Shown: piece by piece, positions 1-64,000 of the stretch
How positions within the stretch are numbered: position 1 is the stretch's first letter
Layout of the letters: every line of letters begins with the position of its first letter
IMG/VR virus record: IMGVR_UViG_3300036651_002280
Span: 589 to 64,588 of that record
DNA: 64,000 nucleotides
DNA from: a virus
Taxonomy: Duplodnaviria > Caudoviricetes
Reading direction: 5' to 3' (one strand)
The notes under the pieces: model-generated
Seen by the model: the letters and a program-made list of their open reading frames with translations, nothing else
Databases searched by the model: none
What the model was told of the DNA's origin: nothing
Translations under genes and position numbers: made by a program

Positions 1-2
1 CC

Positions 3-584
3 CCGGACTGGTACGGCGACGGCGGCGTCCAGAACGACGTCCCGACGCACGCCTCGAACGTCGCGGTCTCCGGCGGCAACCTGCTGCTGACGCTAGCCAG
101 CTCCAACTCCGGCGCCTCGGTCAACACCGACCCCTCCGACGTCCCCGGCGGCGGCTTCACGCTGCCGGTCGGCGGCTTCGCCGAGGCCCGCATCGACTTC
201 CCCGGCAACGGCACGACCATCGACAACTGGCCCGCCTGGTGGACCGCTGGCACCGACGCCGGACCGGTGTGGCCAGCCGGTGGCGAGACCGACATCGCCG
301 AGGGCCTGGACACGCTGACGGTCAACTACCACGGCACGCAGGGCGCGCAGAACCAGGGCGCCGTCCCCGGCGTCTGGGCCAACGCCTTCCACGTCTACGG
401 CCTGCACCGGCTGGCCGACCACATCGACGTCTTCTGGGACGGCCACCTGGTGGCGTCCTGCCCGACGCACGACAACGGCGAGCCCGAGATCCTGATCCTG
501 AACGTCGGCAAGGGCAACACCGCCGTCTACGGGCCCGGCTCGCAGGTCAAGGTCGACTACGTCCGCGCCTGGAGGCCACTCTGA
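3..584 (+). CDS. Glycoside hydrolase family 16 domain protein (5' truncated by window)
   Basis: Frame open from base 3; NWPAWW..ETDIAE (ExDxxE), FHVYG, VDYVRAW motifs; paralogous to the domain in 30514-32655. Confidence 0.8.
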   Translation, partial: PDWYGDGGVQNDVPTHASNVAVSGGNLLLTLASSNSGASVNTDPSDVPGGGFTLPVGGFAEARIDFPGNGTTIDNWPAWWTAGTDAGPVWPAGGETDIAEGLDTLTVNYHGTQGAQNQGAVPGVWANAFHVYGLHRLADHIDVFWDGHLVASCPTHDNGEPEILILNVGKGNTAVYGPGSQVKVDYVRAWRPL

Positions 585-844
585 TGCGCTGCACCTGCGA
601 CGCCGACGAGTCCCCGCACCACCATGCCTTCGGCGGCACCTTCGCCTGCCAGGGCCACCCGAGCTGCAAGCGCTGCCAGACCGAGGACGAGCTGCTCTGG
701 CGCGACGAGCTGAACCCGACCCCGAAGGCGCGCGTGGTCCGCCCCGCTCGCTCACAGGCCGGTTTCGAGAGCACCCGCCGCCGCTACGGCCACCAGACCG
801 CCGCCATCCTCTACGGCCGCTCCCAGCGGCCCGAGACCGACTGA
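584..844 (+). CDS. Small Cys/His-rich hypothetical protein
   Basis: ATG overlaps upstream TGA; CxC..H..C..CxxC. Confidence 0.6.
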   Translation: MRCTCDADESPHHHAFGGTFACQGHPSCKRCQTEDELLWRDELNPTPKARVVRPARSQAGFESTRRRYGHQTAAILYGRSQRPETD

Positions 845-859
845 TCCAGGGAGATCGCC

Positions 860-1210
860 ATGTCCTACACCCAGGTGAACGCCGTCTCGGCCGACATCGG
901 CGGCGCCACCGTCGTGATGGCCGCACCGACCGGCCCCGGCCCCGGCACCGGCGACGCCGTGCCGGTCGGCAGCTTCCTGCTGGTCGACAACGGGGGCGCC
1001 TCCGCGCTCACCGTGACCCTGAAGGCGGCCCGTACCTACCTCGGGCACACTCTGTCCGACAGCACCGTCACCGTGGCGGCCGGGGCGACGTCGCTGATCG
1101 GCCCCATCCCGTCCGACCCCTTCGGGATCGAGTCCGGCGCCGACCTCGACCGCGTGTACGTCGAGTACTCGGCGGTCGCCAGCGTCACGCGGGCCGTGCT
1201 GGGCGCCTGA
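860..1210 (+). CDS. Hypothetical beta-rich protein, possibly virion-associated
   Basis: GGGAG RBS, good codon bias, directly before terS. Confidence 0.6.
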   Translation: MSYTQVNAVSADIGGATVVMAAPTGPGPGTGDAVPVGSFLLVDNGGASALTVTLKAARTYLGHTLSDSTVTVAAGATSLIGPIPSDPFGIESGADLDRVYVEYSAVASVTRAVLGA

Positions 1211-1211
1211 C

Positions 1212-1697
1212 ATGCCCGGCCCGACCCCGAAGCCCGCTGGCGCGCGCTCGCGCCGGAACCGGACGTCGACGGCGGCCGTGATCAAGCGCGACCCGAGGGT
1301 CCGCGCACCGAGGCTGCCCGCCCATCCGGGCCTGGAGGACGGGCGCGACTGGCACGTCCAGACGCTGGCCTGGTGGAAGGACGTCTGGAAGTCGCCGATG
1401 GCCCCCGAGTTCGACGAGAGCGACCGGCACGGCCTGTTCAGCCTCGCGCTGCTCGTGGACGACTTCTGGTCGACCGGCTCCGCGCGCCTGCGGGCCCAGA
1501 TCGGCGCCGAGATCCGGCTGCAGGGCGTCCGCTTCGGCCTCTCGCCGATCGACCGCCGCCGCCTGCAGTGGGAGATCGAGCGCACCGAGGAAGCCCAGGA
1601 GCGCGGCTCTCGCCGTCGCACCAAGCCCGCGCCGACCCCGGCGCCGAGCGGCGACCCGGTCGCCGATCCCCGCGAAGTGCTCCGGCTGGTGCAGTGA
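1212..1697 (+). CDS. terS: Terminase small subunit
   Basis: PTPKP..RRN N-terminus, WW..VW.SPMA, EIRLQ..FGLSP.DRRRLQWEI; upstream of terL. Confidence 0.8.
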   Translation: MPGPTPKPAGARSRRNRTSTAAVIKRDPRVRAPRLPAHPGLEDGRDWHVQTLAWWKDVWKSPMAPEFDESDRHGLFSLALLVDDFWSTGSARLRAQIGAEIRLQGVRFGLSPIDRRRLQWEIERTEEAQERGSRRRTKPAPTPAPSGDPVADPREVLRLVQ

Positions 1698-1978
1698 GGG
1701 TCGCCGAGATCAGCCGGGCCGAGCGGGCGGTCGCCAACGAGCTGCTGGCCGACGGCGCCGGGAACCGGGAGATCGCCGACCGGCTCGCGCTCAGTGAGGA
1801 CACCGTCAAGAGCCACGTCAAGGAGCTGCTGGCCGCGACCGACTGCGAGACCCGGACCGAGTTCGCCGTCAAGGTGCTCCGCCGCCAGATCCACCTGAGC
1901 GTGGTGCCGCGACCGGGGCGACGCGCGAGGAGGCCATGTGGCGACGCTGTGTGTGCCGAAGCTGGAGCCGCGCGGTAA
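1694..1978 (+). CDS. LuxR-type helix-turn-helix protein
   Basis: GTGA overlap with terS; GAGNREIADRLALSEDTVKSHV is a LuxR/GerE HTH signature. Confidence 0.7.
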   Translation: MRVAEISRAERAVANELLADGAGNREIADRLALSEDTVKSHVKELLAATDCETRTEFAVKVLRRQIHLSVVPRPGRRARRPCGDAVCAEAGAAR

Positions 1979-3656
1979 GGAGTGGCCCTCGCTCGGCCCC
2001 TACGTCGTCGAGTTCCTGACCGGCCACCGGCTGGACGGCACCGAGAGCGACCGCTGGAGCGGCTCGATCTTCGGCCCCGGCTCGCTGAAGGGCCAGCAGT
2101 ACCGGATGGACGCGGAGAAGATCGCCGCGACCCTGCGGGCCTACGAGATCTACCCGCCGGACCACCCGCTGGCCGGTCGCCGCCGGTTCAAGCGCGTCGG
2201 CCTGTCCTGGCGCAAGGGCACGGCGAAGACCGAGTGGGCCGCGCAGATCTGCTACGGCGAGCTGCACGAGGACGGCCCGGTGCGCTTCGCCGGGTGGGAG
2301 ACCACGCTCTCCGGCGACCTGGTGATCGACCCGATCCTCGAAACGCCGGTGCCGAAGTTCCGCCCCGTCAACGACCCCTACATCCCGATGGTCGCCTACA
2401 CCGAGGACCAGGCCGAGGAGCTGGCCTACGGCGCGCTGATGGTGATCGTCGGCGAGGGGCCCGACGCCGACCGCTTCGACGTCGCGCTGGAGCGCATCAT
2501 CCGGCTCAACGACCGCGGCTTCCCGGACGGGAAGGCCGTGGCGCTCTCCGGCTCGCCGAACGCCAACGACGGCGCGCGGACGACGTTCCAGCACTTCGAC
2601 GAGACGCACCGCATGGAGCTTCCGCGGCTGGTCGCGGCGCACGAGACCATGCTCGGCAACATCCCCAAGCGGACCCTGGACGACCCGTGGTCGCTGGAGA
2701 CCACCACGGCCGGTCGGCCGGGCGCCAACAGCGTCGCGGAGGGCACCCACAAGGAAGCCCAGATGATCGCCGACGGCAAGATCGACGATCCCGAGCTGTT
2801 CTACTTCCACCGCGAGGCCAGCGCGCACCACGACCTCTCGAAGCTCGACGGCCGCATCGCCGCGGTCGCCGAGGCCACCGGCCCGGCGGGGGAGTACGGC
2901 CCCGGCCAGTTCCGCGACATCGCCAAGCAGTGGGAACGGCCCAACGCCGACACCAGCTACCTGGAGCGCGTCTGGCTCAACCGCTGGACGCGCTCGGACC
3001 TCAACGCCTACGACGTCGGGGCCTTCAGCAAGCTCGGCAAGCGCCCCAAGCTCACCCGGCGGGCCTTCGTCACCGTCGGCTTCGACGGCGCGCGCTTCAA
3101 GGACGCCACCGGCTTCGTCCTGACCGACATCCAGAGCGGCGTCCAGCAGCCCTACGGCCTGTGGGAGCGGCCGGAGGACGTCGACGACTGGGAAGTGCCC
3201 ATCGACGAGGTCAACGCCGTCTTTGACGAGATCATGGAGCGCTTCGACGTCTGGCAGGTCTACGGCGACCCGCCGCACTACGTCGAGACGATGGCGACCT
3301 GGGCCAGCAAGCACCCCGACCACGTCACCGAGTGGTGGACGAACCGGCGCCGCCCCATGCACGAGGCGGCGAAGGCGTACCAGGAGGCCATCAACACCGG
3401 CGTCCTCGGCCACACCGACGACCCTGACGACCCGGACAACCGCAACCTGATCCGGCACGTCGGCAACGCCGGGCGCTACGACACCAACCTGCTCGACGAG
3501 CAGGGCAAGAAGATCTGGATCCTGACCAAGATCCAGCCGCACCTGAAGTTCGACCTGTGCATGGCCGCCGTGCTGTCCTGGCGGGCCCGGCTCGACGCGC
3601 TCGCCAAGGGCGCCAAGCCCAGCGGCGCCGAGTTCGTCCCCTACCGCATCCGCTGA
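1938..3656 (+). CDS. terL: Terminase large subunit
   Basis: Walker A-like RKGTAKT, Walker B FDETH, TTTAG coupling motif, nuclease GFDG..D and FDLCMA. Confidence 0.92.
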   Translation: MATLCVPKLEPRGKEWPSLGPYVVEFLTGHRLDGTESDRWSGSIFGPGSLKGQQYRMDAEKIAATLRAYEIYPPDHPLAGRRRFKRVGLSWRKGTAKTEWAAQICYGELHEDGPVRFAGWETTLSGDLVIDPILETPVPKFRPVNDPYIPMVAYTEDQAEELAYGALMVIVGEGPDADRFDVALERIIRLNDRGFPDGKAVALSGSPNANDGARTTFQHFDETHRMELPRLVAAHETMLGNIPKRTLDDPWSLETTTAGRPGANSVAEGTHKEAQMIADGKIDDPELFYFHREASAHHDLSKLDGRIAAVAEATGPAGEYGPGQFRDIAKQWERPNADTSYLERVWLNRWTRSDLNAYDVGAFSKLGKRPKLTRRAFVTVGFDGARFKDATGFVLTDIQSGVQQPYGLWERPEDVDDWEVPIDEVNAVFDEIMERFDVWQVYGDPPHYVETMATWASKHPDHVTEWWTNRRRPMHEAAKAYQEAINTGVLGHTDDPDDPDNRNLIRHVGNAGRYDTNLLDEQGKKIWILTKIQPHLKFDLCMAAVLSWRARLDALAKGAKPSGAEFVPYRIR

Positions 3657-3673
3657 CCGGGGGAGGGGCGCCG

Positions 3674-3892
3674 GTGCACTGGCTGAGTCGCCTCCTCGGC
3701 ATGGACAACCCGAGCGGCCCCGTGTACCTCGCCTGGTCCGGCTGGGTCGGCGACCTGCCGCTGTTCGGCGCTCTCTGGGTCCTCTACCACCGGCACAACT
3801 GCCACGCGCGCCGGTGCCCGCGGATCGCCAAGCACAGCGTCGACGGCACCCCGTACTGCACCCGCCATCACCCGAAGGGGGACCGTCTGTGA
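3674..3892 (+). CDS. Small membrane protein with C-terminal C/H motif
   Basis: GGAGG RBS; hydrophobic segment then HNCH..RC..YC.RHHP. Confidence 0.6.
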   Translation: MHWLSRLLGMDNPSGPVYLAWSGWVGDLPLFGALWVLYHRHNCHARRCPRIAKHSVDGTPYCTRHHPKGDRL

Positions 3893-5583
3893 CCAGCCCC
3901 TCGGATTCCGGCAGCAGCGAGGGCGTCGTCGTTCCCGGCGGCTCCGGGAAGCCCACCGGAATGGAGGCCGAGGTCGAGGTCCCCGACAGCGACGCCTGGT
4001 GGCTGAAGCGGCTGTACGAGCTGCTGACCCAGCAGCGCGTGTACTGCCAGGCGATGCTCGACCGCTTCTACGGCGAGGCCCCGCTGCCCTACGTCAGCGA
4101 CATCCAGCGCGACGCGGTGAAGTGGTTCGTCGGGCAGTCCCGGACCAACTTCGAGCGGCTGATCGTCAACAGCGTGCTCTCCCGGCTGCGGATCAAGGGC
4201 ATCCGCACCGCGGTCGGCGTCGGCGACGAGGGTGACGCCGATGCCTGGAAGATCTGGAAGAACAGCCGCGGCAAGATCTGGGCCCACGAGGCGATGAAGC
4301 TCGCGCTGGCCGCCTCGCGCGCCTACGTGATCGTCGGCAAGGACGCCGACGGCAACCTCCTGGTCACCGCCGAGGACCCGCGGATGGTCTGCGCCATCAC
4401 CGACCCGGAGAACCCCTACCGGGTGCTGGCCGGGATGAAGGTCTACTTCGACTACGTCGACGGCACCGAGAAGACGTTCCTGTACCGGCCCGGCAAGGCC
4501 CCCCGCGTCGCCGTCCGGCGCTCCGGCCAGCCGCCGGTCACCGAGACCTGGTTCCAGCCGCGCGCCTACGAGTGGATCGACGCCAGCCTGGTCGCGCCGG
4601 AGTTCGACGAGAACAGCTACGTCGTCGACACCACCGGCGGCGCCAACTGGCTGGCCGCCCACGACGGCCTCCCGGCGCTGTGCCCGATCGTGCCGCTGGT
4701 CAACGAGGACGGCCTGAGCGAGTTCGAGCCCTTCCTGCCGCTGATCGACCGGATCAACCAGCAGATCCTGCAGCGGATGACGATCGCCACCATCCAGGCG
4801 TTCAAGCAGCGCGCCTTCAAGGGCCTGCCGCAGAAGGACCCGCAGACCGGGAAGGACATCGACTACGACTCGATCTTCGTCGCCGACCCCGGAGCCATCT
4901 GGAACATCCCCGCGTCTGCCGAGATCTGGGAGTCCGGCCAGGTCGACCTCCAGCCGATCCTGCTGGCCATCCGGGACGACGTCAAAGACCTGGCTGCAGT
5001 CTCTGGCACGCCGCTCTACTCGATCTCGCCGGACGTGGCGAACGGCAGCGCGGAAGGTGCCTCACTCCAGCGCGAGCAGATGAGCTTCAAGGTCGAGACC
5101 CGGATGGACAGCTTCGGCATCTCCCTGGAGATGGTCAACGAGCTGATCTTCCGCACCCTCGGCGACACGTCCCGCTCGACGCCGGGCAGCACCGAGATCA
5201 TCTGGGCCCAGCCGGACCGGCCGAGCATGGCCGAGCGCGCCTCGGCCATCGCGCAGACCAGCGGCGTCATCCCCCGCTACCGGCAGCTGACCGACATCTG
5301 GGGCTACTCACCCAGCGAGGCCGACCGCGCGATGAACGAGCTGCGCCAGGACTTCCTGATGGACCTGCAGTTCGCTGCGGCGGCCACGCCGCAGCCGCCG
5401 CAGGCCCCCGGCCACGGCGGTGGGCAGCTCGGCCCGCAGCAGCAGGCGGCCAAGGCCACCGCGCAGTCTCAGCCGAAGATGGTCGGCTCCGAGGGCGCGC
5501 GGCCGCAGATCCAGGGCAACCGCAAGCCCCCGCAGGCCGCCCGGACCTCGCAGAAGCCGAAGTCCCCCGGTGTCGGTTCGTAA
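3889..5583 (+). CDS. Portal protein (SPP1 gp6-like)
   Basis: Follows terL; RTNF..LIV, SEFEP...LIDRIN, QAF.QR, ADPGAIW, NGSAEGA motifs. Confidence 0.9.
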   Translation: MTSPSDSGSSEGVVVPGGSGKPTGMEAEVEVPDSDAWWLKRLYELLTQQRVYCQAMLDRFYGEAPLPYVSDIQRDAVKWFVGQSRTNFERLIVNSVLSRLRIKGIRTAVGVGDEGDADAWKIWKNSRGKIWAHEAMKLALAASRAYVIVGKDADGNLLVTAEDPRMVCAITDPENPYRVLAGMKVYFDYVDGTEKTFLYRPGKAPRVAVRRSGQPPVTETWFQPRAYEWIDASLVAPEFDENSYVVDTTGGANWLAAHDGLPALCPIVPLVNEDGLSEFEPFLPLIDRINQQILQRMTIATIQAFKQRAFKGLPQKDPQTGKDIDYDSIFVADPGAIWNIPASAEIWESGQVDLQPILLAIRDDVKDLAAVSGTPLYSISPDVANGSAEGASLQREQMSFKVETRMDSFGISLEMVNELIFRTLGDTSRSTPGSTEIIWAQPDRPSMAERASAIAQTSGVIPRYRQLTDIWGYSPSEADRAMNELRQDFLMDLQFAAAATPQPPQAPGHGGGQLGPQQQAAKATAQSQPKMVGSEGARPQIQGNRKPPQAARTSQKPKSPGVGS

Positions 5584-6880
5584 GGCACACCTCGCCCGCC
5601 AGGCCGCCGTCTACGCGGCCGGGCTGCCCACCTTCCTGCGGCGCAACCCGACCTTCGGCAAGCTCGCCGCGAACATCGGCGCCATCCCCCAGGGGTTCGG
5701 CTACGGCGGCCTGGAGGCGGCCCTGGCCATCGCCAGCGGCCAGCAGCAGCAGCAGCAGTCACTGGTCGCCATGGCGGGCGTGCCCAGCAACCTCACCGAG
5801 CTGGTCGCGCTGCTGGAGATCCAGTCGCAGCTGCAGCAGCAGTCGGTCACCCAGGCGCAGGTGATCACCGTCCAGGCGGTCTACCAGTTCCAGAGTTGGT
5901 ATGACAGCGAGCTGATCCAGAACTGGGCGCAGCAGCTGGCCCCGAAGGTCGACGCGCTCGCCCACGCCATCGCCTCGCAGACCGACGCCTACATCGCCTC
6001 CATGGTCAACTGGGCCAACGACCTGAAGACCAAGCCCGGCGAGTTTCACAACAGGTACATGCGGACCGAGGGCACCGTGGAGACCGGCGACAAGCTCCGC
6101 GAGGGCAACACCACCCACGCCGGGGTCTACGGCCGCATCGCCGACGTCTACCGCTGGCAGCAGCACCGCCACGACCAGCACGCGATCAAGATCGCCACCG
6201 ATCCGAACCCCGCGCCCCCGGCCCTGCAGAGCCCGCTGGACGCCGCGCTGGCCCGCGCGCACGACATCGCCAGCACCGACATCCAGCTGGCCGTCCGCAA
6301 GCAGGCCATGCACAGCCTGCGCGGCGCGGAGCGGCGGGGCCTGATCATCGGCTACCGCCGGGTGTTGCACCCCGAGTTCGACCGCACCGGCGTCTGCGGG
6401 CTGTGTGTGGCCGCGTCGACCAAGATCTACAAGACCAGCCACCTGATGCCGCTACACCAGGACTGCCACTGCACGCCGTTCCCGGTCGTCGAGGGTCACG
6501 ACCCCGGCGCGTTGATCAACGACCACGACCTGACCCAGCTCTACGACCTGGCGGGCGGCACCGATCGCGCCGGGCTGGAGCGCACCCACTTCTCGATCGT
6601 CCAGCACGGGGAGAACGGCCCGTGGCTGATCCCCACCGGCGCCGCGCACCGCACGCCGGGCATGGTCAAGAAGGCCACGGCGCCGCGGCCGCGCAGCGCC
6701 GACAGCGAGGCCCGCAAGCGCCGCCAGCTCACCACGCTGCGCGACAGCTTGGCGCGCTCGCTGCAGCGCGTCGACGACCAGCTGAAGCCCGACGCTCCCG
6801 ACAAGTGGACCGAGTACCGCGAGACGCTGGCCGACCGCATCGCCAGCCTGGACCGCCAGCTGAAGGGAGGGTCGCTGTGA
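5570..6880 (+). CDS. MuF-like minor head / capsid maturation protein
   Basis: After portal; GYRRVLHPE..CGLC..AS...PLH..CHC MuF-type motif; no C-terminal toxin domain. Confidence 0.75.
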   Translation: MSVRKAHLARQAAVYAAGLPTFLRRNPTFGKLAANIGAIPQGFGYGGLEAALAIASGQQQQQQSLVAMAGVPSNLTELVALLEIQSQLQQQSVTQAQVITVQAVYQFQSWYDSELIQNWAQQLAPKVDALAHAIASQTDAYIASMVNWANDLKTKPGEFHNRYMRTEGTVETGDKLREGNTTHAGVYGRIADVYRWQQHRHDQHAIKIATDPNPAPPALQSPLDAALARAHDIASTDIQLAVRKQAMHSLRGAERRGLIIGYRRVLHPEFDRTGVCGLCVAASTKIYKTSHLMPLHQDCHCTPFPVVEGHDPGALINDHDLTQLYDLAGGTDRAGLERTHFSIVQHGENGPWLIPTGAAHRTPGMVKKATAPRPRSADSEARKRRQLTTLRDSLARSLQRVDDQLKPDAPDKWTEYRETLADRIASLDRQLKGGSL

Positions 6881-7164
6881 CTGCCCCCGGCAACTTCACC
6901 TCGATCACCTCCCGCGGCGACGCGCAGGCGCTGATGCCCGAGCAGGTCTCCAACGCCGCGCGCACCGCCGAGTCCCGTCGCTCGGCTGCTGGCCGCGCCA
7001 CGGTCGGCCCCGACGGCAAGGTGCACGTCGACGGCAAGCACGTCGGCAAGGTCTTCAAGAGCGGCCGCGCCTGGCGGGCCCGGACCAAGTCCGGCCAGCT
7101 GCCGGGGATGCACGGAACGAAGCAGGAGGCGGTCGGCGCGCTGGTCCTGCAGCACGGGGCCTGA
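6877..7164 (+). CDS. Small basic protein bearing a copy of the major capsid N-terminal segment
   Basis: GTGA overlap and GGAGG RBS; SRGDAQALMPEQVSN vs capsid SRGDAQALMPEEVSN. Confidence 0.7.
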   Translation: MTAPGNFTSITSRGDAQALMPEQVSNAARTAESRRSAAGRATVGPDGKVHVDGKHVGKVFKSGRAWRARTKSGQLPGMHGTKQEAVGALVLQHGA

Positions 7165-7167
7165 CCG

Positions 7168-7908
7168 GTGGCCAAGCCGCCGGTCGTGCATCACTGGAAG
7201 CACGGCTGGATCCCTCTGGATGCCACCGCCATGGCCGAGAAGCGCCGCGGGCGGAGCGTCGCCGGAGCGGTCACCCTGGAGCACCCGAAGGCCAGTCTGC
7301 CCGGACCCCCGCCGAAGCACACCCCCCTGAACGAGCTGCCGCGCATCCAGGGCGCCCACTCGCTGCGCGAGGACGTCGTGCGGAGCAACCCCAGCTTCAA
7401 CCAGGGCGACGAGTTCAAGGTCAACTGCGTGCACTGCGTGAACACCTGGGAACTGCGCCGCCGCGGCTACGACGTCGTCGCCACGCCCCTCCCGGCCGAC
7501 CTGTTCCGGCAGAACGGACGTAGCGCCCAGGATGCGCTGAACACCTCCTGGCGCACCCCGTCCGGCGAACGCCGTCGGTTCACCGACAGCAGCAGGGTGG
7601 GCGTCTACAACCAGATCGCGGCCTGGCCGGACGGCGCCCGCGGCTGGGTCAGCGTGAACTGGAAGGCGGGCGGCGCCCACATCTTCGGCGTCGAGCGTCA
7701 CGGCGGCCAGACCACCTTCGTCGACCCCCAGCGCGGCAAGGTCAACGTCGACGAGTACTTCGATCGCGCGACCCCGATCATCAGGCTGGTCCGCACCGAC
7801 GACCTGACCCCCGAGAACCGCGTCACCCAGTTCTCCGCCGAGGCCACCCCGGAGCAGCGTCTCATCGCCGCGCGCAACGCCTCCAGCTCCAGTTTCAAGG
7901 GATACTGA
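7168..7908 (+). CDS. HWKHGWIPLD-tagged papain-fold toxin (Tox-PL, deamidase-like)
   Basis: NCVHC..ELRRRGYDV, AHIF, FVDPQ give a Cys-His-Asp triad. Confidence 0.8.
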   Translation: MAKPPVVHHWKHGWIPLDATAMAEKRRGRSVAGAVTLEHPKASLPGPPPKHTPLNELPRIQGAHSLREDVVRSNPSFNQGDEFKVNCVHCVNTWELRRRGYDVVATPLPADLFRQNGRSAQDALNTSWRTPSGERRRFTDSSRVGVYNQIAAWPDGARGWVSVNWKAGGAHIFGVERHGGQTTFVDPQRGKVNVDEYFDRATPIIRLVRTDDLTPENRVTQFSAEATPEQRLIAARNASSSSFKGY

Positions 7909-7910
7909 GC

Positions 7911-8198
7911 GTGATGACGGTCACCTTCGACGACGCCCGGCGCCGGGTGCAGATCCACCTGGCCGCGAAGTGGAGCGACCAGCTCGGCACCCTGACCACA
8001 CTGCCCGAGGGCTTCGAGGACGCCACCCACTGGCGCGTGGTCGCCGGTGCCCGCGAGGCGCTGGTCGACGGCGACGACGACTACCAGCTGATGGACGCCC
8101 CGGCGCTGCTGGTCGACAAGCGCACCGGCGCGGTCACCGAGGTGTCGGTGCTCGACCACCTCGACCAGCTCGACCGGATGCGGCCGACCGTCAGCTGA
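7911..8198 (+). CDS. Putative immunity protein (Imm35/YrhB-like)
   Basis: Directly after toxin; T.D.A.., E...HW.V, P.LLVDKRTG.V pattern. Confidence 0.65.
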   Translation: MMTVTFDDARRRVQIHLAAKWSDQLGTLTTLPEGFEDATHWRVVAGAREALVDGDDDYQLMDAPALLVDKRTGAVTEVSVLDHLDQLDRMRPTVS

Positions 8199-8259
8199 TC
8201 GTCAGGCGAGGTTGACCCGAGCCGACGTCTGCCCAGTGATGACCGATTCTCTCGGTCAA

Positions 8260-8286
8260 GGAATGATGACGTCGGACACTCGGTTG
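8260..8286 (+). promoter_or_regulatory. SigR/SigH-type ECF promoter
   Basis: GGAAT-N18-GTTG in an intergenic gap; 21 bp identical to the leftward promoter at 40740-40760. Confidence 0.6.
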
Positions 8287-8300
8287 AAGGTGGTGTGACC

Positions 8301-8843
8301 ATGACCACCCGCCACCACTACCACTGGAAGCACGGCTGGATCCCGCTCGACCACGCCGCTGCGATGAAGAAGGCCCACGGCGACAAGACCGCCGCGGCCA
8401 AGGCGCTCGCCCAGGCGAACGCCTCCGACCCCAAGACCGCCGACAAGCTGATCCACTCGATCAAGGCCAACGGCGGCTTCACCTACGACCCGACCAAGGG
8501 CCGACTGCTGCAGGTCGGCAAGGACAAGGGCTTCGCCGTCGCGGTGCCCGGCACTGAGCAGCTGGTCGGCAACGGCGAGGTCTCCCGCGAGGACTTCGCC
8601 AAGGGCGTCGCCCAGGTCGTCAAGCAGCACGCCGACAAGCTGGCCAACGGCCACGTCCTGGGCGGCTGGTACTCCGAGGACCGCAACGCCTACATGGTCG
8701 AGCTGACCCAGATCATGCCCGCCCATGACCGGGCCGGGGCCATCGCCGAGGGCATGCGGCGCAACCAGGAAGGCATCTTCGACCTCTCGACCGGGGACTA
8801 CATTCCCACCGGAGGTACCGGAGATGCCCTCAACACCCCATGA
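8301..8843 (+). CDS. HWKHGWIPLD-tagged protein of unknown function
   Basis: Tag at N-terminus; C-terminal domain GGFT..GFAV..GGWY..E..QEGIFDL..TGGTG. Confidence 0.8.
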   Translation: MTTRHHYHWKHGWIPLDHAAAMKKAHGDKTAAAKALAQANASDPKTADKLIHSIKANGGFTYDPTKGRLLQVGKDKGFAVAVPGTEQLVGNGEVSREDFAKGVAQVVKQHADKLANGHVLGGWYSEDRNAYMVELTQIMPAHDRAGAIAEGMRRNQEGIFDLSTGDYIPTGGTGDALNTP

Positions 8844-9000
8844 CCCGCCCCGCAAGCACTACGTCCGCCCCGCCAAGGGGCAGAAGCCGGACGACCAGGA
8901 AGCCCTCTCGATGGGCTACGCCCTGTTCGACCACATCGCCAGCGAGCAGGCCAAGGCCGCTCGACAGGGCGAGGGAGACGGAGACCAGCCGGGGAGGTAG
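8824..9000 (+). CDS. Small partner protein (58 aa), possible inhibitor/immunity
   Basis: GGAGG RBS, overlaps 3' end of tagged gene. Confidence 0.5.
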   Translation: MPSTPHDPPRKHYVRPAKGQKPDDQEALSMGYALFDHIASEQAKAARQGEGDGDQPGR

Positions 9001-9004
9001 CTCC

Positions 9005-10165
9005 ATGGCAGCCGTGCCGAAGGTGTACCACTGGAAGCACGGCTGGATCCCGCTGGACGCCTACGCCAAGCTGGAGCAGTCCAAGCGCGGCTCGGCCGCC
9101 AAGCTCGCCGAGAACCCGATCGCCTCCCGGCTGGCCGCCCCCGTGCGCGGCCTCAACGACCTCTCCCCGGCGCTGCAGACCAAGATCAACGCCAAGATGT
9201 CCGCGCTGACCGGCATGCCCGAGCCCAAGCTCGCCGCCAAGGTCCAGGACAACCTCGTCCGCCTCTACGGCACCGGCGACAAGAAGGCGTTGACCTGGTA
9301 CGCCGACGAGGGCGCCGACATCGGCCGCCGAGCCGCCGCCCTGCGGGCCCAGTACGGCATCAAGCTCACGCAGGAGCAGCTGACCGGCATGGTCGCCGTC
9401 ACCTCCGCGCACAAGCGCTGGCTGGAGAACAAGGACTTCGCCGAGGCCATCGCCCGCAAGCTCGCCGAGGACAAGCCGTTCCCGGTCAGCCAGGAGATGA
9501 TCAACGACTACAACACCTTCGTCGGCAAGCGCCGCAACGGGCTGCTGAAGGTCCACCCCGAGCTGAAGCCGGGCACCTACAAGCCTAGCGAGCTGCCCAC
9601 CGACTTCGCCGTCTCGAAGACGCCGGGCATGCCGCGGCACCTGAATACCGACTACGTCGTCAACGCCGCGCGGATCTACCGCAACGAGGCCACGCTCGAC
9701 CAGGTGGTCGGCGGCCCCAAGCAGCGCAGCTTCGTCAACAACCTGATGAGCCCCGCGGACCCCCGTTCGGTCACCGTCGACACCTGGCACTACCGTGCCG
9801 CCATGCAGGGCATCCCGCTGACCTACGACTTCGGCCCGAAGGGGCAGAAGAAGACCTACAGCTACACGCTGGAGCAGTGGGCCGACCGCGAGCTGGCGCG
9901 CAACGACGGCCGGGCGGCCATGTTCGGCTACGACCCGAGCAAGCCCCCCACCGAGAAGCACAACCTGAAGGCCATCTTCAAGGCCACGAAGGACCCCCAG
10001 GACTTCTTCCAGAGCGGGCCCGCCGCGGTCGCCGACAAGTACGACGGCAGCTACGGCACCTACCCCTGGTTCGTGAAGCAGACCCAGGCCGCCGCGAGCA
10101 AGCTCAGCGTCTCGCCGTCGAGCATGCAGGCCGTCGCCTGGTACTCCGTGGGCGGCGGGCTGTGA
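9005..10165 (+). CDS. HWKHGWIPLD-tagged protein, possible HhH/DNA-glycosylase-like fold
   Basis: GGAGG RBS; WY, A.TS...W..N, GPK..SF.NN, VTVDTW, QAVAW motifs; Lys-rich. Confidence 0.7.
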   Translation: MAAVPKVYHWKHGWIPLDAYAKLEQSKRGSAAKLAENPIASRLAAPVRGLNDLSPALQTKINAKMSALTGMPEPKLAAKVQDNLVRLYGTGDKKALTWYADEGADIGRRAAALRAQYGIKLTQEQLTGMVAVTSAHKRWLENKDFAEAIARKLAEDKPFPVSQEMINDYNTFVGKRRNGLLKVHPELKPGTYKPSELPTDFAVSKTPGMPRHLNTDYVVNAARIYRNEATLDQVVGGPKQRSFVNNLMSPADPRSVTVDTWHYRAAMQGIPLTYDFGPKGQKKTYSYTLEQWADRELARNDGRAAMFGYDPSKPPTEKHNLKAIFKATKDPQDFFQSGPAAVADKYDGSYGTYPWFVKQTQAAASKLSVSPSSMQAVAWYSVGGGL

Positions 10166-10365
10166 TGGCCGCCTGGAAGCCCCTGGACCCCTACCGGGGC
10201 AAGGAGATCGAGCCGCTGCACGGCCAGGAGCTGATCGACCTGGTCGACTTCTACAAGCGCACCGCCGACCAGAACGGCGAGCCCCACGACCCCGAGTGGG
10301 ACCGCTGGCTGGCCGAGGACGCCGAGGGTCCCGACGACGAACCGGACGACGCCCCGAGCGCGTAG
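10165..10365 (+). CDS. Small acidic partner protein (66 aa), possible immunity
   Basis: TGATG coupling to upstream gene; D/E-rich. Confidence 0.6.
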   Translation: MAAWKPLDPYRGKEIEPLHGQELIDLVDFYKRTADQNGEPHDPEWDRWLAEDAEGPDDEPDDAPSA

Positions 10366-10465
10366 CGCCCCCAGCTTCACACTCAGCTTCACACCCCCAC
10401 CCCAGCACCCCCGAGGCCCAAGAGCCACGGGGGTGCTGTCGTCTCACAGGGAAGGCGGTGGGGGA

Positions 10466-11167
10466 GTGGCGGGCTTCAATCCGAATCAGCCGCGCGTGCC
10501 CGCCGGGCAGGGGGGCGGCGGCGAGTGGGGATCACCCCGTAGCGCCTCCGCCGCGGCGGCCCAGAAGAACCAGGCCGCGGTCGCGGCGTACCAGCACCTG
10601 CTGAAGCTGCCACCGGGCCAGCGGGCGGCATACGTGAAGGGTCTGTCGACCTCGCAGCTGGAGCACCTGACCGCGGTCGCCTACAGCTTCCACACCAGCA
10701 ACTCCAACGTCGTCGGGGCGCGCTACGCGCTGTCGAAGGAGATGACCCACCGGGGCATCCCGATCACGAAGTACGGCGCACTCGGCGGCGGCCTGGCGGC
10801 CAAGCACGCCCCGGCCAAGCACGCCCCGGCCAAGCATCAGACGGCGGCAGCCCACCAGGCGGCGGCAGCCAAGAAGGCCGCCGCCCAGAAGCTGGCACAC
10901 CAGAAGAAGGTAGCGAGCCTGCAGAAGAAGGAAGCGAGCCTGCAGAGCCGGAGCACGAAGACGCAGGCGGCGCTGAACAAGCGCATCGCGGCCATCGACG
11001 CCCAGGAGAAGAAGGCGCGAGCCGCCAAGAACCAGAAGACCGCCACCGGGCGCCTGAAGGCGCTCGACGCCAGGGAGCTGAAGGCCCGGATGGCGGCCGC
11101 CCACAAGGAAGCCGCGCTGAGCGCTCAGGAGCGCAGCGTGCAAGCCCAGCTGAAAGCCCTGGGCTGA
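10466..11167 (+). CDS. Lys/Ala-rich histone-like protein with N-terminal FNPNQPRVPAG..GGEW motif
   Basis: AKHAP repeats, AAKK runs, coiled-coil C-terminus. Confidence 0.7.
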   Translation: MAGFNPNQPRVPAGQGGGGEWGSPRSASAAAAQKNQAAVAAYQHLLKLPPGQRAAYVKGLSTSQLEHLTAVAYSFHTSNSNVVGARYALSKEMTHRGIPITKYGALGGGLAAKHAPAKHAPAKHQTAAAHQAAAAKKAAAQKLAHQKKVASLQKKEASLQSRSTKTQAALNKRIAAIDAQEKKARAAKNQKTATGRLKALDARELKARMAAAHKEAALSAQERSVQAQLKALG

Positions 11168-11260
11168 CACAGACGCCCCGGCCCGCCGCCGGGGATGGCG
11201 GGACGACCGCGCTACAGGTCGGTGGCCGACGGGCCGTAAACGGATCGAAGGGCGCAAGCC

Positions 11261-11851
11261 ATGACCATGCCCACAGGAGACTCGGGCGACAACGGCCAGA
11301 CCCCCGAGGGCGACGAGCCCGAAGGCACTGGCCAGCAGGGCGGCCAGCAGTCGGAGTGGAAGCCTCCGGCCTCCCAGGAGGAGCTGGACCGAATTATCAC
11401 CGACCGCCTGAAGCGGGAGACGCGGAAGTTCCGCGACTACGACTCGCTGAAGGCCAAGGCGGAGCAGTACGACAGTCTCGCCGCTTCGGTCCAGACGGAC
11501 CAGGAGCGGGCCATCGCCGAGGCCCAGGAGCAGGCGTTCAACGCCGCGATGGGGTCCGTCGTGCCGCGCCTCGTGCGGGCCGAGTTCAAGGCTGCCGCAC
11601 TCGGCAAGTTGACCGGCGAGCAGCTGGAGACGCTGCTCGAAGACGTCGACCTGACCAAGTACGTCGACGACGACGGCGAGCCGGACGTCGACCGCATCAA
11701 GCGGAAGGTCGAGGCGCTCGCGCCGAGGACTCCGCCTCCCAGCTTCGGGCAGGGCCAGCGCCAGCAGGTCCAGGCCCCGAAGTCCATGAACGACCTGATC
11801 AGGGGCCTGGCCACCAAGGGCACCGTGACCCTCAGCGGCCGCGACCTCTGA
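11261..11851 (+). CDS. Capsid scaffolding protein
   Basis: Acidic N-terminus, SQEELDRII..RL.RE..KF.DYD.LK.KA; just before capsid. Confidence 0.85.
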   Translation: MTMPTGDSGDNGQTPEGDEPEGTGQQGGQQSEWKPPASQEELDRIITDRLKRETRKFRDYDSLKAKAEQYDSLAASVQTDQERAIAEAQEQAFNAAMGSVVPRLVRAEFKAAALGKLTGEQLETLLEDVDLTKYVDDDGEPDVDRIKRKVEALAPRTPPPSFGQGQRQQVQAPKSMNDLIRGLATKGTVTLSGRDL

Positions 11852-11919
11852 TCTTCGGCAGCGCACCCGGCATGGCGCGGGGAGCTGCTTCTCCCAACCC
11901 CTGAAAGAGAGGTACAGCC

Positions 11920-12870
11920 ATGCCGAACAACAACATCATCAGCCGGGGCGATGCCCAGGCCCTGATGCCGGAGGAGGTCTCGAACGAGCTGCTGCGCACC
12001 GTGGTCAGCCAGTCCGCGGTCCTCAGCCGGTTCCGCCGGATCCCCGTGGGACGCCAGCAGGTCCGCCTGCCCGTCCTGTCCGCCCTCCCGACCGCCTACT
12101 TCGTCGCCGGTGACACCGGTCTGAAGCAGACGACCGAGATGGCCTGGGCGAACAAGTTCCTCAACATCGAGGAGATCGCCGTCATCGTCCCGATCCCGGA
12201 CAACGTGATCGCCGACATGGAGGCGAACATCTGGGACGAGGCCATGCCGCTGCTCACCCAGGCGTTCGGCCGGTGCCTGGACAACGCGGTGTTCTTCGGG
12301 GTCGGCGCGCCCGCGTCCTACCCGACCAACATCGCGGCTGCGGCCGCTGCGGCGGGCAACATCGTCGTCGAGGGCGCCAACGACGCGGCTGCGGCCGGTG
12401 GGTACTTCAACGACGTCGACGCCCTGCTGGCCGCCGTCGAGGCCGACGGCTACGAGGTCAACGGCTGGGTCGCGGCGACCTCGTTCAAGTCCAAGCTGCG
12501 CTCCGCGCGCAACACGCTCGGTGACCGGCTCGACCAGAACCGGGTCAACGGGCCGCTGACCGAGCTGGACGGGTACCCGATCAGCTACCCGATGCGGGGC
12601 ATGTTCCCGACGTCCTCCGGCGGCGCTCGCGTCTTCGGTGGCGACTTCGACCAGTTCGTGGTCGGTGTCCGGCAGGACATCTCGATGAAGGTCAGCAACG
12701 AGGCTGTCATCCAGGACGCTGCCGGGAACATCGTCTACAACTCGTTCCAGCAGGACCTGACCTTCCTCCGGCTGACCTTCCGGGTCGGCTGGCAGGTGGC
12801 GAACACGATCAACTACGACAACCCGGACGACAGCACCCGCTACCCCGTGGGCGCTCTCACCCTGGCCTGA
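11920..12870 (+). CDS. Major capsid protein (HK97 fold)
   Basis: L.PEEVS, P.AYFV, EEIAVIVPI, GDF, N.FQQD...LR...RVG. Confidence 0.92.
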   Translation: MPNNNIISRGDAQALMPEEVSNELLRTVVSQSAVLSRFRRIPVGRQQVRLPVLSALPTAYFVAGDTGLKQTTEMAWANKFLNIEEIAVIVPIPDNVIADMEANIWDEAMPLLTQAFGRCLDNAVFFGVGAPASYPTNIAAAAAAAGNIVVEGANDAAAAGGYFNDVDALLAAVEADGYEVNGWVAATSFKSKLRSARNTLGDRLDQNRVNGPLTELDGYPISYPMRGMFPTSSGGARVFGGDFDQFVVGVRQDISMKVSNEAVIQDAAGNIVYNSFQQDLTFLRLTFRVGWQVANTINYDNPDDSTRYPVGALTLA

Positions 12871-12935
12871 TCCTTCGGGATCTCCTTCTCCGGCCCGCCA
12901 CCGGACCCACCTGACACGGAAAGGAACTGATCACC

Positions 12936-13328
12936 ATGACCACTACGGGTCATTCCACGGCTGGTCGGTCGGTGGCGAGCTTCGGCACCACCTCCGGCTC
13001 GAAGGCCGTCACCGCACCCGCGGGGACGTTCAACGACCCCGACGACGTCGACGTCGTCGTGACCGCCACCGGCGTCCCGGCGGGCACGACCATCGCGTCG
13101 GTCGAGTCGGACACCGCGGCCACCCTGTCGGCCAACGCCACGGCGACCGGCACGGTCACGGCCACCCTCGGTGCCGAGCTGGCCAGCGAGGTCGGCTTCA
13201 CCGGCTGGGTGCCCACCACGGGTGCCCAGCAGGGGGACTGGACGGTCGCGGCGGCCAACGCCGGGACTCTCCCGCCCGAGCACCTGGCCGACAGCAACAC
13301 CCGCGTCACCCAGTACGTCGAGCACTGA
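12936..13328 (+). CDS. Putative capsid decoration protein
   Basis: Thr/Ala-rich beta protein (GVPAGTTI, ATLSANATA) after capsid. Confidence 0.55.
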   Translation: MTTTGHSTAGRSVASFGTTSGSKAVTAPAGTFNDPDDVDVVVTATGVPAGTTIASVESDTAATLSANATATGTVTATLGAELASEVGFTGWVPTTGAQQGDWTVAAANAGTLPPEHLADSNTRVTQYVEH

Positions 13329-13395
13329 TCCTCTCCGCCGGACGCGGGCATCGTCGCCCGCGTCCGGCGGGAGGCCCGATCCTGAGAGGCCAGCG

Positions 13396-13764
13396 ATGTC
13401 CGACGACCCTGGCTACATCGGCACCCGGCCCGACCCGGTGCCGCCCGAGCACTACACCGTCGCCGGAGTGCTGGCCGGGAAGACCCCGGTCCGCCTTCCG
13501 CACCACCGAGACGGCTACGAGAACGCCCCCACGTCCCCTGAGCCGCAGCCGATGCCACGCCCGGCCACTCCTAAGCCGCTGAAGCCCCGCGGCCCGGAGA
13601 GCCAGCCACAGGGCGAGGACGGCCCCCCTCCGAAGACGGGCAAGGGCTCGTCCGCCGACGCCTGGGCGATCTACGCCAGCGCGAAGGGCGTCACCGTCGA
13701 GCTGGACGCCAAGCGCGAGGACATCATCGACGCCTGCGAGAAGGCGGGCGTCCCCACCGAGTAG
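13396..13764 (+). CDS. Head-associated hypothetical protein
   Basis: C-terminal S.DAW..YA..GV...KREDII helical motif; synteny. Confidence 0.55.
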   Translation: MSDDPGYIGTRPDPVPPEHYTVAGVLAGKTPVRLPHHRDGYENAPTSPEPQPMPRPATPKPLKPRGPESQPQGEDGPPPKTGKGSSADAWAIYASAKGVTVELDAKREDIIDACEKAGVPTE

Positions 13765-13828
13765 GCCCCCGACGGCCGGTCCCTGGCGGGGAGACCGGCC
13801 GTCGGGCCCCACCCAGAGGAGGTGCCCA

Positions 13829-14338
13829 GTGAGCATGATCTACGCGACCCTCACCGACGTCGACGACGCCTACGAGGGCACCATCCCCACCGGCGACAAC
13901 GCGCGAGTCACCATGCTGTGCAAGCGCGCCTCCGCCCGTCTGTACCGGCTGATGCCGTCCATCGACTACCGGATCGCCACCGGCGAGCTGGACCCCGACC
14001 TGCCGCGCGGCCTGGTCGTGGACGCCGTGCTGCGCGTGTACCGCAACCCCGAGGGGGTCACCGCCGAGGAGATCGGCCCCTTCCACAAGGCGTTCAACCC
14101 CCGCAGCGTGCACGCCGAGATCACCTTCGACGAGTCCGAGGTCCAGCAGCTGCTGGCTCCCATCCCGAACTACGTCCGCCCGTCGATCAAGGTCGGCATG
14201 CCCAGCCCCAAGCAGGTCATGTCCGAGCTGGCCGGGCTCGCCCCCTACGACCCGGACAAGGACGGCGACGACGACTCCGGCTTCAGCACCGGCGGGGACA
14301 CCGATGCCGACCCGTCCACCGGCACGATCGTCTTCTGA
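13829..14338 (+). CDS. Head-to-tail adaptor
   Basis: YAT..DV, V.R..RNPEG...E.IGPF. Confidence 0.75.
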   Translation: MSMIYATLTDVDDAYEGTIPTGDNARVTMLCKRASARLYRLMPSIDYRIATGELDPDLPRGLVVDAVLRVYRNPEGVTAEEIGPFHKAFNPRSVHAEITFDESEVQQLLAPIPNYVRPSIKVGMPSPKQVMSELAGLAPYDPDKDGDDDSGFSTGGDTDADPSTGTIVF

Positions 14339-14742
14339 TGACCACGCTGCCCCTGAAGACCGGCGGCACGACCGTCACGATCCTGCACGAGACGCAGGAC
14401 ACCAACGGGGACAAGACGTGGGCGGACGGCGTCACGATCACCGGCTGCCTGCAGTTCCCCAGCTTCTCCAACAGCGGCCGGGTCACCTGGCGCTCGGAGC
14501 GGCAGACCAGCGGCTCCGACGTCGTCACCGACTCACGCACCCTCTACATGCCCTTCGGCACCACCGTCGGGCCGACCGACCGGATCCTGATCCACCCCGA
14601 CGGGCAGAACGACCCGGCCACGCTGGACGCCGCCTACCGGCGCGAGCACAGCTACGACATCCTCGGCGAGCCGATGCAGTGGCAGAACATGCTCACCGGC
14701 TGGGCCCCCGTCTGCGAGTGCGCGCTGGTGAGGGTGAGCTGA
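14338..14742 (+). CDS. Head-to-tail stopper
   Basis: TGATG coupling; TLYMP, TDRI, Y.I.GEP..W. Confidence 0.7.
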   Translation: MTTLPLKTGGTTVTILHETQDTNGDKTWADGVTITGCLQFPSFSNSGRVTWRSERQTSGSDVVTDSRTLYMPFGTTVGPTDRILIHPDGQNDPATLDAAYRREHSYDILGEPMQWQNMLTGWAPVCECALVRVS

Positions 14743-14745
14743 CCG

Positions 14746-15090
14746 TTGAAGTACACCGAGGACTACGAGAGCATCGGCCGCTACCTGCGCGAGTCGCCGG
14801 AGCTTCGCGCCGAGCTGCACCGCCGGGCCGAGCTGGGCCTGACCATCGCCCGTGCGCTCGCGCCGGTGCTGAAGCACCCCACCCACGATCGCGTCCCCGG
14901 CGCGCTGAAGGCGTCCGGCCGGGTGACCGATGACGGCCTGGCCGACGCTGGGCACGACCGGATGCAGGTCTCCATCGAGTTCGGCCCCGAGCAGGGCTAC
15001 GGCGCCGCGGCCACCTTCCCCAAGCGGCACCCGGACCCGACCGCCAAGGACTACCTGATCGCCGCGATCCCGATGATCGAAAGGGGCTGA
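14746..15090 (+). CDS. Neck / tail completion protein
   Basis: Synteny; L..SPEL..EL..RA, IEFG. Confidence 0.55.
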   Translation: MKYTEDYESIGRYLRESPELRAELHRRAELGLTIARALAPVLKHPTHDRVPGALKASGRVTDDGLADAGHDRMQVSIEFGPEQGYGAAATFPKRHPDPTAKDYLIAAIPMIERG

Positions 15091-15092
15091 CC

Positions 15093-15506
15093 GTGCCCGC
15101 GTTGACGTCGCTCCCGTACCCCGACGCCAACCTCACGGTCAAGGCGCTGCTGGCCGACCTGGCTACGACGGCGCTGACCGTCCCGAACGACTTCGCCCCG
15201 CCGCTGATCGTCGTCAAGCGCGTGGGTGGCCAGCCGGACATCGAGGACATCACCGACTTCCCGATCATGCTGATCGCGGTCTACGGCGCCGACTACCCGT
15301 CCGCCCAGGCCCTGATGAGCCAGGTGCAGACGCGGATCCTCACCTCGCCCGCAACCCTGATCACGCTGCCCGACAGCAGCAAGGTGCTGGTCGACTCCGC
15401 GGGAATCCACGTCGGCGAGGCCGAGGTTCCCGACGTCTACCCGGACGACCGGCGCATCACGAGCACCTACCAGTTCGGCTGGCGGCGGCAGTTCCCCGTC
15501 GGCTGA
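15093..15506 (+). CDS. Tail terminator
   Basis: P.I.V.RVGG motif; precedes major tail. Confidence 0.7.
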   Translation: MPALTSLPYPDANLTVKALLADLATTALTVPNDFAPPLIVVKRVGGQPDIEDITDFPIMLIAVYGADYPSAQALMSQVQTRILTSPATLITLPDSSKVLVDSAGIHVGEAEVPDVYPDDRRITSTYQFGWRRQFPVG

Positions 15507-15593
15507 CCACGAGCACCCGCTGCCCGTCAGGGGAGCGGCACTGGGGCGCATCACCCATCCATCCCCTGATCAGAGGACAGAAAGGGGTCTGTC

Positions 15594-16253
15594 GTGACCA
15601 CGACGACTTTCGAGACCGAGCTGGCCAAGAACCAGCCGAACAACATCTTCAAGGCGCTCGGCGGCCTGATCTACGTCGCCAGCACCTCGGTCGCCATTCC
15701 GGCGGCGTTCACCTCCGGGTCGAGCGCGGACCTGCTCCAGCTCCCCGCCACCGACTGGCACCTGCTGGGTCTGCTGACCCAGAAGGACGGCATCGCCTTC
15801 AGCCGCTCGATGAAGCAGGACGACGAGACCTCGTGGGGCTACGACGAGCCCACCCGGTCCGACATCTCCCAGGACATCACGAGCGCCATGTTCGTGATGC
15901 AGGAGGTCAACCGGCACACCGCCGAGCTGTACGACTTCATCGACCTGTCCGCGGTCGTCCCCGACGCCACCACCGGTGAGGTCACCTGGAACAAGCCGCA
16001 GCTGACCGTGCCGATCTACAAGCGGCTGATCTACATCGGCGTCGACGGTGCAGGCACCGACCGGCGCTACCGGATCAAGGCCATGCCCAAGGCCCAGGTC
16101 ACCGCGGTGAAGGACGAGGTCTGGAACCAGACCGCGGCCACCACCTTCCCGGTCACCGTCACCGCCAAGGTCGACCCGACCCTCGGCTACTCGGTGCGCA
16201 ACGTCCTCGCCGGTCCCGGCCAGCTCGCGCGGAACGCCAGCCAGGGCTTCTGA
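15594..16253 (+). CDS. Major tail protein
   Basis: LGL...DGI.F, SWG..EPTRSDI; synteny. Confidence 0.85.
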   Translation: MTTTTFETELAKNQPNNIFKALGGLIYVASTSVAIPAAFTSGSSADLLQLPATDWHLLGLLTQKDGIAFSRSMKQDDETSWGYDEPTRSDISQDITSAMFVMQEVNRHTAELYDFIDLSAVVPDATTGEVTWNKPQLTVPIYKRLIYIGVDGAGTDRRYRIKAMPKAQVTAVKDEVWNQTAATTFPVTVTAKVDPTLGYSVRNVLAGPGQLARNASQGF

Positions 16254-16331
16254 CAGACGACCAGGACGGGCGTGCGGCCCCGGTCACGCCCGTCCTGGTC
16301 CCACTCACTGGGGCATCGAAAGGAGGCCGTC

Positions 16332-16598
16332 ATGGCGAAGACCGTCACGCTCGTCGACCGCGAGGGCCGCGAGCACGCCGTCAGCAGCCCGCTGGTGCTC
16401 AACCAGCTGCACTTCGGCTTCGGCTACCGGCTGCCCGAGGGCCTGTCGATCGACGACGCCATCGCTCAGCTCGGCGAGCCCGAGCCTGCACCGGTCGCGC
16501 CCACAGCGGCCGAGCCCGCACCGACGGCCGCCGAGGCGCGGCCGCGCGGGCGCAAGGAGACCTCCGGCACGAACGCCGAGGACAGCAACACCGACTGA
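16332..16598 (+). CDS. Hypothetical tail-region protein
   Basis: AGGAGG RBS; between major tail and chaperone. Confidence 0.6.
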   Translation: MAKTVTLVDREGREHAVSSPLVLNQLHFGFGYRLPEGLSIDDAIAQLGEPEPAPVAPTAAEPAPTAAEARPRGRKETSGTNAEDSNTD

Positions 16599-16624
16599 CC
16601 GCACCAACCGGGGAGAGGAACCAC

Positions 16625-17035
16625 ATGCCGAAGACGCCCGTCAAGGCCGCCGCCAAGACGTTCAAGTTCGCCGTGCTGAAGAAGGAGGCGCTGGCGAAGG
16701 CGGAGGGCCGCGAGCCCCGCAAGCTGCCGCCGCCGTTCGTGATCGACGACGTCGAGCCGCCGATCGTCATCACCGCGCCCGACACCGTCGAGCGCCAGAT
16801 GGTCATCGCCGAGATGATCGGCCCGAACATGCAGTTCCACCCGGCCGCGGCGCTGCCGCTGCTGCGGGCCCTGTGCGGCCCGGCGTTCCCACGGGTCTGG
16901 TCGCTGATCAAGGACGACACCGAGCCTGACCTGACCGTGCTGATGATCCAGTCGATCCTGCAGCACTTCAAGGAGTCGCTGCCGGAGATCGAGGCGGCAG
17001 AGCAGCCGGGGGGTTCCACGGCCTCGTCGAGCTGA
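16625..17035 (+). CDS. Tail assembly chaperone (G)
   Basis: Position; ends just after a G-run slippery site. Confidence 0.75.
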   Translation: MPKTPVKAAAKTFKFAVLKKEALAKAEGREPRKLPPPFVIDDVEPPIVITAPDTVERQMVIAEMIGPNMQFHPAAALPLLRALCGPAFPRVWSLIKDDTEPDLTVLMIQSILQHFKESLPEIEAAEQPGGSTASSS

Positions 17036-17484
17036 TCGAACGCTTCGGCGGGGCCATCGAGTACGACCTGCAGTACGAGCTGCAGATCAACATCCTGGAG
17101 TTCTTCGACGGCCGTCGTAGCTGGCGGTCGTTCTACGAGTTCGTGGAACGGCTGCCCGGTCACGGCCACTACAAGAGCGCGCTGGCCATGGATGAGGAGT
17201 GGGCCCAGCGCGTCATCGAGCTGGAGGAGCAGGGCCAGCAGGTGGCACCGGCCGCCGACCCGGCGCAGATGACGCCGCTGGGTTACACGCCGGAGGTGTC
17301 CTACCTCTCGCTCATCGCCGACCGGCTCATCGCGGTCCGCGACGCGGTCATCGGTTCCAACGGCGGCGACCCGCCGCCCCAGCAGCCGCTGCCGCGGCCA
17401 TCCACCGCGCTCGACCGGGCGCGCGAGAGCAGCTCCCGCAACCAGCTGCTCGAACTGGATCAGTTCATCCGCGGGAGCAGCTGA
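17008..17484 (+). CDS. Tail assembly chaperone GT extension via -1 frameshift
   Basis: G GGG GGT at 17008-17014; -1 frame open (GFHGLVELIERFGGAIEYDL...) to 17484. Confidence 0.7.
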   Translation, partial: GGFHGLVELIERFGGAIEYDLQYELQINILEFFDGRRSWRSFYEFVERLPGHGHYKSALAMDEEWAQRVIELEEQGQQVAPAADPAQMTPLGYTPEVSYLSLIADRLIAVRDAVIGSNGGDPPPQQPLPRPSTALDRARESSSRNQLLELDQFIRGSS

Positions 17485-17541
17485 CCGGCAACTCACGGGG
17501 GCGACACCCCCCTCGACTGATCACGAGGGGGGTGCGCCCGC

Positions 17542-20500
17542 GTGCCCATCTACAGCGCCGGTTCGGCCAGCGTCAAGATCGTCCCGGACTTCTCGGGCGC
17601 GCAGAAGGACATCGGCGAGTGGTTCGCGCGCCAGGGTGACCTGCGCGTCAAGATCAAGCCGGAGGTCGACGACCGGGCGCTGCTCGAATCCAAGGCCAAG
17701 ATCAACTCCGTCGTCGAGTCGGACAAGCCGAAGCTGGAAGTCGACGAGGAGCACCTCGCCCGCTCCATCGGCCGCGGCATCGACGAGGCGCTGCGCTCGC
17801 TGAGCACCGTCGACACGCTCAACGCCGCGGTGCAGGGCGCCATCATGCCCTCGATGATCTCCGTCCTCGTGGGCGGACTCGTCGAGCTGGGCAGCTCGCT
17901 GACGCAGGTGATCGGGGTGCTCAACCTGGTCCCGGCGCTCCTGCTGGGCCTCGCCGCCCCGATGGCCACCGTACTCGTCGGCATCAGCGGCATGACCACC
18001 GCCTTCAAGATCTTCAGTGCGCAGACTCCGGCCCAGCTGAAGGTCGCCCAGCAGGCGCTGAACAAGCTCGCGCCCGCGGCGCGCGACTTCGTGATGCAGG
18101 TCCACCAGCTCGCGCCCGCCTTCCACGCGCTGAGGATGGACGTCCAGCAGCAGCTGTTCCAGAACCTGGGCACCGCCGTCGACCGGCTCGGTCGCGTGGC
18201 GTTCCCGGTGATGCAGAAGGGGCTCGCTGGTATCGCCAGCGGGCTGAACAGCGGGCTCATCGCCACCATGCAGCGCCTGACCACGATGGGCCCGGCGTTC
18301 ACGACGATCTTCGGCAACATCGACAAGTCGGTCGCCACCGTGGCCAACGGCGCGATGCCGATGCTGACGGCCGACTTCGTCGCGCTTGCCAAGGTCGGCA
18401 GCCAGTTCCTGCCGCAGCTGGCCTCCGGCTTCGTCACCCTCTCTCAGAAGTTCGACGCCTGGCTGACCCACGCGATGAACACCGGCGCGATCGTCCGCCA
18501 GATCCAGCAGGCGTTCCAGGTCATCACCCAGGTCAGTCACCTGGTGATGAACCTCGGCGGCAGCATCAGCTCGATCTTCTCGGCGGCCCTGCCCTTCGGG
18601 AACCAGCTGCTGGCCCTGCTGAACAAGGTGACCGGCGCGCTCTCGGCGTTCCTGAAGACGAGCACGGCCCAGGATGGGCTGAAGACGTTCTTCGCCGACG
18701 TCGACAAGGTCGCCCAGACCCTGCTGCCGGTGCTGCTGCAGATGGTCCAGGTGCTCGTCGCCGACGTGCTGCCGGTCATCGGCGACCTGGCGGCGGCTAT
18801 CGCCCCTGTCATCGGCGAGCTGGGCAAGCAGCTGGCCGAGACGGTCGCCCACATCACCCAGATGCTGCCGCCGCTGGCCGAGGTCATCGCCTCGCTGATC
18901 GAGGGCATGCAGCCTCTGATCCCGGTGCTCGGGCAGATCGTCGAGACGCTGCTGCCCCCGTTCCTGGTGGTCGGCAAGCAGCTCGGGCCGGTCATCGACG
19001 GCCTGGCCCGCACCGCGGCCGGGATCTTGCTGCAGGCCGCCCAGGCGCTGGCCCCGGCCCTGTCCGACCTCGGCACAGCCTTCCTGCACATCCTCGGCGC
19101 GATCACGCCGATGATCGCCCCGCTGGGCACCATCGTGACCTCGCTGCTGCCGCCGATGCTGCTGATCATCCAGGCGCTCCTGCCGTTCATCACGACGCTC
19201 GTCGACAACTTCGCCCACCTGGGCACCACGGTGCTGATCGGCCTGCAGCCCGCGATCAAGGCCCTCGCCGAGACGCTGAGCAACGTCGTCCTGCCGGTGA
19301 TCAAGTTCCTCGGCCCGGCGCTGCCTCCGCTGGTGGAGAGCGTCATCGCCTGGCAGCTGGCCACCGGCGCGCTCGGCCTGGTCATGGAGGCGATCAAGTT
19401 CGGGCAGTGGATCGCCTTCGTCGTGCAGTACGCGATCCAGGTCGACCTGGCCGCGGCCGCCACGAAGGGCTGGGCCATCGCCCAGGCTGCCTGGGCGGTG
19501 GTGACCAACCTCGGCACCTACGCCTCGATGGCCGCCGCGCTGGCCAAGTACGTGGTCACCGTCGACCTGGTGTCGGCCGCCACGAAGGCGTGGGCCATCG
19601 CCCAGGCGGTGCTCGACGCGCTGATGAGCCCGGTCGTCCTGGTGATCTTGGCCATCACGGTCGCGGTCGCCGCGCTGGCCTTCGGCATCTACGAGCTGGT
19701 CACGCACTGGACGACGGTCTGGGCGACGATCAAGCAGGTCGCCGTCGACGTCTGGCACGCCCTGGAGGCCGCCGCCGACTTCGCCTGGAACAAGGTCATC
19801 AAGCCGGTCTTCGCCGCGCTGGAGACCGGCGCGCTGTGGCTGTACAACAACGTGCTCCACCCGGTCTTCACCGGCATCGTGGCCGCCTGGAACGCGCTGG
19901 GCGTGGCCTTCCAGTGGACCTGGGACAACGTCCTGCACCCGCTGTGGGTCGTGATCGAGGACGTGGCCAAGGTGCTGCTGGCCATCCTCGGTGTCGTCGT
20001 CTTCGGGCCGATCGCGCTGCTCTGGAAGGGCATGTCGGAGCTGATCGCCCTCACCTACCGGGACGTGATCAAGCCCTGCTGGGACGCCATGCAGAAGGCC
20101 GCGGTCTGGCTGTACCAGAACGCGCTGCTGCCCACCTGGCACGCGATCGAGACCGCCTGGAGGGCCCTGGGGACGGCGCTGCGCTGGGTCTATGACAACG
20201 TCGTCAAGCCCTGCTGGGACGCCATGCAGAAGGCCGCGGTCTGGCTGTACCAGAACGCGCTGCTGCCCACCTGGCACGCGATCGAGACCGCCTGGAGGGC
20301 GCTGGGGACGGCGCTGCGCTGGGTCTACGACAACGTCATCCAGCCCTCCTGGCACGCCCTGCAGACCGCGGCCAGCTTCATGTGGAACAGCGTGCTGAAG
20401 CCCATCTGGCACGCGATCCAGACCGGCTGGAGCGCCCTGGGCGACGGCCTGCGCTGGGTCTACGACCACACCGTCGCGCCGATCTGGGGCTTCTTCCACA

Positions 20501-21723
20501 CCGCCCTGTCCGGGCTGCAGGGCGCCTTCCGCACCGCCGTCTCGGTGATCGGGGACATCTGGCACGGCATCGAGGCGCTCGTCGCCAAGCCGGTCAACTT
20601 CGTGATCAACACGATCCTCGACGGCGGGCTGTTCAAGGCGTGGAACTGGATCGTCGACACCCTGCACCTGCCGGGCGGCTGGAAGCTGCACGTCGACCCG
20701 ATCCCCGGCTTCGCCGAGGGCGGCTTCACCGGGCCCGGCATGTTCGGCACCGGCGGCAAGCACGACCCCGCGGGCGTCGTGCACGCCAACGAGTTCGTGG
20801 TCAACCAGGAGCAGACGCGCAAGCACCTGCCGTTGCTGCAGGCCATCAACTCCGGCATGGCGGGCTACGCCGACGGCGGCCTGGTCGGCTGGCTGGGCAA
20901 GACGTGGAACAGCGTCACCGACGTCTTCGGCTCGCTGTCCAGCTCGATCACCGGGCCGATCGGCCAGCTGTTCGGCCAGTTCGGCAACGGCGACTGGGAG
21001 CAGATGCTGGCCAAGATCCCGCAGACGCTGCTGTCGGACATGTGGTCGGTCGTCAAGAACCAGGTCGGCGGTGCGCTCAGCACGGCCATCAGCGCGGTCA
21101 CCAACTTCGTCACCGGCGGCGGCAACGCCGGGGGCGGCACTCCGGCCAGTCGCGCCAGCAACGTCGCCGCGGTCCGCAGTGCGGCCGCGGGCTACGGCTG
21201 GAGTCAGGGCCAGGAGTGGAACGACCTGGTCGCCGTGATCATGCGGGAGTCGGGCTTCAACAACGTGGCCCAGAACCCGACGAGCACTGCCTTCGGGATG
21301 TTCCAGTTCCTGGACAGCACCTGGGCCTCCTACGGGGCGAAGACCGCGAACCCGGCGCTGCAGGCCAAGTACGGCATGGAGTACATCGCCGGGCGCTACC
21401 ACGACCCGATCGGCGCCTGGAACCACGAGCAGCTGTACGGCTGGTACGACCAGGGCGGCTACCTCCCGCCCGGCTTCTCGACCGTCTACAACGGCACCGG
21501 CCGCCCCGAGCCCGTCCTCACCGCCGCCCAGAACGACGCCCTCATGCGCCTGGCGGGCTTCGGTCCCACCGGATCTCGCAGCGGGGGAGGCAACGTGCCG
21601 TTGATCGGGTCGCTGTCCATCAGCCAGACCGGCGACCCGCGGGCGGTCATGGACGAGCTGTGGTACGACCTGCGCGTCGCCAGCCGCGGCGGGGTCTACT
21701 CGCTGACTGGGGCGACCCCGTGA
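17542..21723 (+). CDS. Tape measure protein with C-terminal lytic transglycosylase
   Basis: 1393 aa helical, Trp periodicity; FAEGG..PAGVVHANEFV; IMRESG..AQNPTSTAFGMFQFL..TW SLT domain. Confidence 0.92.
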   Translation: MPIYSAGSASVKIVPDFSGAQKDIGEWFARQGDLRVKIKPEVDDRALLESKAKINSVVESDKPKLEVDEEHLARSIGRGIDEALRSLSTVDTLNAAVQGAIMPSMISVLVGGLVELGSSLTQVIGVLNLVPALLLGLAAPMATVLVGISGMTTAFKIFSAQTPAQLKVAQQALNKLAPAARDFVMQVHQLAPAFHALRMDVQQQLFQNLGTAVDRLGRVAFPVMQKGLAGIASGLNSGLIATMQRLTTMGPAFTTIFGNIDKSVATVANGAMPMLTADFVALAKVGSQFLPQLASGFVTLSQKFDAWLTHAMNTGAIVRQIQQAFQVITQVSHLVMNLGGSISSIFSAALPFGNQLLALLNKVTGALSAFLKTSTAQDGLKTFFADVDKVAQTLLPVLLQMVQVLVADVLPVIGDLAAAIAPVIGELGKQLAETVAHITQMLPPLAEVIASLIEGMQPLIPVLGQIVETLLPPFLVVGKQLGPVIDGLARTAAGILLQAAQALAPALSDLGTAFLHILGAITPMIAPLGTIVTSLLPPMLLIIQALLPFITTLVDNFAHLGTTVLIGLQPAIKALAETLSNVVLPVIKFLGPALPPLVESVIAWQLATGALGLVMEAIKFGQWIAFVVQYAIQVDLAAAATKGWAIAQAAWAVVTNLGTYASMAAALAKYVVTVDLVSAATKAWAIAQAVLDALMSPVVLVILAITVAVAALAFGIYELVTHWTTVWATIKQVAVDVWHALEAAADFAWNKVIKPVFAALETGALWLYNNVLHPVFTGIVAAWNALGVAFQWTWDNVLHPLWVVIEDVAKVLLAILGVVVFGPIALLWKGMSELIALTYRDVIKPCWDAMQKAAVWLYQNALLPTWHAIETAWRALGTALRWVYDNVVKPCWDAMQKAAVWLYQNALLPTWHAIETAWRALGTALRWVYDNVIQPSWHALQTAASFMWNSVLKPIWHAIQTGWSALGDGLRWVYDHTVAPIWGFFHTALSGLQGAFRTAVSVIGDIWHGIEALVAKPVNFVINTILDGGLFKAWNWIVDTLHLPGGWKLHVDPIPGFAEGGFTGPGMFGTGGKHDPAGVVHANEFVVNQEQTRKHLPLLQAINSGMAGYADGGLVGWLGKTWNSVTDVFGSLSSSITGPIGQLFGQFGNGDWEQMLAKIPQTLLSDMWSVVKNQVGGALSTAISAVTNFVTGGGNAGGGTPASRASNVAAVRSAAAGYGWSQGQEWNDLVAVIMRESGFNNVAQNPTSTAFGMFQFLDSTWASYGAKTANPALQAKYGMEYIAGRYHDPIGAWNHEQLYGWYDQGGYLPPGFSTVYNGTGRPEPVLTAAQNDALMRLAGFGPTGSRSGGGNVPLIGSLSISQTGDPRAVMDELWYDLRVASRGGVYSLTGATP
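20071..20340 (+). repeat. Near-perfect 135 bp tandem duplication (45 aa) in tape measure
   Basis: Copies start at 20071 and 20206. Confidence 0.9.
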
Positions 21724-22625
21724 GCGGCGTGCTGATCTCGGACTACCAGTTCTGCGCCGACGTCGACCCCCAGGTCCCCTTCGGCTTCGGCACGCCGCTG
21801 AACGTCACCGCCTTCAATCCGGGCACCGGCGCGATCCGGCACCAGGACCAGCCCGGCGGCATGGACGACTCGATCGTCTTCGGCCGGGACCTGCGCACCC
21901 CGCCGACCTGGCAGTGGTCGATGTTCACCGATCTGGACACCATCGACGTGGCCGGGGCGCTCGCCCAGGTCGACACGCTCGCCCAGGTCTGGGACAACGA
22001 CGTCCGGCTGACGCCCGGCGGCACGGTGGCCATGCGCTACACCGTCGCCGGGCGCACCCGGAAGGTCTATGGGCGGCCGCGGCGCTGGACCCCGGTGCCC
22101 GACCAGATTCAGCGCGGCAAGATCCACATCACCTGCGACTTCCAGCTCGCCGAGTACGAGACGTACTACGACGACGAGGAGGAGTCGATCCCGTCGATCC
22201 CGATCGCGCCGACGGTGGTCACCGGCACCTACTTCACCTTTCCCTTGCAGTTCCCGCTGGTCATGGCCAGCTCGCCGACGGTCTACACCGAGCAGGCCGT
22301 GCTCACCGGCAGCCAGCGGACGTGGGTCACCCCGCGGTTCCACGGCCCGGTGCAGAACCCCTGGGTGCAGATCGGCGACCAGCGCTACGGCCTGCAGGGC
22401 TCGATCCCCAGCGGGCAGACGGTGCGGATCTCCGGGCGCCCCTGGGAGATCGGCATCTTCAACGAGACCACCGGCGTCTGGGGCGGACTGAACCTCGACC
22501 CCCGCTCGCGCCTGACGCAGCTGCGGCTGCTGCCCGGCACCTACCCGATCACCTACGGCGGCTACGACCCCACGGGCACCTCGACGTGCTCGGTGGCCTG
22601 GAACCGCGCCTACCGCGCGCTGTGA
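21720..22625 (+). CDS. Distal tail (Dit-like) protein
   Basis: GTGA overlap with TMP; FGRD, VYGRPRR, GPV.NP. Confidence 0.75.
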   Translation: MSGVLISDYQFCADVDPQVPFGFGTPLNVTAFNPGTGAIRHQDQPGGMDDSIVFGRDLRTPPTWQWSMFTDLDTIDVAGALAQVDTLAQVWDNDVRLTPGGTVAMRYTVAGRTRKVYGRPRRWTPVPDQIQRGKIHITCDFQLAEYETYYDDEEESIPSIPIAPTVVTGTYFTFPLQFPLVMASSPTVYTEQAVLTGSQRTWVTPRFHGPVQNPWVQIGDQRYGLQGSIPSGQTVRISGRPWEIGIFNETTGVWGGLNLDPRSRLTQLRLLPGTYPITYGGYDPTGTSTCSVAWNRAYRAL

Positions 22626-22635
22626 GGAGCTGACA

Positions 22636-23604
22636 GTGGCCTTCGACCTGGTCCCCTGGGCGATCGAGGGGGCGTCCACCGACGCTGCCCTGGCTCGCGT
22701 GCTGGCCAACATCGCCAGCCACAACGCCGAGGGCGTGAACCTGCCCGGCGACTTCAAGGTCTCCGCGCTGGGCACGCCCGGCCCCCAGGTGTCGGTGGCC
22801 ACCGGCGGCATGGTGGTGCGCAACGCACAGGCCCCCGGCGAGAGCTACGTCGGCATCGCCCGCTCCGACACCCTCGTCGACATCGCGCCCACCTCCGGCG
22901 CGTCGCGCTCGGACCTGCTCATCGCTCAGGTCATCGACCCCGACTTCGCCCCGTGGCAGCCCTACACCGACCCCAACCAGAAGCTCAACGGCCCGTACTT
23001 CCAGCCGGTGATCATCTCCGGGGTCGCGCCGTCGGTGACCAAGGCGTCGGACGTGGTCAGCTACGCCGCCTACGCCATCGCGCGCATCGACATCCCCAAC
23101 AGCACCACGAACATCCAGGACACGATGATCGTCGACCTGCGCAAGCTGGCCCAGCCGCAGACGTCGACCTTCAAGAAGGTCGTCCCCGGTCCGGTGTCGC
23201 AGGACAACCTGGCGATCACCGACACCAACTGGCGGAACTGGCCGACCGGCTCGATCACCGTGGACATCCCGGAGTGGGCCACCCACTGCCTGGCCTCCAT
23301 CCGGCTCAACCAGGTACAGGTCGACACCCACGGCAGCGACTTCATCGGCCGGGTGAACATCGGCGGCATCGCTGGCCAGGGCGTCAACTTCGACTTCAAC
23401 GGCGCTCCCAGCGACCCGGCGGGCGTGGTGTCCGCGCTGCCCTTCGAGATCTTCGCCGACGTCGACGTCACCTCTCTGCAGGGCCAGACGGTCACCGTCA
23501 AGCCGGAGGTCGAGCGCACCTACACCCAGAACACCGGCGGCATCTGGTTCACCAGCAAGCAGCAGGTCATCTACGACCTGGTCTTCTACCAGCAGACGGC
23601 CTGA
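22636..23604 (+). CDS. Minor tail protein
   Basis: Synteny; RSDL..A.V.DP, IARI.IP...I.DLR. Confidence 0.7.
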   Translation: MAFDLVPWAIEGASTDAALARVLANIASHNAEGVNLPGDFKVSALGTPGPQVSVATGGMVVRNAQAPGESYVGIARSDTLVDIAPTSGASRSDLLIAQVIDPDFAPWQPYTDPNQKLNGPYFQPVIISGVAPSVTKASDVVSYAAYAIARIDIPNSTTNIQDTMIVDLRKLAQPQTSTFKKVVPGPVSQDNLAITDTNWRNWPTGSITVDIPEWATHCLASIRLNQVQVDTHGSDFIGRVNIGGIAGQGVNFDFNGAPSDPAGVVSALPFEIFADVDVTSLQGQTVTVKPEVERTYTQNTGGIWFTSKQQVIYDLVFYQQTA

Positions 23605-23608
23605 CCCC

Positions 23609-24754
23609 GTGGCTGTCGTTCCTCAGACCGACTGGTCCGGGCAGTCGCACGGCTGGCGCTACCTGGCGCAGCGCGTCGACGGCCTGGGTGGCACCGGGGT
23701 CTTCCTGGACAACGAGCTGCCGCTGCAGGGCGTCACCATCTCGGACGTCCTCTCCGGGCCGCCGCAGCTGAAGGGCACCATCCAGCCCGCCTACGCCCGG
23801 CTGAAGGGCTCCGACGGCAAGCCGATCCTCACGCCGTGGAAGACCGTGATCCACGCCGAGGCCGACGGGGTCATCCGCGGCTCGTGGCTGCTGGCCAACT
23901 CACAGCAGCAGGGCCCGGCACTCTCCCTGGACGGGTCCGGCTTCACCTCCTACCTCACCGGCATGGCCTACCCACTCGACGAGTCCTTCACCTACGAGGA
24001 GGTGCTGGACGTCGTCCGGCACGCCTGGCTGGTCATCCAGGCCGAGCTGGGCAGCAACCTGGGCCTGCAGCTGGACCAGGCCACGACCACCGGCGTCACC
24101 GTCGGCGTCCCGACCACCGGCACCAGCACCACCAGCAAGGGCCCCTACCAGCTGAACTGGTACACCACCCACGACCTCGGTGCCGAGATCAACAAGCTGG
24201 CCGCGACCACCCCGTTCGACTACCACGAGCGGCACGCCTGGAACGCCGACAAGTCCGACGTCCAGCACTTCCTGGACTTCGGCTACCCCTCGCTCGGGCG
24301 CCGTCGCAGCGACCTGCGCTTCGTGCTGGGCGAGAACATCCAGACCGTCCCCAACCCGGTCGACAACGGCACCGACTACGCCAACCACGTCGTGGTGCTC
24401 GGGGCCGGGACCGGCTCGGTCACGGTCCGCGGCGAGGCCCGCGTCTACGACGGCGGCCTGCGCCGCATGCAGACGATCAACGACTCCTCGATCACCGACA
24501 GCAACGCGGCCAAGGCCGCCGCCCGGCTGGAGCTGCAGCGCCGCCTGCAGCTGGAGCAGCTGTCCACCATCGCCATCCGCAACACCCCCATGGCGCAGCT
24601 GGGCAGCTTCGGCGTCGGTGACGAGATCCGGGTGCAGGCCGAGGTGGATTGGACGGTGATCGACATGTGGGCGCGGATCACCCAGCTCGACCTCACCCCG
24701 GACAACCCCGACATCATGGTCGCCCACCTGGTCCGCTCGGACTGGGTGCTCTGA
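23609..24754 (+). CDS. Minor tail protein (baseplate hub/Tal-like)
   Basis: LSGP, GYP.LGRR..DLRF..GENI, GD.I.V. Confidence 0.75.
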   Translation: MAVVPQTDWSGQSHGWRYLAQRVDGLGGTGVFLDNELPLQGVTISDVLSGPPQLKGTIQPAYARLKGSDGKPILTPWKTVIHAEADGVIRGSWLLANSQQQGPALSLDGSGFTSYLTGMAYPLDESFTYEEVLDVVRHAWLVIQAELGSNLGLQLDQATTTGVTVGVPTTGTSTTSKGPYQLNWYTTHDLGAEINKLAATTPFDYHERHAWNADKSDVQHFLDFGYPSLGRRRSDLRFVLGENIQTVPNPVDNGTDYANHVVVLGAGTGSVTVRGEARVYDGGLRRMQTINDSSITDSNAAKAAARLELQRRLQLEQLSTIAIRNTPMAQLGSFGVGDEIRVQAEVDWTVIDMWARITQLDLTPDNPDIMVAHLVRSDWVL

Positions 24755-24755
24755 G

Positions 24756-27089
24756 GTGGCCACTGCCACCCAGCTGCTGGCCCAGCAGATCGAGGGCCTG
24801 CGGCGGCAGCTGAACGCGGTACAGCGCACGCCGCAGCTGCCGCACAGCTCGGTGGACAACGGCGCGATCACCGTCGTGTCCAACGGGCAGCCCACGGCCT
24901 ACGTCGGCGTGCAGTACGACGGCACCTCCGGCGCGGTGGTCGTCGCCGGGCCTACCCCGCCCACGCCCTCGGTGCCGACGCTCTCCCAGGTGATCGGCGG
25001 GGTGAGGGTCCAGTGGGGCGGCACCTTCGTCGACCCCCAGCCCGGCTTCAGCTCGCCGGTGGTCGCGCCGATGGACTTCGCCGGGGTCGACGTGCAGGTC
25101 TCCGCCGACGTCAACTTCGGCGACACCGGCTTCGGCCCCACCCACGGCACGATCACCTCCGCCCAGGGCGGGGAGATCTTCGTGGCTTGGCACGCCCCGA
25201 ACACCCCGCTCTACGCCCGGCTGATCACCCGGAGCAAGGCCGGGAAGTTCAGCGCTCCGTCGCTGGTCGCCGGGCCGGTCAACTCCGGCCAGGTGCAGAT
25301 CGGCGACATCGGCTTCCCGATCGCCCAGTACTCCGGCGGGAACACCGTCTACTACACCGTCTCCCCGGCCACCCCGGTCGCCCCGTCGTGGGGCTTCACC
25401 GCGGGCGACCTGTGGCTGGAGCAGATCGGGACCGCGACCGGCCTGGCGGGCGGTGCCCCGTCGGGCACCCCGCTCTACCAGACCTCGCGCTGGGGCGGCT
25501 CGACCTGGGTGCTGCTGCAGGACCAGGGCATCTCCAACAGCCTCGCCTCGGCCATCGCCGCGCAGAACACCGCCGACGGCAAGGCCACCCTGTTCACCGG
25601 CTCGGCGACGCCCAGCTACTCCGGCGCGGCCGGGACGGCGTACTGGATCTCCGGCACCGACAATGTGCCCCAGGTCTGGAACGGCACCACCTGGGTCAGC
25701 TACCAGCTGGGCAACGGAGCGATCCAGCCGAACAGCCTCATCGCCTCCAACGTCATCGCCACCGGCACCGTCACCGCGGCGCTGCTGGAGTCGACGATGG
25801 TGCTGGCCAACACGATCGTCGCGGGCGACCTCGCCGGTGACCACGCGGCGCTGGAGTCCGACGGCCTGCACATCTTCAGCACCATCACCGGCGAGGGCGT
25901 GCAGGAGGTCGCCCGGTTCGCCACCGGCTCGGGCAACTTCTTCGGCGTCGTCGACTCCACCGGCGCGCAGGTCGCCGGGATCGACGACACCGGCGCCATC
26001 TCCGGCAGCTCGGTGACCACCGACCAGCTGGTCGTGGCGGGCGAGAACTTCACCGACTGGATCGGGGGGCTCTCCGACGGCGTCGTCGGCCGGGTCAGCC
26101 TCTACAGCGCGAGCAACATCGGCCCGATCCACAACCCCTACGGGCTGGTCGAGGTCGGCTGCGCGCTGCAGGCTGGGCGCGCCTACCTGATCTCCTACCT
26201 CTACACCTTCACGGTCACGGCCGCCGGGGCTGAGGTCCGCACCCGCATCGTGGAGACCAGCGGCGTCGACGGCGACACGGTCACCGAACCCCCGACGCCA
26301 CAGGCCGCGACGGCCATCCAGGACGCCTCGTGGTACTTCACCCCGCCCTACGCGGGCACCTACTACACGAACGCCAACAGCTTCATCTACGTCCCGTCGA
26401 TCACCAGCCGGTTCCGCTTCCTGCTCACCACCGAGCGCGGCGCGGGCGCCACCGGTTCGGACACGGAGACAGTCATCAACTCGTCCGCCGTCGTGCCGAT
26501 CCAGCTGACCGTCGCCGACATCGGCCCGGCCGGGCCGGTGTCCGGTGGCTACCAGGCCGGTGGGGGCACGTACTACAGCGGCGGCGGCGGCGGCTCGCCG
26601 ACGTCGGTGACCCAGAAGTACGACACCGGCAACATCGCCCCGGCCGGGCATTGGACCTACCGCGGCAACGGCACCCTGCGCACCGACACCAGCGACGTCG
26701 TCCAGGGATGGGATCCCTCGGGCTACAACGGCGACGGCAAGGGTGGCTGGAACTTCAACATCCCGAACATCTCCGGGACGGTGAACCGGGTCGACCTGTA
26801 CCTCTACAACAACTGGTCGTACTACAACTCCGGCGGTCAGGCCCTGATCTCGCTGGTCTCGAACGCGAACACGCCCAGCCCGGCGACGCTGCAGGGTGCG
26901 TGGAACCCCGGCAGGAACTACCCGAAGCCGGGCGGCGTCACGGTCACCCTGCCGTCGAGCTGGTACAGCTCGTTCAAGGGCAAGACCTCGATCGGCCTCT
27001 ACCTCGGCCCCTCCGGTGGGTCGAACGAGACCTACTACATCCGCTCCGCCGGTCCGTCGGCCCGTCTCAGGATTTGGTACACCCAGTGA
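24756..27089 (+). CDS. Minor tail / receptor-binding protein
   Basis: 777 aa Gly/Thr/Ser-rich beta protein at end of tail module. Confidence 0.7.
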   Translation: MATATQLLAQQIEGLRRQLNAVQRTPQLPHSSVDNGAITVVSNGQPTAYVGVQYDGTSGAVVVAGPTPPTPSVPTLSQVIGGVRVQWGGTFVDPQPGFSSPVVAPMDFAGVDVQVSADVNFGDTGFGPTHGTITSAQGGEIFVAWHAPNTPLYARLITRSKAGKFSAPSLVAGPVNSGQVQIGDIGFPIAQYSGGNTVYYTVSPATPVAPSWGFTAGDLWLEQIGTATGLAGGAPSGTPLYQTSRWGGSTWVLLQDQGISNSLASAIAAQNTADGKATLFTGSATPSYSGAAGTAYWISGTDNVPQVWNGTTWVSYQLGNGAIQPNSLIASNVIATGTVTAALLESTMVLANTIVAGDLAGDHAALESDGLHIFSTITGEGVQEVARFATGSGNFFGVVDSTGAQVAGIDDTGAISGSSVTTDQLVVAGENFTDWIGGLSDGVVGRVSLYSASNIGPIHNPYGLVEVGCALQAGRAYLISYLYTFTVTAAGAEVRTRIVETSGVDGDTVTEPPTPQAATAIQDASWYFTPPYAGTYYTNANSFIYVPSITSRFRFLLTTERGAGATGSDTETVINSSAVVPIQLTVADIGPAGPVSGGYQAGGGTYYSGGGGGSPTSVTQKYDTGNIAPAGHWTYRGNGTLRTDTSDVVQGWDPSGYNGDGKGGWNFNIPNISGTVNRVDLYLYNNWSYYNSGGQALISLVSNANTPSPATLQGAWNPGRNYPKPGGVTVTLPSSWYSSFKGKTSIGLYLGPSGGSNETYYIRSAGPSARLRIWYTQ

Positions 27090-27346
27090 GCGACAAGATC
27101 CACATCTGGATGGCGATCGACCCGGAGACCCGCCGGGTGCTGGCCCAGTCGCGCGAGTTCGGCGACGGCGACTTCCCGCGGGGGCCCCGCGGCGCCGGAT
27201 GGCCCCGGCGCGAGCACGACATCGACACCACCGACTGGGCCGCCCTGCTGGCCGGTGGCATGCCAGGGGAGGAGCAGGACCGCATGCACCGGGACTGGTG
27301 GGACGCAGCTGGCCAGGAGGGGGATCCGCTGTGGCCGGAGGTCTGA
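27086..27346 (+). CDS. Hypothetical protein
   Basis: GTGA overlap. Confidence 0.55.
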   Translation: MSDKIHIWMAIDPETRRVLAQSREFGDGDFPRGPRGAGWPRREHDIDTTDWAALLAGGMPGEEQDRMHRDWWDAAGQEGDPLWPEV

Positions 27347-27705
27347 ACCTCGTCAACTCGGCGGCCGCCGACACCATGGGCCTGACCGACTCCGCCACCG
27401 CCGAGATACGGGTGACGGTGAACGGCCTGACCATGAGCGTCGACACCTTCAACCGCACGCTGGCCGCCATCCGCGGCCTGTTCCCGGAGCTGGTCGGCAA
27501 TCTCTCCGACCACGGCGCGATCCAGATGGTCATGGCCAAGTTCATGGCCGACTGGGTGGCCACCTGGGAGTCCAAGCAGGCGTCCCCGCCGCTGCAGCAG
27601 GTCATCGACACCGCGACACAGGCCGCCCTCGCGGCGCAGGCCAGCGTCTACAGGCAGGCGCTGATCGAGCTGGCCGCCGACGTACAGCGGACGGTCACCG
27701 ACTGA
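27331..27705 (+). CDS. Hypothetical protein with AADTMGLTD motif
   Basis: AGGAGG RBS. Confidence 0.55.
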   Translation: MAGGLNLVNSAAADTMGLTDSATAEIRVTVNGLTMSVDTFNRTLAAIRGLFPELVGNLSDHGAIQMVMAKFMADWVATWESKQASPPLQQVIDTATQAALAAQASVYRQALIELAADVQRTVTD

Positions 27706-27775
27706 TCGCCCCGTAGCTCACCCCACGCCCGCCGGGCGCTGGGGTCAGACCCATGCGCGCTCGAAGGGAGCGACC

Positions 27776-28783
27776 ATGATCAGCACTCCACTGCTCGGAC
27801 TCGACGACAGCCACTACCAGGGGGAACCCGACTACTCGGCGTTCGCCGCCCACGGCGGCTCGTTCGTCTTCTCCAAGGGCACCGAGGCCACCTCCTACGT
27901 CGACCCGGAGCTGACCTACAACCGCACGCACGTCCTCGCCGCCGACCTGATCTTCGGCACCTACCACTTCGCCCGGCTCGGCAACCCGGTGGCCGAGGCC
28001 GAGTACTACCTGCAGCACGTCCAGCCCCAGCGGGGCGAGCTGATGGCCCTGGACATGGAGGTCGAAGCCGCGGGCGTCGACATCGCCGCCTGGTCGGCCC
28101 AGTGGCTGCAGCACGTCAAGGACGCCACCGGCACTCCGCCGCTGCTGTACCTCAACCGCCACCTGCTGGGGAAGTACGACTGGCACGCCGTGCTGGCCGA
28201 GAACGTCGGGCTGTGGCTGGCCGTCTACGACTTCAGCGAGACCACGGTCCCCGCTTCGGGGATCTGGCCGACGCTGGCCTTCAAGCAGTTCTCCGACCTG
28301 GGTAACCAGTCCGGCGTCAACGGCAGCGTCGACGAGGACGCCTTCGAGGGCGACCTGGCCGCGCTGAAGAAGTACACGATCGGCGGCGGCGCTCCGACTC
28401 CGGCACCGGCTCCGGCACCCGCCCCGAGGCCGAGGCCGACGCCGCCTCCTCCTCCGCCGCCTCCGCCGCCGCACCCGCCGGTGCTGCGCTGGAACCTCGG
28501 CCGCGGCCAGTTCTACGGCAACATGACCGGCCCGGCCGCCTCGCACGGCGGCTACTACGCCTGGGAGCGGCCGTTCGTCCGCAACATCCAGCAGTGGACG
28601 ATCTTCCACGACTGCGCCGACGGCCAGGCCCCCGGCAGCTGGGCCCACAACGGCTGGGCGGACGGGAAGTGGCAGCACCCCACCGACACCGCGGTGGCCA
28701 ACTGGCACCAGCGCTTCTACCCCGGACAGCCCCAGCCTTGCGAGATCTGGGCTGACGACTACGCCCGGCTGGCTCGGCCGTGA
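27776..28783 (+). CDS. Endolysin, GH25 muramidase with Pro linker and C-terminal domain
   Basis: D.SHYQG, K.TE, GTYHF, LDME, LWLA.Y, KQFS, VDED. Confidence 0.9.
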   Translation: MISTPLLGLDDSHYQGEPDYSAFAAHGGSFVFSKGTEATSYVDPELTYNRTHVLAADLIFGTYHFARLGNPVAEAEYYLQHVQPQRGELMALDMEVEAAGVDIAAWSAQWLQHVKDATGTPPLLYLNRHLLGKYDWHAVLAENVGLWLAVYDFSETTVPASGIWPTLAFKQFSDLGNQSGVNGSVDEDAFEGDLAALKKYTIGGGAPTPAPAPAPAPRPRPTPPPPPPPPPPHPPVLRWNLGRGQFYGNMTGPAASHGGYYAWERPFVRNIQQWTIFHDCADGQAPGSWAHNGWADGKWQHPTDTAVANWHQRFYPGQPQPCEIWADDYARLARP

Positions 28784-29259
28784 GCCGGGCCGCGCCGCCG
28801 CGGGGGATCGCGGCGCGGCTGGTCCGCCACCTGCCGGAGACGATCGCCATCAACCCCGAGCGCACGCTGATCGACCTGGGCTGCGCGCTCATCGGACTGT
28901 CCGCACTGTTCGAGGGCAGTGAGGGAGTACTTCAGCACCTCTGGCCACTCGCCCAGTACGAGTGGGGCGCGGCCATGCTGCTCGGCGGCATGGCCGCGCT
29001 CTGGGGGCTATTCCATCACCAGCGCTCCACCGAGCGGCTGGGACAGCTGCTGATCCTGGTCGGCTCGCTGTTCTTTGCGATCGTCCTGGTCGCCAAGGAC
29101 GGCCCTCCGGGCATCATCACCGCGCTGATCTTCGTGTTCATCGGCGCGGCCATGGTCGTCCGCCTGATCGTCAGCGCGGCCGTCCGGTCGCAGATCATCC
29201 GCCTCTCCGAGCAGATGGCGGCCAAGGAGGCAGACCCGGCCGACGGCGGTGGGTCGTGA
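28780..29259 (+). CDS. Four-TM membrane protein (lysis cassette)
   Basis: Hydrophobic helices; overlaps endolysin stop. Confidence 0.65.
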   Translation: MSRAAPPRGIAARLVRHLPETIAINPERTLIDLGCALIGLSALFEGSEGVLQHLWPLAQYEWGAAMLLGGMAALWGLFHHQRSTERLGQLLILVGSLFFAIVLVAKDGPPGIITALIFVFIGAAMVVRLIVSAAVRSQIIRLSEQMAAKEADPADGGGS

Positions 29260-29666
29260 CTGAGCTTTCCGTCCTCGGCCCGCTAGCCGGGCTCTCCGCC
29301 GCCGTCGTCGCGCTGGTCACCTGGTACTTCAGCGACCGGCGCAAGTCCAAGGCGGAGATCGAGGTGGCTGAGGCCACCGTCCAGTCCCAGATCGAGAAGA
29401 AGGACGTCGACGCTCAGGATGCCCGGCTGCTGTACGTGCAGCGGCAGGTCGACATGGAGCGCTCCTTCCACCAGCAGCAGATCGCCGACCGGGACGCCGA
29501 GATCGCCCGGCAGCGCGCCGAGCTGGAGCGCCGCGACCAGCGGATCACCGCCCTGCTCACCCAGGTAGATGCCCTGGAGAAGCAGCTGGCCGACGTCACC
29601 CGCCAGATGACCCGAGTCCGCAGCCAGCTCGACGAGCTGGCCCACCCCCTTGAAGGGACCACCTGA
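29256..29666 (+). CDS. Membrane-anchored coiled-coil protein (lysis cassette)
   Basis: N-terminal TM plus heptads. Confidence 0.65.
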   Translation: MTELSVLGPLAGLSAAVVALVTWYFSDRRKSKAEIEVAEATVQSQIEKKDVDAQDARLLYVQRQVDMERSFHQQQIADRDAEIARQRAELERRDQRITALLTQVDALEKQLADVTRQMTRVRSQLDELAHPLEGTT

Positions 29667-29953
29667 TGTTCACCATGGCGTTCTGGAAGGACGCCTTCGA
29701 GCGCGCGATCGAGATCGGGGCACATGCCCTCCTCGGCGTGCTCGGGGCCAACACGACGCTGCTGCACCTGAACTGGGCGCAGGCGCTCGACGTCGCGCTC
29801 GGAGCGATGGTGGCCAGCCTGCTGGCCTCGCTCGCCACGCACCCCACCCCCGGATCTCCGGCTGCCGCCGGACCCCTCCTCGGTGCCGTCCGCCAGCGGC
29901 AGCGGGGCCAGCACGAAGCCTCCACTGTCCCGACGACGACCCCGGAGAACTGA
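29666..29953 (+). CDS. Holin (r1t-like)
   Basis: FWKD..ERA motif and two TM segments. Confidence 0.75.
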   Translation: MFTMAFWKDAFERAIEIGAHALLGVLGANTTLLHLNWAQALDVALGAMVASLLASLATHPTPGSPAAAGPLLGAVRQRQRGQHEASTVPTTTPEN

Positions 29954-29954
29954 C

Positions 29955-30479
29955 ATGTCCCAGCCGAAGGACCGCGGCCACCTCCGCGGCGAAGTCACCG
30001 TCGAGCTGTTCGGGGCCGACGGCGAGCTGAAGCACCGCGAGGTGATCAAGAACCTGATCACCGACACCGGCGACAAGATGTACGCCGCCAACGGCGCCGG
30101 GGTGGCCAGCCCGCCCGCCAAGCCCACCGGCATGAAGCTGGGCACCGGCGCGAACAGCGGCGGCAGCGCGCCGTCCAAGAGCGGCGCGGGCGCGGCGCTG
30201 GTCACCTACCTGAGCGGCTCGGACGTCGCGTTCGACTCGACCCCGACGATGACCGACTCAGACTCCGGCGCGGTGGTCACCTACGCGGCCACCTGGGTGC
30301 CGGGAGTGGCCACCACGAGCAACCCGATCACTGAGGCCGTGATCGTCAACGACACGCTGACCAACGCCACCAGCGCCGCGTCGGCCACGGTCGCCCGCGT
30401 CGCCATCAGCGGTGTCTCGGCCAAGGCGTCCACCGACCAGCTGGTGATCACCTGGACGCACACGCTGCTCGGGGCCTGA
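29955..30479 (+). CDS. Putative structural/tail-appendage protein
   Basis: G.V..EL...DG....NLIT..G, M.LGTG, ITEA, ITWT. Confidence 0.6.
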   Translation: MSQPKDRGHLRGEVTVELFGADGELKHREVIKNLITDTGDKMYAANGAGVASPPAKPTGMKLGTGANSGGSAPSKSGAGAALVTYLSGSDVAFDSTPTMTDSDSGAVVTYAATWVPGVATTSNPITEAVIVNDTLTNATSAASATVARVAISGVSAKASTDQLVITWTHTLLGA

Positions 30480-30513
30480 CCCTTCCCGTTCCACCCGGAA
30501 GGGGAGAGAAGCC

Positions 30514-32655
30514 ATGGCTGGACCCACGGTCGCCTCGGTCGGGACGCTCCTGCTCTACGGCAACCGCACGAACAGCACCTTCGCCGCGCCCAGCGGGGTG
30601 GCCCAGAACGACGTGCTCGTCCTGCACCTGTACTGGGACGACAGCACGCCCACGATCACCCCGCCCAGCGGCTGGTCGGAGCTGACCCTCTCCCCGCCGG
30701 ACGCCATCGCCAGCCCGAACGTCAACGTCCACATCTACTGGAAGCGGGCGACAGCCTCCGAACCGACCAGCTACACCTTCACCCACGGGGCGGCCAACAC
30801 GCAGGGGCAGATCCTGCGGGTCTCCGGCTGCGTGACCACCGGCATGCCCCTGGAGGCGCTGGGATCGGCCGTCAACTCGGCGTCGGGCACACCCACGCCC
30901 GCGGTGAGCGGCACGACCAGTACGGCCAACGAGCTGCTGATCCTCGGGTGCTTCATCTACGCCAGCACCACCTTCACGGCGATCTCCGGGTGGACTGCCG
31001 CGCACAACGGGGACGGCCAGTACATCGCCTCCAAGACTCAGGCGACGGCCGGGGCGACCGGGTCGATCTCGACCACCGCAGCCGCCTCGAACGCCCAGGT
31101 CGCCTCGGTGATCGGGGCCATCCCCCCGGTGGTGGACACCACTCCGCCGTCCGTGCCGAGCGGGGTCACCGCGACCGCGAGCAGCCCGAACGGGGTGACG
31201 GTCTCCTGGACGGCGAGCACCGACGACGTCGGCGTGGCCAGCTACCAGGTCAAGCGCGGCGGCACCGTGGTCGCCGCCGCGGTCACCGGCACCAGCTTCG
31301 CCGACAGCAAGCTGACGCCGTCGACGCTCTACAGCTACACGGTCAACGCCGTGGACGCGGCCGGGAACCGGTCCGCCGACTCGGCCGCCGCGACGGCCAC
31401 CACCCCCGCCGTGCCACAGCCGGTCGGCCCGTCGGGTACCTGGCAGCTCGCCTTCAACGACGAGTTCGACGGCTCGGCGATCGACACCACGAAGTGGCAG
31501 CCGTACTGGTACACCGACGGCGCTGGCTCCAGCATGAACGGCGTCACCACCAGCTCGGCGAACGTCTCGCTGGGCGGCTCGGTGGTCAAGCTGACCCTGG
31601 CCTCGACCACCGACGGCGCGCTGATCCACACCGACATCGCCGGTGGCTACCAGCTGCCGGTCGGCTCCTACGTGGAGGCGTCGGTCCAGTTCGCCGGGGA
31701 CGGCACGTCGCTGTACAACTGGCCCGCCTGGTGGGCCAGCACCAGCGACGTCGACGGCTGGCCCGCCGACGGCGAGAACGACATCGCCGAGGGGTCCTCG
31801 TCGGGCAGCCCCGGCACGCTGGCAGTCAACTACCACGCGCCGTCCGTCAACGTGAACGAGGCGAACCCCTCCGGCTACTGGGGCGGTAGCTTCCACACCT
31901 ACGGGCTGCACCGGCTGGCCAGCTCGTGCGACGTGTACTGGGACGGCGTCAAGGTCGCCTCCTACGCCACCTCGGACAGCGGCAAGCCCGAGATCCTGGT
32001 CCTCAACATCGGCATCAAGAGCGACAGCAGCGGCACCATGACCGGCGCCGCCGGTGCGATGCAGGTCGACTGGGTGCGGGCATGGAACCCGACGACCCTC
32101 GGCGCCAGCCCGGCCGACGCCGAGGGCCTGACCGACCACGTCACCGCGGCGCAGAGCTTCACCCGGAACCCCGCCGACGCCGAGCACCTGACCGACCAGG
32201 CCACCCCGGCGCAGACCTTCAACCGCTCGGCGGCCGACCACGCCACCCTGACCGACCACGCCGACACGGCGCAGAGCTTCAGCCGCTCGGTGGCTGACCA
32301 TGTGGGCCTGACCGACCAGGTCACCATCAGCCGCTCGGTCAGCCAGCAGGCCGCCGACACGCTGGGGATGACCGACAGCGTCTCGGTCGTCCTCGGCTTC
32401 GTCGAGGCCCCGGCCGACCGGCTGGGGCTGACCGACCACGTCACCGTCCAGGTGACCGACACCGGTCCGACGCACGTCCTGGCCGTGAGCGCGCTCACCG
32501 ACGACGGCCTGCGCACCGCCGTCCCGGTCGACGACGGCCTGCGCACCGCCGTGCTGGCCGACGACGGCCTGCGCACCGCCACCGTGACCGCCGTCCCGGA
32601 GGTCACCGCCTTCATCGTCTCGGTCGAGGGCGCGGCCGTGATCAACGAGACCTGA
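30514..32655 (+). CDS. Multidomain FN3 + GH16 + AD..LTD repeat protein
   Basis: DTTPPSVP..WTASTDDVGV..Y..AVDAAGN (FN3); FNDEFDG, ENDIAE, VDWVRAW (GH16). Confidence 0.8.
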   Translation: MAGPTVASVGTLLLYGNRTNSTFAAPSGVAQNDVLVLHLYWDDSTPTITPPSGWSELTLSPPDAIASPNVNVHIYWKRATASEPTSYTFTHGAANTQGQILRVSGCVTTGMPLEALGSAVNSASGTPTPAVSGTTSTANELLILGCFIYASTTFTAISGWTAAHNGDGQYIASKTQATAGATGSISTTAAASNAQVASVIGAIPPVVDTTPPSVPSGVTATASSPNGVTVSWTASTDDVGVASYQVKRGGTVVAAAVTGTSFADSKLTPSTLYSYTVNAVDAAGNRSADSAAATATTPAVPQPVGPSGTWQLAFNDEFDGSAIDTTKWQPYWYTDGAGSSMNGVTTSSANVSLGGSVVKLTLASTTDGALIHTDIAGGYQLPVGSYVEASVQFAGDGTSLYNWPAWWASTSDVDGWPADGENDIAEGSSSGSPGTLAVNYHAPSVNVNEANPSGYWGGSFHTYGLHRLASSCDVYWDGVKVASYATSDSGKPEILVLNIGIKSDSSGTMTGAAGAMQVDWVRAWNPTTLGASPADAEGLTDHVTAAQSFTRNPADAEHLTDQATPAQTFNRSAADHATLTDHADTAQSFSRSVADHVGLTDQVTISRSVSQQAADTLGMTDSVSVVLGFVEAPADRLGLTDHVTVQVTDTGPTHVLAVSALTDDGLRTAVPVDDGLRTAVLADDGLRTATVTAVPEVTAFIVSVEGAAVINET

Positions 32656-32668
32656 CAGGAGAGGGTCC

Positions 32669-32998
32669 ATGCCGGACTTCACGATCAAGGCCCACGACAC
32701 CTATCCGTCGATCGAGGCCACCCTGTTCCGCGGCAGCACGCCGGTGGATCTGACCAACGCGAGCGGGGTCAAGTTCATCATGGCCACCGCGCCCGGCGGC
32801 ACGGTCAAGATCCAGGCGGCGGGCGTGATCGTCGACGCCGCCATCGGCACCGTGCGCTACGACTGGCTCGCGGCCGACACCGCCACCCCCGGCACCTACG
32901 AGGCCGAGTGGGAGGTGACCTGGCCGACCGGCAAGCAGACGTTCCCGACGGCCAGCTACCACGAGATCGCCATCCTCGCCGACCTGGACAACGCCTGA
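32669..32998 (+). CDS. BppU-like baseplate domain protein
   Basis: IK..DT.P, VDLT, G.V.Y.W...DT..PG.Y.AEWEVT...TFP. Confidence 0.65.
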   Translation: MPDFTIKAHDTYPSIEATLFRGSTPVDLTNASGVKFIMATAPGGTVKIQAAGVIVDAAIGTVRYDWLAADTATPGTYEAEWEVTWPTGKQTFPTASYHEIAILADLDNA

Positions 32999-33462
32999 TG
33001 GCCGCCGACGCGCTCCCCGTCCCGCACGGCGAGCAGAGGAAGCTCCGCGAGGCCGTCCGGTTCGGCGTCCGGCTGGGCGCCACGGCGCCCTCCTCGCGGG
33101 ACATCACCGTCACCTGGGGCGCGCTCTCCGGGCTGGCCGACGTCACCCGGATCTCGCGGCTGGGCGTGCGCCAGGTGTCCCTGCCGGTGACCGCGGTCGA
33201 CAACGCCACCCACCAGGCGGTGACGCTCGCGGGCGTCGACCTCACCCTGCTGGCCGTCGGCTCGATGCCCGACGACACCACCGTCTGGACGGCCAGCACC
33301 TACGCCAGCGGGGTGGCCACCGCGCTGGTCGTCGGCAGCCTCGTGACCAGCCCGCCCTCGGGCGCGCTCGTCGTCCCCGACGCCGGTGCGGGCCTGTGGG
33401 CGCGCATCACCGACACCCCCGAGGTCGACGTGCGCTTCCTCGCCCTGATCACTCCCTTCTGA
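32998..33462 (+). CDS. Hypothetical protein
   Basis: TGATG coupling; W.RITD.PE. Confidence 0.55.
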   Translation: MAADALPVPHGEQRKLREAVRFGVRLGATAPSSRDITVTWGALSGLADVTRISRLGVRQVSLPVTAVDNATHQAVTLAGVDLTLLAVGSMPDDTTVWTASTYASGVATALVVGSLVTSPPSGALVVPDAGAGLWARITDTPEVDVRFLALITPF

Positions 33463-33474
33463 GAGAGGACCGCG

Positions 33475-34509
33475 ATGACCGAGCCCGCCGTGGGCATCCA
33501 CGCCCATCCCACCAAGAAGCTGGGCAAGCGCCCGCCGAAGCGCGCGGCCGCCGTCCTGGTCGGTGACTTCCTGCTCCCGGCCGCCGCGGGGGAGCGGCTG
33601 CCCGCCTACCCGGCCGTCGACCCGATCCCGGCGCTGACCTACCCGATGGACCGCAACGACCAGGCTGGGGACTGCGTGGTCGCCGGGCTCGACCACGCGC
33701 TGCAGACGATCCACGCCGCGCTCGGCGTCCCGCGGGACAACTGGACCGACACCCAGCTGCTGGCCTACTACCGGACCCAGAACCCGGACTTCACCGACTG
33801 GTCGCAGGGCGGCACCTCGGCCGACCAGGGCATGGACATCCAGACCTTCCTGGAGTACCTGGTCCAGACCGGCGAGATCGTCGCCTTCGGCAAGCTCGAC
33901 CACACCGACGAGGCGCTGCTGAAGGCCGCCACCTACGTCGGCCTGGCCGTCGTCACCGGCGAGATGCTGCAGCAGGCCCAGCAGCAGCAGACCACCTGGG
34001 ACTACGTCGCCGGGTCGCCGGACTGGGGCGGGCACTGCACCACGACGGTCGCCTACTCCGCCAGCCCGGACGAGCAGGACGTCGTCACCTGGGGCGGCGT
34101 CACGCCGGTCACCCAGGCGTTCGTCGACCAGCGGCTGGAGGAAGCCTGGTTCGTGCTGACCAAGGCGCACCTGGCGCACCCGAACTTCCGGGACAGCTTC
34201 GACCTGGAGGGCTTCGCCCAGGCGGTCTCCGAGCTGACCGGCGGCAAGGTGGTCGTCCCGGTCCCGCCGCCCGCTCCCACTCCGCCGCCTGCCCCGACGC
34301 CGCCGCCCGTACCGGCGCCGCCTCCGGCTCCCACTCCGCCTCCCGCTCCCACTCCGCCTCCGGCGCCGGTGCCCACGCCGCCGCCCGCCCCCGTGCCGAC
34401 GGCGGAGCCGGTCAAGCTGCTCGACCGCTGGGCCGCCAAGCCGTGGGCCTTCTGGCGTTCGATCAAGGCGGCCGCCGCCTGGCGCCACTACCGGGCCAGC
34501 CAGCAGTAG
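33475..34509 (+). CDS. Papain-like cysteine peptidase with Pro-rich tail
   Basis: NDQAGDCV.A, GGHC, VVTWG; PAPTPPP repeats. Confidence 0.65.
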   Translation: MTEPAVGIHAHPTKKLGKRPPKRAAAVLVGDFLLPAAAGERLPAYPAVDPIPALTYPMDRNDQAGDCVVAGLDHALQTIHAALGVPRDNWTDTQLLAYYRTQNPDFTDWSQGGTSADQGMDIQTFLEYLVQTGEIVAFGKLDHTDEALLKAATYVGLAVVTGEMLQQAQQQQTTWDYVAGSPDWGGHCTTTVAYSASPDEQDVVTWGGVTPVTQAFVDQRLEEAWFVLTKAHLAHPNFRDSFDLEGFAQAVSELTGGKVVVPVPPPAPTPPPAPTPPPVPAPPPAPTPPPAPTPPPAPVPTPPPAPVPTAEPVKLLDRWAAKPWAFWRSIKAAAAWRHYRASQQ

Positions 34510-34522
34510 CACCCGTACAGCC

Positions 34523-34562
34523 AAGCGCCCCCCTTCGCCATCGCGGCGGAGGGGGGCGCTTT
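34523..34562. terminator. Bidirectional hairpin terminator
   Basis: AAGCGCCCCCC...GGGGGGCGCTT between convergent genes. Confidence 0.75.
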
Positions 34563-34570
34563 CGGCATGC

Positions 34571-35146
34571 TCAGACGTCGATGTGGAAGGTCGCCAGAGG
34601 CGGCCCGCCGCCCGGCACCCAGTCGATGAAGTTGTGCCCGGCGGGGATGTCGAAGGCGATCTGCCCGCTGACCTGGCGGCCAGCAGTGACCGTGGCCGAC
34701 AGCATGTCGTTCAGCGGGGTCGAGACGCCCTGGTGTTCGACGCCGTCGGGCCCCTGCGCGGCGAAGACGTACTGGTTGACGTCGGCCTGCCCGGTGTCGA
34801 CGTGCACGGTGACGTTGACGATCAGCCAGCTCCCGGCGGCCGGGTGCTCGGGGAAGTACCCGGCCGTCTTGGGCGCCTGCCGGTGCGCGGCGGTGATCGT
34901 GATCGTGCCGGAGTTGCCCGCACCGTTCGTCCAGTGCTCGGTGGCGCCGACACCCTGGGGCTTCACCGCGGGGGCGGGCGTCGCCGACTGGGGTACCTCG
35001 ACGGTGGATGCACTCGCGCTGCTGGCCGGGCTGCGGTTGACCAGGATGAGCACGAGGCTGACCAGTCCGACGATGGCGGCGAGCGCGACGGCGAGGCCGA
35101 CGGCCAGCCACGGCGGACGGTTGCGCGGGGGAGGAGCGTCAGGCAT
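34571..35146 (-). CDS. Membrane-anchored DUF4352-like surface protein
   Basis: TM helix, Ser/Pro linker, Ig-like V.AG..V.G.IAFD.P. Confidence 0.65.
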   Translation of the reverse strand: MPDAPPPRNRPPWLAVGLAVALAAIVGLVSLVLILVNRSPASSASASTVEVPQSATPAPAVKPQGVGATEHWTNGAGNSGTITITAAHRQAPKTAGYFPEHPAAGSWLIVNVTVHVDTGQADVNQYVFAAQGPDGVEHQGVSTPLNDMLSATVTAGRQVSGQIAFDIPAGHNFIDWVPGGGPPLATFHIDV

Positions 35147-35197
35147 GGCCTGGATCGTCCTCTCCAGGGTGGACTGGTGTCCAGAGTGTGCAGACAG

Positions 35198-35224
35198 GGA
35201 ACGTCTCCGTTCGGTTGAGTGTTG
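35198..35224 (+). promoter_or_regulatory. SigR/SigH-type promoter
   Basis: GGAAC-N18-GTTG. Confidence 0.5.
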
Positions 35225-35252
35225 TACAAGACAGGTGATGAATACAGTGAGA

Positions 35253-35483
35253 ATGGGCGAGTTCCAGCGGCGCGTGGGCCCCGGCCCCCGCTTCCGCTAT
35301 CGGCCCGGTCACTACGGCGTGTTCGCGCCGTTCGTGGCCATGTTCTGGATGGTCGTCCTGCTCGTGACCGTGGTCTGGTTCGCCGTCAAGGTGACCGTGA
35401 CCGTGATCGTGGTCATCGTGCAGGCGGCCTCGAAGGCGTCGGCGGCAGCGTCGAAGCGTTCAAGCCAGACGTGGAAGGGCTGA
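35253..35483 (+). CDS. Small membrane protein
   Basis: Long hydrophobic stretch, downstream of promoter. Confidence 0.45.
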   Translation: MGEFQRRVGPGPRFRYRPGHYGVFAPFVAMFWMVVLLVTVVWFAVKVTVTVIVVIVQAASKASAAASKRSSQTWKG

Positions 35484-35661
35484 CGACACAGGTCCCTGCG
35501 GGGGCCGCCGCCGGTGCCGGGGTCGGCGTGAGCCGCCCCAGCACCCACAGGCCGAGGAAGACGGCTGCGATGATCCACCAGGTCCGGCGCGAGATCCGGG
35601 GCCAGCGGAGCTGCCGCTGGCCCCTCGTCATGTCCGGGGCCGGGGCGTGGCGGCCGCTCAC
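35413..35661 (-). CDS. Small membrane protein
   Basis: GTGA overlap, TM segment WWIIAAVFLGLWVL. Confidence 0.45.
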   Translation of the reverse strand: MSGRHAPAPDMTRGQRQLRWPRISRRTWWIIAAVFLGLWVLGRLTPTPAPAAAPAGTCVVSPSTSGLNASTLPPTPSRPPAR

Positions 35662-35912
35662 CGGCCGGTCCTCCAGCTCCGCGCCAGCTTGCGCCTCGCG
35701 TTCCTCCCGGCCCACCGGCCACCGCCGTGACTGACCGCTCCGCAGGCGCACCGGCAGATGTAGCCGTCGGCGAAGCCCACGGTCTGCGCCCAGCAGCGGT
35801 GCCAGCGGCGGGGGAGCGGAGCCTCCCACCACGGCACGCCACCGGCGTGATGCAGCCCCTTCGAGCGCTCGATGAGATCCAGGGCGGTGCGCGTCAGGTC
35901 GTCGTCAGGCAT
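35658..35912 (-). CDS. Hypothetical Cys/His protein
   Basis: H.C..QT.G...RC.CG. Confidence 0.55.
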   Translation of the reverse strand: MPDDDLTRTALDLIERSKGLHHAGGVPWWEAPLPRRWHRCWAQTVGFADGYICRCACGAVSHGGGRWAGRNARRKLARSWRTGR

Positions 35913-36114
35913 CGCTGCTGGCCTCCTTCCGGCGGCCGTAGCGGTGGTGCGCGGCCTGCTTGCTGACACCGAGCGCCTGCCCGATCTGCTCCCAGGTCGC
36001 GCCGTCGGACCTCACGTCGCCGACGGTGCGCCGGACGATCGCGCTCATCTCCTCGGCCATCGCGTTCACCCGCGAGAGCCCGGCGAGCGCGCCGTCCAGC
36101 TTGGTGCTGGCCAT
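35905..36114 (-). CDS. Helix-turn-helix protein
   Basis: GATWEQIGQALGVSKQAAH.RY. Confidence 0.75.
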   Translation of the reverse strand: MASTKLDGALAGLSRVNAMAEEMSAIVRRTVGDVRSDGATWEQIGQALGVSKQAAHHRYGRRKEASSDA

Positions 36115-36128
36115 GCTGTCTCCTTCCT

Positions 36129-36458
36129 TCAGTTCCACCAGTCGCCGAGGCGCACCCTGGCGACGTTGCTGGACACCGGCTGGATCTCCAGGGCGTGACC
36201 GCCGTGGATGGTGAGGAAGTCGCCCTCGATGTGGGCCTCGACCTTCTCGTCCCAGCGGTCACCGAGCTGGAAGCGGATACGGGGGCCGTGGCCCAGCGGC
36301 TTCTCGTCGTTGAGCCCGCTGTCGACGAAGGTGTTCGAGCCCTCCGGCCCGATCTGCGCCTTGGCCTTCCAGTGGTCGACGTTGCCGTTGAGCTGCTCGA
36401 TCTCGCGCTGCGCCCACTTCGGCAGGCGCGCGAACTGCTCGGGGGTGTAGGCGCTCAT
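36129..36458 (-). CDS. Hypothetical phage protein
   Basis: RLPKWAQ..I..L, I.P..SN. Confidence 0.6.
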   Translation of the reverse strand: MSAYTPEQFARLPKWAQREIEQLNGNVDHWKAKAQIGPEGSNTFVDSGLNDEKPLGHGPRIRFQLGDRWDEKVEAHIEGDFLTIHGGHALEIQPVSSNVARVRLGDWWN

Positions 36459-36949
36459 GCCAGCACCATCACGGAGTTGACGCCCGCGGTCGGGGGCAGC
36501 TCGCCGAGGTCGGTCTCGATGACGTGGCGCGTCGCGCCGCGGCGGCCATAGAAGCCGCTCCGGTAGTCGGCCGCCTCGCTCCGGCGGCCGGTCACGGTGG
36601 CCACCAGGGCGCCGGTCTTCTTCTCGACGAAGCGCAGCTGGTTGTCCTGGACATGCTCGGTCTTCACCCGGCTGACGCCGTCGACCAGCTCGTAGAGGTA
36701 GCCGTGCTCGTTGCGCAGCAGGTCGACGCGGCCGGGGAAGCCGACGAGCACCCGGTCGCCGGGCTCCAGTCGAGCTACCCGCTTGCGCACGGTCCGCTGG
36801 CCGCGCTGGTAGTGGTGGGACGAGGTCCGCGCGGTGGCGTTGAACCGCTGGCACTTGCAGCCGGGCGCGGTGCAGGCCAGCTCGTTGTCGTGCAGAGCGT
36901 TGATGTGCAGGCAGGGGCAGAGGGTCGTCCCCTCGATGATCAGAGGCAT
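36455..36949 (-). CDS. Hypothetical protein with Cys/His N-terminus
   Basis: AGGAG RBS; C.C.H...H...C...C.C. Confidence 0.55.
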   Translation of the reverse strand: MPLIIEGTTLCPCLHINALHDNELACTAPGCKCQRFNATARTSSHHYQRGQRTVRKRVARLEPGDRVLVGFPGRVDLLRNEHGYLYELVDGVSRVKTEHVQDNQLRFVEKKTGALVATVTGRRSEAADYRSGFYGRRGATRHVIETDLGELPPTAGVNSVMVLA

Positions 36950-37000
36950 CACGGTGTTCGGTCTCCTGTGGTGGTGGTGGTGGTGGTCCTTCACTGACTA

Positions 37001-37027
37001 GAACAACGAGACGTTGACAGATGTTCC
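37001..37027 (-). promoter_or_regulatory. SigR/SigH-type promoter
   Basis: GGAAC-N18-GTTC on minus strand. Confidence 0.5.
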
Positions 37028-37039
37028 TGGTCAGTAGAG

Positions 37040-37079
37040 GTCAGGCGGGTCCGCTGTCTATTTCGCGGACCCGCCTGAC
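37040..37079. terminator. 15 bp perfect hairpin terminator
   Basis: GTCAGGCGGGTCCGC / GCGGACCCGCCTGAC. Confidence 0.75.
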
Positions 37080-37097
37080 GCTGAGGGAGTGGGTGGA

Positions 37098-37799
37098 TCA
37101 GGCGTAGACGAGCTGCTGTCCGGCCTGGTCAGCCGGGACCTCGACGTCCTCGTAGCAGATGTCGCACGACTCGCCCGTCTCGCATCCCCTGCGGTAGCCC
37201 TCCCTGAGCCGCCGGACCGTTACAGGCTCCGGCCCCGCCTCCTCCAGCAGATCGCCGATGATCCTCAGCACGTCGTCGAGGGTGTTGCTGCCGCTGAACA
37301 GCGCGGCGCGCTGGTTGTAGGTCAGGCCGAGCTTCTCCTGGGCGTAGTCCTCGACGCGGACCTCCTCGTCGGGGTCGATCTCGGGGAAGACGACCCGGCT
37401 GGTGTCGTAGCCGGGGGAGAACCGGGCCCAGTCGCCCAGCTCGTCGACGACGGGCACGCCGCCGTCCTCGATGGCGACCTTCCCCGCGATGCAGCACGCG
37501 GTGCCGCAGCCGCCGACCTCGGCGGCGCCGTCCCGACGGGTGAGCCAGGCTCCCTGCTCCCACTCGTTCGGCAGGCCGAGCCGCCGCTTCGCGTCCTCCC
37601 CGGCCGCCCACTGGGCGAGCCGGATCAGCCGCTGCCGGTTGGGGCCCGGCACGTCCTGCACCTGGCCGTAGTCCTCCAGGTCGACGGTCCTGACGCGGTC
37701 GTCGGCGCGGAGCACCTGCGCCACGACGTCGGCCGGGGCCTGGTTGCCGACGGTCACGACGTCGACGGTGACCGTCTGGCGCTTCTTCTTGCTACCCAT
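37098..37799 (-). CDS. Hypothetical phage protein
   Basis: W.Q..W...CGT.CCIAG, LGL...Q..ALF. Confidence 0.7.
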   Translation of the reverse strand: MGSKKKRQTVTVDVVTVGNQAPADVVAQVLRADDRVRTVDLEDYGQVQDVPGPNRQRLIRLAQWAAGEDAKRRLGLPNEWEQGAWLTRRDGAAEVGGCGTACCIAGKVAIEDGGVPVVDELGDWARFSPGYDTSRVVFPEIDPDEEVRVEDYAQEKLGLTYNQRAALFSGSNTLDDVLRIIGDLLEEAGPEPVTVRRLREGYRRGCETGESCDICYEDVEVPADQAGQQLVYA

Positions 37800-37889
37800 G
37801 GTTCCTGTTCCTCCTGGATGGTGGTGGCGTCGGATGCCGATCTGGCCTCCGCGGAGCCCGGCCGGACGTGCCGGTCGGGACCGTGGGAG

Positions 37890-38225
37890 TCACTCGGCGA
37901 CGGTGTGGCCCCCGGCCTGCTGGAAGCGGACCCCGGCGAGGAACGCCGACGCCCAGAGCGCGGCGAACGCCTTCACCGGGTCGATCAGGCCGAGGACCAG
38001 CATCGGCAGGATCGAGTGCAGCGAGCCGCTGGCGGCCAGCATCGAGGTGTCGTAGAGCGACGTCGGGTCGGCCAGGTCACCGAAGGCGGCCTGCATCTGG
38101 GCGATGGCGTCGTCCTGGCCGACGGGCGCCCGGTCCTCCCAGCCCTCGGGAAGACTGGCGTCCTGCTCGTCGAGCACCCGCCGCATCAGGTCGAAGTCGG
38201 GGTGCTGGGTGGTGGTGTCGGACAT
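37890..38225 (-). CDS. Hypothetical protein (paralogue of 38832-39155)
   Basis: AAGGAG RBS; PV....LW...FL.G.R.QQ. Confidence 0.7.
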   Translation of the reverse strand: MSDTTTQHPDFDLMRRVLDEQDASLPEGWEDRAPVGQDDAIAQMQAAFGDLADPTSLYDTSMLAASGSLHSILPMLVLGLIDPVKAFAALWASAFLAGVRFQQAGGHTVAE

Positions 38226-38314
38226 GCGGTGGATCTCCTTCTGGGTGGTGGGGTTCGAGCGCTGCTCTGGCGCCCGCGGCGCCCGACCGGACGTGCCGGT
38301 CGGGACCGTGGGGG

Positions 38315-38737
38315 TCAGAGGTAGGCCGCCTGGTCAGGCAGGTCGGTGAGGGAGTTCGAGCTGGGCGCCTGCTCCTGCAGCGGCGCCGAGTTGCTCTCGA
38401 TGAAGCGCTGCAGCTGCTTCGCCGCGGCGCTCTGGTCGAAGTCCGGTCCGAGGGTCTCGACGAAGGCGTCGCGCACCGTCGCCTCGATACGGGCCTGCAG
38501 GCCCTTCAGCTCGCCGAGCACGTCGGAGAGGGCGTCGGCCGCGTCGTCGCTGGGCGCGCTGCGCAGGCCGCGCGTGACGGCGCGCTTCATGCCGCCGACC
38601 GCCTGCGAGATGGTGCCCAGCTCCTTCAGCGTGAAGGACATGGGGCGCTCGGAGTGCTGGACCTCGGTGATCCGGCCGAGTAGGTCCCGGACGTCGGAGG
38701 GGAGGTCGGTGCTGTCGATCGGGATGGTGTTCAACAC
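38315..38737 (-). CDS. Hypothetical helical protein
   Basis: AGGAG RBS; bounded by repeats. Confidence 0.65.
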   Translation of the reverse strand: MLNTIPIDSTDLPSDVRDLLGRITEVQHSERPMSFTLKELGTISQAVGGMKRAVTRGLRSAPSDDAADALSDVLGELKGLQARIEATVRDAFVETLGPDFDQSAAAKQLQRFIESNSAPLQEQAPSSNSLTDLPDQAAYL

Positions 38738-38831
38738 GGGAGGGATCTCCTGTCGGTGGTGTGGTGGTGGGTTCGGAAGCCTTCTGGCGCCCGCGGCACC
38801 CGGCCGGACGAGCCGGTCGGGACCGTGGGGG

Positions 38832-39155
38832 TCAGTCGTCGGCGGCCGTCGGCTCGGAGAGCAGCTGCTGGACGCGGGCGCCGACGAGGAACCCGGCCTG
38901 CCAGAGACCGGCCATCGACTCGACCGGCTGCTGCAGGAAGTCCTGCGGGGTGTAGACGGTCATCGCGGTGCGCCCCTGCTGGTTGGCGGCGTCCATGACG
39001 GCCTCGATGTCGAGGCCGAGCTGGGTGTGGAGCGCGGTCATCTCGGCCAGGGCCTCATCCCTGGTCTGGTCCTCGCAGTCGGCGGGCACCTGGTCGTTCA
39101 GCTCGGTCAGCGCCTGGCGGATGGCCTCGGCGGTGGGGGAGGTGGTCGTGGTCAT
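38832..39155 (-). CDS. Hypothetical protein
   Basis: GAGGA RBS; bounded by repeats. Confidence 0.7.
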   Translation of the reverse strand: MTTTTSPTAEAIRQALTELNDQVPADCEDQTRDEALAEMTALHTQLGLDIEAVMDAANQQGRTAMTVYTPQDFLQQPVESMAGLWQAGFLVGARVQQLLSEPTAADD

Positions 39156-39251
39156 CGGTGCAGTCCTCGTTCTCTGTGGGGTGGTGGGTTCGGAAGCCTT
39201 CTGGCGCCCGCGGCGCCCGGCCGGATTGGGGCCCGGCCGGGACCGTGGGGG

Positions 39252-39434
39252 TCAGACCCGCTCGCCCTCGGGCGTGAGGTAGCCCGCGTCGATGAGGGCG
39301 CTGGCCGTGCGGCCGTAGCTGCCCTGCAGGCTCCAGACGGTGCCGTCGCTGACCAGCTCGCTGAACAGGTCGAGCACCTCGTCGGTGTCCAGCTCGCCGG
39401 ACTCGAAGGCGATGATCTTGTCGATGTCGACCAT
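39252..39434 (-). CDS. Small acidic phage protein
   Basis: E.GEL...E...LF..L...G.VWSLQG.YGR.A..LI..G. Confidence 0.7.
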   Translation of the reverse strand: MVDIDKIIAFESGELDTDEVLDLFSELVSDGTVWSLQGSYGRTASALIDAGYLTPEGERV

Positions 39435-39616
39435 CAGGCGGCCACCTCCACGGTGGCGAGCCAGGTCAGCTCGTCGAGCCAGGCGATGAACATCTCGCTG
39501 GAGGTCTCGCCGAGGGCGACGAAGGCGTCCGGGACGCCGTGCGCCGGGGCCAGGATCTCGACATCCTCGGGGAGTCGGTCGCGGCCGTCGTTGGGGTTGA
39601 AGTGGGCCTTGAACAA
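39434..39616 (-). CDS. Hypothetical protein
   Basis: GGGAG RBS; TGATG coupling. Confidence 0.55.
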   Translation of the reverse strand: MFKAHFNPNDGRDRLPEDVEILAPAHGVPDAFVALGETSSEMFIAWLDELTWLATVEVAA

Positions 39617-39682
39617 GGGGATCTCCCTGTGGTGGTGGTGGTGGGTTGGCGAGAATCTCTCGCCGTTGTCCTACATCTTCCT

Positions 39683-39709
39683 CAACGTCTGACCGATGTC
39701 AATGATTCC
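39683..39709 (-). promoter_or_regulatory. SigR/SigH-type promoter (with embedded TTGACA)
   Basis: GGAAT-N18-GTTG on minus strand. Confidence 0.6.
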
Positions 39710-39779
39710 CGACGGGAAAGTTCGGACAGTGCTGATCAGACGGGTGCGGTGTCTAGTTGTTGTGACGAAAGGGGAGCGG

Positions 39780-40694
39780 TCAGACGACCGCGGTGACCCG
39801 CGTCACGGTGGTCTCGGGCAGGCCGTTGTACTCGCCGTGGTCCTTCGGGGTGGCCTTCACGCGCACCGTGCCGCCGTGGTTCTTCAGGTTCAGCGCGGTG
39901 TCGATGAAGTTGCCCGACGTCCAGGTCTTCAGGACGTGGCCCTCGCCGGTCTTCATCGTCACCAGCCAGCGGGTGCCGTAGTCGCTCTCGAAGGACTTGA
40001 CGCCGACGACCTCGACCTCGGCCTCGCCGCGCTTGCCGACGGTGCCCCAGTGGCCAGCGGCCCGTCGCTGGGCGGCCCGCTCAGCCATGCTGGCCATGGC
40101 GATCTTGACGGCCTCGGCCTGCCGGTCGGTGAGCGGCTTCAGGTCGTCGAAGACCTGCACGGCGAGCTTCGCCGGGAAGGTGTGGGCCGGACCTCGGTAG
40201 CCGTCGCCCGGCTGGGGCTCGTGGCCGGTGATGGCCTCGACCGCGCTGGCCGAGGTGCCGTCGGCGTCCCAGCTCTCCATCGGCGGGAGGTGCTTGGCCA
40301 GCTCGGCGACCAGCTCGGCGTTGGCGGCCTTCCAGGCGGCCAGCTTGGCGTCGCGCTCGGCGATCTCGGCCAGCCGCTTGCGCTCGCGGCGCTCGGCGGC
40401 CTTCATGCGGTTGATCGCGCGCCGCTCGATGTCGGCGAGGCTGGCCGGTCGGCCGTAGCCCTCTCCGCCGCACTCGTAGCAGATGTCGTCCTCGCCGTTG
40501 AACAGGTAGTGCCCGTACCCCAGGCCGCAGCGGCGGCACAGGTCGTGCGGCTCGCCGTCGACCATCAGGCCGACGGTCTCGGGGCAGTTGGAGCCCGCGA
40601 ACGAGATCTCGGCGAACTGGTACTTCGTCCAGCCTCTCGGCACGGTGTGGGTGAACGGCTCGCCGACGGTGAGCGCGGTAGTCATGGTGGTCAT
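39780..40694 (-). CDS. Zn-finger plus OB-fold-like protein
   Basis: CRRCG.G..CYECGG.G; C-terminal G.VGKR, S.YG, H.EY.G..ET..TR. Confidence 0.65.
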   Translation of the reverse strand: MTTMTTALTVGEPFTHTVPRGWTKYQFAEISFAGSNCPETVGLMVDGEPHDLCRRCGLGYGHYLFNGEDDICYECGGEGYGRPASLADIERRAINRMKAAERRERKRLAEIAERDAKLAAWKAANAELVAELAKHLPPMESWDADGTSASAVEAITGHEPQPGDGYRGPAHTFPAKLAVQVFDDLKPLTDRQAEAVKIAMASMAERAAQRRAAGHWGTVGKRGEAEVEVVGVKSFESDYGTRWLVTMKTGEGHVLKTWTSGNFIDTALNLKNHGGTVRVKATPKDHGEYNGLPETTVTRVTAVV

Positions 40695-40729
40695 CGGTTC
40701 CTCGGTGGTGGGGAGTGTGACATCAGGTA

Positions 40730-40755
40730 CAACGCCTGACCGACGTCATCATTCC
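40730..40755 (-). promoter_or_regulatory. SigR/SigH-type promoter
   Basis: GGAAT-N17-GTTG on minus strand. Confidence 0.6.
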
Positions 40756-40812
40756 TTGACGACCGATTCTTGACAACATGCACGACGGCGAGCGTGGCCG
40801 CCCCCTGTCTGC

Positions 40813-41103
40813 ACAACCAAGATCATGGTCACACCAAGGCCGCCCCGACCGTGTACTGTGTGCACACATGGGAACGCCCTGCACGGAGAAAGGCCAGGTC
40901 AGGGCTGACCGAAGACATAAGACCAGGTCACTGGGGGTGCTTATCAGGGATTATGAGTCCCGTGCTCTGACCAGCTGAGCTACCGCCCCAGTTGAGCGTG
41001 GCGACCAGGCTGTCTAAAGTTGTCCGCCAGAGGGACAACCAAGATCATGGTCACACAAATGGTCACACACCCTGGTCGTGAGACCCCGTTGACGTGTGAC
41101 CAT
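40813..41103. mobile_element. attP region with arm-type repeats
   Basis: ACAACCAAGATCATGGTCACAC at 40813 and 41035; ATGGTCACAC at 41059 and inverted at 41094; these flank the tRNA fragment. Confidence 0.75.
40947..40989 (-). tRNA. Partial tRNA-Met/Ile2 (CAT), 5' 43 nt only; attP common core
   Basis: GGGGCGG TA GCTC AGCTGGTCA GAGC A CGGGA CTCATAA TCCC; no T arm or 3' acceptor strand. Confidence 0.75.
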
Positions 41104-41142
41104 GTTGGGAATCCTACGACACTGTCTGAGCTTGGACGTGAT

Positions 41143-41337
41143 GTGACCGACACCACCACTGGTCAGCTCGTGACCCTGCCACCGCCGCCCGGCGGGCTGG
41201 TGCACGTCGTCGAGCGGGCCTACCCGTCCGGCCGCGCCCGCCTCGTCTGCGGGCGTGTCGTCCGCCGCGAGATGGTCCCCCGAGAGGAGAGCACCGTGAT
41301 CACCTGCTCGACCTGCAGGCGCGAGGAGGCCCGGTGA
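41143..41337 (+). CDS. Small Zn-ribbon-like protein
   Basis: H..CG..C..C; GTGA overlap downstream. Confidence 0.45.
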   Translation: MTDTTTGQLVTLPPPPGGLVHVVERAYPSGRARLVCGRVVRREMVPREESTVITCSTCRREEAR

Positions 41338-41792
41338 GCGCCTTCACCCCGGAGCTGATCCGGCTGCCGCTGCCCGACCGGGCCTTCGTCCTCGCCGCCC
41401 GCGCCCACGCGGGTCAGCGGGACAAGGCCGGGCTGGACTACTTCACCGCGCACGTCTACGACGTCGCCGAGCGGGTCGGCGGCCAGCCGGGCTACGTCGA
41501 GGCGGTCGCCTACCTCCACGACGTCCTGGAGGACACCGACGTCACCGAGGCCGAGCTGCGCGCGCTGTTCCCGGAGCACGTCGTCGACGCCGTCGTGGCG
41601 CTGACGCGGGCCGCGGGGGAGGGGCCCGACGACTACTACCGGCGGGTCCGGGGCAACGCCGTAGCGCTGCTGGTGAAGATGGCCGACATCGAGAGCAACG
41701 CCGACCCCCAGCGGATGGCGCTGCTGGCCGAGCCGGTACGCGAGCGGCTGATGGCGAAGTACGCCCACGCCCGCGAGGTGCTCCACCTGTGA
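41334..41792 (+). CDS. HD-domain (p)ppGpp hydrolase-like (small alarmone hydrolase)
   Basis: AH.GQ.DK.G..Y..H, LHDVLEDT, VK.AD..N. Confidence 0.8.
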   Translation: MSAFTPELIRLPLPDRAFVLAARAHAGQRDKAGLDYFTAHVYDVAERVGGQPGYVEAVAYLHDVLEDTDVTEAELRALFPEHVVDAVVALTRAAGEGPDDYYRRVRGNAVALLVKMADIESNADPQRMALLAEPVRERLMAKYAHAREVLHL

Positions 41793-42109
41793 ATGTGGCG
41801 TGTCCGAGTTTCCTATCCGCTGTCCATCGGGTAGGCATCGGACGCATGAAGTGCTGCAACGCTCGCGGTGATGCCCACTTCCACTGGTGCCAGCAGGTAG
41901 GCGGCCGAGGCTTCTCCGAGCACCAGCTGCGGTGCGTCGTCGAGGCCGAGCGCGCCGCCCGATGTCGCGGCGACCGCGAGGCCGCGCGCATGAAGGACGC
42001 ACGGGAGCTGGCCGAGCGCGTCGCCCGCCAGGCGGGGCGCCCGATCACCCCCGGCATGATCGACCGAGCCGTCGGCCTGCTCCTGGGCCGAACACCCACC
42101 ACCACCTGA
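41789..42109 (+). CDS. Hypothetical Cys-rich protein
   Basis: Overlap with upstream stop; start uncertain. Confidence 0.35.
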   Translation: MNVACPSFLSAVHRVGIGRMKCCNARGDAHFHWCQQVGGRGFSEHQLRCVVEAERAARCRGDREAARMKDARELAERVARQAGRPITPGMIDRAVGLLLGRTPTTT

Positions 42110-42128
42110 AGATCGAGGAGACCCCCAC

Positions 42129-42311
42129 ATGGGACCCCAGTACGTCGTCCTGCTGAACGCCTACGGCACCGGCAACCTCGGTGACGTCACCGTCTACGGC
42201 CCGTTCCACGAGCGGGAGGACGCCGAGGAGCTGGTCGCCAAGCTGAAGCAGCGCGACCGCGACACCGACGTCGAGATCGAGACCATCCAGTCCGCGGGGG
42301 TGCTGGCGTGA
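42129..42311 (+). CDS. Hypothetical protein
   Basis: GAGGAG RBS; VYGPF...EDA. Confidence 0.6.
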   Translation: MGPQYVVLLNAYGTGNLGDVTVYGPFHEREDAEELVAKLKQRDRDTDVEIETIQSAGVLA

Positions 42312-42652
42312 CGCTCGCACTCGTCATCAAGCCCGGCGACAACCACGTCACCCGCATCGAGGTCGACGGCAACGACCTGGAGGCCATGCAGGCGCTGGTC
42401 GGCGGCTGGCTGGAGGGCTTCCCGCTGCTGGACGCCCAGGCGCTGGTCAACGAGGAGGGCAAGCTGTCCGGCCTGCAGCCCAACGTGCTGGCCACCCGGC
42501 TGGCGCACGCCGCGGCCGCCATCCACCCCGGCGACGAGATCAACGGGCCCATGGTCCTGGTCAGCGTCCAGCGCGGCGGGAAGACCGGCGACGTGCCCGA
42601 TCGGCTGGTCGAGTCGCTGCGCAGCTCGGGGATCGAGGTGCGCGAGGAGTGA
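42308..42652 (+). CDS. DUF3846-like protein
   Basis: L..MQ.LVGG.LE, VNEEGK..GL.PN..AT, I.G.MVL. Confidence 0.7.
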   Translation: MTLALVIKPGDNHVTRIEVDGNDLEAMQALVGGWLEGFPLLDAQALVNEEGKLSGLQPNVLATRLAHAAAAIHPGDEINGPMVLVSVQRGGKTGDVPDRLVESLRSSGIEVREE

Positions 42653-42975
42653 CCACGACGACGCGCGTGGATGTCCGCGCCCAGCTCGACCGCGTCTCCT
42701 ACCGGCCCGGCTGGAAGATCGAGTATCACGAGGGCGACTGGGGGGACGGCTGGATCGTCGTGCGGGCCAAGGTGCCCGACACCTACGACCCCGGCCGCGA
42801 GGTCGAGATCCTCCACACCGGCCGCGTCCCGTCCTACCTCCTCGACGACGACGAGGAGACGTTCATCCACTGGCTGGCGCACTTCCTTCAGGGGGTGGAG
42901 CGGCACGAGTCGCGCGAGTGGTTCCGCGTCGACGGCGCGATCTACGACGACCCCCACAAGGACGGCGGCTGGTGA
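42649..42975 (+). CDS. Hypothetical phage protein
   Basis: Y.PGW, E.HE.REW.R.DG....DPH. Confidence 0.65.
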   Translation: MTTTTRVDVRAQLDRVSYRPGWKIEYHEGDWGDGWIVVRAKVPDTYDPGREVEILHTGRVPSYLLDDDEETFIHWLAHFLQGVERHESREWFRVDGAIYDDPHKDGGW

Positions 42976-42979
42976 CCGG

Positions 42980-43228
42980 ATGAGGTGGGATCCCATCGGC
43001 GTGACCACCGGTCCGACCCGGATCGGTGGCACGACCATCCCCGCGGGTCAGCAGCTGCTGATCCCGATCGCCGAGCCCGGCGACATCGAGGACTGCCTGT
43101 CCTGCTCGTTCGGCCGCGACCACGACGTGTTCTACCCGATGGACGAGGCCGAGCAGTTCCGCCTCCACCTGGAGCGGCACCTGATCCCGCAGGTCCGCTA
43201 CCGGGAGGCGCCGGAGCCGGACGCCTGA
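42980..43228 (+). CDS. Hypothetical protein
   Basis: Fills gap; coupled to next gene. Confidence 0.45.
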   Translation: MRWDPIGVTTGPTRIGGTTIPAGQQLLIPIAEPGDIEDCLSCSFGRDHDVFYPMDEAEQFRLHLERHLIPQVRYREAPEPDA

Positions 43229-43485
43229 TGGCCATCACCGTCACCCGGTGGGACGACCCGGCGACCCTGCTGCCCAAGCTGCGGATCGACGGCGCCGAGC
43301 CGCGCGAGGAGATGGCCGACGAGCTGATGCGCCAGATCGAGCAGGGCTCGCCGTGGGCCCGGACCGAGCGGGTCGGCGACGTCAGCGTGCTGCACCTCTG
43401 GGACGACTTCGGGCACCGCTACATCTACAAGATCACCGGCTACGACTTCGAGCGGGCCGTCTACAGGTTGGAGTGGCCAGACTGA
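43228..43485 (+). CDS. Hypothetical protein
   Basis: TGATG coupling at both ends. Confidence 0.55.
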   Translation: MAITVTRWDDPATLLPKLRIDGAEPREEMADELMRQIEQGSPWARTERVGDVSVLHLWDDFGHRYIYKITGYDFERAVYRLEWPD

Positions 43486-43649
43486 TGAAGATCACGAGCT
43501 ACCGGATCCGCTGGCGGCGCGGCGCCGCACGAGGCGGCCAGCAGTGCTCGCACACCGTCGCCGGGCGCATGGAGGCCGTCGACGAGCTGCGCTCGATCGA
43601 GCTGGCGGGGTGGACGTGCGGCTGCGAGCGGCACGATGGCGCCGCGTAA
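43485..43649 (+). CDS. Stand-alone duplicate of integrase N-terminal domain (54 aa)
   Basis: TSYRIRWR.G..R.GQQCSHT...R..AVD.LRSIELAGW.C.CERH shared with Int. Confidence 0.6.
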   Translation: MKITSYRIRWRRGAARGGQQCSHTVAGRMEAVDELRSIELAGWTCGCERHDGAA

Positions 43650-44820
43650 GCCCAACGGGATCGACATCCGGCGCAACGCCGACGGCACCACGAGCTACCG
43701 GATCCGGTGGCGGCAGGGTGGCGGGCGGGACGGCCAGCAGTGCTCGCACACCTTCACCCGACGGGTCGACGCCGTCGACGCGCTGCGCTCGATCGAGCTG
43801 GCCGGGTGGATGTGCTACTGCGAGCGGCACGCGCCCGGCGACGTCGAGCCCGGCCAGTTCGGCGCACAGGCCCGGCCGCGGCCGCTCACCTGGGGCGGCT
43901 ACGCCATGCGCCAGATCGAGAACCGCACCGGCATCGGCGACTACTACCGGGCCCGGTTCACGCGCGAGCTGCAGCTGCACTGCGCTCCGCTGCTGGAGCT
44001 GCCGATCGGCGACGTCGACCGCGACGTGGTCATCGAGTGGGCCCGCGGGCTGGAGCAGGCCGGGCTGTCGCCGACGACGATCCGGCGCCTGGTGGTGCAG
44101 GCCGGGAGTGTTCAGCGGGCCGCGGTCGACGCGGGTCTGACGCTCAACGGCAACCCGTTCGCCAAGCTGCGCACCGGCCGCCGGGACTCCGACCAGCACG
44201 AGGAGATGGTCTGCCTGACCCCGGCCGAGTGGGAGCGCCTGAAGGCCGCGCTGCCCGCGGGGGTCTACCGCAACCTGGCCACCGTGCTGGTCGGCACGGG
44301 GCTGCGCTGGGGCGAGGCGACGGCGCTGGCCGTCGGCGCGGTCGACCTGGAGGCCCGCCCGCCGCGGCTGCACGTCGGCCGGGCGTGGAAGGCCGACGGC
44401 AAGAACGGCTGGCTCCTGGGCCCGCCGAAGTCGCAGCGCTCGCGCCGGACGGTCACCTTCGGCTCCGCGGTCGCCGACGCGCTGGCCGCCCAGCTGGACG
44501 GCCGCGGCGAGGACGAGCTGGTCTTCACGGGCCCCCACGGGGGGGCTATCCGGTCGCAGAACTTCCGCCAGCGGGTCTGGCTGCCCGCCACCGAGGCTGC
44601 TGGTCTGCCGCGGCGGCCGCGGGTGCACGACCTGCGGCACACGCACGTCTCCTGGCTGATCGCGGCCGGACGGCCCGCGGCGGGGATCTCACGCCGGGTC
44701 GGGCACGAGTCGATCACGACGACGATCGACCGCTACGGGCACCTGATGCCGGAGGTCGACGACCGGGACGTGCAGGCCCTCGACGACGTCATGCCCACCG
44801 AGCCGGACGACGAGGACTAG
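43636..44820 (+). CDS. int: Tyrosine integrase
   Basis: TGLRWGE, PKS, HDLRH, GHES, RYGH catalytic set. Confidence 0.93.
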   Translation: MAPRKPNGIDIRRNADGTTSYRIRWRQGGGRDGQQCSHTFTRRVDAVDALRSIELAGWMCYCERHAPGDVEPGQFGAQARPRPLTWGGYAMRQIENRTGIGDYYRARFTRELQLHCAPLLELPIGDVDRDVVIEWARGLEQAGLSPTTIRRLVVQAGSVQRAAVDAGLTLNGNPFAKLRTGRRDSDQHEEMVCLTPAEWERLKAALPAGVYRNLATVLVGTGLRWGEATALAVGAVDLEARPPRLHVGRAWKADGKNGWLLGPPKSQRSRRTVTFGSAVADALAAQLDGRGEDELVFTGPHGGAIRSQNFRQRVWLPATEAAGLPRRPRVHDLRHTHVSWLIAAGRPAAGISRRVGHESITTTIDRYGHLMPEVDDRDVQALDDVMPTEPDDED

Positions 44821-45127
44821 GCAGACAGACGCTCCGTCCGACCTGGCGGGGCATCTGGTCATTCTGCTGCTGCAGCAGCGCGCAGGCGTGGCGCCTGGCC
44901 AGCGGCTGGGTGGCGTCGAAGATGAGCCACAGCTCGTCGCCCTCGGCGAGCAGCGCGGCGGGGCAGCCGGGGGGAAGATCCCGGTCCCGCAGGTGGATGT
45001 TGCCGATGTCGCAGCTGGTGGCACCCAGCATCACCCTCTGGGCCGCGGTGAGCTGCCCCGCTTCCACCGTCATCACGCCCACTGTCGACTCCCGCACCTC
45101 GTTCAAGGATCTTTCGCCACCCCCCAT
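44789..45127 (-). CDS. Hypothetical protein downstream of repressor
   Basis: Position where ImmA-type genes occur; no HExxH. Confidence 0.4.
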   Translation of the reverse strand: MGGGERSLNEVRESTVGVMTVEAGQLTAAQRVMLGATSCDIGNIHLRDRDLPPGCPAALLAEGDELWLIFDATQPLARRHACALLQQQNDQMPRQVGRSVCLPSPRRPARWA

Positions 45128-45255
45128 GAGAAAGGGGCACCTTCTGGGCGGTGCCCCGCCGCGTATCGGATCCAGCCGCGAGAGTAACTCCGGTCACATG
45201 CGACACGCCAGAGGGCGATTGCTGTGTAACGCCTGGTTACGCGGGGGATCGACCC

Positions 45256-45678
45256 CTACTGCCGCGAGGCGCGGCGGTGCGCGTCCTCGGCGATGATCTC
45301 CAGGAGGCGCCCGACCACGGCGGCGCGCTGCTCCTCGGTGACCTCATCGTCGCCGAAGAAGCGAGCGGCGGCCGCTGGCAGGTCCGTCGACGAGACGTCG
45401 ATGTTGTACCCCGCGGCCACCTGCGCAGCGCGTGCCAGTTCCTCGTGGGAGATCGGCAGCACCTTGGAGAGTCGCTCCACCAGATCTGGCGGCACCTTGT
45501 GCCCACGAGGCCAGTTGGCCCTCGTGTTCAGGTGGTACATGACGCCAGCGCGCTCGCTGTCGCTGTAGCCAGCGCGGCGGATCACCTCTCGCACGGAGAC
45601 GTTCTGACCCTCCTCGCGGATCAGACGGCGGCGTGCGTCTTCGACTGCCTGCACGAATACATCCATCGTGCGTCGCAT
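45256..45678 (-). CDS. Putative immunity repressor
   Basis: Divergent from xis; SVREVIRRAG..YHL HTH-like; P....RL..VL. Confidence 0.65.
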   Translation of the reverse strand: MRRTMDVFVQAVEDARRRLIREEGQNVSVREVIRRAGYSDSERAGVMYHLNTRANWPRGHKVPPDLVERLSKVLPISHEELARAAQVAAGYNIDVSSTDLPAAAARFFGDDEVTEEQRAAVVGRLLEIIAEDAHRRASRQ

Positions 45679-45764
45679 CTTAGGGCCCTTTCACCTCCCC
45701 GGTCCTAACCGCTTCCCCCATCTGCCTCATAGGTGGCAGGCGGCACCGGCTGTTCACGGGAAGC

Positions 45765-45829
45765 ACAGTATCGCGCGCAATGCAACTTGTCCAGACTCCC
45801 TTGCACTGTGTCCGAAGTCGTCATACGCT
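45765..45829. promoter_or_regulatory. Divergent SigA-type promoters (genetic switch)
   Basis: Plus: TTGCAC-N17-TACGCT (45801-45829); minus: TGGACA-N17-TACTGT (45793-45765). Confidence 0.65.
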
Positions 45830-45886
45830 GTCTGCACAAGCTCGTCAGTGACGCAAGGCACCAAAGAGGGGGGAGAGCAGCATCTT

Positions 45887-46105
45887 ATGACCCAGGCCAC
45901 TCGTGCCGAAAGCCGGTCCGACCTGCAGCTTTACAACGTCGAGGAGGCCGCTGCGATCCTCCGGGTCAGCAAGCGGCAGCTCTACCAGCTGGTCCGCGAC
46001 CGCCGCGTCCCCCACCGCAAGGTGAAGGGAGTGTCCGTCAGGTTCAGCCAGTCGGACATCGAGCAGATCCTCGCCGACTCGTATCGCCCGCCGGTCGAGT
46101 CGTGA
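45887..46105 (+). CDS. Excisionase/Cro-like HTH_17 protein
   Basis: YNVEEAA.IL.VS...LY.LV....PH.K....VRF. Confidence 0.8.
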   Translation: MTQATRAESRSDLQLYNVEEAAAILRVSKRQLYQLVRDRRVPHRKVKGVSVRFSQSDIEQILADSYRPPVES

Positions 46106-46335
46106 TGAAGAAGGCCGCCGAAGACGTCGTCATCGCCACGGCCGAGCGGCTGGTCCGCAAGTGCGGCCGGATGCGCGTCGCACTACGTCAGATCACTGAC
46201 TGGGCCAACGCCGCGTCATCGCTCTACGACCCCATCGCCGATCGCTACTCGCTACAGCTGCCGGGGGAACTGGTGCGCCGCATCCGCGAGCTGGTCGACG
46301 ACGGGTCGCACACGGAGTCGAAGGGCTCCGCATAA
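46105..46335 (+). CDS. Hypothetical protein
   Basis: Coupled to xis. Confidence 0.5.
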   Translation: MKKAAEDVVIATAERLVRKCGRMRVALRQITDWANAASSLYDPIADRYSLQLPGELVRRIRELVDDGSHTESKGSA

Positions 46336-46398
46336 GGCCCCGGCGCGACCTGCCAAGGGGCGGTCGCGCCGGGAGCCAGATGTCCGGCTCGCGCCGGG

Positions 46399-48323
46399 AT
46401 GACCCCCACCACCTGGGAGACAGGACCAATCATGCACGACAACACGACCGAACGCCCCGACAACGGGATGCGCGCCCTGCTGGGCGAGGACGCCTTCGAG
46501 CAGCTGTACAGCCCGCAGACCCAGATGGCGCTCGCGCTGGGCCGGGTCAAGCACACCAGCCAGATCTACGCGGGCACCGTCCCGGCCGCCACCGTGGCCA
46601 AGCGGCGGGTCCGCAACAAGGTCGCCCGTGCCTCGCGCCGGGCCAACCGGCTGGCCGCCCGCCGCCAGGCAGCCCACCGTGCGTGACCTGCCCTGGCAGC
46701 CCGCCCCCAACAGCCGGGTGCGGGTCGAGCCCAAGGACGACGCCCTCAGCCCCCCCGGTGTCTGGCGGGTGCTGGCCCACGGGCCGTCCGCGCCCACCGC
46801 CTGGTGGATCTACGCCCACGACGACGAAGCCCGCCAGTGGGTCGACGCCAACCGGCGCCAGACCACCTCCGGCTGCGTCGAGATCACCGGCAACCGCCTC
46901 ATCCCCGCCCACCGCCAGCTCAGTTTGGAGCCCCGCTCGTGACCGAGACCCCCACCACCGCCCCGCCCGTCGTCCCGCTCGACGACCTGGCCGACGACCT
47001 GGAGACCTACCGGCTGGCCAAGGCCGAGATCGCCAAGTGGAAGTCGGTGCAGGAGGCCGCGGCCCGCAAGATCCAGGAGCGCCTCGGCGACGCCGTCGAG
47101 GGCACCATCGACGGCCACAAGGTCGTCAGCTGGGGCTGGCGCTACCCGGAGCGGGTGGACGTCAAGAAGCTGCGCGAGAAGCTCGGCGACGAGCTGCTGC
47201 GCGCCCAGGGATTCCTGAAGGTCAACCCCCAGGGCGAGCGCCGGTTCGAGGTCGAGGACTGATGGCCACCCCGTACCCGGTGCTCCGGTACCCCGGCAAC
47301 GTCTCCGGCGCCGACGCGCTACAGGAAGGCTGCCTGCTCGGCTGGGACGTCGTCGGCCGCCCCTACGAGGTGATCGACACCGAGTGGATCCCGGAGGGCG
47401 AGCCAAACCCCGACTGCGGCACCTGTCACGGCTCCGGCATCGACCCGGCCGACGCGCTGGAGGAGCCCGACGACGAGGGCCCGTGCCCCAGGTGTGTGGG
47501 CCACACCGACGTCTTCCTGCAGTACGCCACCCCCGAGCACATCCGGGAGCAGGCCGCCGAGCTGCAGGCCACCGGGATGCGGCTGCAGAAGTTCGAGCTG
47601 GAGATCCAGCTTCGGGCGGCCCGGCCCGCGGCCGCGGGCAGGCAGAAGTGACCCGGCCGCCGATGCGCGTCGACTGCGACGTCTGCGGAGCCAAGCAGCT
47701 CCGCACGCTGCCCGACGGTCGCCTCCCCTTCCACTACTCCGTCGCCCCCGGCATCGGCCGGGCCTGCAACGGCACCCCCGAGAACGCCGAGACCCAGGAG
47801 GCACCGAAGTGATCGCCACCCACGAGGCCCGCTGCTCGCTGACCGAGCTGTACGTCTCCCAGTGCGCGCACTGCCGCCACGTCGAGCAGCCCGCGCTGAT
47901 CGGCACGCACGAGGTCGGCATCCGGATCCGGGCCCAGTACAACGGCACCTGCACCGTGTGCCTCGGCCCGATCCGGGAGGGCGAGCAGATCGCCCGCGTG
48001 CTCGACGGCGGCGGCTGGGCGTGCGAGGGGTGCCTGGCGTGAACCGGCCGCGGATCGTCAACGTCGGCGCCGTCACCGAGGACTTGGAGTCCGAGGAGAT
48101 CCGCATCCACGGCTGGGGTCTCGGCCCCTGCGCGGCCAACTGCGCCTGCCACCGGCACCCCGAGACCAACCAGCTCAGCCTGCTCGAAGACGCGGTCAAC
48201 GGGCGGCTCGGCCTCACCACCTACCGCGACGACTGCGAGTGCTGCGAGCCCTGGACGGTCGAGGAGCTGGCCGCCGTCGTGAGCGATCTCCGATCCATCT
48301 CCGACTGGGAGGACACCGCCTGA
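46399..48323 (+). CDS. Run of small overlapping hypothetical genes (46399-46686, 46679-46942, 46939-47262, 47262-47651, 47648-47812, 47809-48042, 48039-48323), several Cys-rich
   Basis: GTGA/TGATG couplings; 46939-47262 resembles the C-terminal part of YqaJ-type proteins. Confidence 0.55.
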
Positions 48324-48838
48324 TGGCCCTCACCCCCCGCGTGCTCGGGATCGACCCGTCGATCTCGCAGACCGGCATCTGCTACCCCGACGGCATCTTC
48401 AAGATCTGCCGCGGCGACGCCGCCCTCGGCGACCTGCGGCTGGCGATGATCTACGAGGACGTCGACTTCGCCTGCCTGAGCTACAAGCCCCAGCTGGCCG
48501 TCATCGAAGACCTGCCGACCCACGCCCACGGCGCCGGGATCACCGGCATGGTGCAGGGCGTCGTGCGCCTCGCGCTGCAGCAGCACGGCGTGCCCTACGT
48601 CAAGGTCGTCCCCTCGACGCTGAAGAAGTACGCCACCGGCAACGGCCGGGCCGACAAGTCCGACCTGCGCATGGAGCTGTTCAAGCGCACCGCGATCGAC
48701 GAGCGCAACGACAACCTGGTCGACGCCTGGTGGCTGCGGCACATGGGCCTCGACCACCTGGGCCACGCCCCCGTCGACCTGCCCGCCGCCCAGCGCGCCT
48801 CCCTGAAGGTGCCGACCTGGCCGGAGGAGCTGCCGTGA
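48323..48838 (+). CDS. ruvC: RuvC-like Holliday junction resolvase
   Basis: VLGIDPS..TG, VIED, P.TLKKYATGNG.ADK, DN..DA. Confidence 0.85.
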   Translation: MALTPRVLGIDPSISQTGICYPDGIFKICRGDAALGDLRLAMIYEDVDFACLSYKPQLAVIEDLPTHAHGAGITGMVQGVVRLALQQHGVPYVKVVPSTLKKYATGNGRADKSDLRMELFKRTAIDERNDNLVDAWWLRHMGLDHLGHAPVDLPAAQRASLKVPTWPEELP

Positions 48839-49398
48839 ACCGCCGGACCCTGCTGGCCGTCGTCGGCCTCGGCGCCGTCGGCTTCACCGGACTGCTGGCC
48901 CTGCTACCCAACCCGCTGCGGCGCTGGGTGCTGGCCGAGGTGGACCGCCTCACCGACGAAGTCGTGGCCGCCGCCGTGAACGCCTGGAGTGACCCTGGAG
49001 AGGAGTACGTCCGTGCCCAAGCATGAACTGTCCGAGGAGCTGAAGCACAGCGCGACCAGGGCCTCGGTGAAGCGCCCTGGCCGCACCCAGGGCATGTGGC
49101 GGGTCCAGGTCCGTCGCGCCGGGCTGGTCACGCGCACCTCCTGGCACCGCGAGTTCCAGGCGGCGCTCGACGACGCCCTCCTGGTGGTGTCGCTGTGACC
49201 GGGTGGCGGAAGCTGGCCAGCAGGCCCGGCTTCTGGGTGCTGGTGCAGTGGATCCCGTGGCTGCTGGTCATCGTGGCCGCCTGGCCACTGCCCACCTGGC
49301 GCTACCTGCTGGCCGTGTTCGCCGCGTTCGCCTACGGATGGACCGAGTCGGGCTACTGGAAGGCGAAGCGCGGCGACTTCGGGGCGCGCGATGTCTGA
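48835..49398 (+). CDS. Three small genes (48835-49026, 49013-49198, 49195-49398), two membrane-like
   Basis: Overlapping starts and stops; hydrophobic segments. Confidence 0.45.
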
Positions 49399-50218
49399 GC
49401 CGTTCACGCCGCCGACCCAGCTGCTGCTCGGCGACCTCGAAGCCGTCATCCGCGACTACGCCCGCGCCGACTGGCGCAGCCAGCAGGTCGAGCTGGGCCC
49501 CTCCGAGGTCGGGCAGTCCTGCCAGCGGCGCCTGGCGCTGACCATCCTCGGGGCCAAGCCGATCAACGACGACCGCGACGAGTGGACGTCCAGCGTCGGC
49601 ACCGCCATCCACACCTGGATGGCCAAGGCGCTCATCGCCGCCAACGAGCGGCTGGTCGCCGCGGGTCAGCCGCCGCGATGGCTGGTCGAGCAGGAGACCG
49701 AGGTCCGCACCGGGATGGTCGGGCACACCGACGCCTACGACCTGTGGACCCACACCGTAGTCGACCACAAGTTCCCCGGCGTCACCTCGATCCGCAAGTA
49801 CCGGAAGAAGGGCAACCCCGGCCAGCAGTACCGCTGGCAGGCGCACCTGTACGGCCGGTCCTGGGCGAAGCTCGGCTTCCCGGTGAAGAACGTGGCCATC
49901 GCGCTGTACCCGCGGTCCGGCCTGGTCCGGGACAGCTGGCTGTGGCAGGAGGCGTACTCCCCGGCCATCGCCGACGAGGCGCTCGCGCACATCGACTCGC
50001 TGATGACCGCGATGGACATCGCCGAGTCGATGGGGGAGCTGCCGACGCTGATCTCCTCACTGGAGCGCGACTGCGAGCACTGCGGCTGGTGCCCGTTCTT
50101 CAACGGCGGGCCGAACGTCCCCGACGACCCGACGCTGGCCTGCGGCGGCCCGTTCGAGGACCCCGGCTACGCCGAGCAGTCCGCGGCCAAGGCCCGCTCG
50201 ATCCCAGGGATTCTCTGA
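49391..50218 (+). CDS. Cas4-like PD-(D/E)xK exonuclease
   Basis: GPSE.G..C.R, GTAIH, GH.D..D....VDHK, Q.HLY, C.HC.WCP. Confidence 0.8.
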   Translation: MSEPFTPPTQLLLGDLEAVIRDYARADWRSQQVELGPSEVGQSCQRRLALTILGAKPINDDRDEWTSSVGTAIHTWMAKALIAANERLVAAGQPPRWLVEQETEVRTGMVGHTDAYDLWTHTVVDHKFPGVTSIRKYRKKGNPGQQYRWQAHLYGRSWAKLGFPVKNVAIALYPRSGLVRDSWLWQEAYSPAIADEALAHIDSLMTAMDIAESMGELPTLISSLERDCEHCGWCPFFNGGPNVPDDPTLACGGPFEDPGYAEQSAAKARSIPGIL

Positions 50219-50481
50219 TGAGCCGCCGCTACCCGCCCGGCTACGCGGGCGACCGACCCGGCCGCGAGCTGTCCCGCGAATACGTCGAGCGCGTCGTCAT
50301 GCCGCTCATCCAGGCCGGGTGGATCTACCACAAGAGCAACCGCGACGGCCGCGGGAAACCGCGGCTGATCGGGCCCGACGGGCAGCGCTACTCGCTGCCG
50401 AACACGCCCACCGACTGCCGGTCGGTGAAGAACGCCCAGGCCGACGTCCGCAGATTGCTGCGAGAGAGGAGGGCTGCGTGA
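50218..50481 (+). CDS. HicA-like protein
   Basis: GW.....G..RL..PDG....P.TP.D.R...N..AD.RR. Confidence 0.5.
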   Translation: MSRRYPPGYAGDRPGRELSREYVERVVMPLIQAGWIYHKSNRDGRGKPRLIGPDGQRYSLPNTPTDCRSVKNAQADVRRLLRERRAA

Positions 50482-50819
50482 TGTCGCGCGGCACGACGAA
50501 CGGCAACGTCCGCGGGTCCAACGCCCAGCGGCGCGCCCGGCGGCGCTACCTCGTCGACCGCGACGGCTGGCGGCTACCCGACGGCACCGGCGTCGTCTGC
50601 TGCTACCGCTGCGCGGTCCCGCTGCTGCAGGACGAGGACCCGGAGGCGCCCGGCCAGTCGATGACCGTCGACCGGATCCTGCCCGGCTGCCGGGGCGGCA
50701 CCTACGAGCTGTCGAACACGAGGGCGTGCTGCGGGCCGTGCAACCAGGAGACCGGCGGCCAGCTCGGCTACCAGCAGAGGACGGCGCGCGCCCACCACCA
50801 GGAGGACATCGCATCGTGA
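50481..50819 (+). CDS. HNH endonuclease
   Basis: CYRC, TVDRI.PG..GG.Y...N....C..CN. Confidence 0.75.
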   Translation: MSRGTTNGNVRGSNAQRRARRRYLVDRDGWRLPDGTGVVCCYRCAVPLLQDEDPEAPGQSMTVDRILPGCRGGTYELSNTRACCGPCNQETGGQLGYQQRTARAHHQEDIAS

Positions 50820-51078
50820 AGACCTGGCACAACCACACCTTCGCCCGCCGCCACCGTCGCAGCTTCGCGTTCTCGATCTCGGCCGACCGCAAGTACTTCG
50901 CGCTCGACGTGGCGATCGGCCGCCACTCCTGGAGCTTCGAGCTTGGAGTGGTGATCCGGCGACTGACCGGAAACTGTCACTGCCGTCCGACATGATCGGA
51001 CGGCACCCCCAAGACCTCCCCGGCCTGACCGGGGTGGAAGCACCACCGACACCCATCGTTACGAGGAGACGCACCAAG

Positions 51079-51828
51079 ATGTCCCAGCCCTACATCCAGC
51101 CCGACGCCAACGACGTTCTGTTCGGCGGCAGCGGCGCCCCCGCCATCCAGTGGCAGAACCCGGCCACCAACCAGGACTTCCCCGTCGGGACGTTCTACGA
51201 GGGCGAGATCACCAAGCTCGACTCGACCCAGCAGCGCAACATCCAGGACAAGAGCAAGCTCGACTTCTGGCCGGACGGCCGTCCCAAGATGGTCGCGCTG
51301 GTGACCATCCAGACCACCCTGCGCGACCCCCAGGTCGACACCGACGACGGCCAGCGCACCATCTGGGTGTCCGGCAAGTACCTCACCAACGCCGTCCGCG
51401 ACGCCGTCCGCCGGGCCGGTGCCCAGCGGCTCGACCTGGGTGGTCACCTGAAGGTGACCCTGGCCGGGTACGGCAAGCCGGAGCCCGGCTTCCGCGCGCC
51501 GCGGCTGTTCGAGGTCGAGTACCGCAAGCCGGTGCCCGGCGCGGCCAGCGCCAACGACGCGCTCGGGATGAACGGCCAGCAGGTCGCCGTCCAGCCCGAC
51601 CAGGCGCAGGTGCCGGTCCAGCAGGCGGCGCCGGTGCAGCAGCAGCTGCCGCAGCCGGTCGCCCAGGCCGCGCCGGTGCAGCAGGCGGCTCCGGTCGCCG
51701 CTCCGCAGGCCGCCGCGCCCGCGGGGATCCAGTCGGCCCCGGCGGGGATGCCGGACCTGTCCGGCCTGGACCCGAACGCCCGCGCGCTCGTCGAGCGGAT
51801 GTACGCCAACCAGCAGGCCGCCCAGTGA
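51079..51828 (+). CDS. Putative ssDNA-binding protein
   Basis: GAGGAG RBS; Q.R....W.DG.PK, TIQT...D..DDG.R; Gln/Ala/Pro tail. Confidence 0.6.
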   Translation: MSQPYIQPDANDVLFGGSGAPAIQWQNPATNQDFPVGTFYEGEITKLDSTQQRNIQDKSKLDFWPDGRPKMVALVTIQTTLRDPQVDTDDGQRTIWVSGKYLTNAVRDAVRRAGAQRLDLGGHLKVTLAGYGKPEPGFRAPRLFEVEYRKPVPGAASANDALGMNGQQVAVQPDQAQVPVQQAAPVQQQLPQPVAQAAPVQQAAPVAAPQAAAPAGIQSAPAGMPDLSGLDPNARALVERMYANQQAAQ

Positions 51829-52187
51829 GCCACCGGTCGACCGAGCAGATGGCCGGTGACTTCCGGGTCGCGGCCCGGATCATCCGCGAGGGCGGGCTGG
51901 CCAAGGGCTCCTACGAGAAGGGGAGCGCGCACTGCAGCGTCGGCGCGCTCGTGCAGGCCGTCAGCCCCGGCCGGGACCACTACGTCGGCGCCGTCAGCCA
52001 GGTGAACGACCACGTCGAGCTGCTGGCCGACCTGCTCGGCACTCCGCCGTCCGAGCCGTGCTCGTGCGGCCACCCGGACGGCGCCTTCTCCGTCGTCACG
52101 GCCAACAACGACCGGCCGGAGACGACGGAGGAGCAGGTGATCGGCCTGTTTGAGCAGGCCGCGGAGAAGCTGGAGGCAGCGCTGTGA
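51825..52187 (+). CDS. DUF6197-like hypothetical protein
   Basis: G..KG....C..GA, ND.P.TT.EQV..LF. Confidence 0.6.
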   Translation: MSHRSTEQMAGDFRVAARIIREGGLAKGSYEKGSAHCSVGALVQAVSPGRDHYVGAVSQVNDHVELLADLLGTPPSEPCSCGHPDGAFSVVTANNDRPETTEEQVIGLFEQAAEKLEAAL

Positions 52188-52518
52188 CCTGGTGGGCGTG
52201 GCTGATCATCGGCGTCGTCGTCTGGTTCACCGTCATCTTCACCGTGGCCATGGTCGCGTCCCTGCGCGCGGCGAAGGTCGCCCGCAAGGAGTTCAGCCGG
52301 GCGTCCGAGGTCAACCTCGGCCCCCGCCGCAGGTCCCACCTGTAGCACCACCTCACCAAGAACAAGGGCAGGCGGCCCCCCACCGGGGCCATCGGACATG
52401 GGGGTCGTCTGCCCTCTGGTGACTGGACTTGTCAGACACCATCTGAGATCCTTATTTCCACGGCCCGAGGCCCACCCACCACCACCGAGCCGGGCTGCTC
52501 ACCTGGGGGAGATCACCC

Positions 52519-53310
52519 ATGAACCACGAAGCCGCACGCGCCGTCGCACGCCTGGAGCAGTACACGCCGCAGGAGCGCCACGAGCTGCTCGACATGCTGG
52601 GCCTGCTCGACGAGACCGGCCGCGCCGTCCGCCCCGACCCCAGCGAAGACGCCCAGCGGGTGATCAACGCGAAGCTCGGCGACCTCGCCGACCGGGTCAC
52701 CACCACCGCGACCAAGGGCCGCATGGCCAAGATCTACGACGAGCCCCCCGTCGCCCGCGCCGAGCTGCCGGTCGGCCTGCGGCTCACCCCGGCCGAGCGC
52801 GACCAGCTGTACGGCCCGCCGCCGAAGCCCAAGCGGCAGCCGAAGCCGAAGGCGAAGCCGACCAGCACGCGCCGCGGCCGTCCCGTCGGCTCTGGGCGCA
52901 ACCCCGACCTGCTGCCGCCCACCACCGACGAGTTCTGCGGCACGCTGACCGGCCGCAACCGGCACGCCCGGCGCGGCGAGTCCATGTGCGACCCCTGCCG
53001 CGAGCGCTACAACGCCTGGCAGCGCGAGTTCAAGGACAAGCGGCGCGCGGCCACCGGCGGCAGCAAGCGCAAGCCCGCCCAGTGCGGCACCCCCAGCGGC
53101 GCACGCGCGCACCGGCGCAAGGGCGAGGAAGTCTGCCAGCCCTGCCTGGAGGCCCGCCGCGCCGACGGACGTCGCCAGTGGTACGAGCGCGAGGCCAAGC
53201 GCAAGGCCGCCGAGGCGGCCGCCGCCGGGGGAGCGGACGTCGGACTGGCTGACCTGATCACCGCCCCGCTGGCGGACGCCTTCGACCAGGCGGTGGGGCA
53301 GGCGTCGTGA
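52519..53310 (+). CDS. Basic protein with two CGT..G..H.R.GE..C..C motifs
   Basis: Repeated Zn-binding motif; GGGGAG RBS. Confidence 0.65.
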   Translation: MNHEAARAVARLEQYTPQERHELLDMLGLLDETGRAVRPDPSEDAQRVINAKLGDLADRVTTTATKGRMAKIYDEPPVARAELPVGLRLTPAERDQLYGPPPKPKRQPKPKAKPTSTRRGRPVGSGRNPDLLPPTTDEFCGTLTGRNRHARRGESMCDPCRERYNAWQREFKDKRRAATGGSKRKPAQCGTPSGARAHRRKGEEVCQPCLEARRADGRRQWYEREAKRKAAEAAAAGGADVGLADLITAPLADAFDQAVGQAS

Positions 53311-55679
53311 TGCCGGAGCCCGCTCCGCAGCTGCAGGACGCCGCCCTTGCCTGGGAGCAGGCCGGGGTCAGCGTCCTCACGGCGGCGGCAGACGGGTCGA
53401 AGCGTCCGGCGGTCGACTGGAAGCAGTACCAGCAGCGGCGCGCCAGCCGGGCCGAGCTGCTGCCCATGCTCGACGGCGCGGAGGGCATCGGCCTCATCTG
53501 CGGCCGCGTCTCCGGCGACCTGGAGATGTTCGAGCTGGAGTCGGCCGCCGTCGAGGACGGGATGCACCTCGCGCTGCGCGACCTGTTCGTCGCCTCCGGC
53601 TTCCCCGAGCTGTGGGACAAGATCAACACCTACGTCGAGCAGTCCCCGGCCGGTGGCCTGCACTGGATCTACCGGGTCGACGGCACCGTGCCGGGCAACA
53701 CGAAGCTGGCCCGCCGCCGCGTCAACGGCGCCATCCAGGTGCTCATGGAGACGCGCGGCGAGGGCGGCTGGGTCGTCGTCGCACCCTCCGCGGGTCGCAC
53801 CCACCCCACCGGCAAGGCGTGGCAGGTGCTGCCCGGCAGTCGGCCCGGTGTCGTGCCGACGCTGACCGCCGACGAGCACCAGACGCTGCACCGGCTGGCC
53901 GCCACCTTCGACGCCGCCGACACCTTCGTCGCGCCGGTCGAGCCGCCGGTCGCACCCCGGAACCCCGGCGAGCGGGCGCCCGGCGACGAGTACAACGAGC
54001 GCACCGACTGGGCCGACATCCTCATCCCGGCGGGCTGGACGCTGGTCTACACCCGGCCCGACGGCACGCGCGCCTGGCGCCGTCCGGGCAAGCGCGTCGG
54101 GATCTCGGCGACCACCGGCTACGGCGAGCAGGGGCTGGACCTGCTCTACGTCTTCACCTCCTCGACCGAGTTCGAGCAGCAGAAGTCGTACTCGAAGCTC
54201 GGCGCCTACGCGGTGCTGCGCACCGGCGGGGACTTCGGCAAGGCGGCCAGCGAGCTGCGGAAGGCGGGCTTCGGCGACCCTCTGCCGCCCCAGGAGCGCC
54301 ACAACCCGCTCACCCTCATCCACGGCGAGGGGCAGGGAGGGGTCGCCAGCCCGGCCAGCGCCCCGTGGAGCCCTCAGACGTCATCTGAGGTGTCTGGACA
54401 GCCGGAAGCCGAGGATGAGCCCGCCTGGGCCGAACTGGACCTGTCGGAGTACCTCGACGGCACCTTCGTCCCCCTGGTGCCGGAGCTGATGGCCCGCAGT
54501 GACGGCTTCCACCTCCTGTACCGCGGCAAGGTCCACTCGTTCCACGGCGAGAGCGAGAGCGGGAAGTCCTGGATCGGCCTGCATGCCATCGCCGAGCAGC
54601 TGAAGGCCGGGAACCGCGCGGCCATGATCGACTTCGAGTCGGACGCGCACACGATCGTCGGCCGCCTGCTGCTCATGGGCGTGCCCGCCGAGGCGATCCG
54701 CACCCTGTTCAGCTACCGGCACCCGGACATCAACCCGTTCGCCAGCGCCCGCGAGTTCCAGCAGTGGGAGAAGCTGGTCACCGGCCGGTTCGAGGTCATC
54801 CTGATCGACGGCATCACCGAGGCGCTGAACGTCTTCAGCGTCGCCTCGAAGGACAACGACGAGGTGACCGGCTGGATCCGGTCGGTGCCGCGCAAGCTGG
54901 CCTGGTCGACCGGCGCGGCCGTGATCATGGTCGACCACGTCACGAAGGACCCCGACTCGCGCGGTCGGTTCGCCATCGGCGCCCAGTCGAAGATGACCAC
55001 GCTCGACGGCGCCGCGTACATGGTCGAGGTACTGGAGCCCCTGGGCGTCGGGCTCATCGGCCGCATCTCGATGCGGGTGGCCAAGGACCGCAACGGTTCC
55101 ATCCGGCCGCGCTCGGGCCCCTACCGCAAGGGCGACCACAGCCAGGAGGCCGCGGTCGTCACGGTCAACAGCGCCGTGGACGACGTCACGACCGTCACCG
55201 TCGACCCGCCGCGGATGGACACCCAGGACACCCCGGCGGACGAGCGACGCCCATTCCGGCCGACCGGGCTGATGGAGCGCGTCAGCCGCGCGCTGGAGCT
55301 GGCGAACGCCTGCATGAGCCGGACCGCCATCAAGACGACGGTCACCGGTCGGAAGGAGTACGTCGGCCAGGCGATCGACTTCCTGATCGCGGACGGCTAC
55401 GTCGCCGAGGACGGTCCGTCGCTCAACGGCGGCAAGCCGACGATCCGTCTGATCAAGCCCTTCCGGGAGAGCGGCGACCCGGCCCCCGATCTTGATCCGT
55501 CCGAACTGATCCCCGACGCCCGCTCGACGACCCGGACCCAGCCCCGTGTCTACGACACCGGGTCGGGTGGGCCGGGTCCGGTCGGCTCCGAGACCCAGCC
55601 CCGCGGGCCGGGTCGGGCTGGGTCCGGGTCGGGTCCTGACCAGCTCTCGATGAGCGAGGGAGATGACCTTGATGACTAG
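53307..55679 (+). CDS. Bifunctional DNA primase/polymerase - AAA helicase
   Basis: K.P...WK.YQ, G.I.G.VSG.L, SP.GG.H, RGEGG.VV.APS; GESESGKS, IDFE, IDG, DH..K. Confidence 0.88.
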   Translation: MMPEPAPQLQDAALAWEQAGVSVLTAAADGSKRPAVDWKQYQQRRASRAELLPMLDGAEGIGLICGRVSGDLEMFELESAAVEDGMHLALRDLFVASGFPELWDKINTYVEQSPAGGLHWIYRVDGTVPGNTKLARRRVNGAIQVLMETRGEGGWVVVAPSAGRTHPTGKAWQVLPGSRPGVVPTLTADEHQTLHRLAATFDAADTFVAPVEPPVAPRNPGERAPGDEYNERTDWADILIPAGWTLVYTRPDGTRAWRRPGKRVGISATTGYGEQGLDLLYVFTSSTEFEQQKSYSKLGAYAVLRTGGDFGKAASELRKAGFGDPLPPQERHNPLTLIHGEGQGGVASPASAPWSPQTSSEVSGQPEAEDEPAWAELDLSEYLDGTFVPLVPELMARSDGFHLLYRGKVHSFHGESESGKSWIGLHAIAEQLKAGNRAAMIDFESDAHTIVGRLLLMGVPAEAIRTLFSYRHPDINPFASAREFQQWEKLVTGRFEVILIDGITEALNVFSVASKDNDEVTGWIRSVPRKLAWSTGAAVIMVDHVTKDPDSRGRFAIGAQSKMTTLDGAAYMVEVLEPLGVGLIGRISMRVAKDRNGSIRPRSGPYRKGDHSQEAAVVTVNSAVDDVTTVTVDPPRMDTQDTPADERRPFRPTGLMERVSRALELANACMSRTAIKTTVTGRKEYVGQAIDFLIADGYVAEDGPSLNGGKPTIRLIKPFRESGDPAPDLDPSELIPDARSTTRTQPRVYDTGSGGPGPVGSETQPRGPGRAGSGSGPDQLSMSEGDDLDD

Positions 55680-56826
55680 GCAGCTGTCCAACGGGCCGCA
55701 CCTCATCACCACGGCCCCCACGATCACCACCTGCTTCCGCTGCGGAGCCATGGTGCTGGCCGCCACCGTCGGCGGCCTCGACTACCGGATCGACGTCGAT
55801 CCGCTGACCGAGCTGGGTGAGCTGAGCGCCCTGCTGGCCAACCGCGCCACGTTCGACCTCACCGGCGAGCTTCTGGTCCGCCGGACGCCGGAGCGGATCC
55901 GGCACCACGCGCCGACGACCGTGCTGGCCGCGCACACCTGCCAGCCCACGCCGCAGGAGCACATCGACGCCGCGCACATGACCGCGGCCATCTGGCTCGT
56001 CCAGCAGCTGCTGGGCGCGGAAGTGATCGACACCACCACCGAGCCCCCGTTCTGAGAGGGAGACATGTCCACCGCCCGCAAGCAGATCCACAAGGTGGTG
56101 CGCGAGCACCCCTATTTCCTCGGCCGCCCGACCGTGCAGGCCGACTGGCTCGCCGACCAGCTGATGCCGATCGTCCGCGACGCCGTCGCCCGCGGCTTCG
56201 AGGAGGGCGCCCGCCAGCTCGAAGCGCATCCCGACGTCGACGACCTGCCCCCCGCCCTGCTGCGCCGCTGGGCGCACGACGCCCGCAACGACACCCGCCA
56301 CCTGGAGGACTGACCGATGCCCAATCTGACCGACCAGCAGCTCGCGCTGATGACCAAGGACGTCGTCACCGCACGGATGGCCCAGAACGAGGACGGCATG
56401 CTCGCCGCCCTGCAGCCGCTGGAGGACAACGGCGACTACGGCGACGCCTACCTGCTGACCGCCCGGCTGATCCGCGTCGTCATCGACTCGCTGCCGCCGC
56501 GGACCTGCCCGGTCCACGGAGCCGACGGCGACTGCACGCCGATCGTCGGCATCGCCATCACCGCGATCGACTCCGACACCGGGCAGCCGGTCCCCGTCGG
56601 CGAGGACGGCGACATGTTCGGCTCGGTCACCCCCGAGCTGGAGCGCAGCTACCCCGACCAGATCGGCTTCATGCGGATGCTGGCGGCCGAGCTGAACGCC
56701 GACGGCGAGCAGTCCGTGGCCCTCTGGCACGTCGCCGTCGACAACGACTACGCCGACCGGATCCTGTTCCACGCCATCGACTACGCCGCCGAGGCGCTGC
56801 GCGCCGGAAAGTCGCGGCTGCAGTGA
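55663..56826 (+). CDS. Three hypothetical genes (55663-56055, 56065-56313, 56317-56826)
   Basis: RBS and close spacing, phage codon bias. Confidence 0.55.
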
Positions 56827-57233
56827 GCGAGTACCCGCTGCCGCGCCCGACCGGCAAGGAGCCGTGCCGCACCGGCGACCCGGAGCGCTTCCACCCCGAG
56901 CCCGGCAACCCGAGGGCTGCAGTCGCGGCGAAGAAGGAGTGTCAGGGGTGCCCGCTGCTCGACGAGTGCCTGGACTACGCCCTGCACGTCCGCGTCTCCG
57001 GCGTCTGGGGCGGCACCAGCGAGTCCGAGCGTCGCGTCATGCGGCGGCGCCTGCACATCGTCGCCGAGCCGGTCATTCCGCAGCGGTCCGACTTCCTGCA
57101 CGACGAGATGCGCCGCAAGTACCGCGCCGGTGTCGGCCCCGGCGAGCTGGCCCGCGAGTACCGGATGTCGCCGCGCCACGTCCAGCGGATCTGCACCGGC
57201 GACATGCGCTACCAGCAGGCCCAGGCGTCGTGA
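56823..57233 (+). CDS. whiB: WhiB-family Fe-S transcription factor with C-terminal HTH
   Basis: C...DPE.F, AK..C.GCP...C...AL, GVWGG.SE.ER. Confidence 0.9.
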   Translation: MSEYPLPRPTGKEPCRTGDPERFHPEPGNPRAAVAAKKECQGCPLLDECLDYALHVRVSGVWGGTSESERRVMRRRLHIVAEPVIPQRSDFLHDEMRRKYRAGVGPGELAREYRMSPRHVQRICTGDMRYQQAQAS

Positions 57234-57401
57234 CGATCAAGAAGACCCCCGGCCTGCACACCGGGGTCTGCCCCAAGTGCGGATGCCGCCTCGTCGTCGT
57301 GCGCAAGCCCGACGGCGGCGCCGTCATCCGCCGCCACGACTGCGGATCCGGCCTGAAGGCCCGCTCCGTCGAACCGATCCCCGCCCTCGAAAGGACCACC
57401 G

Positions 57402-57725
57402 ATGCCCAGGTTCCGTGACGAACGCCCCGACACCTTCGACCCGATCAACGTCAACGTTGCGCAGGGGTCGATCAACGTCGCATCGCCGCTCGACGAGCGC
57501 ATCGACCTGCTGCGCAGGCTGCTCGACGAGGCCGACGCCGCGCTGGCGGTGCTGGAGGCCAAGCTCCAGCCGGTCCTCGCCTCGCCGGTGGAGCCCGGCC
57601 TGGCGCGTCCCGAGGCGTCCGTCGAGCCGCGCAGCGAGCTGGCGGCCTTCTTCACCTACTCCACCAGCCGCGTGCGCGACCTGAACGAGCGCATCGCCTA
57701 CGTGGTCGAGCGGGTGGACCTCTGA
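57402..57725 (+). CDS. Coiled-coil hypothetical protein
   Basis: AAGGA RBS; coupled to next gene. Confidence 0.55.
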   Translation: MPRFRDERPDTFDPINVNVAQGSINVASPLDERIDLLRRLLDEADAALAVLEAKLQPVLASPVEPGLARPEASVEPRSELAAFFTYSTSRVRDLNERIAYVVERVDL

Positions 57726-58390
57726 TGACCGCCGTCACGCCCGACCAGCTGCAGCCGGGGATGTTCTTCCTCCGGCACATCGAGGGCTGGAGCGGCCGCG
57801 TCATCTCGGCCATGCAGGCGTTCGTCCGCGGCGGCTCGTACTGGACGCACGCCGGGCTGATCCTCTCCAACGGCCAGTACATCCAGGCCCAGCCGCACGG
57901 CGCTCAGATCCACCCGGTGGAGACGCTGTTCGACGGCGCCCCGCTGCTGATCTCCGACCAGCCCGTGCAGAACGAGCTGAAGCGGCTGAGCGCCCTGATC
58001 ACCGAGTCGGACGGCAGTCCGCACGTCACCGCCGGGTGCGGACCCTGCGCCAGCAACGAGCAGCGCATCCGCGGCAAGATCGACGTCGCTGGCCGCGCGC
58101 TGGAGCACACGCCGTACAGCTACCTCGACTACCTGGCCATCGGCGCCGTCGAGTTCAACTGGCTCGGCGCGCAGCTGCTCTGCAACTACGTCGAGAGCAG
58201 CAAGCACCTCATCTGCTCTGCGCTGGCCGACCGCGCCTTCCTCAACGCCGGGGTGCACCTGTTCGACGACCACCCCTACCGGTGGTACCCGAAGAAGTCC
58301 CGGCTGCCCGGCGACGTCACGCCCGAAGACCTCGCGGTCTACGCCACGAGCAACGGCGCCGTGCCGCTGCTCAACACCGGAAGGAAGTGA
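57725..58390 (+). CDS. Permuted papain-like (NlpC/P60, YiiX-type) enzyme
   Basis: QPG..F, THAG, TPYS..DY, ICSAL.D..F..AG..LF, VTP.DL. Confidence 0.75.
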   Translation: MTAVTPDQLQPGMFFLRHIEGWSGRVISAMQAFVRGGSYWTHAGLILSNGQYIQAQPHGAQIHPVETLFDGAPLLISDQPVQNELKRLSALITESDGSPHVTAGCGPCASNEQRIRGKIDVAGRALEHTPYSYLDYLAIGAVEFNWLGAQLLCNYVESSKHLICSALADRAFLNAGVHLFDDHPYRWYPKKSRLPGDVTPEDLAVYATSNGAVPLLNTGRK

Positions 58391-58392
58391 TC

Positions 58393-58950
58393 ATGGCGCT
58401 CAGCCTGAGTGACCTCGACCAGTACCGGGCGGACAAGCAGCCGCCGGTCGACCCCAGCTACCCCGACATCATGCGGACCCTGTGGGCCCCCGAGGACGAC
58501 ATCCACGGGGCACTGAAGGCCGTCATCGCCAGCTGCCGCGCCTCGCTGATCATCGCCATGTACGGCTACGACGACGACGAGCTGGCCGCGCTCGTCGATC
58601 AGCACCTGAAGAACCCGGCGGTGTTCTGCCAGATCACGCTGGACAGCTCGCAGGCGGGCGGCGTGCACGAGCGCACCCTGCTGGCCAAGTACGCCCACGA
58701 GATGGTCGGCAACTCGGTGGCCATCGGCCGCTCCGAGCACGGCGCGATCATGCACCGCAAGGTCTGCATCGTCGACGGTCTGTGGTTCATCGGCGGCTCG
58801 ACCAACTGGTCGCTGTCCGGCGAGCAGAAGCAGGACAACCAGCTGTCGGTCGTGCAGAACGCGGCCATCTGCGCCGAGGCCCGCCGGATCCTCGACATCG
58901 AGCACGACAGCGCCCTGCAGCAGATGGCCAAGAAGCGGGCCGAGTCGTGA
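58393..58950 (+). CDS. Phospholipase D-family protein (single HKD, Nuc-like)
   Basis: MHRK.CIVDG.....GSTNWS..G...Q.N. Confidence 0.8.
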   Translation: MALSLSDLDQYRADKQPPVDPSYPDIMRTLWAPEDDIHGALKAVIASCRASLIIAMYGYDDDELAALVDQHLKNPAVFCQITLDSSQAGGVHERTLLAKYAHEMVGNSVAIGRSEHGAIMHRKVCIVDGLWFIGGSTNWSLSGEQKQDNQLSVVQNAAICAEARRILDIEHDSALQQMAKKRAES

Positions 58951-59315
58951 GCGTCGTGAGCTGCCCGGACTGTGGCGCTCCTGGCCTGTCTCACACCCCC
59001 CAGTGTGTCGGTGCTCTTGGGGGCAGTCGCGGTCTGAAGCAGCGCGAGGGTGATCAGCCGCTGCCGGTGGTCAACGAGCACCCCGACATCCAGTCGCAGG
59101 TGATCGTTGACATCGAGGCGCGCCGCCAGGTCGGCATCGGTCGCTACGGCACTGCGCTGCAGCCGTTCAACGGCCGCGACGCGCTCCGCGATCTCTACGA
59201 GGAGCTGATCGACGCCGCGATGTACGTCAAGCAGCTCATGGTCGAGCGCGAGGAGACCGAGCGCGTGTTCCGCGAGGGCACGAAGCCCGGCACGACGCCT
59301 TGGAGGTTCGAGTGA
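58947..59315 (+). CDS. Possible all-alpha NTP pyrophosphatase (MazG-like)
   Basis: R..VG..RYG..L....RD.L.D..EE..D...Y. Confidence 0.5.
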   Translation: MSVVSCPDCGAPGLSHTPQCVGALGGSRGLKQREGDQPLPVVNEHPDIQSQVIVDIEARRQVGIGRYGTALQPFNGRDALRDLYEELIDAAMYVKQLMVEREETERVFREGTKPGTTPWRFE

Positions 59316-60116
59316 GCGTCCGCGTCACCGTCTCCTGCAACGGGAAGTGGCCCGGCAAGCCCTGCAGCGCCGCGGTGTCCTTCACGCCGCACATGTCCGC
59401 GGCCAAGGCGCGCGAGAAGGCCGAGAAGCTCGGCTGGAGCGTCGGCTCCGAGGGTGACCTCTGCCCGACGCACACCAGGGCCCTCGCCCGCGACCGCGCC
59501 AAGAGGGGGACGGTGTGAGCACCTTCGTCGTCTGCGGCTGCCTCAACGGGCACCGGCCGCACGACTTCGTCGCCGGAGCCTTCGGGATCTGCAGCATCTG
59601 CTGCCACGGCGTCGGCCTGCACAAGTCCAGCAGCCGCGAGAGCGCCGAGGTCGCCGACCGGATCGCCCGGCTGCTGCGCAGCCACGAGGTCGAGGACTTC
59701 TCGATCACCGACTTCGGCGAGGACGGCTCGATGCGGCTGGAGGTCAAGCTGGTCAAGCCGACCGGGGTGGTGACCCCGTGAAGCTCGACGACGACTTCGT
59801 GCTGTACGTGGCGGCCTTCGTCCTGGCCGTCCTGGTGCTGGTCGTGCTGTACCTGCACATCGAGGAGCGCGCCCGGCGCCGCCGGGTGGAGAACCGGCTG
59901 AGCAAGCTGGCCAAGAGCGTCAACGCCGAGGTCGACCGGCTCGACCGGAACGTGCAGGCGGCCCGCCGGATCCGGCACGAGCGCACCGGCGGGCAGCCGC
60001 GCGTCGACACTGCCGGACTGCCGCGCGTCGGCACCGGTCGCCAGAGGGCGGTGCCGTCCACCGATACCCGGCTCATCCCCGTGACCGACGGTCGCGGACG
60101 CCACGCCGCACGCTGA
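59312..60116 (+). CDS. Three small genes (59312-59518, 59515-59781, 59778-60116)
   Basis: GTGA overlaps; two Cys-rich, one TM. Confidence 0.5.
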
Positions 60117-60128
60117 AGGAGGGACACC

Positions 60129-60959
60129 GTGACCACCTGCGTCATGCCCAGCCGCCCCCACCGGGCGGAGGCCGGTCTGCTGCTCTGCCGTCAGCATCTC
60201 GACGAGCTGGCCGACGACCTGGTCGGCATCGAGGACGAGATGAACGACCTGGACGCCGCGCCGTCCATGCAGATCGTCTGGGGCGGCAAGGGCGGCACGC
60301 TGGCCCGCGAACAGGTGCCCATCCGCATCGACGCCGCGGTGCTCGGCGACACCCGCTACGTCCGCGACGCCGACGTGCGCCACCCGGCAGGCTTCGACAA
60401 CGGACCGCTGCCGGTCTACGGCGTGCTGCACTACTACGCCGACCTGGTCCGGGACGGCCGGATGCTGCAGCGCGTCACCCGCACCGTCGTCGAGCGGATC
60501 GGCGGCACCGGCGCCGGACCCTTCTGCCTGGACTGCGAGCACGCCAGCTGCCGCCGGATGCGCTGGACGTCCAGGATCCCGGTGACGCTGACCGTCAAGA
60601 GCGAGCGCAAGCTGCTCACCCGGCACCTGGAGTGGTGCGCCACCCAGCCGTGGATCGACGACATGGCCATCGCCGTGCACCGCCTCCACGAGCAGCTGCA
60701 GCGCGTCAACGGCACCGCCGAGGCCGGGCCGATCCCCGGCCGCTGCCCCCGGTTGAGCGACGACGCCAGGGGGGAGTGCGGCGGACGTCTCTACCCGGTC
60801 AAGCCCAAGCACACCTCCGGCGCACTCGTGCACATCGGCAGTGACGAGGTCGTGCAGGCCATCGAGTGCGACCGCAACGCCAACCACCACTGGGAGGACA
60901 AGGACTTGATCCGGCTGGCCATCATCCTCGATCAGCAGAGCGCCGAGGAGTCGGCGTGA
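60129..60959 (+). CDS. Cys-rich hypothetical protein, possible late regulator
   Basis: LC..H..L, HL.W...QPW.DD, G.CP...CGG.L, C.....W; position before terminal HTH. Confidence 0.6.
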   Translation: MTTCVMPSRPHRAEAGLLLCRQHLDELADDLVGIEDEMNDLDAAPSMQIVWGGKGGTLAREQVPIRIDAAVLGDTRYVRDADVRHPAGFDNGPLPVYGVLHYYADLVRDGRMLQRVTRTVVERIGGTGAGPFCLDCEHASCRRMRWTSRIPVTLTVKSERKLLTRHLEWCATQPWIDDMAIAVHRLHEQLQRVNGTAEAGPIPGRCPRLSDDARGECGGRLYPVKPKHTSGALVHIGSDEVVQAIECDRNANHHWEDKDLIRLAIILDQQSAEESA

Positions 60960-61488
60960 AGACCTTCGACATCACCCTGACCACCACCGGCTACCGCGTC
61001 GAGGTCTCCGACGAGATCGCCGAGAACCTGCAGGAGCAGCTGGCCAGGCCCGACGTGCAGTGGCTGGTGGTGCCCGGCGTCCGGCCCGGCGTCGAGCTGA
61101 CCTGGCTCAACCGTGACCACGTCGTCTCGATCGACGTGGAGCGCGCCCGGTGACCCTGGAGTTCGACGACATCGACCTGTCGCTCGCGCTGCGGCCGCTG
61201 AGCAGCGGCCCCGCCTGGCGCTACGACAAGTGCCACTGGTGCAGCCACGACTGGCACGGGCTGAAGTGCGGCCACTGCATCTGCGAGTCGACGCTGCACC
61301 GGCCCGACGACACCTGGCGCCCGACGCTGAGTTCCACCGCGGCCGATCAGGCGCTGCGCATCATGCACGAGACCGGCTGCGACGGCTGGGTGGCGAGCCT
61401 GTGCGCCGCACCCCCGCGCATCGGTCCCCGTAGCCCGACCATCCTGCGCTACAAGCTGTACGGCCGCGTCGCGGCCGTCCCGCGCTGA
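60956..61488 (+). CDS. Two small genes (60956-61153, 61150-61488)
   Basis: GTGA overlaps; second has C..C.H.WHGL.C. Confidence 0.5.
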
Positions 61489-61551
61489 TGAGCACGATCC
61501 TGGCGGCGTGCTGATGAGCACGATCCTGGCGGCGTGCTAATGAGCACGATC
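61488..61551 (+). repeat. 26 bp tandem repeat (2.5 copies) encoding MSTILAAC* minigenes
   Basis: ATG at 61488, 61514, 61540. Confidence 0.85.
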
Positions 61552-61710
61552 AGTGCCGAGCTGGCCGAGAGGGTGCTCGGGATCAAGCCCGCCACCCTGC
61601 GCAAGTGGGTCGAGCGTGGCCACGTCCGCAAGGTGGGCCGAGCGCTCTACGACCTCGACGACGTGCGCGCCCGCTGGCTGAAGATGGGCGACAGTGACTT
61701 GACGGACTGA
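61540..61710 (+). CDS. MerR-like HTH DNA-binding protein (56 aa, absent from ORF track)
   Basis: LGIKPATLRKWVERGH.....LYDLDDV. Confidence 0.75.
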   Translation: MSTISAELAERVLGIKPATLRKWVERGHVRKVGRALYDLDDVRARWLKMGDSDLTD

Positions 61711-61815
61711 ACGTGTGTCACACTTTCCGCGGATCATTCTGCCCACGCGCGAGTGGTCACGTTCGTCCTGAGTTCCCCCCTGGAGTGCCGATTCCCCAGG
61801 AGAGGGGGCGCCTCG

Positions 61816-63062
<1,247 letters not shown>

Positions 63063-63075
63063 GAGGACGGCAGGA

Positions 63076-63354
63076 ATGGTCGCCGGACGCGCAGTCACGC
63101 CGAAGGAAGTCAAGTCCGCCGAGGAGCTGCACAAATACTGGGTGGCCGGTCCCGGACTGAAGAAGTGGGCCGATTCTCCGCACCCGTGGACGGCGCTGCA
63201 CCGCGAACTGGCCAAGTACATCCACGACCCGAAGCTGCTGGACGCCACCGTCTCGAAGTGGCACTTCGAGGTCTTCCACCAGCACACCGGCTCCGACGCT
63301 TACCGGGTGGAGCACGGCGGCAAGATGCGCGGCAAGAGGATCGGCCCTGGGTGA
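63076..63354 (+). CDS. Hypothetical protein (L.KYW..G.G..KW...P...L...L.KY motif)
   Basis: Upstream GAGGA/AGGA; Trp/His-rich. Confidence 0.65.
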   Translation: MVAGRAVTPKEVKSAEELHKYWVAGPGLKKWADSPHPWTALHRELAKYIHDPKLLDATVSKWHFEVFHQHTGSDAYRVEHGGKMRGKRIGPG

Positions 63355-63500
63355 CCGCCGGAACGGATCGGCCCTGGGTGACCGACACCCCCAGGGGGTC
63401 TTCTGCATGCGGCCCCTGCAAGGACGATCGCCACAGCGACTGCTGTGGCGGCACTTGTGCGTGTACGGGCATCGTCTGCGCACCCCGTAGGCGTTCGTAA
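63351..63500 (+). CDS. Small Cys-rich protein
   Basis: GTGA and TAATG couplings. Confidence 0.4.
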   Translation: MTAGTDRPWVTDTPRGSSACGPCKDDRHSDCCGGTCACTGIVCAPRRRS

Positions 63501-63820
63501 TGCCCAGGGCGCCGAAACACTGCGGCTACGGGGGCTGCACCGAGCCTGTACGGAATCGCACCTACTGTGCGCGCCACACCCCGGCGGCATGGTCCGGGGG
63601 ACTCAATGCAGTACAGGGTCATGGAACTACCCGTGCACAGCGAAAGCTCGTGGCACAGGTACTTCAGGAGGAGCCATTCTGCAGGGACTGCGGAGTAATG
63701 CGTTCTGCAGAAGCCGGTCACATTGTGCCGCGTAATAAAGGCGGCCGTTATGTACGCTCTAATCTCAAAGGCCAATGTAGAGCGTGCAATCTGCGGCAGA
63801 TACAACTCGACAAGGAATAA
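63500..63820 (+). CDS. HNH endonuclease (packaging-associated type)
   Basis: C...GC..YC..H; EPFC..C....HIVP...GG....NL...C..CN; lower GC. Confidence 0.8.
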   Translation: MPRAPKHCGYGGCTEPVRNRTYCARHTPAAWSGGLNAVQGHGTTRAQRKLVAQVLQEEPFCRDCGVMRSAEAGHIVPRNKGGRYVRSNLKGQCRACNLRQIQLDKE

Positions 63821-63823
63821 CCA

Positions 63824-63982
63824 GTGCTCATTCTTCTTGGTGTGGTACTCATCGTGCTCGCCTACCTACTGGCACTGCCTCACCTCGTGGTCACGCTGGG
63901 CATCCTGTGTCTCGTGGTGGGCATCGTGCTCGCCGTCCTCGCTGCAACCGGCCACGCTGGCAACGGACGCCGCTGGTTCTGA
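63824..63982 (+). CDS. Small two-TM protein (DUF6131-like)
   Basis: AAGGA RBS; LILLG....GH..GRR.F. Confidence 0.55.
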   Translation: MLILLGVVLIVLAYLLALPHLVVTLGILCLVVGIVLAVLAATGHAGNGRRWF

Positions 63983-64000
63983 GGCGGGTGCCTCGCCTCC

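Follow-up and report, generated by a model that had tools for sequence, protein, structure and literature searches.

A small phage protein that carries a copy of the major capsid protein's N-terminal arm

The ORF at 6877..7164 (+) of the phage DNA analysed here encodes a protein of 95 amino acids (P0001) that is modular, being made of a flexible copy of the conserved arm segment of the phage's own major capsid protein and of a basic globular domain. The window, meaning the whole stretch of 64,000 nucleotides under analysis, makes up almost all of a linear virus record of 64,588 bases, for which CheckV gives a completeness of 83%. Its G+C content is high, and near-identical DNA is found in soil-metagenome runs. 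Among seven such runs there is none of RNA type, a blank that speaks neither for nor against expression of the small ORF. Contigs from four runs are identical to the window in short pieces only, and they hold no informative variants of the arm.

Residues 12-26 of the small protein (SRGDAQALMPEQVSN; 6910-6954, +) are identical to capsid residues 8-22 (SRGDAQALMPEEVSN; 11941-11985, +) at 14 of 15 positions (SRGDAQALMPE[Q/E]VSN), just as a preliminary description of this DNA had reported. When the two proteins are compared by BLASTP, the match widens to 24/49 identities (E 8e-9), and a profile comparison of the two families by hhalign covers 20 columns (75% identity, probability 95.6%, E 1.2e-8). 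The same description had proposed that the peptide is conserved here rather than the DNA, and the codons agree: 36 of the 45 nucleotides are identical, with seven codons differing synonymously and one non-synonymously, so that seven of the 14 identical residues are written with a different codon. Such synonymous divergence means that the copy does not come from a recent duplication or gene conversion. A pattern search in the six frames of the window retrieves the motif from two ORFs only, the small ORF and the capsid gene, and these are also the only two places where it occurs in the whole 64,588-base record. Joints within single contigs, leading from about 6918-6956 to about 11942-12074, were considered as signs of a rearrangement and rejected, being compatible with cross-mapping between the two similar arms or with the capsid genes of relatives.

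The 15-residue match stands, but 15 residues are not the full extent of the copied stretch, as the resemblance goes right back to the N-terminus. In the small protein, PGNFTSIT (residues 4-11) lines up with MxYNNxTS, the consensus start of the capsid clade, and the whole N-terminal arm has therefore been copied, beyond the core 15-mer. From BLASTP, codon comparison and hhalign together, the arm in the small ORF covers residues 4-28 (6886..6960, +), the original being residues 1-24 of the capsid protein. In the AlphaFold2 model of the small protein, pLDDT is below 50 at residues 1-3, 5-12 and 14-20, and a helix begins at P21/E22. In that of the capsid protein, residues 1-13 are disordered and helix alpha-1 lies at 18-31. 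Both models thus have a flexible, low-confidence N-terminus and then a helix that sets out from the Pro-Glu of the motif, and as modeled the small protein has the layout of an HK97 capsid N-arm, an extended segment followed by the start of a helix. The full HK97 fold, with its spine-helix P-domain, A-domain and E-loop, is absent from the small protein, and a search of it for PF05065 gives no match even at E up to 10. Weak second HMM stretches and a BLASTP hit at E 3.7 hinted that the basic domain might in its turn be related to the capsid A-domain. This was discarded, as the hhalign alignment is confined to the arm and the secondary structures predicted for the two do not agree.

The major capsid protein (316 aa; 11920..12870, +; PF05065, E 1.7e-24) has the HK97 fold and belongs to a Bridgette/Bobi-like clade. 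It is 60% identical to the capsid protein of Arthrobacter phage Bridgette (PDB 8ECI, E 2.2e-121) and distantly related to that of Staphylococcus phage 80alpha (6B0X, E 1.8e-13), its residues 12-295 aligning with 80alpha residues 35-303. Capsid proteins of the clade begin with the consensus MxYNNxTSRxDAQALMPEEVS, the start being eight residues ahead of the motif Arg. Across nine aligned relatives (43-63% identity), no stretch of invariant columns in the capsid protein is longer than D11-V20. R9, D11, A12, L15, P17, E18 and V20 are invariant in 50 capsids and also in 69 arms, and position 19 is Glu or Asp in 69/69 of these arms. The position of Gln13 is freer (Q 34, A 21, E 5, S 5, G 3 across the 69 arms). 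By its HMM register with 80alpha, the copied piece would correspond to the beta-strand of the N-arm plus the N-cap or start of alpha-1. In the 80alpha procapsid, the N-arm strand is added to the sheet under the P-domain, and in the mature capsid it lies under the E-loop of the neighbouring subunit (PMC5744158, PMC5644958). The C-terminal helix-and-hook of the 80alpha scaffold packs on the hydrophobic face of alpha-1 and on the A/P cleft (PMC5644958, PMC5744158), and the scaffold's main contact is the capsid N-arm (PMC5644958). In six Bobi-like capsids studied by cryo-EM, the capsid protein is reported as the only component, joined by gp7 in Bridgette (10.1101/2022.09.09.507160). None of those six phages encodes the arm-copy protein.

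The small gene is part of a head-morphogenesis module at the left end of the window. The small terminase (1212-1697, PF25673) and large terminase (1938-3656) are followed by the portal protein (3814..5583, +; PF05133, E 5.1e-15; phrog_104, E 5.7e-83), whose start is uncertain, and by a MuF-like minor head protein (5570..6880, +; phrog_1522, E 1e-40), for which the start at 5570 was chosen and is not certain. PHROGs labels phrog_1522 as 'head maturation protease', and the Cys/His motif region of the MuF-like protein aligns with Bridgette gp4, annotated as 'MuF-like minor capsid protein'. Between the small ORF and the scaffold gene there is a block of six ORFs on the same strand (7168..11167, +). 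It holds a protein with a glutamine-deamidase-type toxin domain (7168-7908, +), an immunity protein (7911-8198, +), an ORF at 8295-8843 (+), an ORF with DUF7178 (9005-10165, +) and two more ORFs (about 10167-10365 and 10433-11167, both +). Three genes of the block have in common an N-terminal tag, HW[KR]HGWIPLD, which is different from the capsid arm. The acidic scaffolding protein (196 aa; 11261..11851, +) matches ten PHROG scaffolding families (best E 8.5e-16); the capsid gene comes next, and then a gene for a 130-aa protein (12936-13328). A Pfam scan of 15 head-module ORFs finds no prohead protease family, and in PHROGs nothing points to one beyond the name given to the family that the MuF-like protein matches.

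By its coding character, the ORF at 6877-7164 looks like a real gene. Its GC content at the three codon positions (0.71/0.56/0.94) is like that of the capsid gene (0.64/0.44/0.95), and a Shine-Dalgarno sequence, GGGAGG (6865-6870, +), stands six bases 5' of the GTG. This start codon (6877-6879, +) overlaps the TGA stop of the MuF-like gene (6878-6880) as GTGA. The same start/stop arrangement, as ATGA, is seen in the viral contig L001, the one relative at the DNA level (76% identical), against whose copy the small ORF has a dN/dS of about 0.52. Judging from this arrangement, the small protein is translationally coupled to the MuF-like gene, both in the window and in L001. The ORF is nevertheless separate from MuF, with another frame and with a Shine-Dalgarno and start of its own, and the Cys/His motif region of MuF / SPP1 gp7-type proteins is absent from it. 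A frameshift fusion to MuF was considered and dismissed, as there is no slippery heptamer before the stop, and a Shine-Dalgarno and a start codon are present. The search for longer or fused forms of the small protein found none, which is weak evidence.

The part beyond the arm had been called a small basic beta domain. This is roughly right, for the sheet and the basic charge are there, and helices are also present in the AlphaFold2 model. As delimited by that model and by charge count, the domain spans about residues 40-95 (6994..7161, +) and combines a beta-sheet with a C-terminal helix. The model of the whole protein has a helix at 21-38, strands at 41-43, 48-51, 54-62 and 65-70, and a second helix at 82-94, with a pLDDT of about 90 over residues 41-90. 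The net charge is +9 in residues 29-95 and the pI of the protein is 11.3; throughout the family, the domain has a net charge of +8 to +10 in 8/8 members, with pI values of 10.6-11.8. Foldseek does not find the fold in the PDB (best E 0.26), and VIA-align against 48,161 chains gives a best Z of 4.2, below the level that clears noise. Among its many tied weak rows, all below the tool's meaningful level, are AP2/ERF domains (7wq5, Z 3.8, rmsd 2.4, 45 aligned; 2gcc, Z 3.5, rmsd 1.9, 42 aligned) and several dsRBDs (Z 2.8-3.6). Matches in BFVD, at E 3e-3 and above, are to uncharacterised phage proteins of about 60 residues. In the Atlas, feature scores are at most 0.77, and the structural matches, to unnamed or DUF2969 clusters of ~61 aa, lie below its bar. 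Pfam, PHROGs and NCBIfam return nothing meaningful for the small protein at E up to 10. From its charge, the basic domain may bind nucleic acids.

The small-protein family is rare. A word-indexed search of 5.8 billion proteins yields four close relatives of 86-95 aa, and an exhaustive profile search of 1.84 billion representatives yields three more distant ones, 52-59% identical. This makes seven homologues of 86-96 aa in all, none with a name or a Pfam domain. Two other candidates (P0010 and P0011) are regarded as spurious, being long repetitive proteins that match short pieces. The preliminary description had made its reading depend on the homologues keeping the segment, and on this count it survives, since the arm is kept in 7/7 of those found. 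Variants of the arm among them read RSN, DAAALT, DASPMM and DAAALA. In 8/8 members the arm is at the extreme N-terminus, and at the positions that are invariant in capsids the small proteins have R in 8/8, D in 7/8, A in 8/8, L in 7/8, P in 8/8, E in 8/8 and V in 7/8, one member having Asn at Asp11. At the Gln13 position they have Q, A or S, a spread similar to that of the capsids. This spread, together with the kept invariant positions, suggests that the arm of the small proteins is under the same structural constraint as the capsid arm. At capsid position 19, on the other hand, they have Gln (6), Arg (1) or Ala (1), with an acidic residue in 0/8. The copy is therefore no perfect stand-in for the capsid arm, and the loss is no less compatible with a competitor or a decoy than with a docking arm.

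The searches in genomes give the same picture of rarity. Among 50,697 phage records there is no match, either by megablast of 5400-13000 or by tblastn of the small protein, and two contig scans for relatives in genomes and prophages found none. It is absent from the six-frame ORFs of 80 viral loci that were chosen for a related capsid gene, at least 34 of which have 5 kb or more upstream of that gene; the capsid start was recognised by pattern in 58/80. Its absence from all 80 means that the small protein is dispensable for this type of capsid. When a capsid-arm profile is run over all 94 sources, it matches capsid frames and just two other ORFs, the small ORF of the window (E 7.4e-10) and that of L001 (E 1.5e-5). 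Among 93 related loci, these two proteins alone have the arm copy outside a capsid gene. A metagenome scan seeded with the small-protein alignment gave 11 loci, all capsid N-termini (11/11) and no small protein, and a search for short proteins with the capsid's first 40 residues gave one candidate, a 123-aa fragment of PF05065. Scans of viral contigs for the distant homologues P0007-P0009 found no contig. L001 ends before its capsid gene, and the cognate comparison is that of one pair, in the window: the 20-residue arm of the small protein scores 15/20 against its own capsid, its best match, tied with two foreign capsids of 69. The Gly of RGD, which occurs in only 2/69 capsid arms, is common to the small protein of the window and to its own capsid. 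For this one pair, it is suggestive but weak evidence that the arm tracks its own capsid.

The role that we favour, tentatively and as a possibility more than a probability, is that of an accessory head protein whose arm docks where the capsid N-arm docks and holds the basic domain against the packaged DNA. That it binds, with which partner, where it lies in the virion and whether it touches DNA are points that we infer. The first 26 residues or so would be a docking peptide on the capsid shell, and the site would be one that normally takes the capsid N-arm strand, either in the P-domain sheet or beneath the E-loop of a neighbouring subunit. This would place the basic domain at the inner face of the shell, in reach of the packaged DNA. 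Candidate sites would be those without a capsid arm, for instance around the portal vertex, which lacks the five subunits of a penton. As the capsid-invariant residues are retained in the arm, it would be expected to meet the same surface as the capsid arm. These kept residues, together with the precedent of phage P74-26 discussed below, are the reason why a docked accessory head protein is favoured. By homology, the surface in question is probably that of the capsid protein, at the P-domain sheet or the E-loop of a neighbour, and not that of the scaffold. The preliminary description had offered the HK97 lattice, the scaffold and the portal as possible partners, and among these the scaffold appears less likely, because in 80alpha it packs on the A/P cleft and on the hydrophobic side of alpha-1, and not on the strand that is copied here. 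That hydrophobic side has not been preserved in the small protein. A prediction of the complex of capsid and small protein scored 0.00 against a mark of 0.32 with controls absent, and it is evidence neither way.

Several observations support docking: the gene's position in the head module and its coupling to MuF, the fact that the copied stretch contains the most conserved run of the capsid protein and that the copy is kept at the peptide level, the flexible N-terminus and following helix predicted for both proteins, and the charge of +8 to +10 maintained in every member. Others speak against it. Any free arm would face competition from that of the capsid protein, tethered in cis, no acidic residue is kept at position 19, one member has Asn in place of Asp11, and the family is tiny.

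The same data can be read in other ways. The arm could be an address tag that binds the scaffold, the portal or the MuF-like protein, by which a basic internal or ejection protein is loaded into the procapsid. Its partners would recognise the capsid N-terminus during nucleation, and the protein would later leave with the DNA in the manner of the T4 internal proteins. The gene lies directly 3' of the portal and MuF genes and 5' of likely cargo genes, three of which have the other N-terminal tag, HW[KR]HGWIPLD; the scaffold is acidic and the small protein basic; and the capsid N-arm is the scaffold's main contact in 80alpha (PMC5644958). The 80alpha scaffold, however, touches alpha-1 and the A/P cleft rather than the preceding strand (PMC5644958), the helix that follows the motif in the small protein is polar, Ala-rich and basic (AARTAESRRSAAGR) instead of hydrophobic, and, the PHROG name of the MuF-like family aside, Pfam and PHROGs reveal no prohead protease among the module ORFs that would remove a tag. 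We consider loading by such a tag rather unlikely. A free arm might also act as an assembly modulator, competing for the cis or trans site of the capsid N-arm or for the scaffold, and so delaying or steering assembly or maturation. SaPI1 CpmB, which shares the scaffold's helix-and-hook, offers a precedent for partly mimicking an assembly partner (PMC5644958), of which the present case would be the mirror image, and with no acidic residue at position 19 (0/8 vs 69/69) the arm could be a non-productive competitor. The gene is nonetheless the phage's own and not a satellite's, closely related capsids assemble without the small protein, and the conserved basic domain would be left without a role, all of which makes modulation improbable.

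The arm could be a decoy, imitating a part of the capsid that is sensed by a host defence system, a protease or a chaperone, and titrating that factor. Major capsid proteins are the trigger of some defence systems in bacteria. The neighbouring toxin domain and immunity gene are of the conflict type and would suit this. Position in the head module and coupling to MuF nevertheless indicate a structural role, and no counter-defence family is matched in Pfam, PHROGs or NCBIfam, so that we give the decoy very little weight. Just as little is given to a remnant, in which an old partial duplication of the 5' part of the capsid gene became fused to another ORF and left a functionless arm, or in which the ORF is unexpressed. 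The rarity of the family would fit, as would the dN/dS of about 0.5 to the one DNA-level relative, which indicates moderate constraint. Yet the arm is kept at capsid-invariant positions in 8/8 members, down to 52% identity, the synonymous sites have diverged, GC3 is 0.94, and the Shine-Dalgarno and the start/stop overlap are conserved. Finally, one protease or modifying enzyme could act on both N-termini through a shared signal, for which 80alpha is a precedent (PMC5744158). The copied segment, though, aligns with the retained 80alpha N-arm, from residue 35 onward, and not with the 13-14-residue leader that is removed, and, leaving aside the name of phrog_1522, no protease gene is recognised in the module by Pfam or PHROGs. 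Such processing has the slimmest chance of all.

Should the arm of this putative accessory head protein dock, accessory proteins can reuse the capsid's own arm, and a natural, transferable tag of about 25 residues for HK97-fold capsids would be at hand, with which cargo could be loaded into actinophage heads. Two further questions would be touched, namely by what means minor and internal head proteins reach their positions, of which little is understood except in T4 and P22, and how the portal vertex is stabilised where a penton is missing. A broader view, which we regard as speculative and on the whole unlikely, is that in this phage lineage the capsid N-arm is a portable address into the HK97 shell, used beside the HW[KR]HGWIPLD tag of toxin-type cargo, and that the head is a delivery compartment which can be programmed by two or more address codes. 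Whatever protein bears the arm would then be woven into the shell or carried inside it, much as with the cargo-loading peptides of encapsulins, except that the address would be derived from the shell protein itself. If the arm does not dock, the systematic change of Glu to Gln, Arg or Ala at position 19 would speak for a role as competitor or decoy, something new for a phage's own gene.

Known systems offer partial parallels. In the portal-vertex protein PVP and in Dec of Thermus phage P74-26, the strand of an N-arm joins the beta-sheets of the HK97-fold capsid (PMC12407722). PVP does so at the portal vertex, and its arm is in contact with DNA as well (PMC12407722). The small protein resembles them in combining a globular domain with an N-arm, and it may dock likewise. 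It differs in that the arms of PVP and Dec are not described as copies of the capsid's own arm (PMC12407722). SaPI1 CpmB copies the C-terminal capsid-binding motif of the scaffold, and so enters the procapsid (PMC5644958). It too is a small protein with a copy of an assembly partner's short binding motif, but the motif is the scaffold's C-terminal helix-and-hook and the gene a satellite's, whereas here the motif is the capsid N-arm and the gene the phage's own. The capsid, the scaffold and the ribosomal protein L27 of the 80alpha system have in common an N-terminal motif for cleavage by Prp (PMC5744158). That motif is a leader cleaved off by a host protease, in contrast to the present one, which aligns with an arm retained in the structure. 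The alignment lies past the 80alpha cleavage site, and the arm contains no Phe-Ala (F-A), unlike a leader of the Prp type.

The capsid targeting sequence of T4 and the cargo-loading peptides of encapsulins are short, sit at protein termini and direct cargo into HK97-fold shells. They bind the scaffold core or an inner pocket of the shell and are not known to resemble the shell protein. In T4, the prohead protease cuts the tag off, and in the present module no enzyme of this kind is recognised apart from the PHROG name of the MuF-like family. In the literature searched (titles and abstracts), a copy of the capsid arm on a separate protein is not described, and we know of no separate phage protein with a sequence copy of the capsid's own N-arm. 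Bridgette has the same order of genes, with TerS, TerL, portal, MuF-like, scaffold, capsid and a gp7-type decoration protein, and its capsid has the same arm motif as that of the window, but there MuF is followed directly by scaffold and capsid, without the small arm-copy gene and without the cargo block. Terminal peptides that dock on HK97-type shells or address proteins to them are thus already known, and what appears to be new here is that the capsid's own N-arm is copied onto a separate protein.

Three ORFs lying 3' of the small gene that bears a copy of the capsid arm (6877-7164, 95 aa) have another N-terminal sequence in common. The motif HW[KR]HGWIPLD is placed about 9-12 residues after the start in the ORFs at 7168-7908, 8295-8843 and 9005-10165. 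Two ORFs of L001, the viral contig that is the sole DNA-level relative of the small gene, also begin with it (6413-7168 and 7557-8108), and a scan of all loci besides the window and L001 found it in none (0/92). HW[KR]HGWIPLD looks like a second N-terminal tag, carried by unrelated domains within the one block between the MuF-like and scaffold genes.

As for the arm itself, single soil-metagenome contigs aligned to the window with 80% likeness “jump” from one arm copy to the other (about 6918-6956 and about 11942-12074). The simplest explanation is that the two arms, being similar, cross-map, or that capsid genes of relatives do. In two metagenome loci with related capsid genes (L005, 919-1527; L011, 4944-6059), the capsid frame is open for about 55 residues 5' of the arm motif, and this stretch includes an in-frame ATG (MPRITIPEGLLAF...). 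The capsid protein of that lineage may be extended at its N-terminus by this stretch, or the frame may simply be open.

Elsewhere in the head module, the 244-aa Ala/Lys-rich low-complexity ORF directly 5' of the scaffold gene (10433-11167) has FNPNQPRVPAGQGGGGEW in its N-terminus, and family scans of Pfam and PHROGs gave no match for it. The ORF at 12936-13328 is a homologue of gp7 of Arthrobacter phage Bridgette (45% identity, E 2e-18), a decoration protein whose dimers are bound around the pentons, according to a cryo-EM preprint (10.1101/2022.09.09.507160). The small terminase ORF (1212-1697; PF25673, E 8.3e-29 in Pfam) has as its best PHROG phrog_226, labelled “minor tail protein”, probably a PHROGs mislabel because the ORF sits 5' of the large terminase. 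The “head maturation protease” label of phrog_1522, matched by the MuF-like ORF (ending at 6880), is likewise probably mistaken.

The head module also holds a toxin-immunity pair, made up of an ORF with a papain-fold glutamine-deamidase toxin domain (7168-7908; PF15644, E 1.8e-10) and an immunity protein ORF (7911-8198; phrog_3585, E 4e-22, with an Imm35 match under Pfam's cut-off). The pair is similar to the polymorphic toxins that accompany MuF in temperate phages (PMC5576092), but unlike those it is separate from MuF.

Follow-up and report, generated by a model that had tools for sequence, protein, structure and literature searches.

A near-invariant peptide shared by unrelated proteins of phage head modules, a candidate signal for loading effectors into the virion

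Why should three unrelated proteins, encoded side by side between the minor head protein gene and the scaffold gene of a tailed phage, begin with the same short stretch of residues? We address this question on 64,000 nucleotides of viral DNA (hereafter, the window), which comprise positions 589 to 64,588 of the IMG/VR record IMGVR_UViG_3300036651_002280 (Duplodnaviria; Caudoviricetes). The genome is that of a high-GC actinobacterial phage, which its tyrosine integrase identifies as temperate, and it also encodes a terminase, a portal and a 1392-aa putative tape measure ORF. The three genes and their small partner genes (Table 1) constitute an accessory cassette inserted into the late head operon; neither promoter-like sites nor + strand terminator-like sites were found in this cassette, which fits its co-transcription with the head genes. 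The original prediction interpreted the shared peptide, HWKHGWIPLD, as a docking signal that loads effectors into the prohead for injection, with a small partner gene beside each effector protecting the producing cell or lysogen.

Table 1. Features of the window discussed in the text
Feature	Coordinates	Strand	Supporting match or remark
Short MuF-like minor head protein	5570..6880	+	phrog_1522, E 1.1e-40; no C-terminal effector domain
95-aa ORF with N-terminus copying that of the major capsid protein (N-terminal arm)	6877..7164	+	
Tagged protein 1, papain-fold glutamine deamidase toxin domain	7168..7908 (246 aa)	+	PF15644
Tag copy 1 (HWKHGWIPLD)	7192..7221	+	
Immunity-type partner of tagged protein 1	7911..8198 (95 aa)	+	phrog_3585 'immunity protein', E 4e-22
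Tagged protein 2, 'GGFTY' domain of unknown function	8295/8301..8843 (180-182 aa)	+	
Tag copy 2	8322..8351	+	
58-aa partner ORF of tagged protein 2	8824..9000	+	overlaps end of 8295/8301 gene
Tagged protein 3, DUF7178, phage-only family of unknown function	9005..10165 (386 aa)	+	PF23802, E 9.7e-12
Tag copy 3	9029..9058	+	
66-aa acidic partner of tagged protein 3	10165..10365	+	overlaps 9005 stop by 1 nt
244-aa Ala/Lys-rich protein before scaffold	10433..11167	+	no family match
Head scaffolding protein	11261..11851	+	phrog_4708, E 8.5e-16, plus nine further scaffold PHROGs
Major capsid protein (HK97 fold, no delta domain)	11920..12870	+	PF05065, E 1.7e-24
Tyrosine integrase	43636..44820	+	PF00589, E 4.5e-19
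Small 'YWT' domain protein (phrog_6439 type)	63076..63351	+	backbone of phage lineage

Within the window, the peptide lies between residues 8 and 18 of the proteins encoded at 7168, 8301 and 9005, starting at residue 9, 8 and 9, respectively. All three genes have their own start codons, two of them with clear Shine-Dalgarno matches. Beyond the tag the proteins belong to different families, align at 19-23% identity and have nothing in common, bearing out the claim that they are unrelated. Searching all window ORFs of at least 60 aa with a loose motif regex returned these three copies only; the MuF, portal, scaffold and capsid proteins thus lack the motif, as originally reported. At the DNA level, the 23-mer CACTGGAAGCACGGCTGGATCCC occurs exactly three times (7192, 8322 and 9029, + strand), none of 100 dinucleotide shuffles matched it even with three mismatches tolerated, and nucleotide identity among the copies ends at the motif edges. 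The 23-nt identity put forward in the original prediction is therefore real, but it does not constitute a separate signal, since codon bias and peptide conservation account for it: given the peptide and the codon usage of the phage, three identical copies are expected at P ~0.33. Synonymous codons differ across 29 copies from other contigs (CAT, GGG/GGT, ATT/ATA and all four CCN), and selection therefore acts on the peptide rather than on the DNA. The consensus, M-A-x-G-[KRH]-[VI]-x-HWKHGWIP-[LIV]-[DTS]-x-x-A, places the tag 7-8 residues from the start of each effector. In the AF2 models of tagged proteins 2 and 3, which are confident elsewhere, the tag region has a pLDDT under 50, suggesting that it is probably an intrinsically disordered linear motif, and a PDB sequence search with the tag profile yielded no matches at E ≤ 10.

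Each tagged window protein carries one cargo domain. In tagged protein 1 this is a Gln_amidase domain (residues 86-191, E 1.8e-10), and the 7911 gene, which begins 3 nt past the toxin gene stop codon and is kept after the toxin gene in contig L014, also matches Imm35 (PF15567) weakly, at an E-value of 0.0022 that lies below the Pfam cut-off. The GGFTY domain of tagged protein 2, which has no Pfam match, is the commonest cargo group. Its AF2 model (pLDDT 84.8, residues 1-14 below 50) found no close counterpart among solved structures (best Foldseek PDB E 0.15, best VIA-align Z 4.1), and no function was assigned; it has 20 BFVD matches at E ≤ 1e-3, several of them within large phage proteins, and the domain weakly matches a P60/Syn5 'internal virion protein'. 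The DUF7178 model (pLDDT 75.3, residues 1-18 below 50) likewise led to no functional assignment from solved structures (best Foldseek PDB E 0.19), its ESM Atlas neighbors being viral DUF7178 clusters. In L013 (E 1.9e-16), L014, L016 and L005 a small ORF of the 8824 type is kept downstream of the GGFTY gene, and ORFs of the 10165 type follow the DUF7178 gene in L011, L013, L015, L020 and L021 (E 2.4e-26 to 2.9e-12). The tight linkage of a small gene to each tagged gene is hence upheld, with all three partners recurring beside the matching cargo elsewhere, and the prediction of a toxin with a protecting partner is supported by family matches for the 7168 and 7911 pair, while the other two cargos have no known activity. 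Two further ORFs of the interval were rejected as parts of a conserved system. Residues 4-27 of the 6877 product match capsid residues 2-25 (BLASTP E 7e-9), but this ORF has no family match and, among the other loci, a homologue only in the close relative L014; the 10433 ORF has no homologue in the other loci.

To determine how widespread the tag is, a profile search was run against 1.84 billion protein representatives, returning 291 clusters at E ≤ 1e-3. Among the best 150 of these 291, the motif's first W falls at residue 7-10 in 136, and in 144 it lies no further in than residue 20; the leader M-A-x-G-K-V is conserved, and 136 carriers are independent proteins. Likewise, of 31 motif copies in 20 IMG/VR contigs, 28 have a candidate start codon no more than 14 residues away. 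The 133 cargo regions fall into 52 BLAST clusters (38 singletons), giving at least 52 distinct cargo groups. Pfam families were assigned to a minority of the best 150, namely ADPrib_exo_Tox (8), Gln_amidase (4), Zeta_toxin (2), DUF3560 (2) and one each of GNAT, ART-PolyVal, ART, ParB_N, LysM, ATLF, DUF3626 and VG15, and these are families typical of MuF toxins and polyvalent proteins. Several tagged proteins may occur in one genome, with three in the window and four each in L015 and L017. The expectation that the peptide would precede variable domains close to head or packaging genes in other phages was thus borne out, whereas a strictly N-terminal position was not. Internal copies precede successive modules in P0006 (three copies), P0117, P0118 and P0145 (two each), with (I/V)DLAG or PPY as recurrent upstream contexts; gp9 of Streptomyces phage Araceli has one internal copy and a degenerate second; P0099 consists of a MuF core followed by the tag; and a 115-aa protein encoded between the protease and capsid genes of G005 presents the single C-terminal case.

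Among cultured phages, tblastn located a tag variant within gp9 of nine Streptomyces phages, and found neither the stand-alone tagged form nor any tag outside Streptomyces phages. A scan of 185,579 species genomes produced five matches, of which only two appear authentic, and these come from a single Streptosporangiaceae MAG; L028 and L031 were discarded as out-of-frame or without a nearby start, and L029 has a nearby start in a 40-aa ORF that looks spurious. A homologue search with residues 1-40 of the 9005 protein recovered the query alone among six candidates, its word index having missed the tag. In the literature, full-text searches for the substring 'HWKHGW' and for broader descriptions retrieved no paper naming the motif or describing such a shared peptide.

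Tagged genes lie beside packaging or head genes in 19 of the 20 viral contigs; for 13 of these the assignment comes from homologues of the window's TerL, portal, MuF, scaffold or capsid, for five from whole records and for L022 from its portal and S78 protease. The twentieth, L018, is a 1.2-kb fragment. Many of these genes are located upstream of terminase genes, often just upstream, and do not adjoin MuF, so that the tag is not limited to the gap between MuF and scaffold in which it was first described. A short MuF gene is directly adjoined by a tagged gene in L004, L006/L017, L015 and phage Araceli, and in the relatives L056 and L057 the short MuF gene adjoins the scaffold gene with no tag present, showing that the cassette is accessory.

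The uncoupling of the effectors from MuF, also part of the original prediction, is supported by comparison with cultured phages. The window MuF (for which we chose the GTG at 5570 as start in an ORF open from 5420) contains no toxin Pfam domain, and the deamidase is a separate gene. This deamidase domain matched 143 phage records and forms the C-terminal part of MuF fusions in many cultured phages of Arthrobacter and Mycobacterium; the Arthrobacter and Microbacterium matches listed fall in MuF-type genes of 532-649 aa. By contrast, all eight aligned MuFs from tag-bearing contigs (the window and seven homologues) are at most 436 aa long and end soon past the MuF core, sharing a C..C...H..C.C core and an HGE.GP motif. 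Alignment of the MuF profile with hhalign was not significant for the 294-aa protein of G003 or for Araceli gp8 (probabilities 1.6 and 1.0), aligning only the C..C/H.HC.C motif, on which the MuF status of the G003 protein thus relies.

Based on this sequence evidence, we propose that the tag may act as a docking motif through which effectors enter the virion in trans, a reading to which we assign nearly, though not quite, even chances. The tag would replace in trans the covalent link that joins such effector domains to MuF or polyvalent carriers elsewhere, binding a head component or other tagged proteins; the effectors would be loaded into the procapsid and later exit with the DNA, and protection of the producing cell or lysogen would fall to the partner genes (neutralization being presumed for two of the three partners). 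A more ambitious version, in which HWKHGWIP is a portable loading standard that enables unrelated heads (scaffold, SU10 and HK97 protease types) to load the same interchangeable effectors for injection, appears doubtful. Recognition would then rely on some generic property of the packaging vertex, or else the tags would co-assemble with one another.

Several known systems resemble parts of this arrangement. MuF polymorphic toxins (PMC5576092) share the location after portal and MuF, the kinds of toxin domain and the small immunity-type ORF that comes next. Here, however, the toxin is a separate gene headed by a conserved peptide, the short MuF lacks the motif and its ORF ends at 6880, and the tagged polypeptides have no MuF family match; a variable toxin domain occurs in the 7168 gene and an immunity-type ORF in 7911, with conserved small ORFs following the other two genes. 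Stand-alone tagged toxins go unmentioned in the consulted portion of Jamet et al. 2017 (PMC5576092). T4 IPIII and P1 DarB bear capsid-targeting sequences at their N-termini, and in the latter residues 6-10 are critical and the first 30 suffice for packaging, with no consensus among Dar N-termini according to the P1 authors (PMC9024508). Like these, the tag is a short N-terminal peptide on head-module accessory proteins that presumably enter the head and are delivered together with the DNA; it differs from them in being one near-invariant 8-mer, found on at least 52 cargo groups in many lineages and also at internal and C-terminal positions. In systems of the T4 type a prohead protease removes the peptide after loading; no prohead protease family was matched in the window, including the portal-capsid interval, and G005 and L022 do have an S78 protease. 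Polyvalent proteins, for which packaging followed by injection has been proposed (Iyer et al. 2017, PMC5512222; 2022, PMC9503650), have in common with the tagged set the ART-PolyVal, DUF3560, ParB_N, ART, GNAT and Zeta domains and a head-gene neighborhood, and the available sections of these works call solo ARTs near head genes 'likely packaged' and name no shared peptide. The window differs in encoding its domains as separate small proteins instead of several per polypeptide, whereas P0006, P0117 and Araceli gp9 are polyvalent-type proteins with an internal tag and several effector domains each.

Encapsulin cargo-loading peptides offer another analogy, as short conserved terminal peptides that dock diverse cargo inside an HK97-fold shell. 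In contrast to an encapsulin-type shell, which has no portal, terminase or tail, the window encodes a tailed phage with all three; the capsid protein is unsupported as a receptor and there is no sequence similarity. In the orphan cassettes of CdiA and Rhs systems, which are arrays of toxin-immunity pairs, the toxin modules open with a common short conserved stretch. Those are start-less fragments with junction homology to an upstream full-length gene, whereas each of the window genes possesses its own start and ribosome-binding site, no motif is present in the upstream gene, and conservation is at the peptide and not the DNA level.

The identity of a receptor poses a difficulty for the docking proposal. 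The capsids of carriers comprise PF05065 with a scaffold (the window and G003), SU10_MCP (G001) and PF05065 with an S78 protease (G005), the portals are of the SPP1 or PF04860 type, and the MuF proteins match phrog_1522, PF06152 or PF04233; L022 has an S78 protease and no MuF between portal and protease, its contig ending ahead of any capsid gene. With capsid, portal and MuF families unrelated among carriers, a single structural receptor is hard to name, and the near-invariance of the 8-mer is difficult to square with docking onto such divergent proteins. Further points against docking are that many of the tagged genes are found upstream of the terminase and not beside MuF, that tblastn found the stand-alone form in no cultured phage, and that two of the cargos lack a known activity. 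The analysis identified no receptor for the tag, and co-folding of tag N-termini with the short MuF and the YWT protein scored 0.00 against a mark of 0.32, a result that, lacking controls, is evidence neither for nor against. The YWT domain is fused to the tag in P0117, precedes it across an in-frame stop in G001, and adjoins tagged genes in both G002 and L008; it was detected in G000-G004, L008, L020, L022 and L030. It is rejected as a tag-specific partner because it is common in tagless cultured phages (100 Gordonia, Corynebacterium and Mycobacterium phage records) and because the motif occurs in none of seven close IMG/VR relatives in the stretch fetched; it is a possible backbone receptor. 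The 'KKWAAGG' head-associated domain found at the N-terminus of P0006 and of Araceli gp9 is absent from the window.

Other readings of the tag have to be weighed against docking. The motif could mark a module boundary in polyvalent, MuF-associated effector proteins, as a cleavage site for a protease of phage or host or as a recombination joint that allows cassettes to be exchanged, and the stand-alone genes would then be split-off modules that retain the joint at their N-terminus and have no docking role; we judge this scenario improbable. The tags at module junctions of P0006, P0117, P0118, P0145 and Araceli gp9 suit a processing site equally well, and the P0099 and G001 arrangements and the recurrent contexts upstream of internal copies point in the same direction, as does the 23-nt length, which is close to the minimum for homologous recombination. 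Against it, most carriers are independent proteins with a conserved leader, and the window genes have their own starts; a leader of 6-8 residues would be an odd substrate if conserved merely for removal, and the window yielded no prohead protease. A recombination joint is further opposed by the window MuF, whose lack of the motif leaves orphan cassettes no full-length gene to recombine into, and by synonymous codon variation among tag copies, which indicates that DNA homology is not what is conserved.

Alternatively, the motif might bind a conserved host factor and so direct the effectors to a hub within the infected cell, or bind its own copies for co-assembly, its near-invariance reflecting a partner that stays the same from phage to phage. 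This is in our estimate an unlikely explanation, but it accommodates well the near-invariance of HWKHGWIP across phages whose capsid, portal and MuF are not detectably related, its occurrence at N-terminal, internal and C-terminal positions and the presence of several tagged proteins per genome. The linkage to head or packaging genes, on the other hand, would be needless for a purely host-directed motif, and the peptide resembles, to our knowledge, no Tat, Sec or type VII signal. A trivial origin through recent local duplication or codon-bias chance, with no function, would agree with the P-value for the 23-nt identity, yet it retains only a negligible probability and is refuted by the absence of shuffle matches, the 291 clusters at E ≤ 1e-3, and a position and conservation over 52 cargo clusters that are incompatible with chance or local duplication.

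Even if the docking proposal is wrong, a near-invariant 8-residue motif in some 290 phage protein clusters needs explaining. We know of no other capsid-targeting sequence with a clear consensus across many cargos and phage lineages, and the tag, if it is a loading signal, would be the first known to us. It would then provide a one-line sequence rule to find phage-injected proteins, a rule that would take in at least 52 cargo groups, the majority without a known function and with toxins and counter-defense factors likely among them, and also a compact, transferable tag with which proteins of choice could be packaged into actinophage particles. Were the tag in addition a portable standard, the ~290 tagged clusters, the majority of which have no known domain, would amount to a catalogue of injected effectors with their immunity or chaperone partners. 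For the phages themselves, a loading signal of this kind would explain how MuF-type toxin delivery can be divided among separate genes.

The peptide HWKHGWIPLD begins at residue 9, 8 and 9 of the window proteins 7168, 8301 and 9005 (named by gene start), which outside this tag are unrelated, as the original prediction had it; each of the three genes is indeed followed by a small, tightly linked partner gene, and the motif is missing from every other window ORF of at least 60 aa. The 23-mer reported as identical at 7192, 8322 and 9029 is present in exactly three copies (0 in 100 shuffles), and nucleotide identity among them stops at the motif borders. Given a fixed peptide and the codon usage of this phage (CAC 0.98, AAG 0.995, GGC 0.73, ATC 0.99), three identical 23-nt copies are expected at P of about 0.33, and the exact DNA identity carries no additional signal. 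Since codon usage accounts for the identity and synonymous alternatives are used in 29 tag copies from other contigs, selection acts on the peptide.

The source record, a virus contig from IMG/VR, is 64.6 kb long with a completeness rating of 83%; the window has a GC content of 70%, and the presence of a tyrosine integrase indicates a temperate phage. The late operon occupies the left end of the window, and no promoter-like site and no terminator-like site on the + strand were detected between positions 6500 and 12000. The partner genes would most simply encode immunity or chaperone proteins, a reading with sequence support confined to the partner of the 7168 gene. The 95-aa ORF directly following the MuF gene nearly copies, at its N-terminus, the N-terminal arm of the capsid protein (SRGDAQALMPE[Q/E]VSN; 24 of 49 residues identical, E 7e-9); it is kept in a second contig (L014) and may be what is left of a duplication, or may give a small protein another way of entering the shell. 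Ahead of the scaffold gene lies a 244-aa protein with the N-terminus FNPNQPR...GGGGEWG and a long, Ala/Lys-rich C-terminal half, which matched no family and has homologues in none of the other loci compared.

Coordinates of the features discussed (window positions unless a locus or record is named; L, loci or contigs from IMG/VR or phage searches; G, whole records)
Feature	Coordinates	Family or remark
Small terminase	1212-1697	Terminase_7
Putative large terminase, 572-aa ORF	1938-3656	'TerL' query in the synteny comparison
Putative portal, 589-aa ORF	3814-5583	L008 homologue upstream of capsid gene
Short MuF-like gene	about 5570-6880	phrog_1522
95-aa ORF	6877-7164 (+)	
Tagged protein 7168		papain-fold glutamine-deamidase toxin domain, PF15644, E 1.8e-10
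Partner of 7168 gene	7911-8198	immunity-type; phrog_3585 E 4e-22; Imm35 only E 0.0022
Tagged protein 8301		GGFTY domain, without Pfam match
Partner of 8301 gene	8824-9000	58 aa; kept after homologous cargo genes in L013, L014, L016, L005
Tagged protein 9005		DUF7178, PF23802
Partner of 9005 gene	10165-10365	66 aa, acidic; kept after homologous cargo genes in L011, L013, L015, L020, L021
244-aa protein	10433-11167 (+)	
Scaffold gene	11261-11851	
Major capsid gene	11920-12870	
Capsid N-terminal arm	11920-11995 (+)	
Tyrosine integrase	43636-44820	PF00589
Lysin	62067-63062 (+)	transglycosylase, LysM (weak) and NlpC/P60 domains
YWT gene	63076-63351 (+)	phrog_6439-type domain
YWT genes, other loci	L008 4236-4460; L038 706-945; L010 3957-4196; L020 336-566; L022 3-284; L030 586-894	
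YWT ORF and 47-aa tag ORF	L003 about 3971-4444 (-) = G001 18352-18825	
115-aa tagged protein	L012 2920-3264 (-) = G005 37663-38007	
Araceli gp9	L054 4827-8336	
Short MuF gene abutting scaffold gene	L056 9599-11224; L057 4473-6205	motif absent

Scanning IMG/VR with a degenerate DNA pattern recovered 31 tag copies from 20 contigs, no contig having more than four; in 28 copies a candidate start codon lies at most 14 codons before the motif. Their consensus is M-A-x-G-[KRH]-[VI]-x-HWKHGWIP-[LIV]-[DTS]-x-x-A, whose core is invariant because the scan pattern required it. A profile search free of this bias, run over 1.84 billion representatives, returned 291 proteins at E<=1e-3, 35 of them at E<=1e-10. 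Among the best 150 of these 291, most copies read HWKHGWIP followed by L, V or I, with rare core changes (R for K, Y for W, V for I), and the first W is one of residues 7-10 in 136 proteins and one of the first 20 in 144. Only two of five matches in 185,579 species genomes look genuine, both in one Streptosporangiaceae MAG. The proposal of an N-terminal signal thus describes most copies, which lie near the protein start, but not the internal copies or the single C-terminal one. The tag falls below pLDDT 50 in both AF2 models (residues 1-14 of the GGFTY protein, 1-18 of the DUF7178 protein), which, as modeled, would be the behavior of a free linear motif.

The predicted linkage of the motif to head modules extends to other phages, with packaging or head genes near the tag in 19 of the 20 viral contigs; the remaining one is a 1.2-kb fragment. 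Homologues of the window terminase, portal, MuF, scaffold or capsid adjoin tagged genes in 13 contigs, where these follow MuF (L004, L006, L014, L015, L017, L019), precede the scaffold (L005, L013, L016) or lie just upstream of the large terminase (L011, L015, L017, L020, L021); in L008 the terminase is about 3.4 kb downstream. Five further contigs were placed through whole records. G001 encodes, in order, an SPP1-type portal, a PF06152 MuF, a YWT-domain ORF, an in-frame stop, the tag, a putative scaffold ORF and an SU10-type capsid; G002 and G004 carry a small terminase downstream of the tagged gene; G003 has a tagged ADP-ribosyltransferase gene directly after the portal; and G005 runs from a portal-MuF fusion (PF04233) through an S78 protease and a 115-aa tagged protein to the capsid. 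L022 encodes two tagged deamidase-like toxins and, downstream of them, a 497-aa ORF, a PF04860 portal, an S78 protease and a YWT gene, with no MuF between portal and protease. The tagged cassette is accessory: in two relatives recovered through the YWT gene (L056 and L057) nothing separates a short MuF gene from the scaffold gene and the motif is absent, so the lineage backbone exists without the cassette.

The deamidase domain of protein 7168 matched 143 cultured phage records. Among the matches listed, those in Arthrobacter and Microbacterium phages form the C-terminal portion of genes annotated as 'capsid maturation protease / MuF-like'; Nergal gp7 (595 aa), Colucci gp5 (649 aa) and Mabodamaca gp4 (532 aa) exemplify this MuF-linker-deamidase layout and lack the tag. 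Cluster-A-type mycobacteriophages encode the domain separately, as an untagged gene 3 close to the left end. None of the eight MuFs aligned from tag-bearing contigs exceeds 436 aa, and each ends within about 90 residues of a conserved HGE.GP motif. The alignment places a C-terminal HGE.GP.L after the Cys/His core in all eight (window residues about 346-353). Describing the effectors as uncoupled from MuF is therefore a fair account of the synteny. MuF is at most a candidate receptor for the tag: its type varies among carriers (phrog_1522, PF06152, PF04233), and L022 shows none between portal and protease.

Cargo regions, defined as the protein minus the tag and the next 45 residues and drawn from the best 150 of 291 proteins, numbered 133 and fell into 52 BLAST clusters (sizes 37, 21, 6, 5, ...; 38 singletons). 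Pfam names only a minority of these 150 proteins: ADPrib_exo_Tox (8), Gln_amidase (4), Zeta_toxin (2), DUF3560 (2) and single cases of GNAT, ART-PolyVal, ART, ParB_N, LysM, ATLF, DUF3626 and VG15. The 28 proteins from loci include DUF7178 (5), Gln_amidase (3), ART (1), Zeta (1) and GNAT (1). This is the set of domains described for MuF toxins and polyvalent proteins (PMC5576092, PMC5512222, PMC9503650). The largest cluster is the GGFTY family of protein 8301, in some members of which further modules follow this domain. Its AF2 model is well folded (pLDDT 84.8) and has no match among solved structures. In BFVD it has 20 matches at E<=1e-3: several are internal to phage proteins of 767-1102 aa, some of which take their name from a Zeta toxin domain or XkdF, and the remainder include small actinophage proteins. 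GGFTY also gave weak matches to part of cyanophage P60 gp34, an 'internal virion protein' of 1639 aa (E 4e-6), and to Syn5 gp45 (E 9e-3). The DUF7178 model is poorer (pLDDT 75.3), likewise with no match among solved structures, and its Atlas neighbors are viral clusters.

Several proteins from the profile search carry the tag more than once: three internal copies in P0006 (952 aa) and two each in P0117, P0118 and P0145, every copy preceding a module. In P0006 the module after the second copy is LysM; in P0117, DUF3626 follows the first copy and a C-terminal ART lies far downstream of the second. P0099 consists of a MuF core and then the tag. A tag variant occurs in nine cultured Streptomyces griseus phages (Araceli and eight sister phages): Araceli gp9, an 'ADP-ribosyltransferase' of 1170 aa starting 3 nt after the short MuF gp8 (218 aa), comprises a small 'KKWAAGG' domain, GWKHGWIPVD, a charged linker, a degenerate second copy, a long linker and the ART. 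The 'KKWAAGG' domain recurs in the G005 portal-MuF linker, P0006 and P0145. The YWT domain (phrog_6439), found also inside 'head maturation protease' PHROGs and Gordonia phage protease genes, heads P0117 and the G001 ORF, and is fused to the tag in both. In these arrangements the tag joins head-associated small domains to effectors in cis, besides heading stand-alone effectors.

In G001 the YWT ORF and a 47-aa tag ORF share a frame with one stop codon between them; a provirus nonsense mutation may explain this, or else the stop may be read through in a programmed way. The 115-aa G005 protein, whose gene separates the S78 protease gene from the capsid gene, bears the tag at its extreme C-terminus, ending ...HHWKHGWIPVG (...VHHWKHGWIPVG-stop), the only such case seen. 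Most tag-bearing records encode a YWT protein, either upstream of the terminase genes or downstream of the prohead protease; in the window its gene comes just after that of the lysin, at the right end. Its start, M-A-x-G-[RK], resembles that of tagged proteins. As a tag-specific partner it was rejected, being present also in phages that lack the tag.

Position, disorder, independence of cargo, head-module linkage, cargo repertoire and precedents favor reading the tag as a motif that docks effectors for incorporation into the virion, in place of a covalent tether to MuF or to polyvalent carriers, an explanation we advance tentatively, at somewhat under an even chance. The precedents are the N-terminal targeting sequences of T4 IPIII and P1 DarB (PMC9024508). 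The main obstacle to docking is invariance across unrelated heads: the phages that share this near-invariant 8-mer have capsids, portals and MuFs of unrelated sequence. This combination points to recognition of a generic feature of the packaging vertex, to tags that co-assemble and are anchored by cis-fused head domains, or to a tag partner outside the phage. The same invariance speaks for a motif that binds a host factor or self-assembles, which we regard as improbable; the copies within polyproteins would suit a junction or processing motif, an explanation we likewise hold to be unlikely.

The motif string was absent from the 8.4 million openly accessible full texts searched, and the literature search, in main texts of the same scope, found no paper on a peptide shared by stand-alone head-module effectors. 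In the available portions of the sources, solo ARTs near head genes are called merely 'likely packaged' (PMC5512222, PMC9503650) and the P1 Dar proteins are given no common consensus (PMC9024508). The tagged proteins would belong with a known kind, capsid-targeted effectors of the MuF type. Should loading by the tag be demonstrated, proteins of at least 52 cargo groups could be recognized as injected from the motif.
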